Shown: in pieces, positions 1 through 64,000 of the stretch | How the letters are laid out: the number at the start of each line of letters is the position of its first letter | Numbering within the stretch: the stretch's first letter is position 1 | NCBI GenBank assembly: GCA_934434555.1 | Contig: CAKRZX010000010.1 | Span: 1,841 to 65,840, forward strand | DNA from: an uncultured Clostridia bacterium | Lineage (GTDB): Bacteria > Bacillota > Clostridia > Christensenellales > QALW01 | Direction: 5' to 3' | Length of the DNA: 64,000 nt | The notes under the pieces: model-generated | What the model was told of the DNA's origin: nothing | Seen by the model: the letters and a program-made list of their open reading frames with translations, nothing else | Database searches by the model: none | Position numbers and translations under genes: made by a program

Positions 1-757
1 GTCGCGTTATATACCCGCCGTCTTTACCCGGAAACAGAATGCCTCTCTTAAACGATTTTAAGGGGGCAACAAGCGGTTCTAACAGAATGACCGAACGTTT
101 CCCCGATTCTGTTTTCGGTGACTTAATTTGCGGTTCTTTTGTAGCCCAACAAAGCGACTTGTTTATAATTATTCTGCGGTTCTCAAAATCAATATCGGAT
201 TTTTCAAGGGCAAGAGCCTCGCCGAGGCGCAACCCCGTAAGCAAAAGGAAATAGGGAAAGAAGTATTTGTCCTTGTTATCTTTTATAATCTGAATCTCTT
301 CCGGTGTAAGGGATTCTCTTTTTGTTTGCGGAAGCGAAGAGGGAACAGATATATATTGGCAACAGTTTTTATCGGTATAGCCTTTTATAATGGCATACTT
401 GAAAACAAGATTAAACACAAGCAAAGTGTTTCGCACGGTTTTCTTCGCATAGCCCTGCATTGCAAGGGATTCCACAAAGCGTTGAATGTCGGACGGCTCA
501 ATATCGGAAATAAACGTCCCCGAGAACTCGTCAAGAATCTTGTTTGACCCGGCAATATATCCGTGAAGAGTATTCGGAGAGAGTTTTGGGAAATGCTCTT
601 TCTGCCATTCTTCAATAATGCTGTCGAGCGTAGATGAGTTTCTGACCGTGTCCTCATACTCCAAAATCTTTCTGCGCACTTCACGTTCGGAGTTCCCTCG
701 GAAAACTTTGCGCAAGCCGTTTATGGTAATCTGATGTTCGACTTTGTACTTTTTCAC
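1..757 (-). CDS. int: Tyrosine recombinase / phage integrase (N-terminal ~252 codons; C-terminus lies left of the window)
   Basis: Not in the ORF track because it has a GTG start at 757 and runs off the edge. My minus-strand translation reads VKKYKVEHQITINGL...EEWQKEHFPKLSPNTLHGY...FPYFLLLTGLRLGEALALEKSDIDF... It shows a SAM-like N-domain and the box-I Arg motif (LTGLRxGE). SD aaggtaggtg lies upstream. Confidence 0.85.
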   Translation of the reverse strand, partial: MKKYKVEHQITINGLRKVFRGNSEREVRRKILEYEDTVRNSSTLDSIIEEWQKEHFPKLSPNTLHGYIAGSNKILDEFSGTFISDIEPSDIQRFVESLAMQGYAKKTVRNTLLVFNLVFKYAIIKGYTDKNCCQYISVPSSLPQTKRESLTPEEIQIIKDNKDKYFFPYFLLLTGLRLGEALALEKSDIDFENRRIIINKSLCWATKEPQIKSPKTESGKRSVILLEPLVAPLKSFKRGILFPGKDGGYITR

Positions 758-841
758 TTTGTTTCACCTACCTTTGAACTATTTGGAATTTCCTAATAGT
801 TGAACGAACTGCTCGAAAAATTCGAGTAGTTGAATTTCTGA

Positions 842-1249
842 TTATATTACCTCCCTCTTATAATACACCCACATAGCGGTTTTGACGAGTTCGGGAGGAA
901 CGTCGAAGTGTTCGGCAACGTCCCACACGGTGCAGTCCTCAAAGAGGAAAGCGTCAAGTTCGTCAAACGGGATAAGCAGTTCGATTTGCTTTTTGGTGGC
1001 GCGGAACTCCATACGCTTAACGTTTATATCGTTGTCGTGTCGGTCATAGTACGCATTTGTGAGGTGGTGAGCGAGTTCGTGAGCGAGAACAAGCCGTTCC
1101 CGGCTTTCGTTTTTGAATATATGGCTGTCAAGCCCTATAAACGTGCCGTAATCGGTATTCAGGCACATAGCGGCAGAGTTCGGACACTTTGCCGAGTGCA
1201 CTTTAATCCCTTGCCGTGCGGCAAGCCCGTACAAATCATTCAGTTGCAT
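842..1249 (-). CDS. ImmA/IrrE-family zinc metallopeptidase (anti-repressor protease)
   Basis: HExxH motif in LVLAHELAHHL. 135 aa. Sits directly downstream of the XRE repressor on the same strand, the classic ImmR-ImmA arrangement. Confidence 0.8.
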   Translation of the reverse strand: MQLNDLYGLAARQGIKVHSAKCPNSAAMCLNTDYGTFIGLDSHIFKNESRERLVLAHELAHHLTNAYYDRHDNDINVKRMEFRATKKQIELLIPFDELDAFLFEDCTVWDVAEHFDVPPELVKTAMWVYYKREVI

Positions 1250-1315
1250 TTTCTTGCCCTCCTTACGGCATACAGTATATCATAGTTAGTGTCCTATAAA
1301 CAGGACTTTGAAAAA

Positions 1316-1657
1316 TTATTTTTTATTTTTCACGAATTCCGCAAATTGGCGGACTTCTTCGAGCATTTCATCGGTGATTCCGTCCTGTGCGTTAAAAAGA
1401 GCAAATTTCAGGTCTGAATCTGATACGGGCGAGGGTTTATCCTCGCTGTTTTCTTCCCAACCCATTAAATAGGCGGGGGTAGTGCCTAATGCTTTGGCAA
1501 GGGACGCTATCTTATCCCTTTTCATATTTTCAATCATACCCGTTTCCCATTTGCGGACGGTGCTTTTTCCGACACCGACAACGGAAGCGACTTGCTCTAA
1601 CGTAAGTCCTTTTTCACGGCGAAGTCTTCTTATTTTTTCAGCCATTTCGTTGTCCAT
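1316..1657 (-). CDS. XRE-family HTH repressor (CI/ImmR-like)
   Basis: N-terminal HTH_3 signature (IRRLRREKGLTLEQVASVVGVGKSTVRKWETG). Transcribed divergently from the early lytic genes. Confidence 0.85.
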   Translation of the reverse strand: MDNEMAEKIRRLRREKGLTLEQVASVVGVGKSTVRKWETGMIENMKRDKIASLAKALGTTPAYLMGWEENSEDKPSPVSDSDLKFALFNAQDGITDEMLEEVRQFAEFVKNKK

Positions 1658-1690
1658 TATCTTTCACCTCAATTAAAAAGTTGCATAAAT

Positions 1691-1719
1691 ATAATAGCAC
1701 ATTCGTGTCTTTAACGCAA
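1691..1719 (-). promoter_or_regulatory. Putative sigma-A promoter for the repressor operon
   Basis: On the minus strand: TTGCGT, 17 nt, TATTAT. The 10-mer GTGTCTTTAA (1705-1714) lies in the spacer. Confidence 0.5.
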
Positions 1720-1768
1720 CAAAAATTTTCTTAAAAGAAAAAAGTTTCGCAAAAGATACAAAAAAGTG

Positions 1769-1797
1769 TTGACAAGGACACGCGGACGTGATAGAAT
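1769..1797 (+). promoter_or_regulatory. Putative early lytic sigma-A promoter
   Basis: TTGACA (1769-1774), 17 nt spacer with a TG-extended element, then TAGAAT (1792-1797). Lies 43 nt upstream of the Cro-like gene. Flanked by operator-like copies of GTGTCTTTAA (1802-1811) and the inverted AAGGACAC (1774-1781). Confidence 0.65.
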
Positions 1798-1839
1798 ACA
1801 GGTGTCTTTAAGGAAACAAGACGAAAGGAGGCGATATAA

Positions 1840-2034
1840 ATGGACAAAGCACTTTTGGAATATGAGATGAAAAAGAAAAATATATCAATCGGAAAAATGT
1901 GTGAGATTCTCGGCATTTCAAGGTCTGCATTTTATCGAAAATGCAATGGACTATCGGAGTTTTCGCAAGGTGAGATTAAGATGGTAATGACGGCTCTCAA
2001 CCTTGAATCACCAGTGGATATTTTTTTTAATTAA
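1840..2034 (+). CDS. Small HTH protein, Cro/antirepressor-like
   Basis: 64 aa. HTH-like segment ISIGKMCEILGISRSAFYRKCNG. First gene of the rightward early operon. SD aggagg. Confidence 0.6.
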   Translation: MDKALLEYEMKKKNISIGKMCEILGISRSAFYRKCNGLSEFSQGEIKMVMTALNLESPVDIFFN

Positions 2035-2042
2035 GAAGTGTC

Positions 2043-2510
2043 CTAAAAGAAACGACTTGAAAAACACCCTAAAAGCAACAAAAGCGTGGGAATCAGAGCA
2101 GAGATTATGATGATAATTACGATAGTCAATATATTAGTTGCTTTATTGGACAATGCAAACTTTTCGGTCATTTTAGCCCCCATAAAGAGACCTAACGGCA
2201 AATACCACCAAAACAAAATGATGTTTGAATAGAAAAACACCTTAATCCACAGTCCGAAAGTTATGCGACTTAGTGCAGAAGAACTTTTTGACGAAGACGA
2301 GTTTGTTTCATCGTCAAAGTTGTATGGACATTTGCCGTTTTTGTGCTGATGAGCGGGATAGCCGTGGTGGTAGTGATATTCGCCGGTAGACCTATCGAAA
2401 TGTCCGCCGTAAGAATCAGTCCTACCGCTGTGAGAGAACACCTGAGTGTTACAACACACGAGAAAAAGCAGTGCAATAAAAACGAACGTAAATTTTTTCA
2501 TAACAATCAC
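2043..2510 (-). CDS. YHYH-motif membrane protein (lysogeny-side moron)
   Basis: Signal/anchor sequence (FTFVFIALLFLVCC). GGHFDRSTGEYHYHHGYPAH motif. Two or three C-terminal TM helices. Oriented opposite to the early genes. The start may be at 2501 (MKKF). Confidence 0.6.
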   Translation of the reverse strand: MIVMKKFTFVFIALLFLVCCNTQVFSHSGRTDSYGGHFDRSTGEYHYHHGYPAHQHKNGKCPYNFDDETNSSSSKSSSALSRITFGLWIKVFFYSNIILFWWYLPLGLFMGAKMTEKFALSNKATNILTIVIIIIISALIPTLLLLLGCFSSRFF

Positions 2511-2559
2511 CTAAACAAATTTTAACATAATCATTATTGAATGTCAAGGAGGCAGGAAG

Positions 2560-2724
2560 ATGACAAAAAGAACGGTAACGCTGAAATTACAGAGACGCGA
2601 AGTTGGAAAACTGCTTGTGGCATTGACCGCAGTGTCAATGTCCACGGACGGCAGCGCAAGTGAGTGGCAACCGCTTCACGACAAGATTAAGCAAATGCTG
2701 GATGACGCTGATAAGGAGGACTAA
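2560..2724 (+). CDS. Hypothetical small protein (54 aa)
   Basis: Not in the track (<60 aa). ATG preceded by aaggagg. Tightly packed with the next gene. Translation MTKRTVTLKLQRREVGKLLVALTAV... Confidence 0.45.
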   Translation: MTKRTVTLKLQRREVGKLLVALTAVSMSTDGSASEWQPLHDKIKQMLDDADKED

Positions 2725-2727
2725 GAA

Positions 2728-2946
2728 ATGAAACAGACAATGACGGACGAACAGGTGGAACAGGAGATAGCAAGGCTTATGGGTTCGGAGGCGGTTCGCC
2801 TCGCCAAAAAGGAAATGCGGATTAAGAACCGCAGACGGCAGTATATGTACGGGCTTCGCAACCTTGAAAAGCGGGGCAAGGAACTTATGGCACAGGGCGT
2901 GACTTTTGACGAGTTGGACAGGCTCGACATAGAAGAGGAGGAGTAG
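2728..2946 (+). CDS. Hypothetical early protein
   Basis: 72 aa. SD aaggagg. Charged, coiled-coil-like. Confidence 0.5.
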   Translation: MKQTMTDEQVEQEIARLMGSEAVRLAKKEMRIKNRRRQYMYGLRNLEKRGKELMAQGVTFDELDRLDIEEEE

Positions 2947-2949
2947 AAA

Positions 2950-3147
2950 ATGACAAACTCAACGTATCGGGAAACGGTGGCGGACCTTCTTGCCAAGACG
3001 GGCGGGGCAATATATCTGCCCGACGCATACTGGCAGAAAGTTCTCGGCGTGGGACGGACAAACTACGCAAAGTTGGTAGGCAGGACAAAACGCCCAATAT
3101 CGGTGTATCAAATGGCGAAAATCGTACTGGGAGGGGATACAAAATGA
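2950..3147 (+). CDS. Hypothetical early protein (possible HTH)
   Basis: 65 aa. Start is coupled to the previous stop. Confidence 0.45.
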   Translation: MTNSTYRETVADLLAKTGGAIYLPDAYWQKVLGVGRTNYAKLVGRTKRPISVYQMAKIVLGGDTK

Positions 3148-3314
3148 AAAAGTGGCATAAATCAGAGTGGGACATTCTGCTCCCGAGAAAGTGGAAGTAC
3201 AACAGAATCTATGCCGGGAGTATTGCGTGGACTATCGTAAGGGCTTTTCAGATTCTGCTCGGCGTATTGGGATTCGTTATGTTTGACGTGCTGCTTTGCC
3301 TGATAGCGGGATAG
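3144..3314 (+). CDS. Hypothetical small membrane protein (56 aa)
   Basis: Not in the track. ATGA overlap with the previous gene. Hydrophobic C-terminus (IAWTIVRAFQILLGVLGFVMFDVLLCLIAG). Confidence 0.4.
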   Translation: MKKWHKSEWDILLPRKWKYNRIYAGSIAWTIVRAFQILLGVLGFVMFDVLLCLIAG

Positions 3315-3325
3315 GGGGAATGGGA

Positions 3326-3523
3326 ATGGAACGTTATGAAAATGACTGCGTTGACTGCGGAATCTACGGCAAATGCGGGTCTTGCCCCCTTAACGAAGAG
3401 TACGCCCACTATTACTGTGACCGCTGCGGCGGTGAAATTGACGAGAACGAACACTATTCCAACGAGGAATACGAGGATTTGTGCGAGGACTGTCTGAAAG
3501 ACATTTACAGCAAGGAGTGTTGA
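3326..3523 (+). CDS. Small acidic Cys-rich (zinc-ribbon-like) protein
   Basis: CxxC pairs (CVDCG...CGSCP...CDRCG...CEDC). The track ORF begins at 3296, but the SD-spaced ATG is at 3320 or 3326. Confidence 0.5.
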   Translation: MERYENDCVDCGIYGKCGSCPLNEEYAHYYCDRCGGEIDENEHYSNEEYEDLCEDCLKDIYSKEC

Positions 3524-3526
3524 GGA

Positions 3527-4450
3527 ATGATAAAGAAAATATCGACAGCCGACAGAGAAGCGTGGAAGTCGCTCCGGCACGGATACATAGGCGGGTCTGA
3601 CGCTGCGTCCGTGGTAGGTCTTAACCCTTTTAAGAGTGCATACGCCCTGTGGGCGGAAAAGACAGACAAGGCACCGTCGTTCGGCGGAAACCTTGCAACG
3701 GAGGTAGGGACTTTCCTTGAAGAGTTTGTTGCGCAGAAATTCGCGGAGCAAACGAGGAAAAAGGTTCGGAAGGTCAATCAGAGTTTCTTAAACGACGCAT
3801 ATCCCTTTGCGATAGCAAACATCGACCGGGATATCGTGGGTGAGGACGCGGGTCTTGAAATAAAGACGACATCGGAAATGAACCTGACGAAGTTCAAAAA
3901 CGGCGAATATCCCGCAAATTACTATGTGCAATGTGTCCATTATCTTGCCGTCACCGGCAAGGCAAAATGGTATCTTGCGGTCCTTATAGGCAACAGGGAG
4001 TTCCGCACATTTGAGATAGAGCGGGACGAAGCAGAAATAAACGCCCTTATGAATGCCGAAAAGGACTTTTGGGAATTGGTTAAGACAGACACTCCTCCCG
4101 CGCCCGACGGCTCGGACAGCACGTCCGAAACGATAAGCGTTATTTATCCCGAATCGGACGACGAAACGGTAGACTTGACCGCCTATGAGGGCGATATGAA
4201 ACAGTACATTGCCCTCACAAGCCAAATAAAAGGGCTTACAGCCATTAAAGACGAATTGGCGAACAAGGTTAAGGCTTATATGGGAAAAGCGGGCAGAGGG
4301 GTATCTGAGGGCTTTAAGGTGGCATATACGTCCTCAGTGAGAAACACATTTGACGCAAAGCGGTTCTCGGCAGACTATCCGAATATGGATTTGTCGGGGT
4401 ATTACAAGCAAAGTTCGGTACGGACTTTCAGGTTGACGGAAATAAATTAG
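3527..4450 (+). CDS. YqaJ-like viral recombinase exonuclease (lambda Exo-type PD-(D/E)xK)
   Basis: N-terminal motifs REAWKSLRHGYIGGSDAASVVGLNPFKSAYALW, plus ...GLEIKT... and ...QCVHYLAVTG. Sits directly upstream of recT. Confidence 0.8.
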   Translation: MIKKISTADREAWKSLRHGYIGGSDAASVVGLNPFKSAYALWAEKTDKAPSFGGNLATEVGTFLEEFVAQKFAEQTRKKVRKVNQSFLNDAYPFAIANIDRDIVGEDAGLEIKTTSEMNLTKFKNGEYPANYYVQCVHYLAVTGKAKWYLAVLIGNREFRTFEIERDEAEINALMNAEKDFWELVKTDTPPAPDGSDSTSETISVIYPESDDETVDLTAYEGDMKQYIALTSQIKGLTAIKDELANKVKAYMGKAGRGVSEGFKVAYTSSVRNTFDAKRFSADYPNMDLSGYYKQSSVRTFRLTEIN

Positions 4451-4467
4451 TTAGGAGATAAATAAAA

Positions 4468-5280
4468 ATGACAGCGAAAATTCAGAATCAGGTGGCAAAA
4501 ACCACCGAAAAGAAAACAATGCAGGCGTACATCCAGTCAATGCAGGGCGAAATAAAAAAGGCTCTGCCGTCGGTAATAACACCGGAAAGGTTCACACGAA
4601 TGGTATTATCGGCACTTTCGGTAAATCCGAAGTTGGGAGCCTGTACTCCCGCGTCGTTCCTTGGTGCAATGATGTCGGCGGCACAGTTAGGTCTTGAACC
4701 AAACACACCGCTCGGACAGGCATATCTTATTCCGTATAAAAACAAGGGTGTTGACGAAGTACAATTTCAGGTAGGGTATAAAGGGCTTCTTGACCTGGCG
4801 TACCGCAGCGGAGAAATAGACATAATCCAGGCGCACGTCGTTTATGAAAATGACGAGTTTGAATGTGAATACGGACTTGAACCCAAACTTACCCACAAGC
4901 CCGCGGATAAGGACAGGGGAGAGGCTATCAAGGTTTATGCGGTATTCAGAACGAAAAGCGGCGGTTACGGGTTTGAGGTAATGTCTATGGACGACGTAAA
5001 GAAGCATGCCGAAAAGTATTCACAGGCATATAAGTCGGGCTATTCGCCCTGGCAGAAGAATTTCGAGGAAATGGCAAAGAAAACGGTATTAAAGCGCGTA
5101 CTCAAATATGCGCCGTTGAAATCAGACTTTGTTCGCGGAATAGTCCAGGACGAAAGTATTAAGAGCGAGATATCAGAGGATATGTACGAAGTCCACAATG
5201 AAATCGTGTACGAGGTCGACAGCGAAACGGGAGAGGTGATTAACAGTGACACAACATCAGGCAATTCAGAATTACATTAA
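4468..5280 (+). CDS. recT: RecT-family single-strand annealing protein
   Basis: ERFTRMVLSALSVNPKLGACTPASFLGAMMSAAQLGLEPNTPLGQAYLIPY...VQFQVGYKGLLDLAYRSGE is typical RecT core sequence. Confidence 0.85.
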   Translation: MTAKIQNQVAKTTEKKTMQAYIQSMQGEIKKALPSVITPERFTRMVLSALSVNPKLGACTPASFLGAMMSAAQLGLEPNTPLGQAYLIPYKNKGVDEVQFQVGYKGLLDLAYRSGEIDIIQAHVVYENDEFECEYGLEPKLTHKPADKDRGEAIKVYAVFRTKSGGYGFEVMSMDDVKKHAEKYSQAYKSGYSPWQKNFEEMAKKTVLKRVLKYAPLKSDFVRGIVQDESIKSEISEDMYEVHNEIVYEVDSETGEVINSDTTSGNSELH

Positions 5281-5467
5281 GGATTTCGGGTCAATAACGC
5301 CAATGCAGGCGTTCTCTGACCTGGGAATCACCAAACTTGCAACAAGGGTAAGCGAAATGCGCAAGGACGGTCTTGAATTCAATATTGAGACCGTGAAAGA
5401 GAAAAACAGGTTCGGAAAAACCGTTGTATTTGCAAGATACAGTTTCAGAGAGGGGGCGGAGCAATGA
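5246..5467 (+). CDS. Small winged-helix/HTH DNA-binding protein
   Basis: 73 aa. [26 protein letters not shown] resembles the HTH_36-like pattern. Confidence 0.45.
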
Positions 5468-5865
5468 ACAGGGCAATGCTTATCGGCAGACTTACAAGAG
5501 ACCCGGAACTGCGCGCCACGCCCTCAGGCGTAAGCGTATGTACGTTTTCACTTGCGGTAGACCGTCGGTTTAAGCAGGACGGTCAGCCGCAGGCAGATTT
5601 TATTCCGGTAGTCGTTTGGCGCGGTCAGGCAGATAACTGCGCAAAGTATCTGCGCAAGGGAAGTCAGGCAGCGGTGTGCGGTTCAATTCAGACACGCACT
5701 TATGACGCGCAGGACGGCAGAAAGGTATCTGTAACGGAAGTTATTGCCGAAGAGGTGCAATTCCTCTCCCCGAAGTCAAACGGGGCGGAGAATGGCTCTC
5801 AGACGGCTCAAAACGGATTTGACGAGCCGTTTCAGGAAGTGACGGACGATGATGTGCCGTTTTAG
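5464..5865 (+). CDS. ssb: Single-stranded DNA-binding protein
   Basis: OB-fold N-terminus [17 protein letters not shown], then ...[11 protein letters not shown], and an acidic tail ending DDDVPF. Confidence 0.9.
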
Positions 5866-5881
5866 GGAGGCGGTATCGGAA

Positions 5882-7063
5882 ATGATTAAGTTACTTATCG
5901 GCGGTAGTCCGTGTACATTTTGGAGTATCGCCCAAAAGAACAACAGAGAAACAGAGCCGAGCGGAACCGGTTGGGAATTGTTCAAAAATTATCTCGTCGC
6001 AAAAGAAAAATTTAAGCCGGACTTCTTTCTGTACGAAAATAATAAATCGGCTGCGCAAGCGATAAAAGACCAAATAAGCCGTGAGTTGGACGTGGACTTG
6101 ATGTGTATCAATTCGGCATTGGTATCGGCGCAAAACAGACAACGTTTTTATGCGTTTAACTGGAAAGTCGACCAACCTGCCGACCGAGGAATCCTGTTAA
6201 AGGATATCCTTGAAAGCGGAATTACCGATAAAGAAAAAGCCTACTGTCTGACACATCTTTGCGGCAACACAAGAGATTACTTCAAAAAGCATCATACGCA
6301 AATAATATTAGAACCGATAAGGATTCCCGAATACGGTATGTCCGACAAGGCTCGTCCTCTTAATGCGCACTATCCGAATAACTGCGGAGGATGGGAACAA
6401 AGGGTTTGTTCCGACAATCCGAAAAAGCAACAGGTTGACTTAATTTGTGAACCGATAAGATTAGGTGATATCGGGAGCAATGCCCAAGCTCACAGAGTAT
6501 ATTCCTGCTACGGAAAATCGGTAACATTGAGTGCAAACGGTGGTGGGCAGGGTGGAAAAAAAGGGCTTTACTTCGTGCCTATACCCGAAAAATTAAAAAA
6601 TTATGTTTGTGATAAAGGCAAAATATATCAAGTGCAGGATGCAAAGATATCTACAAAGTTCGGGACATTTGATATTGCTCTTCCTGACGGATTTTATCTT
6701 ATCCGAAAACTTACGGTTAAAGAGTGCTGCCGATTGCAAACTATGCCTGACGATTATTGCAGAGCGGTATCTGCTCAACAAGGGTATAAAGGACTTGGCA
6801 ACGGATGGACAGCAGAAGTGATTATTCATATACTGAACGGTGCCTTAAAAGAAATCCCCAAAGATGAGGAAATAGTTGTTCTTTCGATGTATGACGGAAT
6901 CGGAACGGGCAGGTATTGCCTTGACAAAATGGGATTCAAAAATGTTAAGTATTACGCTTATGAAATTGATAAATACGCAAAGCAGATTGCGATGAGCAAT
7001 TATCCCGACATTATTCAAATGGGAGATGCATTTGCAATAAGAGAGGAAAATTGGAAAATATGA
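5882..7063 (+). CDS. DNA (cytosine-5) methyltransferase, apparently circularly permuted (motifs IV-X precede I-III)
   Basis: GGSPC (PC at 5909-5914), FFLYENN, SAQNRQRF, RKLTVKECCRLQTMPDDY (from 6704), YKGLGNGWT, then LSMYDGIGTG (DGIGTG at 6893-6910), YEID, GDA near the C-terminus. The SD-spaced ATG is at 5882; the track start is 5849. Confidence 0.75.
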   Translation: MIKLLIGGSPCTFWSIAQKNNRETEPSGTGWELFKNYLVAKEKFKPDFFLYENNKSAAQAIKDQISRELDVDLMCINSALVSAQNRQRFYAFNWKVDQPADRGILLKDILESGITDKEKAYCLTHLCGNTRDYFKKHHTQIILEPIRIPEYGMSDKARPLNAHYPNNCGGWEQRVCSDNPKKQQVDLICEPIRLGDIGSNAQAHRVYSCYGKSVTLSANGGGQGGKKGLYFVPIPEKLKNYVCDKGKIYQVQDAKISTKFGTFDIALPDGFYLIRKLTVKECCRLQTMPDDYCRAVSAQQGYKGLGNGWTAEVIIHILNGALKEIPKDEEIVVLSMYDGIGTGRYCLDKMGFKNVKYYAYEIDKYAKQIAMSNYPDIIQMGDAFAIREENWKI

Positions 7064-7080
7064 AGTGGAGGGTAGTTTAG

Positions 7081-7845
7081 ATGGCGGAGAAGAGAATGTT
7101 CGCAAAGACTATAATTGATTCAGACACGTTTATGGATATGCCGTTATCAACGCAGGCATTGTACTTTCACTTGTCAATGAGAGCAGATGATGACGGCTTT
7201 ATCAACAATCCAAAGAAAATACAAAGGATGATAGGGGCTTCCGAGGACGATTTGAAGGTGTTGATAGTCAAAAGGTACATATTACCTTTCGACAGCGGTG
7301 TTGTTGTAATTAAGCATTGGAAAATACATAATGCAATAAAAAAGGACCGTTACAAACCAACGCTTTTCATAGAGGAAAAATCGTCATTAGACGTAAAAGG
7401 CAATGGCGAATATATGGAGCGGAGCACAACCGGAGCCACTTTGGAACCCAAACGGAGCCAGACCGGAACCCAAATGGAGCCGCTTTGGAACACAACCGGA
7501 ACCACTTTGGAACCACAGGTAAGGGAAGTAAAGATTAGTTTAGTAGAGTGTAGTGGAGGAAAGTGTAGTGGAGAGGAAAACACCCCTTCCCCCGCCTTGC
7601 ACGGCAAATTTAAGAACGTTGAGTTATCTGATGAGGATTATAACGCGCTAAAAAACGACTTCCCCACGCAGTATGAGGACTATATCGAGAAGTTGAGTTG
7701 CTATATGGCAGGCAAAAAGAAGTCGTACGACAATCATTACGCGACAATTGTTAAGTGGATTACTGAGGATAACGGTAAACAGAGCAAGAGAGAATCCGGC
7801 AATAATATTTTTCTTCAAATAGCAAGCGAGGAGGGCATTGTATGA
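7081..7845 (+). CDS. Phage replisome organizer (DnaD-like N-terminal domain)
   Basis: MFAKTIIDSDTFMDMPLSTQALYFHLSMRADDDGFINNPKKI is the characteristic replisome-organizer N-domain. An internal iteron array is present. Confidence 0.75.
   Translation: MAEKRMFAKTIIDSDTFMDMPLSTQALYFHLSMRADDDGFINNPKKIQRMIGASEDDLKVLIVKRYILPFDSGVVVIKHWKIHNAIKKDRYKPTLFIEEKSSLDVKGNGEYMERSTTGATLEPKRSQTGTQMEPLWNTTGTTLEPQVREVKISLVECSGGKCSGEENTPSPALHGKFKNVELSDEDYNALKNDFPTQYEDYIEKLSCYMAGKKKSYDNHYATIVKWITEDNGKQSKRESGNNIFLQIASEEGIV
7416..7573. repeat. Iteron array (putative phage origin of replication) inside the replisome-organizer gene
   Basis: GGARCN hexamers start at 7421, 7432, 7443, 7454, 7465, 7476, 7487, 7498 and 7509, an exact 11-bp phase. 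The 24-mer CACAACCGGARCCACTTTGGAACC occurs at 7425-7448 and 7491-7514. The 12-mer AGTGTAGTGGAG occurs at 7547-7558 and 7562-7573. Confidence 0.65.
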
Positions 7846-8000
7846 CAAACTACGAGCGCATAAAGGCAATGAGCGTGGAGGAAATGGCAAGTCTGATTGA
7901 TGACATCCAAACAGATGCATTATTTCTTGAAGGAACAATCAACGACCTTAAATATCCGACAGACTGGGGAAAATGGCTTAATTCGGAGGCAGACGAATGA
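7842..8000 (+). CDS. Hypothetical small protein (52 aa)
   Basis: Not in the track. SD gaggag. ATGA overlaps at both ends. Confidence 0.4.
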   Translation: MTNYERIKAMSVEEMASLIDDIQTDALFLEGTINDLKYPTDWGKWLNSEADE

Positions 8001-8518
8001 AAAGCGTATTGATAAGCATTCGCCCGAAGTGGTGCGAATTGATTGCAAGCGGAAAGAAAACAATCGAAGTTAGGCGCACAAGACCGACTATTGCAGTGCC
8101 GTTCAAGTGTTATATCTACGAAACGCAGGGCAGGTACGAAGATATGCGAGATTGTAAAACATTCAAGTTTTGGGACATTCGGCAAAAGGTAATCGGTGAG
8201 TTTGTGTGCGATTTAATAACGGGTTTAAGGGCGGATAATGGCATACAGATATATTATAACGGGATAAAAGGCACCTGTTTATCCGATGTCGAAATAATCA
8301 AATATGCGGGCGGTAAAAAGGTTTATTATTGGCACATATCCGAACTTAAAATCTACGATAAGCCCAAAGAGTTGGGAGAGTTTAAGAAAATAAATCGACA
8401 CTGTTGGTATGCTGATTTAGGGTTGGCAAAGAGAGATTGTCCCAAGTGTAAAAACGCAGATTGTTTTGTAAGCCGACCGCCACAGAGTTGGTGCTATGTT
8501 GAGGAGGCAAAGAAATGA
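7997..8518 (+). CDS. ASCH (PUA-like) domain protein
   Basis: N-terminus MKSVLISIRPKWCELIASGKKTIEVRR matches the ASCH pattern. Confidence 0.55.
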   Translation: MKSVLISIRPKWCELIASGKKTIEVRRTRPTIAVPFKCYIYETQGRYEDMRDCKTFKFWDIRQKVIGEFVCDLITGLRADNGIQIYYNGIKGTCLSDVEIIKYAGGKKVYYWHISELKIYDKPKELGEFKKINRHCWYADLGLAKRDCPKCKNADCFVSRPPQSWCYVEEAKK

Positions 8519-8913
8519 ACGAGAAAACACAAAAACTTATAGAACTTATAAAAGAAAATCCCGATTTGCCTATTATACCTATGGTTTATTACGAGGTTGT
8601 CGGCGAGGATTACGGTAATTGGGTAGGTAGATTCAGCACTTGTTATGTCGGTGAATATACTTTGTTTTACGAGAAGTATTACGAAGATAGAGAAGAGTTT
8701 GAAGAAGATTACTACGATTATTACAGAGAGGAAATCGATGAGAAGTTTAATTATGATCCTTCGTTAAGTTTGCCGAATAAACCCATAGGAATAACGAAAG
8801 AGCAATTAGACGCAAATGAAATAGCAGAAAAGAACGTAGATAAATATCTTGAAGAAATTGCAGATGGATTCTTCAAGAAAGCAATTATTGTTCATATTGA
8901 TTCGTTGGATTGA
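8515..8913 (+). CDS. Highly acidic D/E/Y-rich hypothetical protein
   Basis: 132 aa. Contains the run YYEDREEFEEDYYDYYREEIDEKF. Translationally coupled to its neighbours. Confidence 0.5.
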   Translation: MNEKTQKLIELIKENPDLPIIPMVYYEVVGEDYGNWVGRFSTCYVGEYTLFYEKYYEDREEFEEDYYDYYREEIDEKFNYDPSLSLPNKPIGITKEQLDANEIAEKNVDKYLEEIADGFFKKAIIVHIDSLD

Positions 8914-8927
8914 AGGAGGATAAGAAA

Positions 8928-9158
8928 ATGATTGTTAAAAAGGGGACAAGGGTACGGGTAGCGCATCAGCGCAAAGGTACATTTGAGGCAGTAGCCATTA
9001 GAGATTTTGACACAGAACAAGAGGAGTTCTATCCCTTTGCCACTCTTGAATATGTGCAAGGAATGTCAGTGGATTGGGAAGCGGGAGAATCAATAGCGTG
9101 CAGAAACTCTCTTTGTCATTTTGAGATTTTAGAAAGAAAGGACAGTGAGGAGGAATGA
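8928..9158 (+). CDS. Hypothetical protein
   Basis: SD aaggagg 7 nt upstream of the ATG at 8928. The track start is 8910. Confidence 0.45.
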   Translation: MIVKKGTRVRVAHQRKGTFEAVAIRDFDTEQEEFYPFATLEYVQGMSVDWEAGESIACRNSLCHFEILERKDSEEE

Positions 9159-9376
9159 CAAGGATAGTTACATTAGGTAATGACACAGCGATTGAAAAAA
9201 TCAAAAACGAGAAAACCGTGTATTTGAGACACGGAGTTTGGAACGGATACGAGTTAAGTGATGTGGACAATGCGATAGAAAGCATTAAAAAAAGCGGTTA
9301 TGGTGCAGATGTTTATTATAATGCCGATAACGGTATGTACTATGTCAGCATACCAAATGATAGCGATATGTGGTAA
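9155..9376 (+). CDS. Hypothetical protein
   Basis: 73 aa. ATGA coupling to the previous gene. Confidence 0.45.
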   Translation: MTRIVTLGNDTAIEKIKNEKTVYLRHGVWNGYELSDVDNAIESIKKSGYGADVYYNADNGMYYVSIPNDSDMW

Positions 9377-9390
9377 GGAGCGTGAAAAGA

Positions 9391-9651
9391 ATGACTGATG
9401 AGGAGATTGTAAAGGCGTTAAAGGAAGAAAGGCATCTTGCCGAATATGTTGACAGCGAGTATTGCAATGCAGTAGAGGTATCATTGATAAGCGATACTAT
9501 TGACCTTATCAGCCGTCAAAAGGCTGAAATTGAGCGTTTAACAAAGCAAATGGAATGGCTGACGGGCTATAACGGGAATCTGATAGACGCAAATACAGCG
9601 TTATCAGGGGAAATCGAGTTGTTAAAAGAAGCAGAGGAGAATCTGATATGA
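9391..9651 (+). CDS. Hypothetical coiled-coil protein
   Basis: SD aaggag upstream of the ATG at 9391. The track start is 9370. Confidence 0.45.
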   Translation: MTDEEIVKALKEERHLAEYVDSEYCNAVEVSLISDTIDLISRQKAEIERLTKQMEWLTGYNGNLIDANTALSGEIELLKEAEENLI

Positions 9652-10040
9652 CAAGAGAGGAAACGGTGCAAGTTCTGTCGATACTGAAAGCGGCGTATCC
9701 GAATGCGTATAACGGAATGACGAAGCAGGAAGCAAACGGAGTTATAGCCCTGTGGACGATACAGTTTTCAAAAATCCCGTTACAGATAGTGATGATAGCC
9801 ATTAACAAACTTATAGCAACGAACAAGTTCCCGCCGGCTATAAGCGAGGTTAAGGAGAAGTTGAGTTCACTGTACTTTGAAGCGACTGCCGAACTGATGT
9901 ATTTCAGAACAACTGAATTGTCGCAGAAAGAGCGAGAAAAACTTGAATATATCAGAGAAAACTGCGGTGAAAGACAAGAGCCTACGCTTATGCAGCTTAT
10001 TGAAAACGGGTCGGCGGACAACCTGAAACTTACGGAGTAA
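9648..10040 (+). CDS. G39P-like replicative helicase loader/inhibitor domain protein
   Basis: VQVLSILKAAYPNAYNGMTKQEANGVIALWTIQFSKIP...NKFPPAISEVKE resembles the SPP1 G39P family pattern. No helicase gene is seen in the phage. Confidence 0.45.
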   Translation: MTREETVQVLSILKAAYPNAYNGMTKQEANGVIALWTIQFSKIPLQIVMIAINKLIATNKFPPAISEVKEKLSSLYFEATAELMYFRTTELSQKEREKLEYIRENCGERQEPTLMQLIENGSADNLKLTE

Positions 10041-10054
10041 AAAGGAGCGCATAT

Positions 10055-10264
10055 ATGGGTAAGCACACTATCAGCAGCAAAGCAAGGTGCTATTGCTATC
10101 GCTCCGAGGGTCCGCAGATAGTATATTGCGGAGTAAATATTACGACGGTTCACCGCGTTTTTGACAGAAAATCCGATGCGAAAGAATTCAAAGAACGGTA
10201 TTGCCGGAATAACTATGAAGACTGCCCCATATTCAGAATGTTGGCGGGTGATTCAGATGAGTAA
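10055..10264 (+). CDS. Hypothetical Cys-containing protein
   Basis: 69 aa. SD aaaggag. Confidence 0.4.
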   Translation: MGKHTISSKARCYCYRSEGPQIVYCGVNITTVHRVFDRKSDAKEFKERYCRNNYEDCPIFRMLAGDSDE

Positions 10265-10442
10265 TTCGCCCTGCCGATACTGCTCCGAAAGAAATATGAC
10301 CTGCCACGCAACGTGCGGCAAGTATCTTGATTTTGAGAAAGAAAGGAATCGGATATGCACAGAGAGATATATGCAGCGTTCGTTTGAGTGGTCTTTTAAG
10401 CAGTCCGAGATAAACAGAAAAAAGAGGAGAAAAAGATGTTAA
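10257..10442 (+). CDS. Hypothetical Cys-rich basic protein
   Basis: An in-frame ATG at 10257 overlaps the previous stop. Translation CRYCSERNMTCHATCGKY. The track start is 10161. Confidence 0.4.
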   Translation: MSNSPCRYCSERNMTCHATCGKYLDFEKERNRICTERYMQRSFEWSFKQSEINRKKRRKRC

Positions 10443-10771
10443 GTAAATATCACGCGCAGAAAACAACAGTCGACGGAGTTACCTTTGACAGCAAAAAAGA
10501 GGCAAGACGGTATTTGGAATTAAAACTGTTGGAGAGGGCAAAAGAAATCAAGGACCTTGAACGGCAGAAAAAGTTCGTGCTTATACCGGCACAGAAGATA
10601 AACGGCAAAGTTGCTGAACGGGAGTGTTGTTATATTGCGGATTTTACATACACGGACTGCCGCACGGGCGAAATGATTGTTGAGGACACAAAAGGATTCA
10701 GGACAAAAGAATACATTATTAAGCGAAAACTGCTACTTCAAAACTACGGTATCAAAATAAAGGAGGTTTAG
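10436..10771 (+). CDS. DUF1064-type protein (putative PD-(D/E)xK endonuclease/resolvase)
   Basis: DGVTFDSKKEARRYLELKLL...CYIADFTY...VEDTKGFRTKEYIIKRKLL matches the DUF1064 pattern. It is the last early gene before terS. Confidence 0.6.
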   Translation: MLSKYHAQKTTVDGVTFDSKKEARRYLELKLLERAKEIKDLERQKKFVLIPAQKINGKVAERECCYIADFTYTDCRTGEMIVEDTKGFRTKEYIIKRKLLLQNYGIKIKEV

Positions 10772-10800
10772 CATATAAAACTTGCGAAAAATAAATGCAT

Positions 10801-10817
10801 TTTAGGGGGGGTTTATT
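10801..10817 (+). repeat. 17-mer TTTAGGGGGGGTTTATT, copy 1 (48 nt upstream of terS)
   Basis: An exact second copy lies at 34661-34677. Confidence 0.6.
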
Positions 10818-10864
10818 TTATTTTTTTCTTGGCTTAAAATATAGAAAAAATCAAGGAGGACACT

Positions 10865-11335
10865 ATGCCTGATTGGAAGAAAATCAAGGCAGAGTATATC
10901 CGGGGTGGTGTGAGTTACCGCAAACTTGCAGAAAAACACGGTGTATCGCCCAGCACGCTTTCCAAAAAGGCAATGAAAGAAAAGTGGGCAGACTTGCGGA
11001 CACAAACAGGAAAGAAGATAGATATAAAAATATCAGATTCCGTTGCAGGTCGGGAAGCAAAGCGCGCAGATATGTTTCAGACCATTGCGGATAAACTTCT
11101 GCAACAGATAAGTGACGGGATTGATGACGGCTCGATTGCGCTTACGGGGCGCGGATACAGAGATATAACGGGCGCGTTAAAGGATTTGAGAGAAATTAAA
11201 GGGCTTAAAAATGAACTTGATATGCAGGAACAGATTGCAAGAATAGAGAAACTGCGCAAAGAAGCCGCAGCGGAGCAGGAAAACAAGGATATCAGAGTTG
11301 TTATTGAACCTGAACTTGACGATTTCAGCGAATAG
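10865..11335 (+). CDS. Terminase small subunit
   Basis: N-terminal HTH (GVSYRKLAEKHGVSPSTLSKKA). Coiled C-terminus. Directly upstream of TerL. SD aaggagg. Confidence 0.7.
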   Translation: MPDWKKIKAEYIRGGVSYRKLAEKHGVSPSTLSKKAMKEKWADLRTQTGKKIDIKISDSVAGREAKRADMFQTIADKLLQQISDGIDDGSIALTGRGYRDITGALKDLREIKGLKNELDMQEQIARIEKLRKEAAAEQENKDIRVVIEPELDDFSE

Positions 11336-11348
11336 GCGGCGAATATCG

Positions 11349-12761
11349 ATGAAAACATTAGTTATTAACCCGCCAAGCGACAAACAACGGCTCTTTTTGA
11401 GAGCGAATACGAAACATATAGCATTCGGGGGAGCGCGAGGAGGCGGCAAGAGTTGGTCCGTAAGGACGAAAGCAAAACTTCTTGCGTTAAGATATGCGGG
11501 AATACGGATACTTATAGTCCGCAGAACGTATCCTGAACTCATAAATAACCATATAAACATACTGCGGAACGAACTTCTTGATATCGCAAGGTATAACGAC
11601 AAGGATAAAGTTCTTAAATTTGCCAACGGAAGTACGATAAACTTTGCGTACTGCGCCAAAGACGGAGATTTAGACCGTCTGCAAGGTGTTGAATACGACG
11701 TTATATTCCTCGACGAAGCGACGCAGTTGTCCGAATATCAAATGAAAACGATTACTGCCTGCCTGCGCGGTGTAAACGCATTTCCGAAACGAGTGTATTA
11801 TACCTGCAACCCGGGCGGACAGGGACATCAGTATATTAAACGGATATTTATTGATAAAAGATACGAGGACGGGGAGAATCCCGACGATTATACATTCATA
11901 CAGTCGCTTGTAACGGACAACAAGATTCTTATGAAGAGCCAACCTGACTACATTAAGCAGTTGGAGGCACTTCCGCCCAAACTCCGGGAAGCGTGGCTGT
12001 ACGGTTCCTGGGACGTATATGAGGGGCAGTTCTTTGAAGAGTTCGCCGACAGACCCGACGGATATGATACACATATTTGTACACACGTAATCAATCCTTT
12101 TGAAATACCTGACGGGTGGCAAATATACCGCTCTTTTGACTGGGGATACAACAAACCTTTCTCCTGCGGGTGGTGGGCGATTGACTTTGACGGTGTAGCG
12201 TATCGGATATTGGAACTGTACGGCTGCACAAAGACACCAAACGAGGGCGTTAAGTGGACACCGGACAAAGTGTTCGGCGAGATTCACCGCATAGAGAGCG
12301 AACACAGGTGGTTAAAGGGAAAGAAAATAATAGGCGTAGCCGACCCTGCCATATGGAACGCCGAAACAGGTGAAAGTTTGGCTGAAAGAGCAACGAAGTA
12401 TCAAGTATATTTCCAAAAAGGAGATCACGAACGTCTCGCGGGGTGGATGCAGGTGCATTACAGGCTTGCTTTTGATGATAACGGATTCGCAATGATGTAT
12501 GTTTTCAGAAATTGCAAGGCATTTATACGAACGATTCCGCTTTTGATGTACGATGAGCATAAACCCGAGGATTTGGACACGGACGGTGAAGACCATTGTG
12601 CCGATGAAGTCAGATATTTCTGTATGGCACGCCCCATTAAGCCGAGAATGGCTGCGCAGCCGGATAAATATAACGAAACGCCAATGAGTATGTTTTTGGA
12701 TATACCCAAAGAAGATATAAAAGCCAAGCCCAAGCGAGGGAGAATGGAGGTAATCAGGTAG
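11349..12761 (+). CDS. Terminase large subunit
   Basis: Walker A FGGARGGGKSW. Walker B/coupling motif VIFLDEATQ. Nuclease half DTDGEDHCADEVRY. The likely ATG is 11349; the track start is 11298. Confidence 0.9.
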   Translation: MKTLVINPPSDKQRLFLRANTKHIAFGGARGGGKSWSVRTKAKLLALRYAGIRILIVRRTYPELINNHINILRNELLDIARYNDKDKVLKFANGSTINFAYCAKDGDLDRLQGVEYDVIFLDEATQLSEYQMKTITACLRGVNAFPKRVYYTCNPGGQGHQYIKRIFIDKRYEDGENPDDYTFIQSLVTDNKILMKSQPDYIKQLEALPPKLREAWLYGSWDVYEGQFFEEFADRPDGYDTHICTHVINPFEIPDGWQIYRSFDWGYNKPFSCGWWAIDFDGVAYRILELYGCTKTPNEGVKWTPDKVFGEIHRIESEHRWLKGKKIIGVADPAIWNAETGESLAERATKYQVYFQKGDHERLAGWMQVHYRLAFDDNGFAMMYVFRNCKAFIRTIPLLMYDEHKPEDLDTDGEDHCADEVRYFCMARPIKPRMAAQPDKYNETPMSMFLDIPKEDIKAKPKRGRMEVIR

Positions 12762-14749
12762 TGGCTTTATTTAATAAAAAGCAGAAACAGCCCACGAATG
12801 ATGAACAAATGCAGCGTAGGCAGTCTGCCGAAAGACCCACAGCAGAGGAAGAAGCAAGCAGAATACTTCTGCAACAGCGTCAGCAGACAGCCGCAAACGG
12901 TGCTGTTGACGGATTCAGGGCATTGGAACAGCCTATCGGCAAGGAAGCAATACAAAAGGCTACACAGACCCTCCAAAAGTACAAGGAGGGCAAAGCAAAC
13001 CTTGAAAAACGTATAGTAGACAATGAGCAATGGTATAAACTCCGTCATTGGGAGTGCCTGCGGAAGAGCAGTACAAGTGAGGTTGAGCCGAGTTCAGGTT
13101 GGCTGTTCAACTGTATTGCAAACAAGCACGCTGACGCAATGGATAACTTTCCCGCGCCGAATGTGCTGCCGAGAGAAGAAGGGGACAAAGCAGAGGCGGA
13201 AATGCTTACGTCAATTCTGCCTGTTATTCTTGAACAGAATGATTTTGAACGTGTTTACGACGAAGTATGGAATTATAAATTAAAGTCAGGCACGGGAGTG
13301 TACGGCGTGTTTTGGGACACCACTAAACTCAACGGCTTAGGCGATATATCCATACAGAAAGTAGACCTAATCAATCTGTTTTGGGAAAGCGGCATAACGG
13401 AAATACAGAAGAGCAGAAATCTGTTTCACGTAGAACTCTGCGATAATGATACACTTATCAGCCGTTACCCGCAATTGCAAGGAAAACTCGGTACATCGAC
13501 GATTCAGATTGCAAAATATGTGTTTGATGATTCGGTTGATACAACCGATAAGTCTGTTGTGGTGGATTGGTATTATAAAAAAAGCAATTCACAGGGCAAA
13601 CAAGTGCTCCATTACTGCAAATACGTGAATGATACAGTGCTTTTTGCGACGGAAAATGAACCGCAATATGCTGAACGCGGGCTTTATGACCACGGAAGAT
13701 ATCCTTTTGAGTTTGACCCTCTGTTCAGAGTAGAGGGAACGCCCGCGGGATTCGGATACATTGATATCGGCAAGTCGGCACAGGAATATATTGACCGTGG
13801 AAACCAGGCAATAATGCAGAATATGCTTGCCAATGCGCGCCCGCGGCACTTTATAAGAAGCGACGGAGCAGTCAATGAGGAAGAATATGCCGATATGTCA
13901 AAGGATTTTATTCACGTAGACGGAAATCTCGGGCAGGATAGCATTCTTCCGGTGCAGGGAAAGCCTCTGAACGATATTTATGTAGCAGTCATCAACAATA
14001 AGGTTGACGAATTAAAGGAAACAACGGGCAACAGGGACGTTTCTACGGGCGGAACAACGTCCGGTGTAACGGCAGCGTCCGCTATTGCGGCAATGCAGGA
14101 AGCGGGCAGTAAGATGTCAAGGGATAATAACAAGGCATCTTACAGGGTTTTCAGGCAATTATGTCTGCTTTGTATAGAACTTATACGGCAGTTCTATGAT
14201 ATGCCGAGATGTTTCCGCATTATGGGACAGAATGGCGCGGCACGGTATGTGCAGTACAGCAATCAGGGCATACAACCGCAAATGCAGGGTAATGACTTCG
14301 GTAACGATATGGGTATGCGTATTCCGTTGTTTGATATAGAAGTAACTGCGGAAAAACAAAGTCCTTACTCAAAAATGAGCCAAAATGAATTGGCATTACA
14401 GTTTTTCGGCGCGGGATTCTTTAATCCGCAGATAGCAGACCAAGCACTTGCCTGTCTTGATATGATGGATTTCGACAGGAAAGAATTTATTATGCAGAAG
14501 ATATCCCAAAACGGTGGAATGTATCAGCAAATACTTGCAATGCAACAGCAAATGCTCCAACTTGGAGCGATGGTAGATTCTTATCGCGGCGGAAATGAAA
14601 TAACGCAGGGACTTGCTCAACAGTTCGGAATGCAGATTCCGCAAATGGCTGGCGGCGAAGTCGGTGAACAGACCGATGTTTCGGGAGATGAATCCACAAA
14701 CACAAAGAAAGCAAGGCAGAGAGTGGCGGATTCCACCTCGCCTACATAA
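12761..14749 (+). CDS. Portal protein
   Basis: 662 aa. GTG start overlaps the TerL stop (TAGTG). Size and position are canonical, and the C-terminus is Q/M-rich. Confidence 0.75.
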   Translation: MALFNKKQKQPTNDEQMQRRQSAERPTAEEEASRILLQQRQQTAANGAVDGFRALEQPIGKEAIQKATQTLQKYKEGKANLEKRIVDNEQWYKLRHWECLRKSSTSEVEPSSGWLFNCIANKHADAMDNFPAPNVLPREEGDKAEAEMLTSILPVILEQNDFERVYDEVWNYKLKSGTGVYGVFWDTTKLNGLGDISIQKVDLINLFWESGITEIQKSRNLFHVELCDNDTLISRYPQLQGKLGTSTIQIAKYVFDDSVDTTDKSVVVDWYYKKSNSQGKQVLHYCKYVNDTVLFATENEPQYAERGLYDHGRYPFEFDPLFRVEGTPAGFGYIDIGKSAQEYIDRGNQAIMQNMLANARPRHFIRSDGAVNEEEYADMSKDFIHVDGNLGQDSILPVQGKPLNDIYVAVINNKVDELKETTGNRDVSTGGTTSGVTAASAIAAMQEAGSKMSRDNNKASYRVFRQLCLLCIELIRQFYDMPRCFRIMGQNGAARYVQYSNQGIQPQMQGNDFGNDMGMRIPLFDIEVTAEKQSPYSKMSQNELALQFFGAGFFNPQIADQALACLDMMDFDRKEFIMQKISQNGGMYQQILAMQQQMLQLGAMVDSYRGGNEITQGLAQQFGMQIPQMAGGEVGEQTDVSGDESTNTKKARQRVADSTSPT

Positions 14750-14762
14750 GGAGGAAAAATAA

Positions 14763-14966
14763 ATGAGTAAGCAAGTGACTATACCAAGCAATATGAATCC
14801 GTGGTGGTGTAACATCAACGGCGCAGTTTATTCCTATACTGCCGGAAGCACGCAGACGGTGCCTGACGAAGTGGCGGCGGTCATTGAAAACTACAATAAT
14901 ATGCTGCCGAAACTCGGAAAGAATATACCGGACTGGGGGTTGACAACGCTTATCGATAAGACCTAG
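14763..14966 (+). CDS. Hypothetical protein; the ORF ends at a TAG that is in frame with the next ORF
   Basis: Strong SD (aaggagg). 67 codons, then TAG at 14964-14966. Confidence 0.55.
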   Translation: MSKQVTIPSNMNPWWCNINGAVYSYTAGSTQTVPDEVAAVIENYNNMLPKLGKNIPDWGLTTLIDKT

Positions 14967-15851
14967 ACGAAAGATGAAGCGGTAAGTACAGGAGTAAAGC
15001 AAATAAATATTCCAGAGCAAAATCAAAAGAAAATTACTGATTTAAGAATATCCTTTTATACCGATACTCCCGCAAGCGGTGCAGTATATAGCGACAGTGC
15101 GCTTGAATTGTCGGCGAATGAAAACTGCACATTGGGCAAGGTAGCAAATTTCTATCCCACAAAAGCAAGCAAGAATTTCACGGCAACGGGCTATGACACG
15201 GTTTCTTTGGACAGTTCTTTGGAATACGATGGCGTTCCCGCAAGTGTCATTGCTATAAAGAAGTTTAAGGACGCAAACGGGGCTTATGACGGGGGCGTTC
15301 CCGCTGACGCACAAGCACCGATAACAGCGGGTTCAACGGTAACTGCGGACTTGGGGTCAGGAACTGAACACCCGATTAACGCTGTAACCACCAAAACACA
15401 CACTATCGGCACATACACTGTTAAAACTTACGCATATAGCGCAAGTACATTGTATGACACCGCATTTCTTGAAGTGGTAATTGAGAGTAATTTTGACGGA
15501 TTGCCCGTAGGAACGCTATATAACGCAAGTTATAGTGGAAGTACATATTGCTTTTGTGGCTCTTTCGCAACGGGGGAAAGTATTTCGTATAAGAATTTAG
15601 CCATTGTAAATGTGGCGGTTTCCGACACAAAATATTCAACAGATATCACCACTGGTAAGCAAAACAAAATAACATCGTTTGATGAACCGTTCGTTGCCCA
15701 AAAGACAGGCACTTGCTACATAGGGCAATTTGCAGACGGTATTGTAAAAGCGGTGACATTAAATGTTCCGTCCTCAACGGTGACGGGAACACCCGCAAAA
15801 AAGATATATAAAGGAAGTAGGCTAATAGTGCAAGTGAGGTATGAGGAATAA
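14967..15851 (+). CDS. Hypothetical virion-module protein. The frame is open from 14967, and the only candidate start is TTG at 15108 with no SD.
   Basis: 294 sense codons in the same frame as 14763-14966. No ATG anywhere in the ORF. See the finding on the in-frame TAG. Confidence 0.45.
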   Translation, partial: TKDEAVSTGVKQINIPEQNQKKITDLRISFYTDTPASGAVYSDSALELSANENCTLGKVANFYPTKASKNFTATGYDTVSLDSSLEYDGVPASVIAIKKFKDANGAYDGGVPADAQAPITAGSTVTADLGSGTEHPINAVTTKTHTIGTYTVKTYAYSASTLYDTAFLEVVIESNFDGLPVGTLYNASYSGSTYCFCGSFATGESISYKNLAIVNVAVSDTKYSTDITTGKQNKITSFDEPFVAQKTGTCYIGQFADGIVKAVTLNVPSSTVTGTPAKKIYKGSRLIVQVRYEE

Positions 15852-15901
15852 TGATACGCAACTACATTATCATAAGCGCAAAGCAATGAGAGAGTTCTAC
15901 G

Positions 15902-16249
15902 ATGATGAAAATATCTTTTGAAGATAAAGATAACACGCTTGCGCTTACGGTAAATGGACACGCAGGATATGCCGATACAGGACAGGATATAGTCTGTGCG
16001 GCGGCAACAATTCTTGCGTATACGGTGGCACAGGCGGTCAAAGATATGTACGGACATGGACGGCTTGAAAAAGAGCCGTATATAAGCCTTAAAGAGGGCA
16101 ATGCAACGGTAAGGTGTGCACCCAAGGCAGAGACATATGCAGAGGCTCTGCACACCTATTTCGTGGCACAAATCGGATATAATCTGCTGTCGCATAACTA
16201 TCCCGATAATATCAAACTCAAAATGTTTGGTCAGGCTGAAAAGCCTTAA
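15902..16249 (+). CDS. Prp-like cysteine protease (DUF464, ribosomal-processing protease family)
   Basis: GHAGYADTGQDIVCAAATIL contains the His/Cys dyad signature of Prp. 115 aa. Lies immediately upstream of the scaffold gene. Confidence 0.8.
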   Translation: MMKISFEDKDNTLALTVNGHAGYADTGQDIVCAAATILAYTVAQAVKDMYGHGRLEKEPYISLKEGNATVRCAPKAETYAEALHTYFVAQIGYNLLSHNYPDNIKLKMFGQAEKP

Positions 16250-16298
16250 TATAAACCAAAAAGAATCGTTCACTTTACGAACAGAAAGGATTATACAA

Positions 16299-17231
16299 AT
16301 GTTAAACGAAGAAAGATTCCCGAAACTTAATCTGCAACTTTTCGGTGACGGCACCGGTGCAGGAAGCGACACAGGAGCAGAGGGAGCAACACAGGGCGTA
16401 ACCGCGGCAGACGCCTTGCCGCAAACCAAAGGCGAGAAAAAGAACCCGTTATCGAATGTTAAATACGGCATTCAGGGGGACAACCCTACCGCCGGGGAAA
16501 CAGGAAAGGTCGAGACACCCGACCGAAACGCCGAGTTTGAGAAACTCATCAAGGGCGAATACAAGGACCTTTACGACGCGCGTGTACAGGAAACTATACA
16601 GAAAAGGTTCAAAGGGACAAAGGAAACTATTGATAAGTACAATGCCCTTGCGCCTACCCTTGAAATGCTTTCACAGAAATACGGTGTGGATACTTCCGAC
16701 ATCGAAGCATTGAACAAAGCCATACAGGAAGACGATTCGTACTACGAGGAAGAAGCACTTCAAAAAGGTGTCAGTGTCGAGCAACTTAAAAACATCAGAA
16801 AAATGGAGCGTGAAAACGCCGAATTAAAACGACAGATGCAGGAGCAGTCGGTAAAAGAGAACGCCGACAGGATATATGCTGAGTGGATGAAACAGTCCGA
16901 AGCATTAAAATCCGTATATCCTACGTTTGAACTTGATGTTGAACTTAAAAACCCGAAATTCATCGACCTTATTAAGAACAATGTTGATGTGCGGACCGCT
17001 TTCGAAGTCATTCACAAAGACGAGATTATCGGCAGTGCTATGCAGTTTGCCGCAAATCAGACAAAGCAGAAGGTCGCAAACAACATCATTGCAAACGGAA
17101 TGAGACCGACCGAAAACGGTGTAAGTTCGCAGTCGCCGGCAGTAGTCAAGAGTGATGTGTCGCAACTCTCAAAAGAAGACCGTGCGGAAATAATCCGCAG
17201 GGTGCAAAGAGGAGATAAGATACGATTCTAA
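16299..17231 (+). CDS. Scaffolding protein with an N-terminal Prp cleavage motif
   Basis: MLNEERFPKLNLQLFGDGTG. The rest of the protein is a charged coiled coil. Sits upstream of the capsid gene. The likely start is 16299; the track start is 16116. Confidence 0.75.
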   Translation: MLNEERFPKLNLQLFGDGTGAGSDTGAEGATQGVTAADALPQTKGEKKNPLSNVKYGIQGDNPTAGETGKVETPDRNAEFEKLIKGEYKDLYDARVQETIQKRFKGTKETIDKYNALAPTLEMLSQKYGVDTSDIEALNKAIQEDDSYYEEEALQKGVSVEQLKNIRKMERENAELKRQMQEQSVKENADRIYAEWMKQSEALKSVYPTFELDVELKNPKFIDLIKNNVDVRTAFEVIHKDEIIGSAMQFAANQTKQKVANNIIANGMRPTENGVSSQSPAVVKSDVSQLSKEDRAEIIRRVQRGDKIRF

Positions 17232-17308
17232 TCCTAAAACACAAATGATTCGCAATCTAATCTCCCGAAAACACACTATTTTTTTATTAAAAGGAGATTA
17301 AAAAAACT

Positions 17309-18337
17309 ATGAAACTTTACAACATCAACCTTCAACTTTTTGCCAACACGGTACAGACCACTCTTCTTTCGGGCTTATCTCCCGAAATGAAAACGTTCTA
17401 CGATATGACGCTTATCGATGAAGCGTCTGCGCAGTTGGTACACGACCAGTTCGGACAGAAGAGACCGATTCCTGCAAACGGCGGTAAGACAATCGAATTC
17501 CGTAAGTTTGCGTCACTTCCCAAAGCCACCACGGCTCTGACCGAGGGCGTAACACCTGACGGTAAGTCGCTCACCGTAACGAGCATTACGGCAACCGTAT
17601 CACAGTACGGTGACTACATTACGCAGTCAGACGTGCTTGAACTGACATCTCTTGATAACACTATCATTGAGGCTACCAAACTTCTCGGCAAACAGGCGGG
17701 CGCAACGCTTGACACCATTGTCCGCAACGTACTTGTGGCGGGTAACAACGTTACATATTGCCCAAAAATCGGCACGGGCGGTGCGGAAACAGCGGTAACT
17801 TCACGTTCAGGTCTTGACACCACCGCAAAACTTACCGTTAAAACGGTGCAGAAAGTTGTTGCAAAACTGCGTGGGCAGAATGCTCCCACAATCAACGGCA
17901 AGTATGTTGCCATTATCCACCCTTATGTTGCGTATGACCTTATGCGTGACCCTGAGTGGATAGACGCTCACAAGTATGCTAATCCCACCAATCTTTACGA
18001 GGGCGAAATCGGCGAAATAGCGGGCGTTCGTTTCGTACAGACTACCGAAGCCAAAGTGTGGAACGACAGCACCTGTCCCGCAAACGGCGATTCTGCGTAT
18101 CATCCCGTATTCGCTACCCTGTTCCTGGGTGACGGTGCTTACGGCGTAACCGAGATTTCGGGCGGCGGTTTGCAGACCATTGTTAAGCAGAAAGGCAGTG
18201 CAGGTACGGCTGACCCGCTTGACCAGCGTTCAAGCGTAGGTTGGAAAGCCATTAAGACCGCAGAACTTCTTGTTCCGAACTATCTTGTTCGTGTAGAATC
18301 CTGCTCACCTGACTTTGACACCACTGCGGCAAACTAA
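17309..18337 (+). CDS. Major capsid protein (HK97-fold, possibly N4-gp56-like family) with an N-terminal Prp cleavage motif
   Basis: MKLYNINLQLFANTVQ. 342 aa. Strong SD. Followed by a perfect 10-bp hairpin. Confidence 0.8.
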   Translation: MKLYNINLQLFANTVQTTLLSGLSPEMKTFYDMTLIDEASAQLVHDQFGQKRPIPANGGKTIEFRKFASLPKATTALTEGVTPDGKSLTVTSITATVSQYGDYITQSDVLELTSLDNTIIEATKLLGKQAGATLDTIVRNVLVAGNNVTYCPKIGTGGAETAVTSRSGLDTTAKLTVKTVQKVVAKLRGQNAPTINGKYVAIIHPYVAYDLMRDPEWIDAHKYANPTNLYEGEIGEIAGVRFVQTTEAKVWNDSTCPANGDSAYHPVFATLFLGDGAYGVTEISGGGLQTIVKQKGSAGTADPLDQRSSVGWKAIKTAELLVPNYLVRVESCSPDFDTTAAN

Positions 18338-18345
18338 TTGACCAC

Positions 18346-18372
18346 ATCGGGAGGGCTTTCTTCCCTCCCGAT
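18346..18372 (+). terminator. Hairpin after the capsid gene (attenuating terminator)
   Basis: ATCGGGAGGG, 7 nt loop, CCCTCCCGAT. Only a weak T tract follows. Confidence 0.5.
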
Positions 18373-18394
18373 ATATTTTACGGAGGTAATAATT

Positions 18395-18628
18395 ATGGCA
18401 GAAGTAAAAGAACACAAAGAAGTGAAAGAAGCAAAAGAAAAAACAGTAAAGATAAAACTTCCCCGAATGAAAGACGAGCCTGATATGTTTGTCAGCGTTA
18501 ATGAGCGCACGTGGCTCATTAAACGTGGCGTGGAAGTAAAAGTACCCGAATGCGTTGCCGAAGTCATACGAAACGGCGAAGCAATGCAGGAAGAAGCATA
18601 TAACTTTGACGAAAGCGTCAAAAACTGA
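18395..18628 (+). CDS. Hypothetical small lysine/glutamate-rich virion-module protein
   Basis: ATG at 18395 after SD ggagg, downstream of the hairpin. A second hairpin (18646-18668) follows. Confidence 0.5.
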   Translation: MAEVKEHKEVKEAKEKTVKIKLPRMKDEPDMFVSVNERTWLIKRGVEVKVPECVAEVIRNGEAMQEEAYNFDESVKN

Positions 18629-18690
18629 ACATATCGTCTGATATCAAGGGGGACATTTCGTCTCCCTTTCTTTGAATAGGGGGAATAACA

Positions 18691-19062
18691 GTGACAATAA
18701 GTGAAGCAATTGCACGTACTGACGCATTGAAGCCTAACGATTATACCCAAAACGAAAAGATTCAGTGGCTGTCACGTGCGGATTGGCAGATAAAAAACGA
18801 AATAATAGACACGCACGAGGGAGCGGAGAATGTGACCTTTAACGGATACACGGGTACTACTCCCACCGACACGGAACTTCTTGCGGGCGAACCGTATGAT
18901 GAACTGTATATTGCGTGGCTTATGGCGCAGATTGATTATTTTAATTCGGAATACGCAAAGTACAATCAGAACATAACGAAGTTCAACGATACGTATTATG
19001 CGTTTTCAAAAGATTACAACAGGACACATATGCCCAAGGGAACGAAGATAAAGTATTTTTAG
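18691..19062 (+). CDS. Putative head-tail adaptor/head completion protein
   Basis: 123 aa. GTG start with a G-rich SD. The call rests on position after the capsid gene only. Confidence 0.4.
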   Translation: MTISEAIARTDALKPNDYTQNEKIQWLSRADWQIKNEIIDTHEGAENVTFNGYTGTTPTDTELLAGEPYDELYIAWLMAQIDYFNSEYAKYNQNITKFNDTYYAFSKDYNRTHMPKGTKIKYF

Positions 19063-19074
19063 GGAGGCGGCAAG

Positions 19075-20904
19075 GTGAGATATTCGACCATAACAGAAAT
19101 TGCAACATCAAGGGATATGATTGATGTGTTTAGGGGATATAACCACAATATTCGAATCGGTGAAAGTGAATTCTATGATATGAAGAACCTTACATCGTCA
19201 TATTACCCTGTTCTTTCGCCGAGAAATAAAAGAGGTATATATGAGTACCCTGCAAGTGAAACGGAGGTTATACACTCTCCCAACGGGCTTATAAGCAAAG
19301 ACGCATTGTGCTATGTGGACGGAACGACGCTGTATATAAATAAATTACCCGTTGCGGGACTGACATTAACGGATACGCCGAAACAACTTATATCTATGGG
19401 CGCATATATCATCATAATGCCCGATAAAAAATACGTAAATACAAAGGACCTGTCAGATTGCGGGAGCATTGAGGCAGCATTCACGTCCTCGTCAACGGTT
19501 ACATACTCGATGTGTAAAGCTGACGGCAGCGATTACGGCAAGACGCCCATAATATCAAATACCGAACCTGAAAACCCCGAGAATACGGACCTGTGGATAG
19601 ATACATCGTCAACACCGCATACATTAAAGCAGTATTCGGAAACAAGTGCCGTGTGGGTGCAGATTGCAACTACATATGTCAAGATATCCTGTGCGGGTAT
19701 TGGAGCGGCATTCAAACAGTACGATGCCGTAAAGATATCGGGAATCGACAATACAATTACACAAATGAAAGACCTTGAAGGTCAGGTAAGCCCGCTATGG
19801 GAAGTGTATCACGACAAGGACAATGCGGCGGATGATTACATTGTAGTTATTGGGATACTTGATACATCAACAACACAAACAAGTGAAATTACGGTCGAGC
19901 GGAGAATGCCGAACCTTGACTTTATTATTGAATCAAATAACCGTTTGTGGGGGTGTAGGTACGGCTTAGATATAAACGGAAATGTCGTAAATGAAATCTA
20001 TGCGTCCAAACTCGGCGATTTTAAGAACTGGAACTGCTTTATGGGACTGTCAACCGACAGTTATACTGCGTCCTGCGGTACTGACGGACAGTTTACGGGT
20101 GCAATTACACACCTCGGCTATCCTCTTTTCTTCAAAGAGAATTGCTTGCACAAGGTGTACGGAAACTATCCTGCAAACTATCAGATACAGACTACCGAAT
20201 GTCGCGGCGTAATGAAAGGCGCGGGCAAAAGTCTTGCTATCGTAAATGAAGCATTGTTTTATAAATCAAGGACGGGCGTGTGCGTTTATGACGGGTCTCT
20301 GCCCGCGGAAATATCATCAGCCTTTGGAGAAATCAAATATACCGGGGTTGATACTGATATGTCGGATACTCTCCGTAATGGTGCTGTTGCGGGGGCGCAT
20401 AACAACAAGTACTATATCTCAATGAAATCCGAAGCGGACGGAAAGTGGTATTTGTTTGTTTATGATACATCGGCGGGAATGTGGCACAAGGAAGATAACA
20501 CGCGAGTTGATACATTCTGTTCCTGTGACGGCGAACTCTATTACATAGACCGTGCAGAAGCCAAAATAAAGACGATATTAGGCTCGGGAACACAGGAAGC
20601 AGCAAAGATACAGTGGATGGCTGAAACGGGCGTTTTAGGCACGTCTATGCCTGATAAGAAGTATATATCACGGCTTAATATCCGAATGTCACTTGCAGTC
20701 GGCACGGCAGTATCGTTTTATGTGCAGTATGATTCGGAGGCAGAGTGGACAAAAATATCTGCCGTAACGGGTACAAGCCTCAGAAGTTTCACACTGACGG
20801 TAAGACCGAAACGGTGCGACCATTTCAGGCTCCGCATTAAGGGCGAGGGTGAAGCAAAGATATATTCAATAGCAAAAACGGTTGAACAGGGGAGTGATAT
20901 TTAA
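19075..20904 (+). CDS. Large virion structural protein (609 aa; tail/adaptor-associated, beta-rich)
   Basis: Called on position. GTG start with SD gggagg. A positional counterpart occurs in the second module (49417-50901). Confidence 0.45.
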   Translation: MRYSTITEIATSRDMIDVFRGYNHNIRIGESEFYDMKNLTSSYYPVLSPRNKRGIYEYPASETEVIHSPNGLISKDALCYVDGTTLYINKLPVAGLTLTDTPKQLISMGAYIIIMPDKKYVNTKDLSDCGSIEAAFTSSSTVTYSMCKADGSDYGKTPIISNTEPENPENTDLWIDTSSTPHTLKQYSETSAVWVQIATTYVKISCAGIGAAFKQYDAVKISGIDNTITQMKDLEGQVSPLWEVYHDKDNAADDYIVVIGILDTSTTQTSEITVERRMPNLDFIIESNNRLWGCRYGLDINGNVVNEIYASKLGDFKNWNCFMGLSTDSYTASCGTDGQFTGAITHLGYPLFFKENCLHKVYGNYPANYQIQTTECRGVMKGAGKSLAIVNEALFYKSRTGVCVYDGSLPAEISSAFGEIKYTGVDTDMSDTLRNGAVAGAHNNKYYISMKSEADGKWYLFVYDTSAGMWHKEDNTRVDTFCSCDGELYYIDRAEAKIKTILGSGTQEAAKIQWMAETGVLGTSMPDKKYISRLNIRMSLAVGTAVSFYVQYDSEAEWTKISAVTGTSLRSFTLTVRPKRCDHFRLRIKGEGEAKIYSIAKTVEQGSDI

Positions 20905-21632
20905 TGAGCGTTGAAATCAGATTGCCGAACATAACCGCGCCTACCGCAGACGGTCAAATGCAACAGATGAAGTCGTATATGTATCAACTTGTGCAACAGT
21001 TAAATTGGGCATTACATACCGCAGAAAGCGGAACAACGGAAAGCACGGGCGGCAGTAATGTTGTTGCGGCAAGCACAACTGCGGCAACGTCACAGGAAAA
21101 TGCGCAGGATACATTTAATTCGATTAAATCGCTGATAATTAAATCTGCCGATATAGTGAATGCATATTACGACATTATGCAGGAGCGGTTCAGCGGAGAA
21201 TATGTTGCTGAATCGGAGTTCGGAACATATAAGGAAGAAACGAATGCACTGATTACCAAAAACTCTGATTCCGTAAAAGCACTGTATGAGAATCTGCAAA
21301 CTGTTACGGCGGAAGTCAACAGGATAATAGACACCAATGCGTGGACAAAATCGGGCTTGCTTGGGTATGAAGAAAACGGAGTTCCCATATACGGCTTTGA
21401 GGTAGGTCAGAAAACGGTTGTAGACGGCGTGGAAATATTTGATAAATTCTCGCGTTTTACCGCGGGAGGCATATATTTTTATTTGCCCGGTGCGAAAGAC
21501 CCCATTGCTTGGTTGTCGGGAACAAAATTGTATATTACAAACGCCGAAATAACGGGCGAAATGAAAATAGCGGGATTTAAGATTGTAAAGGTAAACGGGC
21601 TTGCATTTAAGTGGGTAGGGGGTATGTCTTAA
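20904..21632 (+). CDS. Virion structural protein (242 aa)
   Basis: Translationally coupled (TAATG) at both ends. Confidence 0.4.
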   Translation: MSVEIRLPNITAPTADGQMQQMKSYMYQLVQQLNWALHTAESGTTESTGGSNVVAASTTAATSQENAQDTFNSIKSLIIKSADIVNAYYDIMQERFSGEYVAESEFGTYKEETNALITKNSDSVKALYENLQTVTAEVNRIIDTNAWTKSGLLGYEENGVPIYGFEVGQKTVVDGVEIFDKFSRFTAGGIYFYLPGAKDPIAWLSGTKLYITNAEITGEMKIAGFKIVKVNGLAFKWVGGMS

Positions 21633-23533
21633 TGTCTACAAGCGGCAGTTTCAATACATCTGCGTATGTGGGAAGTACAACGCAGAGATATCTGACGTTC
21701 AGTTGGGAAAGAACATCGTATTCAATAGAGAATAACACAACGACAATCAGTTGGCAGTTAAAAGGTGCGGGCGGAAACAGTTATACGTATTTCAAGGCGG
21801 GGAATTTCTCGGTTGAGATTGACGGAACGGTTGTTTATTCTTCAACAACAAGGATAGAACTCTATAACGGAACACTGGTGGCAAGCGGAACATATACGTT
21901 CAGACACAATAACAGCGGGAATCGCTCTTTCAGTGCATCGGCAAAGGCGGGCATATATAACAGTGCCGTAAACTGCACGGGGTCGGGAAGTTGGGACTTG
22001 GATTCGATAGCGCGAGCGTCTCAGCCGAGGCTGTCAAGCACGACTGCCAATTTCGGTACAACAATAACGATATACACGGATACGGCGTCATCTGTGTTCA
22101 AGCATAAGGCATATTACAGGCTGGCTTCGTCGGGATGGACACAAATTATAGACGAAGACCCCGCGGTCGGCTCGGGAGGGCAGTACTGGACAGGCTCTGC
22201 TTTATGGACGGTCCCTGTTGATTTAATGAATGCTGTTATATACAGTAAAAGTGCAACGGTTACGATACGGCTTGATACATATTCCGATATATCTTTTTCA
22301 AATAAAATCGGTGAAAAAACAACAACGCTTACCGCAACCGTTCCCGAAAACGACAGCACAAGACCCGCCGTATCCCTGTCGGCTTCGCCCGATAACTCAC
22401 TGATACCGACCTCGGTAAGAAGCGCATTTGACGGAATGTATATTCAGGGTGTGTCGAAAGTTTCAGCCACAGTTTCCGCCACAGGTAAATATAACGCGGG
22501 CATTGCGTCTTATCTTACACAAATAGACGGGAACAGTTACAATTCTGCGGTTTTTACGTCTGACTTTTTAACGCTTTCAGGCAGCAAAAAGATAGTTTCC
22601 GCCGTAAAAGACACAAGAGGAATAACAAACTCGGACGATACGACCGTTAATGTTACGGAATATTCAAAGCCGAAAGTTATACCCGTTTCGTCTGCTGCCG
22701 AAGTTCTGTGTTACAGAAGTGATGAAAGCGGCAGCCCCACAAACAACAGTAACAGAGTGTGGGTAAAGGCAAAGAAAGACTTTTATACTTTGGAGAATAA
22801 AAACTCCTGCGTACTCCGATACAGATATAAACTCGGCACGGAAGAATGGGGAAATCAGCCGTGGACGGAACTCCAAACAACAAACAATGAATATAATGCA
22901 TTGCTTGATATCACATTGCCCGTGACAAACACATATATGGTTGAAATCGGGGTCACTGATACCATAGGAAAAACAAGCTCGCTGTACTTTGATATTCCTA
23001 CTGACGATGTGCCATTACATCTTGGTGCGGGCGGAAAAACAGTGGGTATAGGCAGATATGCGGATATAAGTAAGGAATATCACGTTGATATCGGGTGGGA
23101 GACCTCATTTGATGAAAATGTGAATGTAGAAAAAGACCTAAACGTAGAAGGCGCGGCACATTTAGGGGAGGTTTACATTTCGGGCGTAAAGGTAGATTAT
23201 ATTATAGAGCAAGGCACACAGGACGGGTGGACGTATCAAAAGTGGACAAACGGTACCGCAATTTGTTTTTGTAATGTTAATATGCCGATTTCAAATAACG
23301 GTTGGGGCGGCGGTTGGTCTTATGCCGAGGGAAGCGCAAAAAACTATCCGTTTGCATTCATTGCACCGCCGCAGTGTTTTATATCAATGCACGACTACAC
23401 AAGTCTTGCTTTACCAGCAATAAGAGCGAGCGGGACTGCTACAAAAACGCCTGTTCCGGCATTTGCAAGACCGTCGACTTGGACGGAGGACAGCATAAAT
23501 ATAAGTTTCTTTGCCATAGGCAAATGGAAATAA
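21632..23533 (+). CDS. Putative tail/receptor-binding protein
   Basis: The N-terminal region (TISWQLKGAGGNSYTYFKAGNFSVEIDGTVVYSS...) resembles the DUF859-like tail protein pattern. The rest is beta-rich and S/T-rich. Confidence 0.4.
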   Translation: MSTSGSFNTSAYVGSTTQRYLTFSWERTSYSIENNTTTISWQLKGAGGNSYTYFKAGNFSVEIDGTVVYSSTTRIELYNGTLVASGTYTFRHNNSGNRSFSASAKAGIYNSAVNCTGSGSWDLDSIARASQPRLSSTTANFGTTITIYTDTASSVFKHKAYYRLASSGWTQIIDEDPAVGSGGQYWTGSALWTVPVDLMNAVIYSKSATVTIRLDTYSDISFSNKIGEKTTTLTATVPENDSTRPAVSLSASPDNSLIPTSVRSAFDGMYIQGVSKVSATVSATGKYNAGIASYLTQIDGNSYNSAVFTSDFLTLSGSKKIVSAVKDTRGITNSDDTTVNVTEYSKPKVIPVSSAAEVLCYRSDESGSPTNNSNRVWVKAKKDFYTLENKNSCVLRYRYKLGTEEWGNQPWTELQTTNNEYNALLDITLPVTNTYMVEIGVTDTIGKTSSLYFDIPTDDVPLHLGAGGKTVGIGRYADISKEYHVDIGWETSFDENVNVEKDLNVEGAAHLGEVYISGVKVDYIIEQGTQDGWTYQKWTNGTAICFCNVNMPISNNGWGGGWSYAEGSAKNYPFAFIAPPQCFISMHDYTSLALPAIRASGTATKTPVPAFARPSTWTEDSINISFFAIGKWK

Positions 23534-23551
23534 AAAAGGAGGATAAATCAA

Positions 23552-24685
23552 ATGGCATTCAGTTATAAAAGAAAAGACGCAAACGATTACGATAACGTAA
23601 GACTTGCAAGAGAAAATTTGGACGCAAACAGCAATTATAAACAGTCTGACGCTGTAACGGCGGCAATAAAGGCGCGGGACGAACACGCCGCAAACAAAAT
23701 AGGGGATTGGACGGGCGGTACATATGGACAGGCTGTTAAAGACGCGCTTGACAAAATCAACAACCGGGAGAAATTCTCTTACGATATTAACGGTGATGCA
23801 CTGTATCAGCAGTACAAGAATCAGTATATCAATCAGGGCAGACTTGCTATGGCGGACACTATCGGTCAGGCTTCGGCTATGACAGGCGGTTATGGAAATT
23901 CATATGCTGCCGCCGTAGGCAATCAGGCATATCAGGGGTACTTGCAGAAATTAAATGACGTTGTGCCGGAACTGTATCAAATGGCATTGAACAGGTACAA
24001 TCAGGAGGGACAAGACCTTAAAGATAATCTGACTATCAATCAAAACCTGTATAACACGGAATACGGAGAGTATAGGGACAGGGTTTCCGATTGGAACGCA
24101 GAACAGAGCCGACTTGATTCAAATGCATACAACGAAGCGAATCTTGATTATTCAAAGTTTACGGATAACCGTGATTATCTTGCAAAGTTATATTCTACGG
24201 CTCTTGATTGGGCTACAAACGACGCTAATACGGATTATAACAACAGATTCAACGAATATCAGCAGAAAGTATCGGATGACCAGTGGAACAAGTCGTACAA
24301 TCTGTCAAAGGCGCAGGCAAATCAGTCTGCTGCCATTGCCGCATTGCAGGATGAACTTAAACAGGATAACTACTATAAGGCGATAGCAAACATTGATGAA
24401 GTGCCGACAGAAAAATTCAAGGCGCGCAGAGTAAAGAGAGACGGTGAGTGGTGTTGGATTGTCGGAAAGAAAAAATATAGCAATTATACAGATGCATTAG
24501 ATGCCGAAAAGTATATGTATAACGGCAAAGCCTATGATACATATGAGGATGCGGTAAGTGCATATTTAGATACTTATGATTTGTCAGAAGCACAAATAAA
24601 CGATATCTTCGATAGATTGGACAAGAAAAACGGCACAAAAAGCAGTGTTGTAAAAGGCGTTATTGATTTTTTTAGAAAGGAATGA
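23552..24685 (+). CDS. N/Q/Y/D-rich virion-module protein (possible internal/ejection protein)
   Basis: 377 aa with compositional bias. Sits directly upstream of the giant gene. Confidence 0.35.
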   Translation: MAFSYKRKDANDYDNVRLARENLDANSNYKQSDAVTAAIKARDEHAANKIGDWTGGTYGQAVKDALDKINNREKFSYDINGDALYQQYKNQYINQGRLAMADTIGQASAMTGGYGNSYAAAVGNQAYQGYLQKLNDVVPELYQMALNRYNQEGQDLKDNLTINQNLYNTEYGEYRDRVSDWNAEQSRLDSNAYNEANLDYSKFTDNRDYLAKLYSTALDWATNDANTDYNNRFNEYQQKVSDDQWNKSYNLSKAQANQSAAIAALQDELKQDNYYKAIANIDEVPTEKFKARRVKRDGEWCWIVGKKKYSNYTDALDAEKYMYNGKAYDTYEDAVSAYLDTYDLSEAQINDIFDRLDKKNGTKSSVVKGVIDFFRKE

Positions 24686-24691
24686 AGATAA

Positions 24692-27600
24692 ATGGGAAAG
24701 GCGTCAGACGTTTTACGTAAGAGAAGAGCACACGGCAGTTCATATTATGCAATAGAGAATGATACAGCCCAAAGCACAAAGTCTGCTTCGGAGATTCTTA
24801 ATGAAAGGAGAATCAAAAAGTACAGAACCGAACTTAATGCACTCAATATGCAGCCGTTGTATGATTACAAGGATTTCGGGCTTTCGGAAGAAAATAAAAA
24901 ATCGTATAATGCGAGGATATCCGAGTACAAAACCGCATTGAACAATCTGAAAAAGTATGATAAATCTATCACGAACGATGATTATAACGGATACATAAAA
25001 TCCCTCGATGCATTATCGCAGAAGTTTGACGTTCTGTCTGCCTTTGACTCTGAGGACGAACTTAACAAGGCGATTGAATATCAGAAAGACAGGGAAGCAA
25101 AACTTTCGTTCGACCTCGAAAAAGGAAAAAGCGAACTTGATAACCTTAAAGATATTCAAGAGAAAATAAGAACTGCATACAAGGGAAAGTCAAAACTTAA
25201 CTATCAGGACTATGTCAACGGTTATGTTCGTGCGGGTTACGGCAAGGAAAAAGCAGAGGAACTTGCAAAAGAAGCGGTGAACAGCAATCTCACAAACGAC
25301 GCAGTTTTAGATTCTCAAATTGCGGAATATCTTGACGGGACAGGCTATAAAACCTCGGAGGAATTTAATAATGCGGTAGCCGAAAAAGAGCAGTTCTATA
25401 ATCAGGCAAAGTTGCTTCAAAATAACGAAGCACTTACAAATGATGCGCTTAGTGCTTCCGACTTTGCGGAATATGCGCAAAAGGGTAAGGAACTTGTGCC
25501 AAAAAATGATTGGTGGTATGAATGGGATAAAAACATCAATGTTGTTGAAGCGAATAGAAGAAAAGTAAGCAATGAATTGGGCTTGTACGAAAAAGTTGGC
25601 GTTATTTCGAAAGAGACAGCCACAACACCACAAAAACAGGTAGGTATAGGACGAAAAGATAAGGTTAACGCAATCCTGATGATGAACGACGAAGAGGTTC
25701 AAATATACGACTACTATTTGGGCAAATACGGGAAGAAATCGGCAGAAGAATACTACAAAACTATTGAGCCTACTCTTAATGCAAGAGCGGCAGGCATAAT
25801 ATTTGATGAAACATATAATGGAAAAATGGGAACGGAAATGCTCCACGGAGTTATTGCAGGCTTTGAGAATTTCGGTACAGGAATTAAAAATCTTCCCAAC
25901 GCAGTAGGACTTAAAGATGATGATTATATCACGCCTACGGTGAATCAGATGGTATCGGGCAGTATCCGGGAAGACCTTGCAGACAAAGGTCCTGAAATAT
26001 TAGGCAGTTCTTTGGGGCAGATAGGATATGACACAATTACCACGATATCTAATATGATTCCCAGTATAGTTGCTTCATACGCGACAGCGGGTGCTGCTTC
26101 TGCACTTGGCGTATCGGCTGCCGCGGCACAGACAGCGGGTAATATTGCCGGTAACGTTCTGCTTGGTGCTTCGGCGGCGGGAAATGAATATGCGGAAATG
26201 CTTAATTCGGGAATGAATAAAGAGCAGGCGAGAGCACTCAGTATTGTTCAGGGTACTTGGGAGGGTGCGTCTGAATACTATCTTGGTGCAATCGAGGGGC
26301 TTGGCGCAAACAAAATAGGCAAAATAATAGGCGGTACAAAGTTTGCAAATATTTTGGGAAAGGCGGGAAACGGTACAGTAAAAGCCATTCTTGACTTTTT
26401 TGGAGACGCAGCAACCGAGGGTATGGAAGAGGTCATACAGGATATCGGTTCAAGTGTTATCAACGGTGTTATGACCGATAAGTGGGAATTCTCATCAGCC
26501 GAAGAGGAAGTGTACAATTTCGTTCTCGGTGCATTGACCGCAGGAGTTATGAACGGCGGAACAGCCCTTTTCCGCGGCTCTGTGAATGCGGTAGGCAACA
26601 TAGGGGATAACGTTACGTACGGCAAAATGTACAAAGGTGATGTTAATGCGCAAAACCTACTTGTCGAAGAGGGGCTTGCGTCCGATGACGGCACAAAGAG
26701 CAAAAAACTTGCTGAGAAATACAAAAGCAGATTAAATAACGGTAAAGAACTCACGGGAAATCAGTTGCGTAAACTTATCAACGCAAATGAGCAGGCGATT
26801 ATTGCCGAAGATGTGACAAGCATTAAGTCGAATGTCTCGGAATATCTCTCGGAACTCGGAGAGACGGGGAACATTGATGAAATTTCTTCCGCTGTTGCAG
26901 ATATGCTTGTGGGCAAAGAGATATCTCCTTATCAGGAAAAAGTGCTTGAAACAAGTAAGTATGCCAGTCGTATAATAAACGAACTCAATCCCGAAAACAT
27001 TAAGAGCGGGGAGTATTCTACTTATCTCCCAAAGAAACTTGATACAAACAGAATAAATCCCGATGTTTACGGGCTTGCGGCAGAGGTAAGCAAGAATGTA
27101 TCCGCAAACGAAAGTAATAGTGCAAATGCGGGTTATTCCTTGCCGGCAGTAGGCAAAACGGTTGCGCCCAAAACAAACCTCATCGGTGCTGCCGATATCA
27201 ATGTCGAAAACCGGATTTCAGAGGATGGCAAAACGAAGTCTGTATCCACGGGAAAGGAAATCACCGTCAATAAGGAAGATGCTTTTGCTTCTGCGAAAAA
27301 CGGGGAAGTATACCTCAATACAGACCAAGGCACCGTAAAATTAAGCGATATTGAATTCGGTACAAAGAACGAGGCATTGCTTTATGAGGCATTTTCCGAT
27401 TTGAATCCGACCATAGCCAATTCGGCTATCAAGCAGTATGACGGCAAAACGCCTATAATGACTTATATCAACGGTATGCTTCAAGGCATCAATCTGTATG
27501 GAAAGTATAATTTCAAAGGCGTTGGCATTGATATATCTGCCGATTCATTCTTTGCGGAACTTTCACAGGCAGACCAAAAGCTTGCGTTGGGTCTTGGCAG

Positions 27601-30600
27601 AGAACAGGCAAACATTGAAGCAAAAAAGAATGCAGAGAAAATCAAAACAAAAGCCAAAGGTGTTACTGAAAAAGTAAAGAACAGCGGCAAAGGTACTGTA
27701 CGTTTTGAAAAAGGAGTAAAGGCGAAGAACAAGATGCAAGCAAAGGGTGTTGCTCTCGCAAAACATTTGGCTTCTGCATTGGGAATTGAAATTGTTTTCT
27801 TCGATTCAAAACAGGATGCTTCACATGAGAATCACAACGGATGGTATGACCCGAAAGATAACAGTATCCACCTTGACATCAATGCCGGGGATAATTATCA
27901 GGGAACGATTGTATATACACTCGCTCACGAACTTACCCATTTTATAGAGAAATGGTCACCGGAGAAGTATAAGACTTTTTCCGATTTCCTTATAGAACAG
28001 TACGCTGATAACGGTGTTTCGGTTGAGGACTTGCTTGCAAAACAGATGGCAAAACTGAATACGCAGGATGCAGACTATGCTATGAAAGAACTTGTGGCAG
28101 ATGCTTGCCAAACTATGCTTCTTGACAGTAAAGCGGTTGAGAAGTTAGCGGCACTCCGTCAGCAGGATGCTACTCTTTGGGAAAAGATTAAAGAGTTTAT
28201 AAGCAACCTTCTTGCAGACATTAAAGAACTGTACAATGGAATCACGCCTGATTCTGAGGAAGCAAAAGCACTTCGGGAATTGCAGAGCGGTGTGGAACAG
28301 ATTCATGCTTTGTTTGAAGATGCGGCAGTTGATGCGGCGAAGGCATATGCACAGGGTGACAGTTCAGAAGTAAGATATTCTACGAGAAAGTCGTTTGCTG
28401 AACAAGTGAATGACGTAATAAACGGAATACATAATCCCCGGTATGACCTGTATATTTCACACACACCTCAATATCTGATTGAATTAAATTTTTCGGATGA
28501 GGCTCTTTTGATGAGAAGTGGTAAGTTACGTGAAATCTTAAACAAACATTCTGAAATGAATGTTGAATTGATAAAAAAGATTCCCGAGGCATTAAAGGAC
28601 CCGTTGTTGGTGCTTAAATCCAAAACAAATCCAAGCGAGAGCGTCGTTGTAATTACGGATATTACCACATCAAAAGGCGATATGATAATTCCTGTATGGG
28701 TTAATCAGGAAGCAAACTACATAGACATTGACTTCAAAGAAAAATATACAAAGGCGAACTTTGTGGCAAGTTCTTACGGAAGAAATGTTAAAGGCTTGAT
28801 AGAATACGCATTAGAAAATGGAGGAGTACTGTACCAAAATAAGGATACAAAAAGAGTTAGAAGTTTGCTAACAAGAAATGGACTGCAATTGTCCACACCA
28901 TTAACAATTTCTAACTCCGATATTAGTATACGTCAAAACACCGAAAAAAGTCAAGGAAAAAATTCGGATTTTGAAAAAAATTTTTCAGATACGAAAACAG
29001 ACGGTGCGGATGTAAGGTATTCATTCAGAAATACTGAAACAGGTATGGCTAATAACTTCCTGATTCGTTATAATAAAGAAATGTCATCTCTCATTGAAAA
29101 AACGGGGAACGTCATCGTTGACAGTTATGATAAACTTGTCGAACAGGTGAACAGGGCATTTGATAAACCGAAAGAAAAGGCAACGCTGTATTTCGGAATT
29201 CTGGACAAAGATATTCTTTCCGATATCAATGACAAGATACCCAATTTGCCGAGAGAGATGAGCGGTTCAATATTCAAAAAAGGACGGCAGTATTCGGTTG
29301 CAGCAACATTGGACAGCATCAGACATCTTATTGATGACAAAAAGGGCATGACAAAGGAAGATGTTATTGATTATCTTGACAGATTTGCAGATGCAATTGT
29401 GGATAATGACAGTGTTTCTTTTGCAAGTTATAACAGAGGAAACTTGAAAATTGATGGGTTACTTTTTAAGAAGGCGTTCCCCGATGGCACTATTCTGACT
29501 TTTGACCTTGTATCAAACGGTAAAAAAGTTATCGGTTTGCAGACCATATATATGGATAAAGCAGGGTATAAAAAAAGAAAGTTTGCCAAGCCATTGATGA
29601 TGCAAAATGCCCCGACCAAAACGTCCGAAACGCATGGTGGTCAAACTTTCAACCCGAATGATAGCACGGTGCCCGAAAAAAGTCAAGGAATTTTTTCTGA
29701 CCGCACCACGGGCGGGAATGTCAAATTCTCTGTGCGAAGCATTGACTCGGAAGGCAAAAATCTCTCTGAGGGTCAGCAAGAATACTTCAAGGACTCAAAA
29801 GTCAGAGACGAGAACGGGAATCTGCTTGTCGTTTACCACGGAACTGATGCTGACTTCAATGTATTTGATTTTGGCAAAGCGGGTAAAAACGGCAGAGCGG
29901 AAGGCTACGGTTTCTATTTCAGCGATGATAAAGAAATAACGGGCAAATACGGTGACCGTCAAAAGGAAGTATATTTGGACATTAAAAAGCCGATGTACTC
30001 GGATAAAAAGACGCTCACCAAAAGCGAACTTAAAAAGTTTGTAAATTCCCTTATTGACTATGCGGCAGAAGAGTACGGTGAGGATTGGAAGGATTCGTTC
30101 ATTTCAAACTACATCAATACGTACGATAGCGGCGTGACGAGGACTTCCTGTGTTCGAGATTTCGTAAATGAAATTTGGGGATACAGTGAAAACGACCAAG
30201 AACTGATATACGAGATTGCAAACGGAAGCGGAATGAATTACGGCACGGATACAATGAAACCGTTTTATGACGTTTTGTTTGATTCTGTCGGAGTTGACGG
30301 CAGCATTGCGACTTGGGAACATGAAAACGGAACATCAAAAGTGTATGTTACGTTTAGGTCGGAACAATCAAAGAACACCGACAACCTCAATCCTACAAAT
30401 AACGCTGATATCAGGTATTCATTGCGTGAAGGTGCAAAAGAAGATGTAGAAAAAGCCCTGAAAGAAAAGGACTATACCGAGGATGTATGTTTAACCGAGA
30501 GCAGTCCGAGTATTATTGCAAGCCAAAATGGCGTTAGAAATCTGCCTATGCTGATGAAAGCATCACACATCAGAGAGAATGTTTTTACAAAAGAAGAGGC

Positions 30601-33600
30601 TCTTGAAAGGGGCTTGAAAGCAGATTCTCATACCCATTATCACGGACTTGGGGAGGAGTTGTTCCTGAAAATAATCGGCGGATTGGACGAAGTGCAACTT
30701 GCTTACCGAGGTACTAAAAATGCAGATAATGCAGCGAGAAGAGAGAATTATTTCCTGTTGATATCACAGTATAAAGACGCAAAAGGAAATATTGTAAACG
30801 TGCCTGTTTATATCAATGAAAAAGCACAGTATAACCGTATATTTGTTGATACAAACAAAATAGCGACTGTATTTGGCAGAGATAATTTCTTTGAGTATAT
30901 CCGAAAAGAAGTTCAAAACGGAAATCTTGCAAGGATAAAGAACAAGGATAAAATTAAAGAAGCCGACACGGCGTGGAAAACACAGCCTGAATCGACTTCT
31001 GTTAATAGAAACATCAACCAAGTCAGTGAACTGAAGGCACTAATCGCCAGCAGTTATAACAAGAGTGCTTCTGATAACAGAAGCGATCGGGTCGGTGACC
31101 GGACGGTTCAAAAGACCGAAGGGTACGGCTCGAATGTTTCTGATAATATTATACTCCAAAAGTCCGAGAAAAGTCAAGAAAAATTTTCCGTGCGCAATCC
31201 TGATGCCACAGATAACCGCACGTTGCTTTCGAATGCGCTTGCTTCTGCGGCTCAGAATGCGATAGAGAAGAAGTACATTGAGCAGTATCAAGAGAAGATA
31301 GACACCGTAAATGCGGAGCAGGAGAAACTTGCAGACCTTAAAGCCAAGATTAAGGAACTTTCGTTTGCGCCCGGCAAAAGGAACACGGAGCAAATCCGTA
31401 ATCTGCAAGACCAAGCCATAAAGACTGCCAACCGCATCAATATCTACGATAAGCAACTTCTTCGGTTAGAGGCTATGAAGCCATTGAAAGACGTTGTGGA
31501 GAGGGAAAGAATACTTGCAGGGAAGAAGGCTGAACAAGTGGGCAGAGAAGCCCTGAACGCTTATAAAGAGCGTGCTGCCAAGAACGAAAAGGAACTTATG
31601 AACAAGTACAATGAGAGGATTAAGCGTGGTGTTGAAGGCAGGAACAAAACGGTAATCAAGAACAAGATACGGAATGTTATCGGGCAACTTAACACAATGC
31701 TTAAAAGCGGTAAAGACAGAGCAAATGTAAAGACCGAACTCAAAGGTACAGTCAGACAGGCTCTTGATACGGCAACGGTTCTCTTTTCGTCACTTGATGC
31801 CGAGGATATCTATGCGGTAGGTATCACTGCGGTTACCAATGATGAGCAAGCACTCCTTTCAAGGTATGGCGAACTTCTCGGTAAGCGCAATGCAGAAACC
31901 GATGCTACGGAACTTGAAAAGATTAAAGGGCAAATTTCAAGGATTGAGTATAAACTCAAAGATGTTTTTGTAAGAGAGCGTAACCGTTTGCAGAAAACAT
32001 ATGTAGACATCGCAATCGATGAACTCATCAATGCGTATAAGGTGACCGCTGAGTCTGAAAAGATTTATGTTTCCGAGGCATACGACCAAAACATTGTAGA
32101 CCGCCTTGAAAGCATAAAGAAAGACCTTAAAGGCACGACTGTTGACGATATGACCAAAGAGCAACTTCAATCGGTGTATGAAGCGTACAAACTTATCCTG
32201 CATTCGGTAAGAGAGGCTAACAAACTGCACCGGGAGGGCAGGAGCGAGTCCGTATCGGATAATGCCAATGCCGTTGTGGAAGAGGTAAGGAAAGTCGGCA
32301 GAACAAAGGATGACAGCCCGAAGATTGTTGATTCCGCAAAGACTGCTACGTGGAATGAGTTAAAGCCTATATATGCCTTTGAAAGAATAGGTTCTCCCAC
32401 GCTTATGAATCTCTATCACGATGTCGAAACTGCCGAATCAACATGGGGCAGAGACATCTATGAAGCGAGTAATTTCATAAACGATATGCGGGAAAAGTAC
32501 GGATATGATTCTTGGGATTTCAAAACAAGACATACCGTTGATTTAAGTTCGGGTGCAAAAATCAAACTTTCACTTCAACAAATGATGTCAATATATGCAT
32601 ATTCAAAGCGTGAACAAGCGATTGACCATATGCAGAAGGGCGGTTTTGTATTTGCCAACAAGGCATTCAAGAAGACAAAGAAGGGCTTGATTGAATACGT
32701 ACCGACACAATCCCGGTCATTTAAGATATCTGCTGAGGATGTGGCAACGATAAAGGAGTTAATCAAAGACCAAATCGGCTACGTTGACGAAATGCAAACG
32801 TATTTATCGGCGGCAATGGCTGATAAGGGCAATGAGGCTTCCAATATCCTGTACGGAATAGACCTGTTCAAGGAAAAGGCGTATTTCCCGTTGCGGTCAT
32901 CTTACGATTACCTGCAACAGCAGAATACTCCTGCCGGGGAAGTATCGCTTAAAAACAACGGAATGACCAAAGAGACAACGCCTCACGCAAGCAATCCCAT
33001 TATCCTTGACGATTTCGATTCGGTGTGGTCGGCTCATGTGGACAAGATGTCTGTATACCATGCGTTCGTAGTGCCTCTTGATAACTTCAATAAGGTGTTC
33101 AATTATACGGATGGATTCAACACTGATGATTCGGGAGCATCGTCTGTCAGAACGGTTCTCAAAGGCATTTTCGGAAACGGCGTTAACGAGTACATCAGCA
33201 ATATGTTGGTAGACCTCAACGGCGGTGCTATGACTGACAGGGTAAGCAATCCGTTTATCGGTATGGTCGGAAAGTTCAAGAAAACTGCGGTTGCTGCATC
33301 GCTGTCGGTTATTGTTCAGCAGCCTACGGCTATACTGAGGGCAATGGCGTTGGTAGACCCGAAGTATTTCAAGAAGCACGATAAGTTAAAGCACGGCGAG
33401 AAGTGGGAACAACTTAAAAAGTACGCTCCTGTGGCGGTAATAAAAGAAATCGGCGGCTTTGATGTCGGAAACGGCAGACAGGCAGTGTCCTACCTTGAAG
33501 GCAGTAAATCCCTTATGGATAAAGCCGATGATTTTCTGATGCGAGGTGCAGGACTTGCCGATGAAATAGGTTGGAATGCTATTTGGGATGCCGTGCAGAA

Positions 33601-34651
33601 TGAAGTTGCCGCCAAGAAAGGCTTGACGGGCGAGGAACTCTTAATTGAAGCGGGTAAGCGCTTTGAAGAAGTTGTAAGATATACACAGGTATATGACTCG
33701 ACACTTTCAAGAAGCGGCTTTATGCGTTCGAAGAGCGATATCTTAAAAATGGCTACTGCCTTTATGGGAGAGCCTACAACATCGTTTAATATGCTTTATA
33801 ATGCCGTTCTGCAAGCCAAGCGAGGCACAATGACAAAGGGAAAGGCGTTAAGGGCTATTACGGCGGTAGTTGTATCAATTATAGCGGCAAATGCTCTAAA
33901 ATCAATAGTCGGAGCGGGTCGTGACGATGATGACGATGAAACGCTTGTTGAAAAGTATATTGAATCTTTTACTTCCAACTTTATAAGTGATATATTTGTC
34001 CCGAATATGCTCCCGTTCATCAGGGATATTATCAGCATATTTGAAGGATGGGATGTAAGCCGTACCGATATGGACTTAATCAGCGACCTTAAAGATGCTA
34101 TTGACAGTCTTTCAAAGGACGGCTCAACATACCGAAAGGTCGAAGACTTCGGCGGTGCAGTGGCAAATCTTTTCGGTGTGCCGTTAAAGAACATAATGAG
34201 AGATTTCCGTTCGATTTACAATCTGTTTGCAACGCCGTTCAACGGTGAAAGAACAGATTCCGAAGGCTTATGGAGCGCATTCCTTAAAGGGTGGTCAGGC
34301 AAAGGTAAGTCTGAAATAGAGCAGTATTTATCATACGTCAAAAACGGTAATCCATCAAAAGCAAAAGAACTCTACGGTGAAATGCTTGATAAAAAGAAGC
34401 AGGAAATCGCAGATGACAGAGCGGCAGAGGGCAAGAAGGAACTTACGGAAAAAGAGGTTGAGAAAAAAGCCAAGAGCAGTGTTAAGTCGTCTATTTCTGC
34501 TAAGTACCGAGAAGCATACATCGAGGCGTACAAGAAGAAAGACGATGCGACAATGGCTCAAATCCGCAAGGAAATGTATGCAACAGGACTTTACGGAAGT
34601 GTTGACGCGGTTATTGAAACCTGCCGAAATTGGCTTAAAGAGTACAAATGA
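24692..34651 (+). CDS. Giant (3,319 aa) polyvalent virion protein with a zincin HExxH module, an ART-like YHGT module, three paralogous modules, a coiled coil and hydrophobic segments
   Basis: Uninterrupted ORF with SD. HELTH at 27926-27940. YHGT at 29834-29845. Recurrent linker motif (see findings). Confidence 0.85.
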   Translation: MGKASDVLRKRRAHGSSYYAIENDTAQSTKSASEILNERRIKKYRTELNALNMQPLYDYKDFGLSEENKKSYNARISEYKTALNNLKKYDKSITNDDYNGYIKSLDALSQKFDVLSAFDSEDELNKAIEYQKDREAKLSFDLEKGKSELDNLKDIQEKIRTAYKGKSKLNYQDYVNGYVRAGYGKEKAEELAKEAVNSNLTNDAVLDSQIAEYLDGTGYKTSEEFNNAVAEKEQFYNQAKLLQNNEALTNDALSASDFAEYAQKGKELVPKNDWWYEWDKNINVVEANRRKVSNELGLYEKVGVISKETATTPQKQVGIGRKDKVNAILMMNDEEVQIYDYYLGKYGKKSAEEYYKTIEPTLNARAAGIIFDETYNGKMGTEMLHGVIAGFENFGTGIKNLPNAVGLKDDDYITPTVNQMVSGSIREDLADKGPEILGSSLGQIGYDTITTISNMIPSIVASYATAGAASALGVSAAAAQTAGNIAGNVLLGASAAGNEYAEMLNSGMNKEQARALSIVQGTWEGASEYYLGAIEGLGANKIGKIIGGTKFANILGKAGNGTVKAILDFFGDAATEGMEEVIQDIGSSVINGVMTDKWEFSSAEEEVYNFVLGALTAGVMNGGTALFRGSVNAVGNIGDNVTYGKMYKGDVNAQNLLVEEGLASDDGTKSKKLAEKYKSRLNNGKELTGNQLRKLINANEQAIIAEDVTSIKSNVSEYLSELGETGNIDEISSAVADMLVGKEISPYQEKVLETSKYASRIINELNPENIKSGEYSTYLPKKLDTNRINPDVYGLAAEVSKNVSANESNSANAGYSLPAVGKTVAPKTNLIGAADINVENRISEDGKTKSVSTGKEITVNKEDAFASAKNGEVYLNTDQGTVKLSDIEFGTKNEALLYEAFSDLNPTIANSAIKQYDGKTPIMTYINGMLQGINLYGKYNFKGVGIDISADSFFAELSQADQKLALGLGREQANIEAKKNAEKIKTKAKGVTEKVKNSGKGTVRFEKGVKAKNKMQAKGVALAKHLASALGIEIVFFDSKQDASHENHNGWYDPKDNSIHLDINAGDNYQGTIVYTLAHELTHFIEKWSPEKYKTFSDFLIEQYADNGVSVEDLLAKQMAKLNTQDADYAMKELVADACQTMLLDSKAVEKLAALRQQDATLWEKIKEFISNLLADIKELYNGITPDSEEAKALRELQSGVEQIHALFEDAAVDAAKAYAQGDSSEVRYSTRKSFAEQVNDVINGIHNPRYDLYISHTPQYLIELNFSDEALLMRSGKLREILNKHSEMNVELIKKIPEALKDPLLVLKSKTNPSESVVVITDITTSKGDMIIPVWVNQEANYIDIDFKEKYTKANFVASSYGRNVKGLIEYALENGGVLYQNKDTKRVRSLLTRNGLQLSTPLTISNSDISIRQNTEKSQGKNSDFEKNFSDTKTDGADVRYSFRNTETGMANNFLIRYNKEMSSLIEKTGNVIVDSYDKLVEQVNRAFDKPKEKATLYFGILDKDILSDINDKIPNLPREMSGSIFKKGRQYSVAATLDSIRHLIDDKKGMTKEDVIDYLDRFADAIVDNDSVSFASYNRGNLKIDGLLFKKAFPDGTILTFDLVSNGKKVIGLQTIYMDKAGYKKRKFAKPLMMQNAPTKTSETHGGQTFNPNDSTVPEKSQGIFSDRTTGGNVKFSVRSIDSEGKNLSEGQQEYFKDSKVRDENGNLLVVYHGTDADFNVFDFGKAGKNGRAEGYGFYFSDDKEITGKYGDRQKEVYLDIKKPMYSDKKTLTKSELKKFVNSLIDYAAEEYGEDWKDSFISNYINTYDSGVTRTSCVRDFVNEIWGYSENDQELIYEIANGSGMNYGTDTMKPFYDVLFDSVGVDGSIATWEHENGTSKVYVTFRSEQSKNTDNLNPTNNADIRYSLREGAKEDVEKALKEKDYTEDVCLTESSPSIIASQNGVRNLPMLMKASHIRENVFTKEEALERGLKADSHTHYHGLGEELFLKIIGGLDEVQLAYRGTKNADNAARRENYFLLISQYKDAKGNIVNVPVYINEKAQYNRIFVDTNKIATVFGRDNFFEYIRKEVQNGNLARIKNKDKIKEADTAWKTQPESTSVNRNINQVSELKALIASSYNKSASDNRSDRVGDRTVQKTEGYGSNVSDNIILQKSEKSQEKFSVRNPDATDNRTLLSNALASAAQNAIEKKYIEQYQEKIDTVNAEQEKLADLKAKIKELSFAPGKRNTEQIRNLQDQAIKTANRINIYDKQLLRLEAMKPLKDVVERERILAGKKAEQVGREALNAYKERAAKNEKELMNKYNERIKRGVEGRNKTVIKNKIRNVIGQLNTMLKSGKDRANVKTELKGTVRQALDTATVLFSSLDAEDIYAVGITAVTNDEQALLSRYGELLGKRNAETDATELEKIKGQISRIEYKLKDVFVRERNRLQKTYVDIAIDELINAYKVTAESEKIYVSEAYDQNIVDRLESIKKDLKGTTVDDMTKEQLQSVYEAYKLILHSVREANKLHREGRSESVSDNANAVVEEVRKVGRTKDDSPKIVDSAKTATWNELKPIYAFERIGSPTLMNLYHDVETAESTWGRDIYEASNFINDMREKYGYDSWDFKTRHTVDLSSGAKIKLSLQQMMSIYAYSKREQAIDHMQKGGFVFANKAFKKTKKGLIEYVPTQSRSFKISAEDVATIKELIKDQIGYVDEMQTYLSAAMADKGNEASNILYGIDLFKEKAYFPLRSSYDYLQQQNTPAGEVSLKNNGMTKETTPHASNPIILDDFDSVWSAHVDKMSVYHAFVVPLDNFNKVFNYTDGFNTDDSGASSVRTVLKGIFGNGVNEYISNMLVDLNGGAMTDRVSNPFIGMVGKFKKTAVAASLSVIVQQPTAILRAMALVDPKYFKKHDKLKHGEKWEQLKKYAPVAVIKEIGGFDVGNGRQAVSYLEGSKSLMDKADDFLMRGAGLADEIGWNAIWDAVQNEVAAKKGLTGEELLIEAGKRFEEVVRYTQVYDSTLSRSGFMRSKSDILKMATAFMGEPTTSFNMLYNAVLQAKRGTMTKGKALRAITAVVVSIIAANALKSIVGAGRDDDDDETLVEKYIESFTSNFISDIFVPNMLPFIRDIISIFEGWDVSRTDMDLISDLKDAIDSLSKDGSTYRKVEDFGGAVANLFGVPLKNIMRDFRSIYNLFATPFNGERTDSEGLWSAFLKGWSGKGKSEIEQYLSYVKNGNPSKAKELYGEMLDKKKQEIADDRAAEGKKELTEKEVEKKAKSSVKSSISAKYREAYIEAYKKKDDATMAQIRKEMYATGLYGSVDAVIETCRNWLKEYK

Positions 34652-34660
34652 TAAATTTAA

Positions 34661-34677
34661 TTTAGGGGGGGTTTATT
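34661..34677 (+). repeat. 17-mer TTTAGGGGGGGTTTATT, copy 2 (here the 5' arm of a hairpin after the giant gene)
   Basis: Exact match to 10801-10817. It can pair with CCCTCCCTTTA (34682-34692), and a T-rich tract follows. Confidence 0.6.
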
Positions 34678-34721
34678 AAAGCCCTCCCTTTATTTATAAT
34701 AATAAAAAAGGAGGATAACAA

Positions 34722-36974
34722 ATGCAAAACACAATCAGCATAACAGTAAGCGCAGACCATAGGGTGTGCTGCCCGGAGTGGGACATAGCGCGAACGGGGG
34801 AGAATGAATGCACACGCTTTGATATAACGCTTGCGGAAGAATTGAGTACATACAGCGCATATATCGATTTTGAGAAGCCTGACGGCGAAAAATTCAAAAC
34901 GCCACGGCTGAATATCGAAAATAACAAAATAACCTACGACTTGCCGTCAGCCGTGCTTGACGTAAAGGGGAATCTGCTTGTGCAGTTGGTTCTCCAAAAT
35001 GACGAGGGCGAGATATGGAAAAGCAACGTGCAGAAGTTCTATGTGAGCGAATCAGTAAACGCAACGGAAGCGATAGCCGAAAAGGACGATTTTGTGGCGG
35101 ATATCGAGAAGCGTGTGGACGGGAAGTTGGATAAGGACATAGCGGGGTCAAAAGGTTTTAAGTTAACGGAGAGTAATTTCCATTATGGGTGTTACGGTTT
35201 AATCATATTGAGAAAAACATATGCTGATACTACAATCCGTACAACACGTAAAATAACTTGCGAACGATATGGCTCAACACAAGAGTTTACCACTATATCG
35301 TCAACACCTGACGGAAGAGCATTCCTTACAAACGAAGTACCTTATCTGTATTCAGAAGACTTATACAGTTTTACTAAGATTACTTTTAAGGACTCTTCGG
35401 GTAGTGTAATTAAGACTATATCTGCAAGTAGTAACACAACCCCTGATTTAATTGATTGGTATGGCTGCGTAACAGATTGGACTACAAATCCCACTACTGA
35501 TATGTTAACGTATATATCGACTTCCGAATCGAATTGGATGCCGGAAGAGGACAAAATCGGCGCATTCTATTACGTGGATATTCCGAGCGATGTTATCACG
35601 GAGAACCTTACAAACGAGCCTACCTGCATAAAGATAGACGCAAACTTTGATTCGGGATTAAGACAGAACTATATCGACTGGGGCGATGACGGCACACTTA
35701 CAACTGCTATTGCAGACAGTTGCCTTAAAGCAAATTACAAGGTCGGGGATAATTATCTGACTTTATCTCTTAAAAAGAACAAAAGAGCAGGACAAGGTTT
35801 AGAACAGAAGCCTGTGTTCAAAGATACGTCCAACATACATTTCCCTGACCGTCCGGATATCGGTAATGTAACGGTAGGCGAGGGGTTTAACGTTGTTGCG
35901 GGCAAAGAGAATAAAGCATTGTTTGATTACGGATTCTCTTCGGGCAAGAACAATGCTTCACTCGGCAGATACAGCATAACAGGCGGTACGAGAAATACTG
36001 CGGCTTATGCCGGTATAACGCTGGGCAATCATAATATCGTTCTTGGACAGAGTGGCTTTGCGGCGGGTGCAACAAACCTTATAGGGCGTGGCGGCAGTAA
36101 CGGCGTTACACTTGGCTCGGAAAATGTTATTAACGGTAAAAACGGAATAGCGGGAGGCAGAGCAAATAATGTATCCGGCATTTACGGTGTAGCGTTGGGC
36201 TATGGAAATAAGGTAAAAGGCAAAAGCAGTTCTGCCTTAGGCTATACAAACAGTCTGAATGATGACAGCGAGTTCGCCGCAGGCACGGGCAATACGCTTT
36301 CGGGCGAAAATGCCGTGGCAATAGGTCGAGCAAATCAATCTTACGGGAAGTCAAATACTTGTATTGGTTACGGCAACGTAGTTAACAAGGGTGTATGCGG
36401 AACAGCAATCGGTAATGTAAATCACGTCTATGCCAATTATGCCTTTGCGGCGGGTAACAATAACACCGTCAATGCTGACGCATCGGGTGTTATAGGCTTA
36501 AACCTTAATGTAAAAAATTCATCCGAAGCAGGTGTTTATGGTAATGTAGGGCATCTCTTAGGGGGCAGTAATAATACAATAAACGGCGGACGCAACCTAA
36601 TAATGGGCGGACAGTCGAATATCGCATTATTGCACGATTCTATCGTAATCGGAAATAACCTTAAAGATACGTCAAAAGGCTTTGGCAAGGCTATTTTCGG
36701 AAACTACAACGCCGAGACGGGCGCAAGTATTATGCTTGGTGCGGGCAATCAAGATAACCGTAAAAATGTTTTTGAAGTCTATAATGACGGTGCTGTAAAG
36801 ACGCCCAACGCAAGAGCGTACAAAACCGACGGCACGGATGCAAAACGTCTTACGACGGTTGAGTTTGTCGAAGGTAAAATTGCAGATGCACTGATACTGA
36901 AATCCCCCAACGGGACGAAATACAAATTGACCGTAGCGGACGATGGCACATTAAGCACGGCAAAAGTGATTTAA
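34722..36974 (+). CDS. Tail fibre / receptor-binding protein (BppU-like N-domain, YadA-head-like Gly/Asn repeat region)
   Basis: N-terminus ...FDITLAEELSTYSAYIDFEKPDGEKF...ITYDLPSAVLDVKGNL. Central degenerate repeats GxxNxAxGxxNxV/I (nt ~35880-36720). Confidence 0.65.
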   Translation: MQNTISITVSADHRVCCPEWDIARTGENECTRFDITLAEELSTYSAYIDFEKPDGEKFKTPRLNIENNKITYDLPSAVLDVKGNLLVQLVLQNDEGEIWKSNVQKFYVSESVNATEAIAEKDDFVADIEKRVDGKLDKDIAGSKGFKLTESNFHYGCYGLIILRKTYADTTIRTTRKITCERYGSTQEFTTISSTPDGRAFLTNEVPYLYSEDLYSFTKITFKDSSGSVIKTISASSNTTPDLIDWYGCVTDWTTNPTTDMLTYISTSESNWMPEEDKIGAFYYVDIPSDVITENLTNEPTCIKIDANFDSGLRQNYIDWGDDGTLTTAIADSCLKANYKVGDNYLTLSLKKNKRAGQGLEQKPVFKDTSNIHFPDRPDIGNVTVGEGFNVVAGKENKALFDYGFSSGKNNASLGRYSITGGTRNTAAYAGITLGNHNIVLGQSGFAAGATNLIGRGGSNGVTLGSENVINGKNGIAGGRANNVSGIYGVALGYGNKVKGKSSSALGYTNSLNDDSEFAAGTGNTLSGENAVAIGRANQSYGKSNTCIGYGNVVNKGVCGTAIGNVNHVYANYAFAAGNNNTVNADASGVIGLNLNVKNSSEAGVYGNVGHLLGGSNNTINGGRNLIMGGQSNIALLHDSIVIGNNLKDTSKGFGKAIFGNYNAETGASIMLGAGNQDNRKNVFEVYNDGAVKTPNARAYKTDGTDAKRLTTVEFVEGKIADALILKSPNGTKYKLTVADDGTLSTAKVI

Positions 36975-36985
36975 GGAGAGAACAA

Positions 36986-37240
36986 ATGAGTGACGCAATA
37001 ATCGTAGCACTTATATCGGGCGGATTAACCTTTGCGGGGACGGCTATCACCTGTGTTGCGACATTAAGGAAGAATCAACAAAATATGCAGACCACACAGG
37101 CGGTCACAGACACGAAAATCGAGGAACTTACTCGTGAAACCCGTCTCCACAATAATTTCGCTCAACGTGTTCCCGTTATTGAGGAACAAATAAAAGTAAT
37201 CAATCACAGAATAAGTGATTTAGAGGAGGAGAGAAAATGA
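36986..37240 (+). CDS. xhlA: XhlA-like lysis accessory membrane protein
   Basis: One N-terminal TM helix (IIVALISGGLTFAGTAITCVA) followed by a coiled coil. Directly upstream of the endolysin. Confidence 0.6.
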   Translation: MSDAIIVALISGGLTFAGTAITCVATLRKNQQNMQTTQAVTDTKIEELTRETRLHNNFAQRVPVIEEQIKVINHRISDLEEERK

Positions 37241-38055
37241 AAACAGCAGACAAATTTACAGACCAAATGAGGGCGTGGGTCGGACGCAACGAAGCGGACG
37301 GCAGCCACAGGGCGATTATAGATATCTATAACGCTCACAAGCCCCTTGCGAGAGGGTACAAGGTGAAATACACCGATGCCTGGTGCGCTGCCACCGTTTC
37401 AGCGGCGGCAATATCTTGCGGTTACACCGACATCATTCCGCTTGAATGTTCCTGTCAGAGAATGATACAACTTGCGCAGGGTATGGGCATATGGGTTGAG
37501 AATGATGCATATGTTCCAACGCCCGGCGACATCATTCTGTACGATTGGCAGGATTCGGGCAAAGGCAATAATACCGGGTGGGCAGACCACATCGGCGTGG
37601 TCGAAAACTGTGACGGTCAGACCATTACCGTTATTGAGGGCAACTTGAAAGACGCTGTGGGACGCAGAAACATAGCCGTAAACGGAAAATATATCCGAGG
37701 CTTTATTACTCCCCGTTTTGAGAAAGAACCCGTTAAAGAGCCTGAAAAAACCCTTAAATCGATTGACGAAATCGCAAAAGAAGTCATCAACGGCAAATGG
37801 GGCAACGGTGCGGAGAGAAAGCGGCGTCTTGAAGCCGAGGGATATTCTTATACCGAGGTTCAGGCAAAGGTCAACGAACTGTGCAGAAAGCCGTCAGCAA
37901 CGCCCGCAAAGCCCAAAAAGACGCTTAACGAGGTTGCCCGTGAAGTCATAAACGGCAAGTACGGTAACGGCGCAGAAAGAAAAAGACGGATTCCCGCAGA
38001 AACGGATTATACATATGCGGAAGTTCAAGCAGAAGTAAACAGAATCTTAAAATAA
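37237..38055 (+). CDS. Endolysin: CHAP-type amidase/peptidase with two CW_7-like cell-wall-binding repeats
   Basis: Catalytic Cys context DAWCAATVS and His context WADHIGVVE. Two repeats of INGKxGNGAERKRRL...Y.YTEVQAxVN. Confidence 0.8.
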   Translation: MKTADKFTDQMRAWVGRNEADGSHRAIIDIYNAHKPLARGYKVKYTDAWCAATVSAAAISCGYTDIIPLECSCQRMIQLAQGMGIWVENDAYVPTPGDIILYDWQDSGKGNNTGWADHIGVVENCDGQTITVIEGNLKDAVGRRNIAVNGKYIRGFITPRFEKEPVKEPEKTLKSIDEIAKEVINGKWGNGAERKRRLEAEGYSYTEVQAKVNELCRKPSATPAKPKKTLNEVAREVINGKYGNGAERKRRIPAETDYTYAEVQAEVNRILK

Positions 38056-38070
38056 AGGAGATATGAGAAA

Positions 38071-38274
38071 ATGAAAATGTCGAACAAAACTTATGATGTG
38101 CTTAAATGGATAGCGATGTATCTGCTTCCCGCCATAGGAACGCTCTATTTTGCCCTTGCGGGTATATGGTCATTCCCTTACGGCGAACAGGTTGTAGGTA
38201 CCGTCACTGCGGTTGACACCTTTTTAGGCGTTATCCTCGGCATCAGCACGGCACAGTATAAGAAAGAGCAGTAA
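38071..38274 (+). CDS. Holin (Dp-1-like family)
   Basis: 67 aa. KTYDVLKWIAMYLLPAIGTLYFALAGIW...FLGVILGIS gives two TM helices. It is the last gene of the lysis cassette. Confidence 0.7.
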   Translation: MKMSNKTYDVLKWIAMYLLPAIGTLYFALAGIWSFPYGEQVVGTVTAVDTFLGVILGISTAQYKKEQ

Positions 38275-38289
38275 TCTGCTCAACAAAAG

Positions 38290-38322
38290 AACAGCCCGTT
38301 CGTTCCGGAGCGGGCTGTTTTC
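38290..38322. terminator. Bidirectional rho-independent terminator between the holin gene and the minus-strand cargo
   Basis: ACAGCCCG ... CGGGCTGT stem followed by TTTT. Confidence 0.7.
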
Positions 38323-38364
38323 AATTGATTTTAGTCCCATTTAGAAACACTACACTCAAACAGA

Positions 38365-38715
38365 TTAAACAATCGGTACGCTGTCCACGTAACAACTGTC
38401 AGGGCAGATATCGACCTTGTTGTTCCAGACTTTACGGCTGTCTACTGTGGGGTCAATATCCCACGCTATGCTGTTGTCCTCATCTACGTATACGCGACGA
38501 AACGCCTGTATATCGGTAAAAGGCTCGAAAACCGTGCCTTTCTTTAAGGACGGACGGACATCGTACAGACGCTTTTCTCCGTTGTCAAAAGATATTGTTA
38601 AAGTAAAATCGTCGTTTGGAACTACTCCGACTATCTTTTTTCTTCCTGCGGCAAAGTATTCCGCCATTTTCTGATTAAATCCTTTGGACAGATAGTACTC
38701 AACGGATTTCGGCAT
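38365..38715 (-). CDS. DUF2442-family protein
   Basis: VVPNDDFTLTISFDNGEKRLYDV...FEPF...FRRVYVDEDNSIAWD matches the DUF2442 pattern. Lies 16 nt downstream of darG. Confidence 0.6.
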   Translation of the reverse strand: MPKSVEYYLSKGFNQKMAEYFAAGRKKIVGVVPNDDFTLTISFDNGEKRLYDVRPSLKKGTVFEPFTDIQAFRRVYVDEDNSIAWDIDPTVDSRKVWNNKVDICPDSCYVDSVPIV

Positions 38716-38731
38716 ATTTTCATCTCCAAAC

Positions 38732-39823
38732 TTAAACAGTCAGGGTGTCGTGAGAATAGTCGGGAGACATCCATTCTAATTCAGAAAGACTGCCGATAGT
38801 GTTGATAATATCGGTTTCTTTATCGCCTTTCCAATGGGGTTTCCACGTCATAACATAATCGAAAATTTGCTTTTCGGTCACTTGATTATTTCTTTTACAC
38901 AGTTCATCATAAGAGAATAATACTGTTGCTATAATCTCTGCCTGCTCTGTGCTTGTTATTCTGCTTAACAAGTCAAAAGTTTTATCTGCACGGGAGATTT
39001 CGTCCTGCGTATATGCCGAAGCATCAAACTTGAAATCGGGAGAAACAACAGTTTCAACCATTCGCCCAAGATTCCGTTCAGATATAAGATTTGCATTTGA
39101 AAGGGCAGCCACTGCTTGTTTTGCTTCGTTTGAATAAGGACCGTAACTGCCCTCGTTGAAAACAAAGCCTGTCGGAATACCCGCATAAGTGAGCAAATAG
39201 CATATCTTTTGAAATATTGTCCGCCCGACATTAAGTGAATATCTGTCGTTGTTCAATTTTCTGATGACATACAGAATCAAGTACCAATACTTGTTAATCT
39301 GTTGACGCTGTTTACCGATTATTTCTCGCGGAGATTCAATTTCTTTGGTTGCCAAAAATCTCTCGGTAACTTGCTCGGGAGCAGTGCCGTAAGGTGCGTA
39401 AATCTCAACAGCAATAGGTAAATCTTTAAGTTTTGAATACATCAAGGGACCCACCACATCCCACGGAAGCCCGCCATTACCGCAACCCAAAGGCGGAAAG
39501 GCAACAGAGGTAATACCTAACGATTCGTAATTATCTATAAACCAGTCCAATCCGGATATGATGTAAGACAGTTTTGACGGAGAACGCCAATCGTTTTTAG
39601 TGGGAAAATTGATTATTGAAACACCGCAGAGGTCTTTGTGACAATACGGTTTCCCCGGCTGAACGGTTCCGTTTTTGCACATTGCAACATATTCCGAAAA
39701 CATTGCCGGATATCTCTTCTTGAATTCAAGAGCGATGCCCTTGCCCATAACGCCCACACAGTTGACTGTGTTAACCAAAGTGGTGGCTTTGCTCTCAAAA
39801 ATATTACCGATTTTTATAATCAT
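38732..39823 (-). CDS. darG: DarG-like antitoxin: N-terminal macrodomain plus C-terminal toxin-binding region
   Basis: GNIFESKATTLVNTVNCVGVMGKGIALEFKKRYP...INFPTKNDWRSPSKL...VAFPPLGCGNGGLPW. Overlaps darT by 20 nt. Confidence 0.8.
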   Translation of the reverse strand: MIIKIGNIFESKATTLVNTVNCVGVMGKGIALEFKKRYPAMFSEYVAMCKNGTVQPGKPYCHKDLCGVSIINFPTKNDWRSPSKLSYIISGLDWFIDNYESLGITSVAFPPLGCGNGGLPWDVVGPLMYSKLKDLPIAVEIYAPYGTAPEQVTERFLATKEIESPREIIGKQRQQINKYWYLILYVIRKLNNDRYSLNVGRTIFQKICYLLTYAGIPTGFVFNEGSYGPYSNEAKQAVAALSNANLISERNLGRMVETVVSPDFKFDASAYTQDEISRADKTFDLLSRITSTEQAEIIATVLFSYDELCKRNNQVTEKQIFDYVMTWKPHWKGDKETDIINTIGSLSELEWMSPDYSHDTLTV

Positions 39824-40472
39824 ATTCGTTGCCTCCTTCCTTGCAATAAAACACCTTAGGTTTGACTGTTATGTTTTTATCAAAACCCAGTTGTTTTAAT
39901 TTTTCCTCATTTTCTTTGCTTACCACGCACGCACCGACAATATATTCATACGGAATACAAGCAGGGATAAGTATTTCTGCGCATTTTGATGCGCTCTTAA
40001 AACTTTTTGCATACGGGTTTTGGTCATTCCAATTTTGTGCAAACACCAAATCAAAATTTATGTTTCTGATGCCTTCCTCAGGGGAATAAAACCGAACCAT
40101 ATTGCTTGCGGCATTTTTGTCTGATAAAACGCAACCCTCGATATTCAGGACAGACTGGTCAATAGCCAAAATGCATATGTCTTGTGCCTCGTCCTGCCTC
40201 TTGTACAACATTGGATTATGATACGTGAAATATAAATTTGCGTAACTGTGAAGCCTTCCTCCGTTTGGAATGTGCACGTTGTCACGACGGTCCTGGACGG
40301 AAGAAAGTGCTATTGATTTGTGAGGTAAAGAGTAAGTCTTATCAAAACTTAATATACCGTGTTGTATTACTGACGGAATATTTTTTATAGGCATTATGTT
40401 ATAAAAATACTTACTCCGCCCTGCCGATTCTGTTTTAAGCAATGAAATTAAATCAGTCATAATCCGTTGCAC
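39804..40472 (-). CDS. darT: DarT-like DUF4433 DNA ADP-ribosyltransferase toxin
   Basis: IKNIPSVIQHGILS, HSYANLYFTYHNPMLY, VLSDKNAAS and KCAEILIPACIPYEYIVG match the DUF4433 motif order. The start is GTG 40472 or ATG 40460. Confidence 0.75.
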   Translation of the reverse strand: MQRIMTDLISLLKTESAGRSKYFYNIMPIKNIPSVIQHGILSFDKTYSLPHKSIALSSVQDRRDNVHIPNGGRLHSYANLYFTYHNPMLYKRQDEAQDICILAIDQSVLNIEGCVLSDKNAASNMVRFYSPEEGIRNINFDLVFAQNWNDQNPYAKSFKSASKCAEILIPACIPYEYIVGACVVSKENEEKLKQLGFDKNITVKPKVFYCKEGGNEYDYKNR

Positions 40473-40493
40473 CAGTTCAAACTTTACACTGTT

Positions 40494-40522
40494 ATTTTAT
40501 CACACACAAGGTAGTTTCGCAA
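40494..40522 (-). promoter_or_regulatory. Putative sigma-A promoter of darTG
   Basis: Minus strand: TTGCGA, 17 nt spacer with a TG-extended element, then TAAAAT. Confidence 0.55.
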
Positions 40523-40690
40523 GCGTTGTTTTAGATTTTTTTGCCGGCACATTTTTGTGCCATTGGGTGTGTACTTGGGTGTGTACTTCACACAGAAAAA
40601 TACGGCTTTTCAGAGAGCCGAAAAACAATATAAAAACGCTAAAAACCCCGATAATCACTGACTTTTCAGTAATCATCGAGGTTTTTGGAG

Positions 40691-40782
40691 TGGCGGAGAG
40701 AAGGGGATTCGAACCCCTGAATGGGTATTAGCCATTACACGATTTCCAATCGTGCGCCTTAGACCAGCTCAGCCATCTCTCC
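40691..40782 (-). tRNA. tRNA-Ser(GGA), long variable arm, encoded CCA
   Basis: The reverse complement GGAGAGATGGCTGAGCTGGTCTAAGGCGCACGATTGGAAATCGTG...GGGGTTCGAATCCCCTTCTCTCCGCCA folds as a class II tRNA with anticodon loop TTGGAAA. A hairpin with a T-run (40648-40681) lies downstream. Confidence 0.9.
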
Positions 40783-40845
40783 AAAGAGTATTTAAGATAC
40801 TCAAACAGTATAATGTCAAAACATAAATTTGTCAAGCAATATTTG

Positions 40846-43077
40846 CTATGCGGCGTTAATTTTAAGCACCATAACGGTCATATCATCGTCGTTGCCGGAG
40901 GATTTTGCTTTTTCCATAATGTTTTCGGCAAGAATTTTTGGGTCGGAAGAATTGAGGACGGGCAGCATAAGTGAAATTGCGTCGTCATTGCCTTTGCAGA
41001 GCCCGTCATATATTCCGTCGGACACGAGGACGATTATATCGTCTTTTTGCAGAAGTTTTTTTGTGGTGGTTGGGTTTATGCGGGTGACGATTCCTATGGG
41101 CAAAGCGTCGGACTGAACTTTTTCAACCTTCCCCTGACGGAGAATGTAGCCGGGAACGGCGCCGATTTTCGTCCAGTAGAGCATACCGCTGTCCAAATCA
41201 AGTTCGGTTACGTCCATTGTGGAGTATTCTTCGGGATTGCATTTTGAAAGCAAAAGACGGTTCATTGTCTTAAACATTTCATTGCGTTTTATGCCCGTGT
41301 CGGAAAAGGCTTCGAGAAGGTCAAGAGCACTTTCGCTTTTTGCCTGTGCCCGCTTTCCGCTGCCCGCGCCATCGCTTATGGCGGCAAGGTAGCGGTCATT
41401 GTCAATACTTTTAAGGGTGAAAGAGTCGCCGCAGACTTCTTCGCCCTTTTTGTTTTCACGCAGGGCAAAAGCGTCCACCGAGAATTTGGGGACGGGCGCG
41501 AAAATTCCCGTGAAACCGCCGGACTTGTCGCTGCCGCCGCTTAAACAGCGGTAAAGACCCGCGCTGCCGTTTTCAAGAGCAAGGCAGATATCGTTTTTCG
41601 TTGAGCGACAGTTCTTTTTCATTGAAATTTCGAGCGTGTGACTTTCACCGCTCTTTTTGCATATTACGCCCGTAACGCCGCCGATTCGCGAAGAAAGCAG
41701 TTCGCGCACCTGCTTTTCTTTTTCCCTGTCAAACTCGGGAAGAGAATCAAGTTCGTCGGCAAGGGAAAACAACAGTTCACTTATGCTTTTTAATTGAAGC
41801 GCAATTTCGTTTTCACCGTTTTCTTCCTTTGAAAGCGAAAGTGTTTTGTATGCTGCCTGAAACGCCGCAAGCAAATTTACGGGCTGAATGCAGCGGGCGG
41901 TAAGGGTCAGGGGCAGCGAGGAAAGTTTCCCGGAAGCAAGCAGTTCATCGGCGGCGGTGCCGAATTCTATCAGAGTGTCACTTTTGCGGCTTACGGAACA
42001 GTATTCGTTTTTTTTGCACCTGTCGCACACGCGGGACGCAGCGGAAATAAGATTTTCGCGGAAAACATCATCGTGCCCGGCGGAAACAAAGGCGTTGGCA
42101 AGTTCGGTATACATTCTGCCCGCGCTTTCAAGTTTTGCTTTCTGCCGGCGGCGGAGACCGTCAATATAATTCATTTCCAGGTCGTTTACGCCTGAGTATC
42201 TGCCCGAAAGTCTGCCTAAACGCTCAACAAAACTTTTTTTCAAAAACACCGTGTAGCCGCAGCCCAAGGCAATATTTACCGCACCCAAAGAAAGAGAAGG
42301 CTTGTTTAAGGAAAATAGGGTGATAAGCAAGTCACCCAAAATAAAGCCGAGAAGAATTCCGCCCCGTTTCTTTTCAAGCATTCCCGCAATTATTCCGCCC
42401 GAAATAAGGCACAGGGCGCATAACGCGTCGCCGCCTTTAATCACCCATATTATGCCGCAGACCGACGCCCATATGCTTCCCCGGGGACCGAACGCGCAAA
42501 CGGCAAAGGAGGAAGTGGCAAGCAGCGCGAAAACGCAGAGATTGAAAGAAAGAATATCGGTTTTGGGCAATGACGATACGGCAAGTCCGCCCACAAGGCA
42601 CAGGGAGAGAATGTCGGCACGCTCCAAGCACAGACGGGATTCGATTTCTTCCATAGAAACCCACAGCCGCTTTAATATCGGGATAAGACAGGCGCTTATA
42701 AGCCCGGAAAAAAGACAGGCGATTTTGTCCGCAAGGGGCGCGGGCACAATCAGCGCGGGGAGCGCACAGGCTAAGAGCGCGGCAAGCATATGAAAATACA
42801 GTTTGTCCTTAAAAATCTTGCGCAGAAGAAGTATTTCCGGCAAAAGAACCGCGTAGGGAACAAGCGAAAAAAGCATATTCGCGGGGTCAAAATCAAGCGT
42901 AGCCGCGCCTAAGATACAGCCGGAAAATATGTAGAAAAAGTCGCCGGAAATTCCCTGTACGCACAAAAGCGCGTAGCCGAAAGGGTGTACGCCGTCAATG
43001 AACGAAATTTTTGCCGCAATAAAGCCCACAAGCGCCATAAGCACGGGGCGGATAAACCTTTTTATTTTCATTATCAA
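40846..43077 (-). CDS. spoIIE: Stage II sporulation protein E (multi-TM PP2C phosphatase)
   Basis: About 10 N-terminal TM helices. C-terminal PP2C motifs (CGDSF...AAISDGAGSG...VLVSDGIYD...DDDMTVMVLK). Confidence 0.85.
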   Translation of the reverse strand: MIMKIKRFIRPVLMALVGFIAAKISFIDGVHPFGYALLCVQGISGDFFYIFSGCILGAATLDFDPANMLFSLVPYAVLLPEILLLRKIFKDKLYFHMLAALLACALPALIVPAPLADKIACLFSGLISACLIPILKRLWVSMEEIESRLCLERADILSLCLVGGLAVSSLPKTDILSFNLCVFALLATSSFAVCAFGPRGSIWASVCGIIWVIKGGDALCALCLISGGIIAGMLEKKRGGILLGFILGDLLITLFSLNKPSLSLGAVNIALGCGYTVFLKKSFVERLGRLSGRYSGVNDLEMNYIDGLRRRQKAKLESAGRMYTELANAFVSAGHDDVFRENLISAASRVCDRCKKNEYCSVSRKSDTLIEFGTAADELLASGKLSSLPLTLTARCIQPVNLLAAFQAAYKTLSLSKEENGENEIALQLKSISELLFSLADELDSLPEFDREKEKQVRELLSSRIGGVTGVICKKSGESHTLEISMKKNCRSTKNDICLALENGSAGLYRCLSGGSDKSGGFTGIFAPVPKFSVDAFALRENKKGEEVCGDSFTLKSIDNDRYLAAISDGAGSGKRAQAKSESALDLLEAFSDTGIKRNEMFKTMNRLLLSKCNPEEYSTMDVTELDLDSGMLYWTKIGAVPGYILRQGKVEKVQSDALPIGIVTRINPTTTKKLLQKDDIIVLVSDGIYDGLCKGNDDAISLMLPVLNSSDPKILAENIMEKAKSSGNDDDMTVMVLKINAA

Positions 43078-43225
43078 TCACCTTTTTTCCTTGATTATAG
43101 CCGTCGGCAAATAAAAAAAGTGTCGGTTGAGGAAAAAATAAGAAATTTTAATGTCACACCGGGAGTCCGATTTTCAGGTGCGGGTGATATACTGAAACTG
43201 TCGGGGGAACAAAAAGGCAGGTGAA

Positions 43226-43687
43226 GTGATGAACGACATATATTCAAAAAAGGTTCGCCCTCATTTGAAGCAGGCGGAACTGCTTGCGTTTTGCGGTAAA
43301 ACCGAAGAGGAAATAGCGGAGTTTTTTGATATAAAAATAAATACGCTTAAAAAATACCGACGGGAACACGCCGAACTTGACGAGGCGCTGTCGGCGGGGA
43401 AGAATTCTTCGGCACAGGTGATGAAAGCGTTTTTTAAGCGTGCCTGCGGATATACCGCACAGGAAGAGACCTGTGAGTTCAAGGGTAAGAAAAACTCAGA
43501 CGGAGTTATTGAGGATGAACAGGTGGTAAAAAAGACGGTAAAAAAAGACGTTCCGCCGGATTTGAACGCCATAAAGTGGTGGCTTGACGCCACGGGCGCA
43601 AAGAATTCCGACGGCAGCGAACCTACGGTAGAGGAAGCGAGGGAAATGCTGCTTGAAAAACAGAGAATCATTGAAGAAGATAAATGA
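43226..43687 (+). CDS. Terminase small subunit (module 2)
   Basis: HTH (EEIAEFFDIKINTLKKYRREH), then ...KAFFKRACGY. Upstream of TerL. An ATG is at 43229. Confidence 0.6.
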   Translation: MMNDIYSKKVRPHLKQAELLAFCGKTEEEIAEFFDIKINTLKKYRREHAELDEALSAGKNSSAQVMKAFFKRACGYTAQEETCEFKGKKNSDGVIEDEQVVKKTVKKDVPPDLNAIKWWLDATGAKNSDGSEPTVEEAREMLLEKQRIIEEDK

Positions 43688-45059
43688 GCAGGCGGCGCAG
43701 TCACCTCAGGTTTTCAAACTTGCGGGCTATAACCTTATAAAAACCCATAAAAAGCAGATGGAGTTTCACGCCTGTAAAAAGCGCAACAGGTGGGTGTTCG
43801 GCGGCAACCGCACGGGTAAGACGGAATGCGGAGCGGTTGAGGCGGTATGGTTCGCAAGGGGAATACACCCGTACAGAAAAATAAAGGGCGCCACAAAGGG
43901 CTGGGTTGTAAGCCTTACACAGGAAGTGCAGCGCGATGTGGCGCAGGAAAAACTGCTTTCATATATACCTAAAAGTTGGATTGCCAAAATCATTATGCGC
44001 AGGGGCAGCGAGGACAGCCCCGAAAACGGAGTAATCGACTTTATGCTTATCAAAAATGTTTTCGGCACGCTTTCACAGATAGGGTTCAAAAGTTGCGATC
44101 AGGGCAGACAGCGGTTTCAGGGGACAAGTCAGGACTGGATTTGGTTCGACGAAGAACCGCCGAAAGACATTTATGACGAATGCCGTATGAGGGTGCTTGA
44201 CACCTGCGGCGAAATATGGGGCACGATGACGCCGCTTATGGGGCTCACGTGGGTTCACGATGAAATATACTTAAACGAAAACAACGATCCGGAATGCTGG
44301 TACACACTTATGAGTTGGGAGGATAATCCGTATCTTAACGAAAAGGAAGTGGATATGCTGCGGAAACTTTTGCCCGAAAGCGAGCGTGAAAGTCGCGAAC
44401 ACGGGCGGTTTATGAGCCATTCGGGGCTTGTTTACGGCGAGTTTGACGAAAACGTGAATGTTATCGACCCCTTTGACGTTCCGAAAGAATGGCAGGATAT
44501 GATATCCATAGACCCTGGACTTGTCAATCCTCTGTCGTGCCACTTTTACGCCCGCGACGGCGACGGAAACGTTTACGTTGTTGCCGAACACTATTTTTCG
44601 GGCAGGGACGCAAAGTGGCACTGCGAGCGGATTCTGGAAAAATGCCGTCAACTTGATTGGAAAAAGGGCTACGGCGGCAGAGTGGAGGCGCTTATGGATT
44701 CGGCGGCACTGCAACACACTCTTTCTTCGGATAAAAGCGTGGCGCAACTGTTTTATGATTACGGCATAAACGTAAACACCCGTGTAAACAAAAACGTGTG
44801 GACGGGCATACAAAGGGTAAAACAGTACCTGACAAAGCGCGACGATATGCCGCGGCTGTTTATTTTTCGCACTTGTACGGAAATGATAAGGGAAATAAAG
44901 GGCTACCGCTACGGCAGCGGCGATTCGCCCGTAAAAAAGGACGACCACGCAATGGACGAAATGCGCTACTATATTACTTCTCTGCCCGAAATAAAGGCGG
45001 AAAAGCCCGGGCGCAGTCCCAGAGAAGAGGAACGGAGAAAAATTATGAGCCGCGCATAG
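43653..45059 (+). CDS. Terminase large subunit (module 2; a different family from the prophage-1 TerL)
   Basis: Walker A FGGNRTGKTECG. Walker B WIWFDEEP. Nuclease motif DDHAMDEMRY. Confidence 0.85.
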   Translation: MKNRESLKKINEQAAQSPQVFKLAGYNLIKTHKKQMEFHACKKRNRWVFGGNRTGKTECGAVEAVWFARGIHPYRKIKGATKGWVVSLTQEVQRDVAQEKLLSYIPKSWIAKIIMRRGSEDSPENGVIDFMLIKNVFGTLSQIGFKSCDQGRQRFQGTSQDWIWFDEEPPKDIYDECRMRVLDTCGEIWGTMTPLMGLTWVHDEIYLNENNDPECWYTLMSWEDNPYLNEKEVDMLRKLLPESERESREHGRFMSHSGLVYGEFDENVNVIDPFDVPKEWQDMISIDPGLVNPLSCHFYARDGDGNVYVVAEHYFSGRDAKWHCERILEKCRQLDWKKGYGGRVEALMDSAALQHTLSSDKSVAQLFYDYGINVNTRVNKNVWTGIQRVKQYLTKRDDMPRLFIFRTCTEMIREIKGYRYGSGDSPVKKDDHAMDEMRYYITSLPEIKAEKPGRSPREEERRKIMSRA

Positions 45060-45079
45060 CGGCAAAAGGAGGTTAAAGT

Positions 45080-46936
45080 TTGAAAGAAAACAGCAAAAAA
45101 GCAGGCTTTGTTCAAAAGGAGTTTCAGCGGCGCAGCCGAGAAAGACAGAAATTTGAACTGCAATGGCAACTGAATATGAACTTCTTTTCGGGAAATCAGT
45201 ATTGCGAAATACTGCCCGAGGCGGGACGAATTTATTCAAGCGATAAACAGTATCCCTGGCAGGAGAGGGAAGTGTACAATCACATTGCACCCATTGTGGA
45301 AAGCAGACTTGCAAAACTGAATAAGGTTTTGCCGCAAGTAAGCGTGCGTCCCGCAACCGATGACGAGGAGGACGTGGAAAGCGCAAAGGTAAGCACCCTT
45401 GTACTGCGTTCGGCATTTGAGAGAAACTCAATGGACGCGGTTATAAAGGAAGCCACCGTATGGTCGGAACTTTGCGGCACGGTGTTCTATAAACAGGGCT
45501 GGGTAAGCGCAAAAGGCACGGTTGTGGGCAGAGATGAAAACGGCAGGGATATCCGCGAGGGCGACATATTTTCTTCCGTTTGTCCGCCGTACGAGATTTA
45601 TCCCGACACGTCGGCGGTACAGGATATAAGCGGGTGCAATTCGGTTATTCACGCAAAAGTGTATTCCTGCGATTATATAAAGGAACTCTGGCACAGGGAA
45701 GTAAAGCCCCAGTCGGTAAGGACGCTTGGAGTAAACGAGTTTTTCTACAAAAGCGAAAACGAAGAAAGCGACAGGGCACTGCTGCTTGAATATTATGAGC
45801 AGCCCTCGGAAAGATATCAAAAAGGCAGACTGCTTGTTGTATGCGGCGAAGAATTGCTTTTTGAGGGCGATTTGCCGTACATAAACGGCGAGGGAAACAC
45901 GAGGAAGTTACCATTTGTTCAGCAGAATGCGGTTACGCGTCCCGGCTGCATATGGGGTGTTTCGGTGGTGGAAAGGTGCATACCCGTACAGAGAGCGTAT
46001 AACGCCGTGCGCAACCGTATGCACGAACTTTTAAGCCGCTCGGCGGTGGGCGTGCTTACGGTTGAAGAGGGTACCGCCGACGTGGACGATTTGGTTGAAA
46101 ACGGTCTGCGCCCCGGAAAAGTAATTGTATACCGTCAGGGCGCGGGCAAGCCGGAAATGATGTATCCCGGTAACATTCCGTCGGAATTTGCGCGGGAAGA
46201 GGCAGCGCTTTTGGAAGAATTCAACCTGATTTCGGGAACAAGTGATTTGATGCGCCAGTCGGTTGCACCTACAAACGTAACGAGCGGTACGGCACTTAAC
46301 ACCATTGCCGAACAGGACGACACCCGCCTTGCGGTTACCGCCGACAGGATTCGCGACGCGGTACTTGAAATTTCACGGCAGTGGCTCAGACTTTTCAAAC
46401 AGTTCGCGGGGCAGATGCGTCTTGAACGCGTGGTTGGCGCAAACGGCAAAATCGCAAAAATGTACTGGTCGGCAAGTATGCTTACTGCCGACGATGTAAT
46501 ACACGAAACGGAAAACGAACTTTCCGATTCTCTTGCCAACCGCCGCCAACTTATATATGAACTTATGTCCCGTGGGCTGTTTTTGGACGAAAACGGCAGA
46601 ATGAGCCAGAGAGTAAAGGGGCGCTTGCTCCGTGCGTTGGGTATGGGCGACTGGGAAAATATTTCCGACATAAGCGAAATTCACGTTGCCCGCGCGCAGC
46701 GGGAAAATTTAAGGCTTAAAAACGGAGAGGAGGTGCGGGTGCTGGATTCCGACGACCACGATATACATATATCCGAACACGCAAAGGTGTTTTTAAGCGA
46801 AGAATTTGAGGAAAACGCGGCGTTCGGCACCGACACTTTTGCCCGTTTTGAAGAGCATATAAGACAGCACAGAGAAAAATTGAAGGAGGAGAACTATGGA
46901 GATAAGCGAATTGGAAGAGAAAATCAGGACGCTTGA
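45080..46936 (+). CDS. Portal protein (module 2)
   Basis: 618 aa. TTG start after SD aaaggagg. Called on position and size. Confidence 0.7.
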   Translation: MKENSKKAGFVQKEFQRRSRERQKFELQWQLNMNFFSGNQYCEILPEAGRIYSSDKQYPWQEREVYNHIAPIVESRLAKLNKVLPQVSVRPATDDEEDVESAKVSTLVLRSAFERNSMDAVIKEATVWSELCGTVFYKQGWVSAKGTVVGRDENGRDIREGDIFSSVCPPYEIYPDTSAVQDISGCNSVIHAKVYSCDYIKELWHREVKPQSVRTLGVNEFFYKSENEESDRALLLEYYEQPSERYQKGRLLVVCGEELLFEGDLPYINGEGNTRKLPFVQQNAVTRPGCIWGVSVVERCIPVQRAYNAVRNRMHELLSRSAVGVLTVEEGTADVDDLVENGLRPGKVIVYRQGAGKPEMMYPGNIPSEFAREEAALLEEFNLISGTSDLMRQSVAPTNVTSGTALNTIAEQDDTRLAVTADRIRDAVLEISRQWLRLFKQFAGQMRLERVVGANGKIAKMYWSASMLTADDVIHETENELSDSLANRRQLIYELMSRGLFLDENGRMSQRVKGRLLRALGMGDWENISDISEIHVARAQRENLRLKNGEEVRVLDSDDHDIHISEHAKVFLSEEFEENAAFGTDTFARFEEHIRQHREKLKEENYGDKRIGRENQDA

Positions 46937-47360
46937 AGAGGAAAACGGCAAGTTGCGTGAGCAGTTGCCGCAAACCGACCCGGAAGAACAGGAGGCAGAG
47001 GAGTTTTTGAAAGAATTTCCCGTTGCCGGCGATTTTGCCGATGATATCTGCCGCTGTTTTGAAGAGGATGAGACTTTAAACGGAAAAGACGGACTCAACA
47101 AGGCACTTATGCGCGTGCTTATTGAAAAGCACCGCACACCCGAAAGTTTCGCAAACGATAACGAATTTTTGGAAAAATTCATTTTCGGCAACGAAACGGT
47201 TAAGAAGAGGATAATAGAAGATTATCTTTCGTCACTTTCAACATCACCGGCAGTCAGTTTCAAAAAAGGCTGTCTGCCCTGCACGGAAAGAGAAAAGCCC
47301 GGCGATGTGCGCGCCGCAGGGGAACTTGCAAGGGCTTTTTTCAGAAAAAACAAAAAATAA
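46896..47360 (+). CDS. Scaffolding protein (module 2)
   Basis: 154 aa, acidic coiled coil. SD gaaggagg. Lies between the portal and capsid genes. Confidence 0.55.
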   Translation: MEISELEEKIRTLEEENGKLREQLPQTDPEEQEAEEFLKEFPVAGDFADDICRCFEEDETLNGKDGLNKALMRVLIEKHRTPESFANDNEFLEKFIFGNETVKKRIIEDYLSSLSTSPAVSFKKGCLPCTEREKPGDVRAAGELARAFFRKNKK

Positions 47361-47372
47361 GGAGAAATAAAA

Positions 47373-48518
47373 ATGATTTCAGTTTCAACAGTTAACGCAG
47401 CATTAAAAAGTTACTATCTTGATGTACTCATCAACAACCTTAACAACTCAATAAGCCCCTTGTATCAGAAGTTCAAAACGACTCAGAGTTTCGTTTCCGG
47501 CAAGGAAATCCTTAAACCCGTTTGCTATGAACTTTCTTCCGGCATTGCCGCACTGGGCGAATATGACGAACTTCCCGCGGCGGATTCAAACAAGTACGCA
47601 GTTCTTAAAAGCGAACTTAAAAACCTTTACGGCACTATTCAGATTACCGATAAGGCTATGCGCGCTTCCGCCGATACCGAGGGGGCGGTCGTAAACCTGC
47701 TCAATGCCGAAATGGAAGGACTTATTTCGGCGGCAAAACAGAAGTTTTCGCGGATGCTTTACGGCGACGGCAAAGAGCTGCTTGGCACCGTTACGGCGGC
47801 TACAAGCGCAAAAACGACTTTCACCATAAGCGACGCATCGAAAATCAAGGCGGGTATGAAGTTGAAGTTCGTTGCCACCGGCACAATGGGCGAGGGCACG
47901 GTTGCATCTGTAAGCGGAACAACCGTTACTCTTACCGCCGCGGTAACGCTTGCCGAAAACACTGCCGTTTATAACGGCGATACCTACGCCAAGGAACTTA
48001 ACGGCCTTGAAACGTTCTTCTCAAAGCCCACTACGCTTTACGGCGTAAACACTAACGGAAAAGCGTGGCTTAAACCTTATGTTGGCGCGGAAACGGGCGA
48101 TATAAGCGACATTAAGATTCAGACCGCCATTGACTCGGCAGAAGAAGCAAGCGGCGGCAAGATTGACTTTATCACCTGCTCTTACGGCGTTCGCAGAGCA
48201 TATCAGAACTATCTTGAAACCACCAAGCGCAACATCAATCCCGTTGAACTTGAAGGCGGCTACCGCGCAATAAGTTATGCTGGCATTCCTGTTGTTGCCG
48301 ACAGATACTGCCCTTCGGGAGCAATGTATCTGCTTGACACGACTCTTTTTGATATGCACCAACTTTGCGACTGGCAGTGGCTTGAAGGCGAGGGCGGCAC
48401 GGTGCTTAAACAGGAAGCGGGCAGAGCGGCATATACGGCAACTCTTGTAAAATATGCAAACCTTATGTGCTTCCTGCCCTGCGGACAGGCTAAACTTTCG
48501 GGCGTAACCGAGAAATAA
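47373..48518 (+). CDS. Major capsid protein (module 2)
   Basis: 381 aa. SD aaggag. Called on position. ...YGTIQITDKAMRAS...GLISAAKQKFSRMLYGDG is typical of HK97-fold capsid families. Confidence 0.7.
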   Translation: MISVSTVNAALKSYYLDVLINNLNNSISPLYQKFKTTQSFVSGKEILKPVCYELSSGIAALGEYDELPAADSNKYAVLKSELKNLYGTIQITDKAMRASADTEGAVVNLLNAEMEGLISAAKQKFSRMLYGDGKELLGTVTAATSAKTTFTISDASKIKAGMKLKFVATGTMGEGTVASVSGTTVTLTAAVTLAENTAVYNGDTYAKELNGLETFFSKPTTLYGVNTNGKAWLKPYVGAETGDISDIKIQTAIDSAEEASGGKIDFITCSYGVRRAYQNYLETTKRNINPVELEGGYRAISYAGIPVVADRYCPSGAMYLLDTTLFDMHQLCDWQWLEGEGGTVLKQEAGRAAYTATLVKYANLMCFLPCGQAKLSGVTEK

Positions 48519-48536
48519 TTTTTCAGAGGTGGTTTT

Positions 48537-48908
48537 ATGGCAAACGCAAGGTATTCGGAAAACTATATCCCCGTCTGCTCGGATTCCCTCGGCATAATCG
48601 ACAGATTGAAAGAGATAGACGGCAGTTATTTTGTTCTTCTTAACCGCACAAGCGGCAGGTTTGAAATCCATTCGTCTTTACAGGGGCAGGACAGCTTCTG
48701 TCTTGAACTGCCTTTCCCGTTTCTCGACGCGCGTACTCTTACCTACGCGCGCCGCTACCGCAGAGAAAGGGCAAAAGAGATAATGGAAGAGATAGACAGA
48801 GAAAATGAAAAACTAAGGATAAACGAGGCGAAAAGACGCGCCGAAACCTTGCGGGAAGCCATTGAAAACGCGAAGGGAGGAAAAAATGAAACTTTCCGAA
48901 ATGATTGA
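48537..48908 (+). CDS. Hypothetical protein (module 2)
   Basis: 123 aa with SD. Confidence 0.45.
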   Translation: MANARYSENYIPVCSDSLGIIDRLKEIDGSYFVLLNRTSGRFEIHSSLQGQDSFCLELPFPFLDARTLTYARRYRRERAKEIMEEIDRENEKLRINEAKRRAETLREAIENAKGGKNETFRND

Positions 48909-49416
48909 GCGGGCGAAAGAACTGCTTGATAAAAACGATACCGATACTGCTTTTGAAAAGGCATTGAAAAACGGGATAAACACGGCATACCTTATTGTAG
49001 CAAGGGATAAATGGCGTCCCGTAATGCGCGAGGAAGTGAACATCGAGGACGGGACGGTGAAAATCAAGAACCTGACGAAGACATTTGTTTCGCTTAAATC
49101 GGCATATACTTCCGGCGGGTTCAGGCTGGGCGCGTGGGCGGGAAAAGACGCGGTTCATTTTCCGCCCTGGGCGACGAGCGCGGAAATAGAGTATTTCTAT
49201 CTGCCTGCACCTTTAAGTGCCGATGACGATGAGCCGGTTATTCCCGAATCGGCGGTGGACGCGTACGCGTATATATACTTTGCGGTTGCAAGATATTATA
49301 ATATCAAAAGCCAGCACGCAGAGGCGTCGGTATGGGATACACGGTACAGGAATATTATAGATAACATCAGGGAAATGCAGGGATGCGCAGTTATGCATAC
49401 CGAAAGGTGGGTATAG
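48886..49416 (+). CDS. Putative head-tail adaptor (module 2)
   Basis: ATG at 48886 after SD gggagg. Called on position. The track start is 48862. Confidence 0.4.
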   Translation: MKLSEMIERAKELLDKNDTDTAFEKALKNGINTAYLIVARDKWRPVMREEVNIEDGTVKIKNLTKTFVSLKSAYTSGGFRLGAWAGKDAVHFPPWATSAEIEYFYLPAPLSADDDEPVIPESAVDAYAYIYFAVARYYNIKSQHAEASVWDTRYRNIIDNIREMQGCAVMHTERWV

Positions 49417-50901
49417 ATGCTTGATATAAAAAGTCTGCCGCAGAAAGAGACGGAAACGTATTTTTACAGGATTAAAGAGTTCAAGGGGCTGAATATGCAC
49501 GACGACGGCACGGTTATGGATTTTGAAGAAAGTCCCGACGCGGTAAACGTGCGTTTTGACGGCGGCAGACTTAAAAGGATAAAAGGATTCGGCATTTCCA
49601 CGTGGCTTAAAGACGGTGAACAGGTGCTTTTAAGGCAGTTGCCCGAATCTGTTGTGCGCCTGTTTGAATTTCAGGCGTCCTCACCCGATGACGAGGGATA
49701 TAAGAATTTCTACTTTTCCGGCGATGAGGGGAATTTATATAAATTCACCTATGACAGCACCTTAAAAAAAATCTGTGCGGTAAAGGTGGAAAACGAATCG
49801 GGCGAAACGGGGATCTATACGTATTTTACGCAGTTCAGGCTCGGCAAAGAAAACTGCGCGCTTTTGGGCGGACCGCAGTGCGGACCTTATATATATAAGG
49901 AAGACGGCAAGTATACGCTTATTACGGGCGACAACAAACCCAAAATGAAACGCACGGCAATGCACTACGGGCGCATGTTTGGCGTGGGCGACCCGGGATA
50001 TCCCCAAAGAATATGGTTTTCGGCAATAGACGAGCCGGGGAATTTCGCCGTGTCGGAAACGGCGGGCGGATACATAGAAATAAGCGATATGACAGGCAAT
50101 GCAATAGACGTTGTATCGTATTTCGATACGCTGTACGTGTTCTGCCGGTACGGCATTGCGGCGCTTAACACGCTTTCGGTGCAAAGCGACTTTTCACTTG
50201 AAAACATATATTATTCCGACAGCGAAATTATCGAGGGAAGTGTGTGCGTGTGCGGAAACAGAATTCTGTTTGCCACAAGATACGGCGTGTATGCGCTTTC
50301 GGGAAGCACGGTAACAAAAGTGTCGGGGAAAATAGACGGTTTCTTTGAAAACGTGGTCTGCAAGGAAGAAACAAGCGTGTATTTTGCGGGACAGTACTTT
50401 TTGTCTTTTAATAAATCAGACGGCGCAAAAGGAATGCTTATTTTTGATTTGTTAAGTCGGCAGTGGCAGATTTTTTCGGGCACAATGCCGTCAAGTATGG
50501 CGGTGTTCAGGGGAAAAAACGAAGAAAAACTGCTTATTTCCCAGGGCACAAGCGGCGTGGTCCCACAGTGGGGCACGGGCAATTTTTTAACAAACTCCGG
50601 CGCGATAATCGCAAAGTGGACAAGCCCCGTAACCGACTGGGGCATATCGGGCAGCAAAAAGCGCGTGCGGGAAGTGCATTTGACTGCGTCGGGCAGCGGA
50701 ACGCTCAACGTTAAGATTTCTGCCGACGGCAGCACCCAGACCCGCACTGTTACGTTAAGCGCCGACGATAAACTTTTCAGGCTTCCCTTTGATATTGAGG
50801 GGAACCTTGTGGGGATTGAACTGTCCAACAGTACCGGCAACGATTTTTCCGTGGGTCCGGTTACGTTTATATATACCTTAAAGCGGGAGAAGGTGAACTG
50901 A
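49417..50901 (+). CDS. Large beta-rich structural protein (module 2; positional analogue of 19075-20904)
   Basis: 494 aa. Repeated beta-strand-like segments (YVFCRYGIAAL, ILFATRYGVYAL, YFLSFNKSDGAKGMLIFD). Confidence 0.45.
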   Translation: MLDIKSLPQKETETYFYRIKEFKGLNMHDDGTVMDFEESPDAVNVRFDGGRLKRIKGFGISTWLKDGEQVLLRQLPESVVRLFEFQASSPDDEGYKNFYFSGDEGNLYKFTYDSTLKKICAVKVENESGETGIYTYFTQFRLGKENCALLGGPQCGPYIYKEDGKYTLITGDNKPKMKRTAMHYGRMFGVGDPGYPQRIWFSAIDEPGNFAVSETAGGYIEISDMTGNAIDVVSYFDTLYVFCRYGIAALNTLSVQSDFSLENIYYSDSEIIEGSVCVCGNRILFATRYGVYALSGSTVTKVSGKIDGFFENVVCKEETSVYFAGQYFLSFNKSDGAKGMLIFDLLSRQWQIFSGTMPSSMAVFRGKNEEKLLISQGTSGVVPQWGTGNFLTNSGAIIAKWTSPVTDWGISGSKKRVREVHLTASGSGTLNVKISADGSTQTRTVTLSADDKLFRLPFDIEGNLVGIELSNSTGNDFSVGPVTFIYTLKREKVN

Positions 50902-50902
50902 C

Positions 50903-51250
50903 GTGACGATAGAAGACGAACAGCACTTGCTTTTCAGGCTTGCCCGCCTTGAAAACAGAATGAAGAAAGCGGAACTATCACCTGCTGCAATGCCTGCACT
51001 GCACGTCAATTTAGGTTCGGAGAATCCCGTAACGCGGACACTTTACTGCTACACGTCAAACGCAATGGCAAAGGTGAGCGCAAACGCGCCGTCGGGCGAA
51101 CTGGCGGTTACGCTTGACGGAAAAACGTACAGTATGACCGCGCCCACATACATATGTGTTCCGCTTAAAAAAGGAAACAACACACTGAATATTTCAAGTT
51201 ACGGTTCATACGGCGACCTGTTGATTGAAATACTTGAAATTAAAAGTTAA
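50903..51250 (+). CDS. Hypothetical protein (module 2)
   Basis: GTG start after SD gggagaagg. 115 aa. Confidence 0.4.
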   Translation: MTIEDEQHLLFRLARLENRMKKAELSPAAMPALHVNLGSENPVTRTLYCYTSNAMAKVSANAPSGELAVTLDGKTYSMTAPTYICVPLKKGNNTLNISSYGSYGDLLIEILEIKS

Positions 51251-51260
51251 CGGAGGTTTT

Positions 51261-51737
51261 ATGGCAAACGCATTTGAAACGGTTAAGAGTTCGGGATTTC
51301 TGAACGACATAAAAAAGGCGGCGCAGACAGCGGCAAAAAATGCGGCGTCGGACGCGAAAGCCTACAACAAAAAGTCTGACAGCGAAACAAAGGCAAAGAA
51401 GAACGCGGCGGCAAAACTCAAAGAGTACAACGCCAACATACGTTCCGCTCGGGAAGACTATAATTCCGGCGCCGAAAAAGCAGCGGAAGACTATAAGGCA
51501 AACAGCAGAAAAATTGCGTCGGCGCTTAAAAACAGAAGTATCGCCCTTAAAAGCGACCTGGCAGCACAGAAGATAAGTTCGTCAAGCATTGCGCAAAACG
51601 AAACCGACAAAGTACAGGCGGCTTTCGGTGCCCAGCAAGCCGAAAATAACCGAGATTACGGCGAAAAACTGCGCACCTTAAAGGAAAAACGCGACCGCAC
51701 AATAGAAAAACAAAAGAATAAAATCAGCGCACTGTAA
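51261..51737 (+). CDS. Ala/Lys-rich coiled protein (module 2, last gene)
   Basis: ATG at 51261 after SD ggagg. Followed by a terminator. Confidence 0.4.
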   Translation: MANAFETVKSSGFLNDIKKAAQTAAKNAASDAKAYNKKSDSETKAKKNAAAKLKEYNANIRSAREDYNSGAEKAAEDYKANSRKIASALKNRSIALKSDLAAQKISSSSIAQNETDKVQAAFGAQQAENNRDYGEKLRTLKEKRDRTIEKQKNKISAL

Positions 51738-51742
51738 AGGCA

Positions 51743-51779
51743 AAACCCCTCTCCTGCGAAAGCAAGGGAGGGGTTTTTG
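51743..51779. terminator. Bidirectional terminator between module 2 and the XRE gene
   Basis: AAACCCCTC...GAGGGGTTT stem followed by TTTT. Confidence 0.65.
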
Positions 51780-51989
51780 TTATTCCTTTACAAATTCTAT
51801 TATATCGTTTACACCGCAATCAAGCGCATAGCAAAGAGCGTCAAGAGTTTTCGTACTTATTGCTTCACCCTTTTTTATCCTATATAACGTGTTTGCCGAA
51901 AAGCCCTGTTTGAAAATCAGGTTATATTCCGTAATCCCTTTTTTGAAAAGAGTATCGTAAAAAGGCTTGTAACTAATCAATTTCATCAC
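51780..51989 (-). CDS. XRE-family HTH transcriptional regulator (69 aa)
   Basis: FKQGFSANTLYRIKKGEAISTKTLDALCYALDCGVNDIIEF is the typical short Cro/C1 HTH. Confidence 0.8.
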   Translation of the reverse strand: MMKLISYKPFYDTLFKKGITEYNLIFKQGFSANTLYRIKKGEAISTKTLDALCYALDCGVNDIIEFVKE

Positions 51990-52015
51990 CGTATAAATAT
52001 TATCATACTTAAATG

Positions 52016-52044
52016 CTTGACTATACTCAATAAATTGAGTATAA
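52016..52044 (+). promoter_or_regulatory. Consensus-like sigma-A promoter overlapped by a perfect 10-2-10 palindromic operator
   Basis: TTGACT, 17 nt, TATAAT. The palindrome TATACTCAAT-AA-ATTGAGTATA at 52021-52042 fills the spacer. Confidence 0.65.
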
Positions 52045-52090
52045 TTAAATTGACTGAAAAATTAGTCGAATTTTTTTAGGAGGTTTTGAA

Positions 52091-52801
52091 ATGAAAAAAC
52101 TTTTAGTAATGGCAATGATGTTCCCGATGGGCGGATGTTTGATGTGCAATGAGGTTCCGAATGCAGAGGAAAGTAATAACCCCATAACATCAGGTGAAAC
52201 AGTTACAGGCAGTGAAGTGAAATCAGGAAAGCCGGGCAAGGCAAAAAGAATATTGCTTGGTATTTTGTGCGGAGTGGCGGTAATTTCGGTGGCAATGTAT
52301 ATTGCAACAATGAAGATTATAATTCCTAAAACACATTATGACAGCGGTATTTCACTTATGGAATCAGGAGAATATGATAAAGCAATCTATGAGTTTTCCG
52401 AGGCGGGCAGTTACAAGGATTCTGCTTGGAAAATAGAAGAAACTAAAAAATTGATAGAAGAAGATAAAAAGCAAAAAGAAGAGAAAGCCGCAAATGATGC
52501 AAAAAAGGCGCGGTTGGATAAGTTTAAGTATGCGTTTTCGCAAGATTTGTCAGACAGAACAACTCTTTCGTCAGATGGGAAAAGCATAATTGTTGATTCG
52601 ATAGATTGGTTTGATATGTTTGGAGAATTAGATATATTGGTGATAATAGACGCACTTGAATTGCCGGATTCACTTTACAGCGAAATGACCCATACAAATG
52701 CACTTATGGGCAGACAAACAGAAACATTCGGAGATATTCAGGTTTCTTGGTCATATCACCCGGATAACGGACTTGACGCTGTTTTCAAACTTGTAGATTA
52801 G
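52091..52801 (+). CDS. Membrane-anchored hypothetical protein (lipobox-like N-terminus, one TM helix, TPR-like segment)
   Basis: MKKLLVMAMMFPMGGC..., TM helix ILLGILCGVAVISVAMYIATM, SD aggagg. AT-rich by eye. Confidence 0.55.
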   Translation: MKKLLVMAMMFPMGGCLMCNEVPNAEESNNPITSGETVTGSEVKSGKPGKAKRILLGILCGVAVISVAMYIATMKIIIPKTHYDSGISLMESGEYDKAIYEFSEAGSYKDSAWKIEETKKLIEEDKKQKEEKAANDAKKARLDKFKYAFSQDLSDRTTLSSDGKSIIVDSIDWFDMFGELDILVIIDALELPDSLYSEMTHTNALMGRQTETFGDIQVSWSYHPDNGLDAVFKLVD

Positions 52802-52843
52802 TTTTACTTGAATTCGGATTAATTCTTAATGCAACAGCCGCAC

Positions 52844-54154
52844 TCAATCGGGTGCGACTATTTGTGAAGTCTTATTAATTCTCTTGCCCACAACCCTTTC
52901 CTCAACAACGGAAATTGCCAAATGTGCGACCATACCGAAACCGAACATTAAAATAATTGTGTTCATATTAAACTCCACGGCGCGGGTTATATAGAGAATG
53001 TAAAAAATTCCGTAGTAAATAAGGTTGATTATCAGGGAGTTGACCGCGGTGCAGACGGTTTTGCCCAGACCGATAAATATATTGTCAATAATAACGCAGC
53101 CCGTATAGGCAAAGTAGAAAGGCACAAGTTTTATTACGATAAAAAATATTTCTTCGGCGTTTTCAAGGTGCTGACAGTAGCGGAAAAAGGGCGTCCACAG
53201 GGGAACGGTGATTATCCACAGTGCAAAACTCAAAAGGGCGATAAAGTGATAATTTGATTTATGAAGATTTTCATATCCGTCCTTGCAGTCGGAGCGGATA
53301 ACTTCGGCAAGGGCGGTAACGGGAATAAGCAGCCAGCCCCATATGAAGTTGTTTGCAATCCAGTAATTTCCCGATTGCGAAACGGCGTTTACGGTTTTGC
53401 AGACCATAACGGCGTAAATAAAGTTGTCAATAAACTGTTGCAGTCCGGAGAAAAAACCGGTTTTGAACCAGTCGCGGAACAGGGCGAAATCTGTTTTCTT
53501 AAAAGGACAAAACTTAATATACTTTTGCTTGTAGAGAAGAGCGGCACATATTATCGAAAGCAAGGTGTTTGAGATTATATTCGATACCGCAACGCCGTAA
53601 ATGCCGAAAACGGGAATGAGAATAAAGTCGGCAAGCAGGGAAAGCAAAGTGCGGGCAGCAAGAAAAATGTATACGTTTTTGTCCTTGCCGATAACCACAA
53701 AAACCACATTGGCAAAACTTACAACTATGCCCGCCATAAATGCAACGGTTTCAAGGCGGAGATACGCTGCCGCAGCGGATAAATCGATTTCGGCGGGATT
53801 CATAGCCGTCAGAAGATATTCGCCGTAAATTAAAACGCCCACGGAAAAAAGCGTGTAGAGAATAAAGGAAACCGTGCCGGTCTTAAACGTTTCAGCCGCA
53901 AAACTGTCAGGGCGGTGCTTGAAAATTCTGTTAAGAACCGAGTAAAGAGGAATAATCAAAAATGCCTGCAACGTTTCGTTTATTAAATCGAACCATTCCA
54001 TTTGCCCTATAATGTCAAAAGCGCCCGCCTGACCGGAAAAAGAAATAAGAAATGTTTTTACCGTTTGATACAGTGCGGGAACAAGCGCCAAAGCGCAAAG
54101 GGAAATCCACAGACGCATATTGAAATTTTTTAAGTCGGAAAAAATCTTTTTCAC
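52844..54154 (-). CDS. MOP-superfamily (MATE/Wzx-like) polytopic membrane transporter
   Basis: 436 aa with about 12 predicted TM helices. Adjacent to glycosyltransferase and LCP genes. Confidence 0.6.
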   Translation of the reverse strand: MKKIFSDLKNFNMRLWISLCALALVPALYQTVKTFLISFSGQAGAFDIIGQMEWFDLINETLQAFLIIPLYSVLNRIFKHRPDSFAAETFKTGTVSFILYTLFSVGVLIYGEYLLTAMNPAEIDLSAAAAYLRLETVAFMAGIVVSFANVVFVVIGKDKNVYIFLAARTLLSLLADFILIPVFGIYGVAVSNIISNTLLSIICAALLYKQKYIKFCPFKKTDFALFRDWFKTGFFSGLQQFIDNFIYAVMVCKTVNAVSQSGNYWIANNFIWGWLLIPVTALAEVIRSDCKDGYENLHKSNYHFIALLSFALWIITVPLWTPFFRYCQHLENAEEIFFIVIKLVPFYFAYTGCVIIDNIFIGLGKTVCTAVNSLIINLIYYGIFYILYITRAVEFNMNTIILMFGFGMVAHLAISVVEERVVGKRINKTSQIVAPD

Positions 54155-54216
54155 TTTTCACCTCACGAAAATATGATAATATATTCATTATACTTATAAT
54201 TAAGAACGCTTTTCAA

Positions 54217-54240
54217 CAAAAAATCCCCGCAAGGCGGGGA
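54217..54240 (-). terminator. Rho-independent terminator of the glycosyltransferase gene
   Basis: Minus strand: CCCCGC-CTT-GCGGGG followed by a T-run. Confidence 0.65.
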
Positions 54241-54242
54241 AA

Positions 54243-55169
54243 TTACATATAAACTATCTGTCCGATTTTCCTTAAAAGCGTGTTCTTCCAAAAACCGTAC
54301 TTAAAACAGGTGCTTATTTTTTTCATTTTGTTCATTTCCGCCATAGCGGCGTAGGCGGAAACGGTTTTGAAGTTTTCGCCCAGTTCGGCTTTGTAGATTT
54401 TGGCAATATCACGGGCTTGCAGAAATGTATCATAAACGGACGATGTATTTTTTTTGCCGTCGGAAATCTTCTTTATTTTGTATTCAGCCGAGCGCACGTC
54501 TTTTGCGCCGACTTCGTTATCGCCGTGCTGACGGTAGAAAATAAGCGGACGGTCGATAAAATCAACAGTTCCTGCCGCAAGGGCGAGAATGTTAAGATAC
54601 CAGTCGTGCATAATCATATTTTCCAAAGAATCTTTTTTTAACATAAGGGCGCGCAGTGGCTGATTTATCATTGCGGTGCAGCCCGTTACGGCATTTTGTA
54701 TAAGCGCGTTGTTAAGCGTTTGTTTTTTGGGCAGTTTCTGCATTGAAAACAGCGACGGTGAAATAATATTAAAGTCCGCATCGGTAACAAAAAGGTCACT
54801 GTGGACGAGCCGCGGGCGGTGAAAATCGCCGGAAATCATTCTGTTAAGCGTGCATTCAACCTTATCGCTTGCCCATTTGTCATCGTGGTCGCAGAACATA
54901 AAGAAGTCTGCGTCGGGGGCATTTTTTAATAAAAACATAAAATTCGCCTGCGCGCTTTTTAAGGGAACGCCGCTTTTAATAAGTTTTATGCGGGAATCTT
55001 TATTTTCGTATTCTTTAAGAAGATCGGGCGTTTTGTCAACGGAAAAATCATCGCTTACGGTAATTGATATGTTACCGTAACTCTGGCAAAGCAGGCTGTC
55101 AAGCTGACAGGAGATAAATTTTTCGCTGTTGTGGGCGGCAACGAGAATTGCCACACTGTAATTATTCAT
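54243..55169 (-). CDS. Family 2 glycosyltransferase
   Basis: YSVAILVAAHNSEKFISCQLDSLLCQSY...ITVSDDFSVDKT is the GT2 N-terminal signature. The likely start is 55169; the track start is 55211. Confidence 0.75.
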   Translation of the reverse strand: MNNYSVAILVAAHNSEKFISCQLDSLLCQSYGNISITVSDDFSVDKTPDLLKEYENKDSRIKLIKSGVPLKSAQANFMFLLKNAPDADFFMFCDHDDKWASDKVECTLNRMISGDFHRPRLVHSDLFVTDADFNIISPSLFSMQKLPKKQTLNNALIQNAVTGCTAMINQPLRALMLKKDSLENMIMHDWYLNILALAAGTVDFIDRPLIFYRQHGDNEVGAKDVRSAEYKIKKISDGKKNTSSVYDTFLQARDIAKIYKAELGENFKTVSAYAAMAEMNKMKKISTCFKYGFWKNTLLRKIGQIVYM

Positions 55170-55326
55170 TTGATTTCTCCCATAATATACTGCGGAAAAA
55201 TAGTACCACAAAACGCGGATATCGTCAAGACATAAAAAAGAGTAATATTTTTTTAATAAAATCGGTGTACAGATAATGTGAAATAGTGTATAATAACAAA
55301 AAAAGACGAATTAAGGAGAGAGACAT

Positions 55327-56502
55327 ATGCTGTTTGAAACACGCGATACAGTAAGTTGGTGGTTGCAGATAGTTGCCGTGGCTCTTGCAATTGCAATAGT
55401 AGTTACCGGAGGTTTGCTTATAGGCTGGGACGCCTACTTCGGGCAGATGAAGGGGACAAGGTATAAAAGTCAGGGCGGTGTTGATATCAACAATACTACC
55501 ATAAACGAGGGTAACGGCGACAAAGGTCCGAACCTTGATGAACTTGAACCGGCGGATTCGGGTGAAGAAGAGAATAACAGCGAGATAACCGGCGAAACAA
55601 TTCACCCCTCACAGTTAAACAACCTTAAAGACAATATTAAGCAGTGGATGAATACGGGCAGTGCGGTACACGATTCAAACGTTACCAACATTCTGCTTGT
55701 GGGTATGGACGACAATTACAGCAAGACGCTTTCCGACCATGGCAGGGCGGACGCAATGATGCTGATGTCAATAAACCACAAAACAAAAACAATAACTCTT
55801 GCATCGCTTATGCGTGATCAGTATGCGTATATCGTACACAACGGCAAGGGCAGTTTCCAAAAACTGCACCATTCGCTTAACTACGGTCCCGCAACGCTTA
55901 TTCAGATGATTGAAAGATACTATAAAGTTACTATCGACAACTACGTTATAGTAAACTTTGCGTCGGTTGCAAAGGTTATAGATGCGCTCGGCGGAGTTAC
56001 GATTACAATTGAGCCCAACGAGGCAAAATATCTGCGGGATACCTGCGGGTGGAACATCTCTTACGGCGAAAGCACCATAGGCGTCGACGGCGCTCACGCG
56101 CTGACGTATATGCGAATCCGTAAAGGTTCAACCGGCGGCGATACCGCAAGAACCGGCAGACAGCGTAAGGTTATTATGACTATGATGGACGAGGCAAAGC
56201 AGTGCTCGCTTACCGAACTTGTGGGTGTTGTAAACGCAATGATTCCGTATGTACGCACGGGACTGAGTTCAACAGAAGTGCTTGCCTATGCCACAAACGC
56301 TCTTACGGGCGGATGGTTCAATTATGAAATAAAACAGGTTGTTCTTCCCGACGACGACTGTGCGGTAGGGTTTATGAATCCCGAGGATAACGGCTGGTAC
56401 TGGAAAACCGATTTCCCCATAGCCGCACAGAAACTTCAAACCGCGATTTACGGTAAAACGAACATCGAACTTGAAAAGAACAGAAAGAGCTGGATTAAAT
56501 AA
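55327..56502 (+). CDS. LytR-CpsA-Psr (LCP) family cell-envelope phosphotransferase
   Basis: N-terminal TM helix. NILLVGMDD...GRADAMMLMSINHKTKTITLASLMRD...VNFASVAKVIDALGGV...YMRIR. Confidence 0.8.
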   Translation: MLFETRDTVSWWLQIVAVALAIAIVVTGGLLIGWDAYFGQMKGTRYKSQGGVDINNTTINEGNGDKGPNLDELEPADSGEEENNSEITGETIHPSQLNNLKDNIKQWMNTGSAVHDSNVTNILLVGMDDNYSKTLSDHGRADAMMLMSINHKTKTITLASLMRDQYAYIVHNGKGSFQKLHHSLNYGPATLIQMIERYYKVTIDNYVIVNFASVAKVIDALGGVTITIEPNEAKYLRDTCGWNISYGESTIGVDGAHALTYMRIRKGSTGGDTARTGRQRKVIMTMMDEAKQCSLTELVGVVNAMIPYVRTGLSSTEVLAYATNALTGGWFNYEIKQVVLPDDDCAVGFMNPEDNGWYWKTDFPIAAQKLQTAIYGKTNIELEKNRKSWIK

Positions 56503-56509
56503 TTTTCGC

Positions 56510-56538
56510 TTGCAAAAAAAGCGGGCGTGTGCTAAAAT
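56510..56538 (+). promoter_or_regulatory. Putative sigma-A promoter of the pheST leader
   Basis: TTGCAA, 17 nt spacer with a TG-extended element, then TAAAAT. Confidence 0.55.
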
Positions 56539-56544
56539 ACATGC

Positions 56545-56777
56545 GTAAATACAGTGAAGAAGTAAAGTAGGCATATTTCCTTTTGCAAAGAGAGGGACGG
56601 AAAGGTGAGAGCGTCCCCGAAAGCGTATGTTGAAGTTCACTTCGGAGTTTCCGTGCCGAAAGGTTTTTGTGTAAGCGCGGGCGGCAGACACCGTTATCGG
56701 TCATAAAGGCGTTTTAATTAAGCGTAAATTAGGGTGGTACCGCGGTCTTCGTCCCTTGGGATGAAGACCTTTTTTTA
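56545..56777 (+). promoter_or_regulatory. T-box riboswitch leader, Phe specifier (UUC at 56636-56638)
   Basis: Stem I elements AGAGAGG...GGTGAGAG. Specifier GAAG-UUC-A. T-box sequence AATTAGGGTGGTACCGCG (56728-56745). Terminator GGTCTTCGTCCCTTGGGATGAAGACC followed by T7. Confidence 0.85.
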
Positions 56778-56795
56778 TTTTTAGGAGGAAAGAAT

Positions 56796-57818
56796 ATGTT
56801 TGACAAATTAACAGCCGTAAGAGAACGTTTTGAAGAACGGCTTAAAAACCTGGACGGACCGGGTGATTTGGAAGATTTGCGCGTGTCCTTTACGGGAAAG
56901 AAAGGCGAATTGACCGAAATACTCCGCTCAATGGGTTCGCTTTCGCCGGAAGAAAGACCGAAAATGGGGCAGAAAGTAAATGAACTGCGCAATGCTATTG
57001 AAGAGGCTATTGCCAAAAAGAAGGAAGAGTTTAATTCCGCAATGCGTGAGGAACAGCTTAAAAACGAGGTTATTGATGTTACCGTTCCCGCACAGCCGCA
57101 AACTTTGGGCACATATCACCCTCTGACGCTTACACAGGAGAAAATGTGCGAAATTTTCCGCAGCATGGGCTTTGATGTTGTTGACGGACCCGAGGTTGAA
57201 ACCGATTACTACAACTTCAAGGCGCTGAATCTTCCCGACGATCACCCCGCCCGCGATATGCAGGACACGTTCTATATCGCAAAAAATCTGCTGCTGCGCA
57301 CACAGACGTCTGCGGCACAGATACGCACAATGAAAACCCGCAACGTGCCTATCCGCGTTATCTGCCCCGGCCGCGTTTACCGCGCAGATGAAGTTGATGC
57401 CACACACTCGCCTGTTTTCCACCAGCTTGAAGGACTTGTGGTTGACAAGGGCATAAACCTTTGCCACCTTAAATATGTGCTTGAAGAATTCGCTCACGAA
57501 ATGTACGGCAAGGACGTTAAGGTAAAATTCCGCCCCTCGTATTTCCCCTTTACCGAACCCAGCGTTGAAGTGGATTTGACGTGCAGTGAGTGCGGGGGTA
57601 AAGGCTGCCGCGTTTGCAAGGGAACCGGCTGGATAGAGATCCTCGGCGCGGGTATGGTACACCCGAATGTTTTGCGCGAATGCGGAATTGATCCGGAAGT
57701 ATATTCGGGCTTTGCGTTCGGCATAGGCATAGACCGTATTACAACAACACGCTATAAGATTCCCGATTTGCGTCTTGTATTTGAAAATGACGTAAGATTC
57801 CTTAAACAGTTTAAGTAA
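56796..57818 (+). CDS. pheS: Phenylalanine--tRNA ligase alpha subunit
   Basis: HPLT...FEALNIP-type region (FKALNLPDDHPARDMQDTFY), and class II motifs (RTQTSAAQIR, GRVYR, FRPSYFPFTEPS, GAGMVHP). Confidence 0.95.
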   Translation: MFDKLTAVRERFEERLKNLDGPGDLEDLRVSFTGKKGELTEILRSMGSLSPEERPKMGQKVNELRNAIEEAIAKKKEEFNSAMREEQLKNEVIDVTVPAQPQTLGTYHPLTLTQEKMCEIFRSMGFDVVDGPEVETDYYNFKALNLPDDHPARDMQDTFYIAKNLLLRTQTSAAQIRTMKTRNVPIRVICPGRVYRADEVDATHSPVFHQLEGLVVDKGINLCHLKYVLEEFAHEMYGKDVKVKFRPSYFPFTEPSVEVDLTCSECGGKGCRVCKGTGWIEILGAGMVHPNVLRECGIDPEVYSGFAFGIGIDRITTTRYKIPDLRLVFENDVRFLKQFK

Positions 57819-57835
57819 TGGGGGGAAAAAGATAA

Positions 57836-60211
57836 ATGAAAGTATCATATAACTGGCTTAAAAAATATGTTGATATAGACGTTACGCCCGAAGTGCTTTG
57901 CGATAAAATGACAAGCCAGGGGTTTGAAGTTGAGGGAATGGAGAAAAATGCCGCCCTTACTAACGTCGTTGTTGCAAAAATTCTTAAAATAGAGCCGCAC
58001 CCGGATTCTGACCACCTGCTTATCTGCCAGCTTGACTGCGGTCAGGAGGGACCCGTTCAGATTGTTACCGGTGCGCATAACGTGTTCGAGGGCGCTTTTG
58101 TTCCCGCTGCACTGCACGATTCCTGTCTTCCCGGAAACGTTCACATCAAAAAAGGCAAACTCCGCGGCGTTCCCAGCAACGGTATGATGTGCTCGGGAAA
58201 AGAACTTGGCATTCTCGGAACAGATTTCCCCAACGCGGACGTTGACGGAATCCTGATTCTTGACGAAAAGTGGGCGCCGGGCACTGATATGAATACCGTA
58301 CTCGGACTTGATGACTGTGTTATTGATTTCTCCGTTACGTCAAACCGCCCCGACTGCAACTGTGTTTTGGGTATTGCCCGCGAAGTTGCCGTATGCCTTA
58401 ACAAAAAAATCACTCTGCCGAATACGGGCTACGAAGTTAAAAGGCCCGCGGAAGAGCCGGTTGAAGTAACCGTTGCTGACCGCGACCTTTGCCCCCGATA
58501 TATCGGCGCACAGGTTGAGAATATCCGCATTGCGCCCTCGCCGAAATGGCTGTGTGACTGCCTTTATGCAGCGGGTATGCGCCCCATAAACAATATTGTT
58601 GATATAACAAACTTTGTAATGCTTGAAACGGGTCAGCCTATGCACGCGTTTGACGTTTCGGACATTGCAAAGCATAAAATCATAGTTCGCCGCGCCGAAA
58701 ACGGTGAGGAACTTACCACCCTTGACGGCAAAAAGCACACGCTTAAAGACGATATGCTTGTTATTGCCGACGGCGACCGTGCAGTAGGCATTGCAGGTGT
58801 TATGGGCGGCGAAAACAGTGAGATTAAGGACAGCACAAAGGCAATATTTTTTGAATCGGCAAAATTCCGCCGCGACAGCGTGCGCAAAACCGCCCGCGGA
58901 CTCGGTATCGCCACGGAAGCGTCGTCCCGTTTTGAAAAGGGTGTTGACGCTGCGGGCTGCCGCTTTGCACTTGACAGAGCGCTCCACCTTATAGACGAAC
59001 TTGACGCAGGCGATATCACAAGCTGGAACCCCGATGTTTATGATTCTCTTCCCGCGCCCCGCGAACTCAAAGCGCTCCTTAAACGCATTGAGGAACTGCT
59101 GGGCATTACCGTGCCCGCCGAAACGATACTTTCAATACTCAACAATCTCGGTATTGACGCATATCTTTCCGGTGAAACGGTAATATGCAATATTCCCACC
59201 CGGCGCGACGATATTGAGGGGGTCGCCGATATAGCGGAGGAGATAATCCGCGTTTACGGCTATGACCATATAATTTCCCGTCCGCTTTCGGGCGTGCTCA
59301 CGAGGGGAACGAAAACAAAAGACAGGCTTATGAGCGATAAAGTAAAGGAACTTGCCGTTGCCCTGGGCGCAAACGAGATTGCAACATATTCGTTTATCTC
59401 TCAAAAGGCTTACGATATGCTTGGAATTTCAAGCGAAAACACTGTAAAACTGCTTAACCCCCTGGGCGAAGATTATTCGATAATGCGGACGCAACTTTAT
59501 TCAAGTATGCTTTCCGTAATGGCTTTCAATGCGTCAAAGGGAACAAAGGATATGCGCCTGTTTGAAATCAGCCGCCTGTTTATTCCCGAAAAACAGCCGG
59601 TTGAAGAGCAGCCCGAAGAGAGAAACACGCTTATTTTCGGCTTTATGGGCGAAAAAGAAGATTTCTTCACCCTTAAATCCGCTTTTGAAACCGTGCTTGA
59701 TTACTTCGGAATTAAAGCGACATATGAGAAAAATGACCTGCCGTTTATGCACCCGGGCAGGCAGGCGCGGATTATTGTAAACGGCAAAAAAATCGCCGAT
59801 ATGGGCGAAATTCATCCCGACGTTGCGGCGGCATTCGGCATTTCGGGTCGTCCACTGGTCGTTCAGGCTGACTTAAAGGATATGTTCGCGGCGGCAAACA
59901 CACGGGTTATATATAAGGCTCTGCCCAAATATCCCGCAATTCAGCGCGATTTGGCGGTGCTTGTTGACGAAACCTGTGAAATAGGACCTATGATTGACGC
60001 CATACGCTCGGCGGGTGGAAACATAATAGATAAGGTTGAACTTTTTGATATTTATAAAAATCCCGTTCTCGGTGCGGGCAAAATGAGCGTTGCATTCTCC
60101 ATAACAATGCTCAATCCCGAGCGCACCCTTAAAGCCGAAGAGGCGCAGAAAGCGTTTGATAAAATCGTTCGCTCTCTTGAATACCGTTTCGGCGCGTCAT
60201 TGAGAGGATAG
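57836..60211 (+). CDS. pheT: Phenylalanine--tRNA ligase beta subunit
   Basis: MKVSYNWLKKYVDI, tRNA-binding domain ...HPDSDHL..CQ, and B3/4, B5 and FDX-ACB regions. 791 aa. Confidence 0.95.
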   Translation: MKVSYNWLKKYVDIDVTPEVLCDKMTSQGFEVEGMEKNAALTNVVVAKILKIEPHPDSDHLLICQLDCGQEGPVQIVTGAHNVFEGAFVPAALHDSCLPGNVHIKKGKLRGVPSNGMMCSGKELGILGTDFPNADVDGILILDEKWAPGTDMNTVLGLDDCVIDFSVTSNRPDCNCVLGIAREVAVCLNKKITLPNTGYEVKRPAEEPVEVTVADRDLCPRYIGAQVENIRIAPSPKWLCDCLYAAGMRPINNIVDITNFVMLETGQPMHAFDVSDIAKHKIIVRRAENGEELTTLDGKKHTLKDDMLVIADGDRAVGIAGVMGGENSEIKDSTKAIFFESAKFRRDSVRKTARGLGIATEASSRFEKGVDAAGCRFALDRALHLIDELDAGDITSWNPDVYDSLPAPRELKALLKRIEELLGITVPAETILSILNNLGIDAYLSGETVICNIPTRRDDIEGVADIAEEIIRVYGYDHIISRPLSGVLTRGTKTKDRLMSDKVKELAVALGANEIATYSFISQKAYDMLGISSENTVKLLNPLGEDYSIMRTQLYSSMLSVMAFNASKGTKDMRLFEISRLFIPEKQPVEEQPEERNTLIFGFMGEKEDFFTLKSAFETVLDYFGIKATYEKNDLPFMHPGRQARIIVNGKKIADMGEIHPDVAAAFGISGRPLVVQADLKDMFAAANTRVIYKALPKYPAIQRDLAVLVDETCEIGPMIDAIRSAGGNIIDKVELFDIYKNPVLGAGKMSVAFSITMLNPERTLKAEEAQKAFDKIVRSLEYRFGASLRG

Positions 60212-60316
60212 TTTATGATAAAGCAGATTTCGGTCTGCTTTATTTTTTTAGTTGAACTTTTTTTAGTTTAATGATACAATATAATAGAATATTTATCCTC
60301 ATTGGGAGGGAAGCCA

Positions 60317-63300
60317 ATGGCAGATAAGCCTGATAACAATTTTGAAGTTTCTTCGGTAAAACCGAATAAGAAAAATACAAACGAAATACCGTCTTATGAA
60401 ATCGGCACGGTGCGCCGTGAAAAAAGCGAGCGTCAGAGCCGCCCCGCGTCAAGCGTGGGAGTGGAAAGCGTACGTCCGCGCCAAAGCGAACAGCCGCGGC
60501 AGAGCCGTCCCGCGTCAAGCGTGGGAGTGGAAAGTGTACGTCCGCGCCAAAGCGAGCAACCGCGACAGACCCGACCCGCGTCAAGCGTGGGAGTGGAAAG
60601 CGTACGTCCGCGCCAAAGCGAACAGCCGCGGCAGAGCCGTCCCGCGTCAAGCGTGGGAGTGGAAAGTGTACGTCCGCGCCAAAGCGAGCAACCGCGACAG
60701 ACCCGACCCGCGTCAAGTGTGGGAGTGGAAAATGTTCGTCCGCGACAGAACGAGCAACCGCGGCAAGCACGACCTACATCAAGCGTGGGAGTGGAAAGCG
60801 TACGTCCGCGCCAAAGCGAACAGCCGCGTCAGAGCCGACCCGCGTCAAGCGTGGGAGTGGAAAGCGTTCGTCCGCGCCAAAGCGAACAGCCGCGACAAGC
60901 ACGACCCGCGTCAAGCGTGGGAGTGGAAAATGTTCGTCCGCGCCAAAGCGAACAGCCGAGGCAAGCCCGCCCCGTGCCGGATTCGGGCAAGGAAAATATC
61001 CGTCAGCGTCAGGCAATGACCACGGCAGATACAGGCGAAAAAAGACAGCGCATTTCCAAGTCATCGCGCAAGGAAGCCGCAGAGAAGGAAAACGAACGCA
61101 GAATCAAGGAATTGGGCGCGCTTGCGGAGTATTTCAAACCCCGCGACAACAAACCCCGCAACTACTTTATAAATCTGTGCATAGTAACATTCAAAATGTT
61201 CCTTGTGTGCGTGCTTATCGTGGGCTTTTCGGGCATGGGCTTTGTACTCGGTATGTCAAAATCCTACCTTGAAACTGTCCCCGAAATCGACTTCACACAG
61301 GTTACGGGTCAGGACCAGGCGTCAATTCTTTATGATGCAAACGGAGAGGTTATAGGCAATTATTACAATATGGAAAACCGCGAGTGGGCGGAGCTTTCCG
61401 AAGTGCCGGAAAACTTACAAAACGCAGTAATTGCCATTGAGGACGTTCGTTTCCGCCGTCACATGGGTATTGACTTTAAGCGTATCGTGGGCGCAGCCAT
61501 AAGCAATCTGGGCGGCGGCAGTATGCAGGGCGGTTCAACCATAACACAGCAGTTGATAAAAAATACGATGCTGTCATTTGAGCAGACGTACAAGCGCAAA
61601 ATTCAGGAAGCATCGATTGCGCTTGAACTTGAAAAACTCTACTCAAAGGATCAGATACTTGAAGCGTATCTTAATACAATTTATATGGGCGGTTCCTGCT
61701 ACGGTATGAAAACCGCCGCAAAGGACTATTTCGGCAAGGACCTGAGCGAACTTACTTTGCGCGAGTGCGCCTGTCTTGCGGGACTTATACAGAATCCGTC
61801 AAGATACAATCCCCGCAGCAACTACTATTCCCGCTCAAATCCCAAGCGTACAGACAACAGAACGAATCTTGTTTTGTATGAGATGTGCGAAAACGGCTTT
61901 ATCACAAAGGAACAGTACGAGGAAGCCAAGAAAGACACGATGACCGTACTTGAAGAGTCGCCCTACGCGTCGCAGATAAGTATGATTTACTTCACCGATT
62001 ATATTCTTGACAGCGCCGTTGACGCAATAATCGAGGACAGAAACCTTGAAGACAACGCCAAGAACAGAACGGCTATCCGCAAGGAAATCCGCACCGGCGG
62101 TTACGGGATATATTCGACCCTTGACAGCAAAAAGCAGCTTGCTGCCGAAGAGGCACTTTATAACTACAACAATTATCCCAAAATGCGCTCGTCAACGGAT
62201 AATTACACCGTTGTGGGCACAAACCCCGACGGTTCGGTAATCCGTCTTGTTCAGCCCCAGGCGGCAATGGCGGTGGTGGACTTCCGCAACGGGCATATAA
62301 TCGCCCTTGTGGGCGGACGTCAGGCACCTACGGGAAGCCTTGAATTCAACCGTTCATATCAGTCAACAATGCCGGTAGGTTCGTCAATCAAGCCTATCTC
62401 CGTTTACGGACCCGCAATAGAAAAAGGCGCGGGCATCGGCACGGTTTATTACGATTTCCAGATGCGTATAAAGGGCTGGGGAACGGAAGCGGATAAGGGC
62501 TATCCCGCAAACAACTCCCGTTCGTACAACAATGCTCCCGTAACGATGCGCAGGGCGTTTACCGCGTCCCTGAACGTTACCGCTGCCCAGGCGCTTATGT
62601 ATGACGTGGGGCTTGACGACTCCTTCAACTTCCTTAAAAAATTGGGCGTTAATGAAAAGCATATAAGCAAAACCGGCTCCGGTCTTGCATTGGGAAGTTC
62701 GGGCATTACGCCCCTTGAAATGGCAGGCGCGTATACCGCAATAGCAAACCTGGGTACCTATATTGAGCCTATCGCCTTTACAAAAATAGTTGATAAAGAC
62801 GGAAACGTTATTGTGGATATGGAATCAAAACAGATAAAACGCAAGGTGTTTTCCGAAAGTACTGCATGGCAGATAACCGATATGATGCGTTCCGTTGCAC
62901 TGGGAATGCCGAAATCGAATGTGGCGGGGCAGACCGTTTACGGTAAAACCGGAACAAACTCCGACAGCCGAGGCGTATTCTTCGCGGGCTTTACGGGCTG
63001 GTATGTTGGCTGCTGCTGGATAGGCTCCGATGCCTACAAGGCGCTTACCGCCAATGCAGGCGGCGGCTCGTATGCGGCACCTTTGTTTGCAACCGTTATG
63101 AAAGCCATTCATAAAGGTATGGAAAACCGCGCGGCAAACGACGTTGACCCGGAGACAATAGGCGTAACGCAGATGCAGTACTGCTCAATTTCGGGCAAAA
63201 AGGCAACGGCGGCGTGTCCGAAAACTCACACCGAGTACGGCAATTCTTCCACTATTCCGGATTGCGACCTGCACGCAACGGTGAAGATATGTACATCTTC

Positions 63301-63499
63301 CGGCGCCCTTGCAACCCCGTACTGCCCGGAAAATCTTATTGAGCAGAAGAGCATAACCATGGTGCCGTCATCGGGAATCCTTAATGATATGTACAATAAC
63401 AACCACAGTATATTTGTGCGCATTGCGGGTGAAGCAGTGCTTAATATGAGTAAGTGCTCCGTACATTCTTCCGCTCCGGAAGAAAAACCGGCAGAATAA
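60317..63499 (+). CDS. Class A penicillin-binding protein (GT51 transglycosylase plus transpeptidase) with a ~290 aa repetitive N-terminal cytoplasmic extension
   Basis: EDVRFRRHMGID and GGSTITQQL (GT51). GSSIKP, SRN-like and KTGT motifs (transpeptidase). TM helix at FINLCIVTFKMFLVCVLIVGF. ATG at 60317 after SD gggaggg. Confidence 0.9.
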   Translation: MADKPDNNFEVSSVKPNKKNTNEIPSYEIGTVRREKSERQSRPASSVGVESVRPRQSEQPRQSRPASSVGVESVRPRQSEQPRQTRPASSVGVESVRPRQSEQPRQSRPASSVGVESVRPRQSEQPRQTRPASSVGVENVRPRQNEQPRQARPTSSVGVESVRPRQSEQPRQSRPASSVGVESVRPRQSEQPRQARPASSVGVENVRPRQSEQPRQARPVPDSGKENIRQRQAMTTADTGEKRQRISKSSRKEAAEKENERRIKELGALAEYFKPRDNKPRNYFINLCIVTFKMFLVCVLIVGFSGMGFVLGMSKSYLETVPEIDFTQVTGQDQASILYDANGEVIGNYYNMENREWAELSEVPENLQNAVIAIEDVRFRRHMGIDFKRIVGAAISNLGGGSMQGGSTITQQLIKNTMLSFEQTYKRKIQEASIALELEKLYSKDQILEAYLNTIYMGGSCYGMKTAAKDYFGKDLSELTLRECACLAGLIQNPSRYNPRSNYYSRSNPKRTDNRTNLVLYEMCENGFITKEQYEEAKKDTMTVLEESPYASQISMIYFTDYILDSAVDAIIEDRNLEDNAKNRTAIRKEIRTGGYGIYSTLDSKKQLAAEEALYNYNNYPKMRSSTDNYTVVGTNPDGSVIRLVQPQAAMAVVDFRNGHIIALVGGRQAPTGSLEFNRSYQSTMPVGSSIKPISVYGPAIEKGAGIGTVYYDFQMRIKGWGTEADKGYPANNSRSYNNAPVTMRRAFTASLNVTAAQALMYDVGLDDSFNFLKKLGVNEKHISKTGSGLALGSSGITPLEMAGAYTAIANLGTYIEPIAFTKIVDKDGNVIVDMESKQIKRKVFSESTAWQITDMMRSVALGMPKSNVAGQTVYGKTGTNSDSRGVFFAGFTGWYVGCCWIGSDAYKALTANAGGGSYAAPLFATVMKAIHKGMENRAANDVDPETIGVTQMQYCSISGKKATAACPKTHTEYGNSSTIPDCDLHATVKICTSSGALATPYCPENLIEQKSITMVPSSGILNDMYNNNHSIFVRIAGEAVLNMSKCSVHSSAPEEKPAE
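60440..60967 (+). repeat. Eight tandem 66-bp (22-aa) coding repeats, plus a degenerate ninth copy extending to ~61012
   Basis: The unit encodes RPASSVGVESVRPRQSEQPRQ[STA]. Copies 1-2 and 3-4 form a 132-bp higher-order repeat. Confidence 0.95.
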
Positions 63500-63501
63500 A
63501 A

Positions 63502-63538
63502 AAGGCTCCTCCGAGATTTTTCTCGGGGGAGTTTTTTA
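63502..63538. terminator. Bidirectional terminator between the PBP gene and the convergent gene
   Basis: CTCCTCCGAGA-TTTT-TCTCGGGGGAG stem flanked by A-runs and T-runs. Confidence 0.6.
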
Positions 63539-63540
63539 TT

Positions 63541-64000
63541 TTACGGAATGTCGTCAACAATGGTTTCAGGCGGAGCATCAAGTTTCTGAGGATTGTGCAG
63601 CAACTTTTCCATACCCTTAAATGCCGTTGCAAGATAATGTCCGTCGGTAATGCGTTCATCGGTAACAACAGTATAGTCAACCATCGTTTTCTGATAAACG
63701 CCGCCCTCAGGGTTAAGGCAGAGTTCACGCCGTTTTGCACCGAAAGTAATAAATACGGGCGTGTTGCCGAAATTGTAAAGGTGATGGTATATGGGCGGAA
63801 TTCCCAAAGAGCCTAAGTTTGAAACGTAAATGCTTGAATGAAAGGGCGATGCCGCTTCAATGGCTTTGGGAAGTTTGCCGAAGAAATCAAGAAACTGCAT
63901 AAAGGAAACAAACCAGCGCAATATAAGCTTCGGCATACGGTTTATTATGCGGGCAACGTTATCAAGAGCGGTGGTATCGCCGGCTTGACGCGCCTTTTCA
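63541..64000 (-). CDS. CAT/E2-like acyltransferase family protein (C-terminal part; the ORF continues past the window end)
   Basis: The frame stays open upstream of the Met at 63936 to position 64000. ...SNLGSLGIPPIYHHLYNFG...TDERITDGHY resembles the DHRxxDG catalytic motif of 2-oxoacid dehydrogenase E2/CAT-fold acyltransferases. Confidence 0.5.
   Translation of the reverse strand, partial: EKARQAGDTTALDNVARIINRMPKLILRWFVSFMQFLDFFGKLPKAIEAASPFHSSIYVSNLGSLGIPPIYHHLYNFGNTPVFITFGAKRRELCLNPEGGVYQKTMVDYTVVTDERITDGHYLATAFKGMEKLLHNPQKLDAPPETIVDDIP

Follow-up and report, generated by a model that had tools for sequence, protein, structure and literature searches.

A single giant gene in a clostridial prophage encodes a protein in which a fixed chassis carries four exchangeable cassettes, set apart from each other by a short conserved motif. 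We interpret it, with a probability of about 0.7, as a phage-type polyvalent protein, that is, a giant virion-internal carrier with swappable cassettes that would be packed in the capsid of a ~40-kb temperate phage of spore-forming gut Clostridia. The window (the whole 64,000-nucleotide stretch of DNA that was analysed) holds this gene within a virion module on the same strand. The parts of the protein come in a fixed order: the N-terminal part, rich in Gly and Ala, is followed by the zincin, then by the hypervariable array of effectors and a charged helical stretch, with a C-terminal core of ~870 aa at the end. The array consists of a MuF_C cassette, an unassigned module, an ART-PolyVal domain and a second MuF_C cassette. 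Positions below are those of the window.

24692..34651, + strand: whole giant ORF, 3,319 aa plus stop codon (ORF list; translation with a single terminal stop)
24692..25771, + strand: N-terminal charged region, aa 1-360 (33-38% charged residues; poorly conserved in the family)
25772..27688, + strand: conserved Gly/Ala-rich N-terminal scaffold, aa 361-999 (composition; common to 20-30 of 51 relatives)
26024-26182, + strand: uncharged stretch rich in small residues within this scaffold, aa 445-497 (composition)
27689..28369, + strand: divergent gluzincin, MPTase-PolyVal-like, aa 1000-1226 (HExxH plus Glu; common to 41 of 51 relatives)
27926-27940, + strand: zincin site HELTH, aa 1079-1083
28088-28090, + strand: putative third zinc ligand, E1133 (kept in 90% or more of 40 sequences)
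28370..28387, + strand: junction motif 1, VRYSTR, aa 1227-1232 (border of zincin and cassette 1)
28388..29011, + strand: cassette 1, MuF_C (PBECR-type), aa 1233-1440 (Pfam MuF_C 55.9 bits, cut-off 27.6; sub-threshold PBECR3)
29012..29029, + strand: junction motif 2, VRYSFR, aa 1441-1446 (border of cassettes 1 and 2)
29030..29719, + strand: cassette 2, unassigned module, aa 1447-1676 (conserved TLDSIRH...DYLDR core)
29720..29737, + strand: junction motif 3, VKFSVR, aa 1677-1682 (border of cassettes 2 and 3)
29738..30409, + strand: cassette 3, predicted ART-PolyVal ADP-ribosyltransferase domain, aa 1683-1906 (Pfam 68.5 bits, cut-off 31.2)
30410..30427, + strand: junction motif 4, IRYSLR, aa 1907-1912 (border of cassettes 3 and 4)
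30428..31177, + strand: cassette 4, second MuF_C, aa 1913-2162 (Pfam MuF_C 34.2 bits, cut-off 27.6)
31178..31195, + strand: junction motif 5, EKFSVR, aa 2163-2168 (homology with relatives resumes here)
31196..32038, + strand: charged, helical connector with little Pro or Gly, aa 2169-2449 (composition; common to 15-37 of 51 relatives)
32039..34648, + strand: conserved C-terminal core, aa 2450-3319 (family hallmark; present in 51 of 51 relatives)
33854-33910, + strand: most hydrophobic helix, within the core, aa 3055-3073

A constant chassis around a variable centre

The initial annotation had described one uninterrupted ORF that takes up about a quarter of the prophage, and both statements hold: the terminal stop codon is the only one, and related phage contigs reach at most 38-46 kb. 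Its reading of the product as a polyvalent protein, as the Aravind group uses the term, with a gene that belongs to a virion module, is supported at the level of sequence by profile searches and gene context. Pfam and PHROGs searches return polyvalent domains (ART-PolyVal, two MuF_C, a sub-threshold PBECR3 and a weak MPTase-PolyVal) and no tape-measure or tail-lysin domains. Three features mark the protein as polyvalent: one polypeptide unites at least two distinct conflict-related domains (ART-PolyVal, MuF_C twice, and the zincin with its HExxH and Glu), the gene lies in a prophage beside portal-terminase and virion genes, and the domain architecture varies among orthologues. The combination had also been presented as unrecognised, a novelty that was overstated since PHROGs already has a family of similar size (phrog_22978), UniProt relatives are named after PolyVal domains, and a giant ejection protein has been proposed for phage phi24B. 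The polyvalent concept is itself published; the large family appears to be undescribed, as do its C-terminal core and the junction motif.

Segment-by-segment searches covered a database of 5.8 billion proteins, and an exhaustive profile search with a trimmed alignment of the C-terminal core gave a family of 5,531 clusters at 50% identity. Its members come mostly from gut Clostridia phages of ~40 kb and range from 2,464 to 4,691 aa, a length set by cassette content. Among 51 relatives the core is present in every one and the zincin region in 41, with the centre (aa 1230-2150) common to only 1-13. The variable zones of relatives carry ART-PolyVal (22/35), MuF_C (12/35) and LPD3 (10/35), as well as LPD23, PBECR3 and PBECR5; LPD3, LPD23, PBECR3 and PBECR5 are polyvalent-only domains.

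At the N-terminus, aa 1-360 are common to only 1-14 of the 51 full-length relatives and match no family. The Gly/Ala-rich stretch that had been noticed beyond them is real, with 27-29% G+A across aa 401-600, the uncharged aa 445-497 included. It is only moderately hydrophobic (top 19-residue Kyte-Doolittle mean of 1.36) and may insert into membranes. The scaffold has no PDB relative, and among 31 homologues it matches neither a tape-measure nor any other Pfam family, bar one weak match to the translocon family SseC.

The zincin site had been correctly located, with HELTH starting at aa 1079 (nt 27926). In 40 aligned sequences H1079, E1080 and H1083 never vary and E1133 hardly ever does, which places a Glu on the next conserved helix after the HExxH helix, as in MPTase-PolyVal (PF18818). 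By score the domain stays outside that Pfam family, at 14-22 bits under a gathering threshold of 27.5, and only 5 of 40 family members match PF18818 at E < 0.01. The region is also matched by the metallo-protease family phrog_87 (1e-7) and, weakly, by the protease domain of ArdC in the PDB (E = 0.03). Loss of HExxH in homologues, which would have counted against the assignment, is not the rule: the motif is kept in 49/51, 86/107 and 122/124 members of three sets of relatives.

Downstream of the array, the long coiled coil initially proposed drew no clear support from a crude heptad test, and the region is better described as charged, helical and poor in Pro and Gly. The C-terminal region with hydrophobic helices, first estimated at ~850 aa, stands as a core of ~870 aa, for the most part helical. 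One helix in it is strongly hydrophobic, and in the consensus of the family an acidic cluster, RDDDEDE, comes after this helix. The core matches phrog_22978 at 7.8e-235, its AlphaFold model reaches a pLDDT of 77 and a pTM of 0.72, and its 83 matches in BFVD are to C-terminal pieces of giant phage proteins. It has no Pfam relative. Sequence and fold searches of the PDB gave no match for the core, the whole protein, the N-terminal region, the upstream 609-aa partner protein or the portal, and NCBIfam gave none for any unassigned part or neighbour gene.

Cassettes and the motif on their borders

Cassettes 1 and 4 score above the cut-off for MuF_C / PBECR (PF18819). Three mutually similar modules had been described in the array; when compared pairwise, segment against segment, the first and third (cassettes 1 and 4) are indeed related (BLASTP E = 2e-6) and both match MuF_C, but the second (cassette 2) is not significantly similar to either. 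BLASTP finds no match between cassette 2 and the two MuF_C modules, hhalign aligns it to MuF_C at E = 0.056 with a probability of 1%, which leaves it outside this family, and a self-BLAST of the whole protein shows no off-diagonal matches. Cassette 2 matches nothing in Pfam or PHROGs, only 4 homologues were found, and the AlphaFold model built from the resulting 5-sequence alignment (pLDDT 35) is unusable.

The [KR]H...M..E.. helix offered as a signature of these modules does not survive alignment. Thirty aligned MuF_C modules have no conserved [KR]H column, and BLASTP pairs the KH of module 1 with another His of module 3 than the one first picked. In the same alignment no polar column of catalytic type (the His/Arg and Thr/Ser of BECR RNases) reaches 70% and no His is conserved, so that RNase activity is doubtful. 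The N-terminal MuF domain (Phage_Mu_F) is absent from Pfam matches at E <= 1, which sets the protein apart from head effectors of the MuF type.

Cassette 3 is a predicted enzyme of the ART-PolyVal family (PF18760), by score and by its conserved His, Tyr and acidic positions. An ART-like domain had been suspected around YHGT, which indeed lies at aa 1715 (nt 29834) inside the ART-PolyVal match. The residues H1716, Y1742, Y1761, D1869, Q1892 and K1894 fall on conserved columns, the domain carries an insertion of ~57 aa, and the His whose loss had been named as a warning sign is kept in 94% of homologues. The proposed H-Y-E type needs correction: the third catalytic residue looks like an Asp (GVDG, D1869, in 22 of 23 aligned sequences), not a Glu.

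The modules are separated by the motif D-[IV]-[RK]-[YF]-S-x-[RK], present in five copies against 0.09 expected, all of them on module borders. Its density reaches 1.29 per 1,000 aa in the variable zone versus 0.07 outside, an ~18-fold enrichment that was confirmed in an independent non-redundant set. Breakpoints of homology cluster at the motifs, low-complexity linkers rich in N, P, T and D precede them, and ART domains are flanked by the motif in 39 of 90 other metagenomic proteins. After ART domains, D-I-R-Y-S is conserved as strongly as the catalytic residues. The copies differ in their codons, which places the conservation at the protein level; a signal for recombination acting on the DNA and a recent duplication were both rejected, since the copies have no DNA in common outside the codons of the motif and use different synonymous codons. 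One candidate stand-alone ART flanked by two motifs (P0112) was also discarded, its contig being a polyvalent ORF fragmented by frameshifts.

Linkers of this kind and conservation at the level of catalytic residues suit a recognition site. We put forward, tentatively and as a possibility on the unlikely side, a more specific version of the polyvalent-carrier reading. The motif would be a dedicated processing signal at which the zincin or a partner protease frees the cassettes after ejection, and the core would serve thousands of gut phages as a new module for encapsidation and ejection; the whole would amount to programmable polyprotein injection, with cassettes swapped at cleavage sites. Among 107 relatives, 21 have no HExxH and 20 of these 21 keep the motif, which speaks against a strict need for the built-in zincin in cleavage.

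The persistence of the motif in those 20 relatives is also a point for an account in which it is a structural boundary element. The giant protein would then be a packaged structural ejection or pilot protein that forms a conduit across the Gram-positive envelope, with a zincin acting on wall or host proteins and cassettes that are accessory. The chassis is far better conserved than the cassettes, the strongest hydrophobic helix sits in the core, one homologue weakly matches SseC, a translocon family, and the authors of the phi24B study propose such a role for gp47 (bioRxiv 10.64898/2026.04.10.717836). However, no homology to T7- or P22-type ejection proteins was found, PDB fold and sequence searches are empty, and the linkers and conservation described above speak for a recognition site. 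We consider this account unlikely as a replacement for the polyvalent-carrier reading, with which it overlaps and which it does not exclude.

Virion-module context

The virion module encodes, on the same strand, TerL, a P22-like portal, a capsid protein, a phrog_511 protein, distal tail proteins, a holin and an endolysin. The earlier remark that no tail tube, sheath or tape-measure set can be recognised is borne out among the neighbouring genes scanned, which yielded no tail terminator or chaperone gene either. Because tube, sheath and tape-measure genes are missing, the phage is probably short-tailed, a prediction from gene content. A 640-aa tail protein was rejected as a marker of morphology, as it is an exchangeable module of the distal tail and siphoviruses have homologues of it. 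Two partner genes lie upstream of the giant gene.

19075..20904, + strand: partner gene p609, 609 aa, phrog_511 'internal virion protein' (position and strand conserved in 40 related loci)
23552..24685, + strand: partner gene p377, 377 aa, directly upstream, N/Q/Y-rich, no family (position and strand conserved in 41 related loci)

A DarT-Macro defence pair lies in the same prophage, and no att repeat of the tRNA-Ser region was found inside the window.

This context bears on two further explanations. A tape-measure protein of a long-tailed phage, with Gly/Ala-rich and helical parts that set tail length and acquired enzymatic domains that act at the envelope, could also be giant and combine a Gly/Ala-rich hydrophobic stretch with a long charged helical region, and the 640-aa neighbour does resemble the last tail gene of siphoviruses. 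Yet neither the protein nor its 31 homologues match a tape-measure family in Pfam or PHROGs, tube, terminator, sheath and chaperone genes were not found, the gene follows the distal tail genes instead of preceding them, the lengths of family members track their cassettes, and ART and PBECR are polyvalent domains directed at the cytoplasm, all of which makes a tape measure highly improbable. It is just as hard to believe that the protein is not delivered by the phage at all and acts from the prophage, either as a polymorphic toxin or as a polyvalent protein that the host has domesticated, for instance against competing bacteria or incoming elements: cassettes are swapped at conserved junctions as in polymorphic toxins, polyvalent proteins of a third class, outside the context of mobile elements, are described by Iyer et al. 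(PMC5512222), and a DarT-Macro pair shares the prophage, but the gene lies inside a late virion operon, on the same strand and with virion neighbours conserved in ~40 loci, the family is found on viral contigs of 38-46 kb, and searches detected neither a MuF domain at the N-terminus nor a secretion signal domain, nor an immunity gene next to the giant gene.

Proposed delivery and relation to known systems

In the polyvalent-carrier reading, the chassis (the Gly/Ala-rich N-terminal part, the zincin metallopeptidase, the charged connector and the ~870-aa core) would carry the four cassettes through the infection. We infer packaging, injection and processing of the giant protein by analogy with phi24B gp47 and phage N4 gp50, the Dar proteins of P1 being a further cited case of packaging and delivery. 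The conserved core, possibly together with the N-terminal part, would direct the protein into the capsid interior. At infection it would leave through the portal and tail along with the DNA, and the membrane would be crossed or breached with the help of the hydrophobic segments. In the newly infected cell the cassettes would act, likely through ADP-ribosylation and RNA binding or cleavage, against host defence or for takeover, and the built-in zincin may first cut them apart at the junction motifs. Putative counter-defence and membrane activities, and the presumed targets of the effectors, all belong to this model.

Polyvalent proteins are considered to be the phage weapons that an infected cell meets first, and to our knowledge very few of them have been studied experimentally. 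The protein described here cleanly represents one such family, very large and uncharacterised, in phages of gut Clostridia, with a fixed chassis, an exchangeable array and junctions marked by a motif. If this motif signals cleavage or docking, it would provide a simple rule by which the giants can be divided into units of function, help to find new anti-defence modules, of which the orphan cassette 2 is an example, and possibly open a route for loading custom cargo into phage particles. The C-terminal core also lends itself well to the definition of a new protein family, and to structural studies of how a capsid stores and expels proteins of 350 kDa.

The closest conceptual match is the phage-type polyvalent protein, a concept that includes zincin-mediated domain release (Iyer, Burroughs, Anand, de Souza and Aravind, 2017, J Bacteriol; PMC5512222). 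As described in that paper, many conflict-type domains are joined in one giant polypeptide beside a portal-terminase system, the vocabulary is the same (MPTase, polyvalent-clade ART, MuF-C/PBECR, LPDs) and content varies between orthologues. The ~870-aa core, the Gly/Ala-rich part and cassette 2, in contrast, match no Pfam family derived from that work, and the word 'linker' does not occur in its main text.

The giant polyvalent protein gp47 of phi24B, a temperate Stx2 podovirus, also carries HExxH motifs. It has 2,811 aa, is abundant in virions by mass spectrometry and absent from the cryo-EM map, and is proposed to be an encapsidated ejection protein (bioRxiv 10.64898/2026.04.10.717836). Our protein differs from gp47 in its domains (LPD5, LPD1 and LPD38 there), in the junction motif, which gp47 lacks, and in its host, which is Gram-negative for phi24B. 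The encapsidated and injected virion RNA polymerase of N4 (gp50, 3,500 aa) is likewise a giant with a zincin, placed C-terminally there and needed for encapsidation; the junction motif is absent from gp50, and Pfam finds no RNA polymerase family in our protein. Profile comparison and tblastn showed no sequence or profile similarity between the C-terminal core and gp47, tblastn against phages gave no N4-like match, and hhalign of the core to the gp50 C-terminus was negative. Homology of the core to gp47 or to the encapsidation region of gp50 was thus rejected at the profile level, and both comparisons are analogies, not homologies.

Phage effectors and toxins fused to MuF (Mu gp30, SPP1 gp7 type) also have MuF_C and ART-type effector domains, which there are associated with the phage head. 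Unlike them, the protein has no MuF N-terminal domain, and its MuF_C domains are internal cassettes of a far larger polypeptide. Polymorphic toxins, such as CdiA with its VENN peptide and Rhs with its DPxGL junctions, combine a constant delivery chassis with variable cassettes and a short conserved junction peptide. The giant protein has the same layout, with a short peptide where homology breaks between constant chassis and variable cassettes; it differs from these toxins in that no immunity genes are seen, several cassettes follow each other in an internal series, and the carrier would be a phage virion protein.

A giant protein family with a C-terminal core

The ORF list of the window holds one unbroken ORF at 24692..34651 (+), encoding 3,319 aa, exactly as the initial annotation had described it, and the translation places HELTH at aa 1079 (nt 27926), YHGT at aa 1715 (nt 29834) and AGAASALG at aa 466, where they had been read. 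The protein had also been correctly named as a polyvalent phage protein, a kind already known.

Its C-terminal 870 aa (the core) match PHROG 22978 (7.8e-235), whose profile has 3,513 positions. A pattern scan that took one genome per species gave 198 related loci, nearly all in gut Oscillospirales or Clostridia MAGs, and IMG/VR contributed a further 124 viral contigs. Contig sizes cluster at 38-46 kb in both sets; at this likely genome size the giant gene takes up roughly one quarter of the phage. When 1.84 billion representatives were searched exhaustively with a profile, 5,531 clusters reached E <= 1e-3, with 3,794 of them at E <= 1e-30, and the best matches are proteins of 2,400-4,700 aa in which the core is always C-terminal. 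The family is visible in databases, unannotated, and is undescribed as far as our limited literature search shows.

The core is new as a family hallmark that is absent from Pfam and the PDB: it matched no family in Pfam or NCBIfam, and its AlphaFold model (pLDDT 77, pTM 0.72), which is largely helical and includes a small beta element, had no significant match in the PDB (best E = 0.24). Against a viral structure library it gave 83 significant matches, which are C-terminal fragments of giant proteins from uncultured phages whose UniProt names derive from PolyVal, MuF-C, LPD or nuclease domains. The core contains the strongest hydrophobic helix of the protein (aa 3055-3073), which is followed in the family consensus by an acidic RDDDEDE cluster.

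Among the related loci, two giants of 3,217 aa lie ~40 kb apart on GTDB JAFTXX010000014.1 (L033, 64040-86346; L034, 104226-122254), at the same position in their respective loci; equal length and position suggest that the prophages are duplicated or in tandem, or that the assembly contains a repeat. Loci L020 and L042 come from MAGs classified as Coriobacteriaceae and Bacteroidales, all others from Clostridia; these two are probably binning errors rather than true host range. On ENA ERZ1645045 ctg5077 (L087, ~7800-12000), frameshifts break up one polyvalent ORF, which contains several copies of ART-PolyVal, into many short called genes, and we rejected the "stand-alone" ART proteins from such contigs as artefacts or pseudogene fragments of a frameshifted polyvalent ORF.

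Cassettes on a constant chassis

When 51 full-length relatives were mapped onto the window protein, the core was present in 51/51, the zincin region in 41, the helical connector in 15-37, the Gly/Ala-rich part in 20-30, the first 300 aa in fewer than 10, and the central aa 1230-2150 in only 1-13. The variable zones of 35 sequences (34 relatives and the window protein) contain ART-PolyVal (22), MuF_C (12), LPD3 (10), LPD23 (4), PBECR3 (3), PBECR5 (2) and DUF6782 peptidase (2), all of them part of the polyvalent-protein repertoire. This architecture, a constant chassis (Gly/Ala-rich part, zincin, connector and core) carrying cassettes, is new at family scale. The modules did not prove to be ordinary tape-measure or lysin domains, and there is no general loss of HExxH or YHGT among homologues, the outcomes named beforehand as refuting the initial annotation; HExxH occurs in 49/51, 86/107 and 122/124 relatives in three sets.

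Pfam domains above cut-off in the window protein
aa ~1282-1385: MuF_C, first copy, 55.9 bits (cut-off 27.6)
aa 1706-1902: ART-PolyVal, 68.5 bits on the isolated segment (cut-off 31.2)
aa ~1980-2093: MuF_C, second copy, 34.2 bits (cut-off 27.6)

Three mutually paralogous modules had been proposed. The first and third are indeed related (BLASTP E = 2e-6, 25% identity) and both belong to MuF_C; the second (aa 1447-1676) has no demonstrable kinship to them, being negative in BLASTP and reaching E = 0.056 (probability 1%) when its alignment was compared with 30 MuF_C modules in hhalign. Its AlphaFold model was unusable (pLDDT 35). A word-indexed search detected only four homologues, among which a TLDSIRH...DYLDR core is conserved, and this orphan cassette 2 is a new element. 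The first MuF_C region is also matched by PBECR3 below threshold. The supposed [KR]H helix signature corresponds to no conserved column in the MuF_C alignment, so the copies cannot be asserted to be active RNases; Iyer et al. (PMC5512222) describe the MuF-C of Mu itself as an inactive PBECR.

The ART had been assigned to the H-Y-E type. The window protein agrees with the conserved columns H1716 (94%), Y1742, Y1761, D1869 (22/23), Q1892 and K1894, and the acidic residue looks like Asp, fitting the H-Y-D clade given for polyvalent ARTs in the same paper (PMC5512222) rather than H-Y-E.

At the HExxH site, MPTase-PolyVal scored 14-22 bits, under its cut-off of 27.5. Assignment as a zincin draws further support from 40 aligned family members, in which HExxH is invariant and a Glu ~50 residues downstream (E1133, in KELVAD) is at least 90% conserved, a gluzincin arrangement, as well as from PHROG 87 "metallo-protease" (1e-7) and a weak profile match to the ArdC protease domain in the PDB (E = 0.03).

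The junction motif

A further new element is a short motif, [RK][YF]S.R, with five copies in the window protein against 0.09 expected from shuffles. They lie at aa 1228, 1442, 1678, 1908 and 2164, the exact borders of the four cassettes. In 41 family proteins the relaxed form [IVLM][RKQ][YF]S has a density of 1.29 per 1,000 aa within the variable zone, compared with 0.07 outside it, and the consensus D-[IV]-[RK]-[YF]-S-x-[RK]-[ED] follows an N/P/T/D-rich stretch. The same consensus emerged from 125 giants of an independent non-redundant set, restricted to the 300-1,600 residues ahead of the core. Of 90 other metagenomic proteins, 39 have ART-PolyVal domains flanked by the motif, and the copy after the ART is conserved to the same degree as the catalytic residues. 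The five window copies use different synonymous codons and share no DNA outside the motif codons, so selection acts at the peptide level. BLAST alignments of the window protein with 144 relatives begin and end at motif positions; the motif marks the sites of cassette exchange.

We found no description of the motif in a limited literature search; the word "linker" did not occur in a search of the main text of the 2017 polyvalent-protein paper (PMC5512222), and the motif is absent from phi24B gp47 and N4 gp50.

We propose that the motif serves for recognition, the simplest case being cleavage; a hydrophobic residue following the cut would match the preference of a thermolysin-like zincin. The motif is nevertheless kept in 20 of 21 relatives without HExxH, which argues against an obligatory role of the built-in zincin; it could alternatively be a structural boundary element or the target of another protease. 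The more novel combination, in which the motif is a dedicated processing signal and the core a new ejection module, seems to us rather doubtful.

Prophage setting and proposed delivery with the virion

The giant gene lies in a late operon, all on one strand. An ImmA/HTH lysogeny pair and YqaJ-RecT-SSB-Dcm genes precede this operon, which is followed by a DarT-Macro pair, tRNA-Ser and the SpoIIE gene of the host. The lysogeny genes, together with the tRNA and host gene, indicate a prophage in an endospore-forming Firmicute.

Late genes around the giant gene
from 11298, +: TerL
from 12761, +: P22-like portal
from 17309, +: major head protein
19075-20904, +: phrog_511 "internal virion protein", 609 aa
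from 21611, +: phrog_372 tail protein
23552-24685, +: 377-aa protein, N/Q/Y-rich, no family
34722-36974, +: 750-aa protein, directly after the giant gene
from 36986, +: small phrog_1863 protein of unknown function, putative holin by position
from 37237, +: endolysin

The best-supported reading applies the published polyvalent-protein model (PMC5512222) to this C-terminal-core family. The chassis would be packed into the capsid and exit together with the DNA; the cassettes would act early in the infected cell, and the built-in metallopeptidase may free them. We propose the core, conserved throughout the family, as the encapsidation and ejection element. There is experimental precedent for giant polyvalent proteins in podovirus virions: in phi24B, mass spectrometry shows gp47 to be abundant, the map lacks it, and it has been proposed to be the ejection protein (bioRxiv 10.64898/2026.04.10.717836); N4 gp50 is a further precedent (PMC5512222). 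Their cores have no detectable homology to that of the window protein, and both are analogies only.

A mainly structural conduit role fits the data and overlaps with this main reading. A tape-measure protein is unlikely: no such family matches the window protein or 31 homologues, the gene order is wrong, protein length tracks cassette content, and a scan of the neighbouring genes detected none for a tail tube, sheath, terminator, chaperone or tape measure. If, as these missing genes would suggest, the tail is short, this would account for the "no visible tail tube" of the initial annotation. Morphology cannot be read from the 640-aa tail protein, a homologue of the last tail gene of siphoviruses. 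Conserved synteny with virion genes makes a toxin without virion delivery, or a host-domesticated protein, unlikely.

In ~40 related loci the 609-aa and 377-aa proteins are encoded upstream of the giant gene and on its strand; they are candidate partners in packaging or ejection. The 750-aa protein, earlier labelled a tail fibre and at most a putative one, has no PHROG match and a sub-threshold YadA-head repeat (E = 0.009).

At the right prophage end, DarT (PF14487, 1.9e-41) and a Macro-domain (DarG-like) protein (38732-40472, -) lie just before tRNA-Ser (40691-40782) and SpoIIE (40846-43077), and look like prophage-borne DarTG defence or toxin-antitoxin cargo; the same phage carries an ADP-ribosyltransferase domain in its predicted virion protein. 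A C-5 cytosine DNA methylase gene (5849-7063) adjoins YqaJ, RecT and SSB and is likely a second anti-restriction function. Directly after SpoIIE begins a second, unrelated phage-like region (43200-64000) that encodes a large terminase (43653-45059) followed by a P22/SU10-like portal (45080-46936); the terminase alone is weakly similar (24%) to its counterpart in the first phage.
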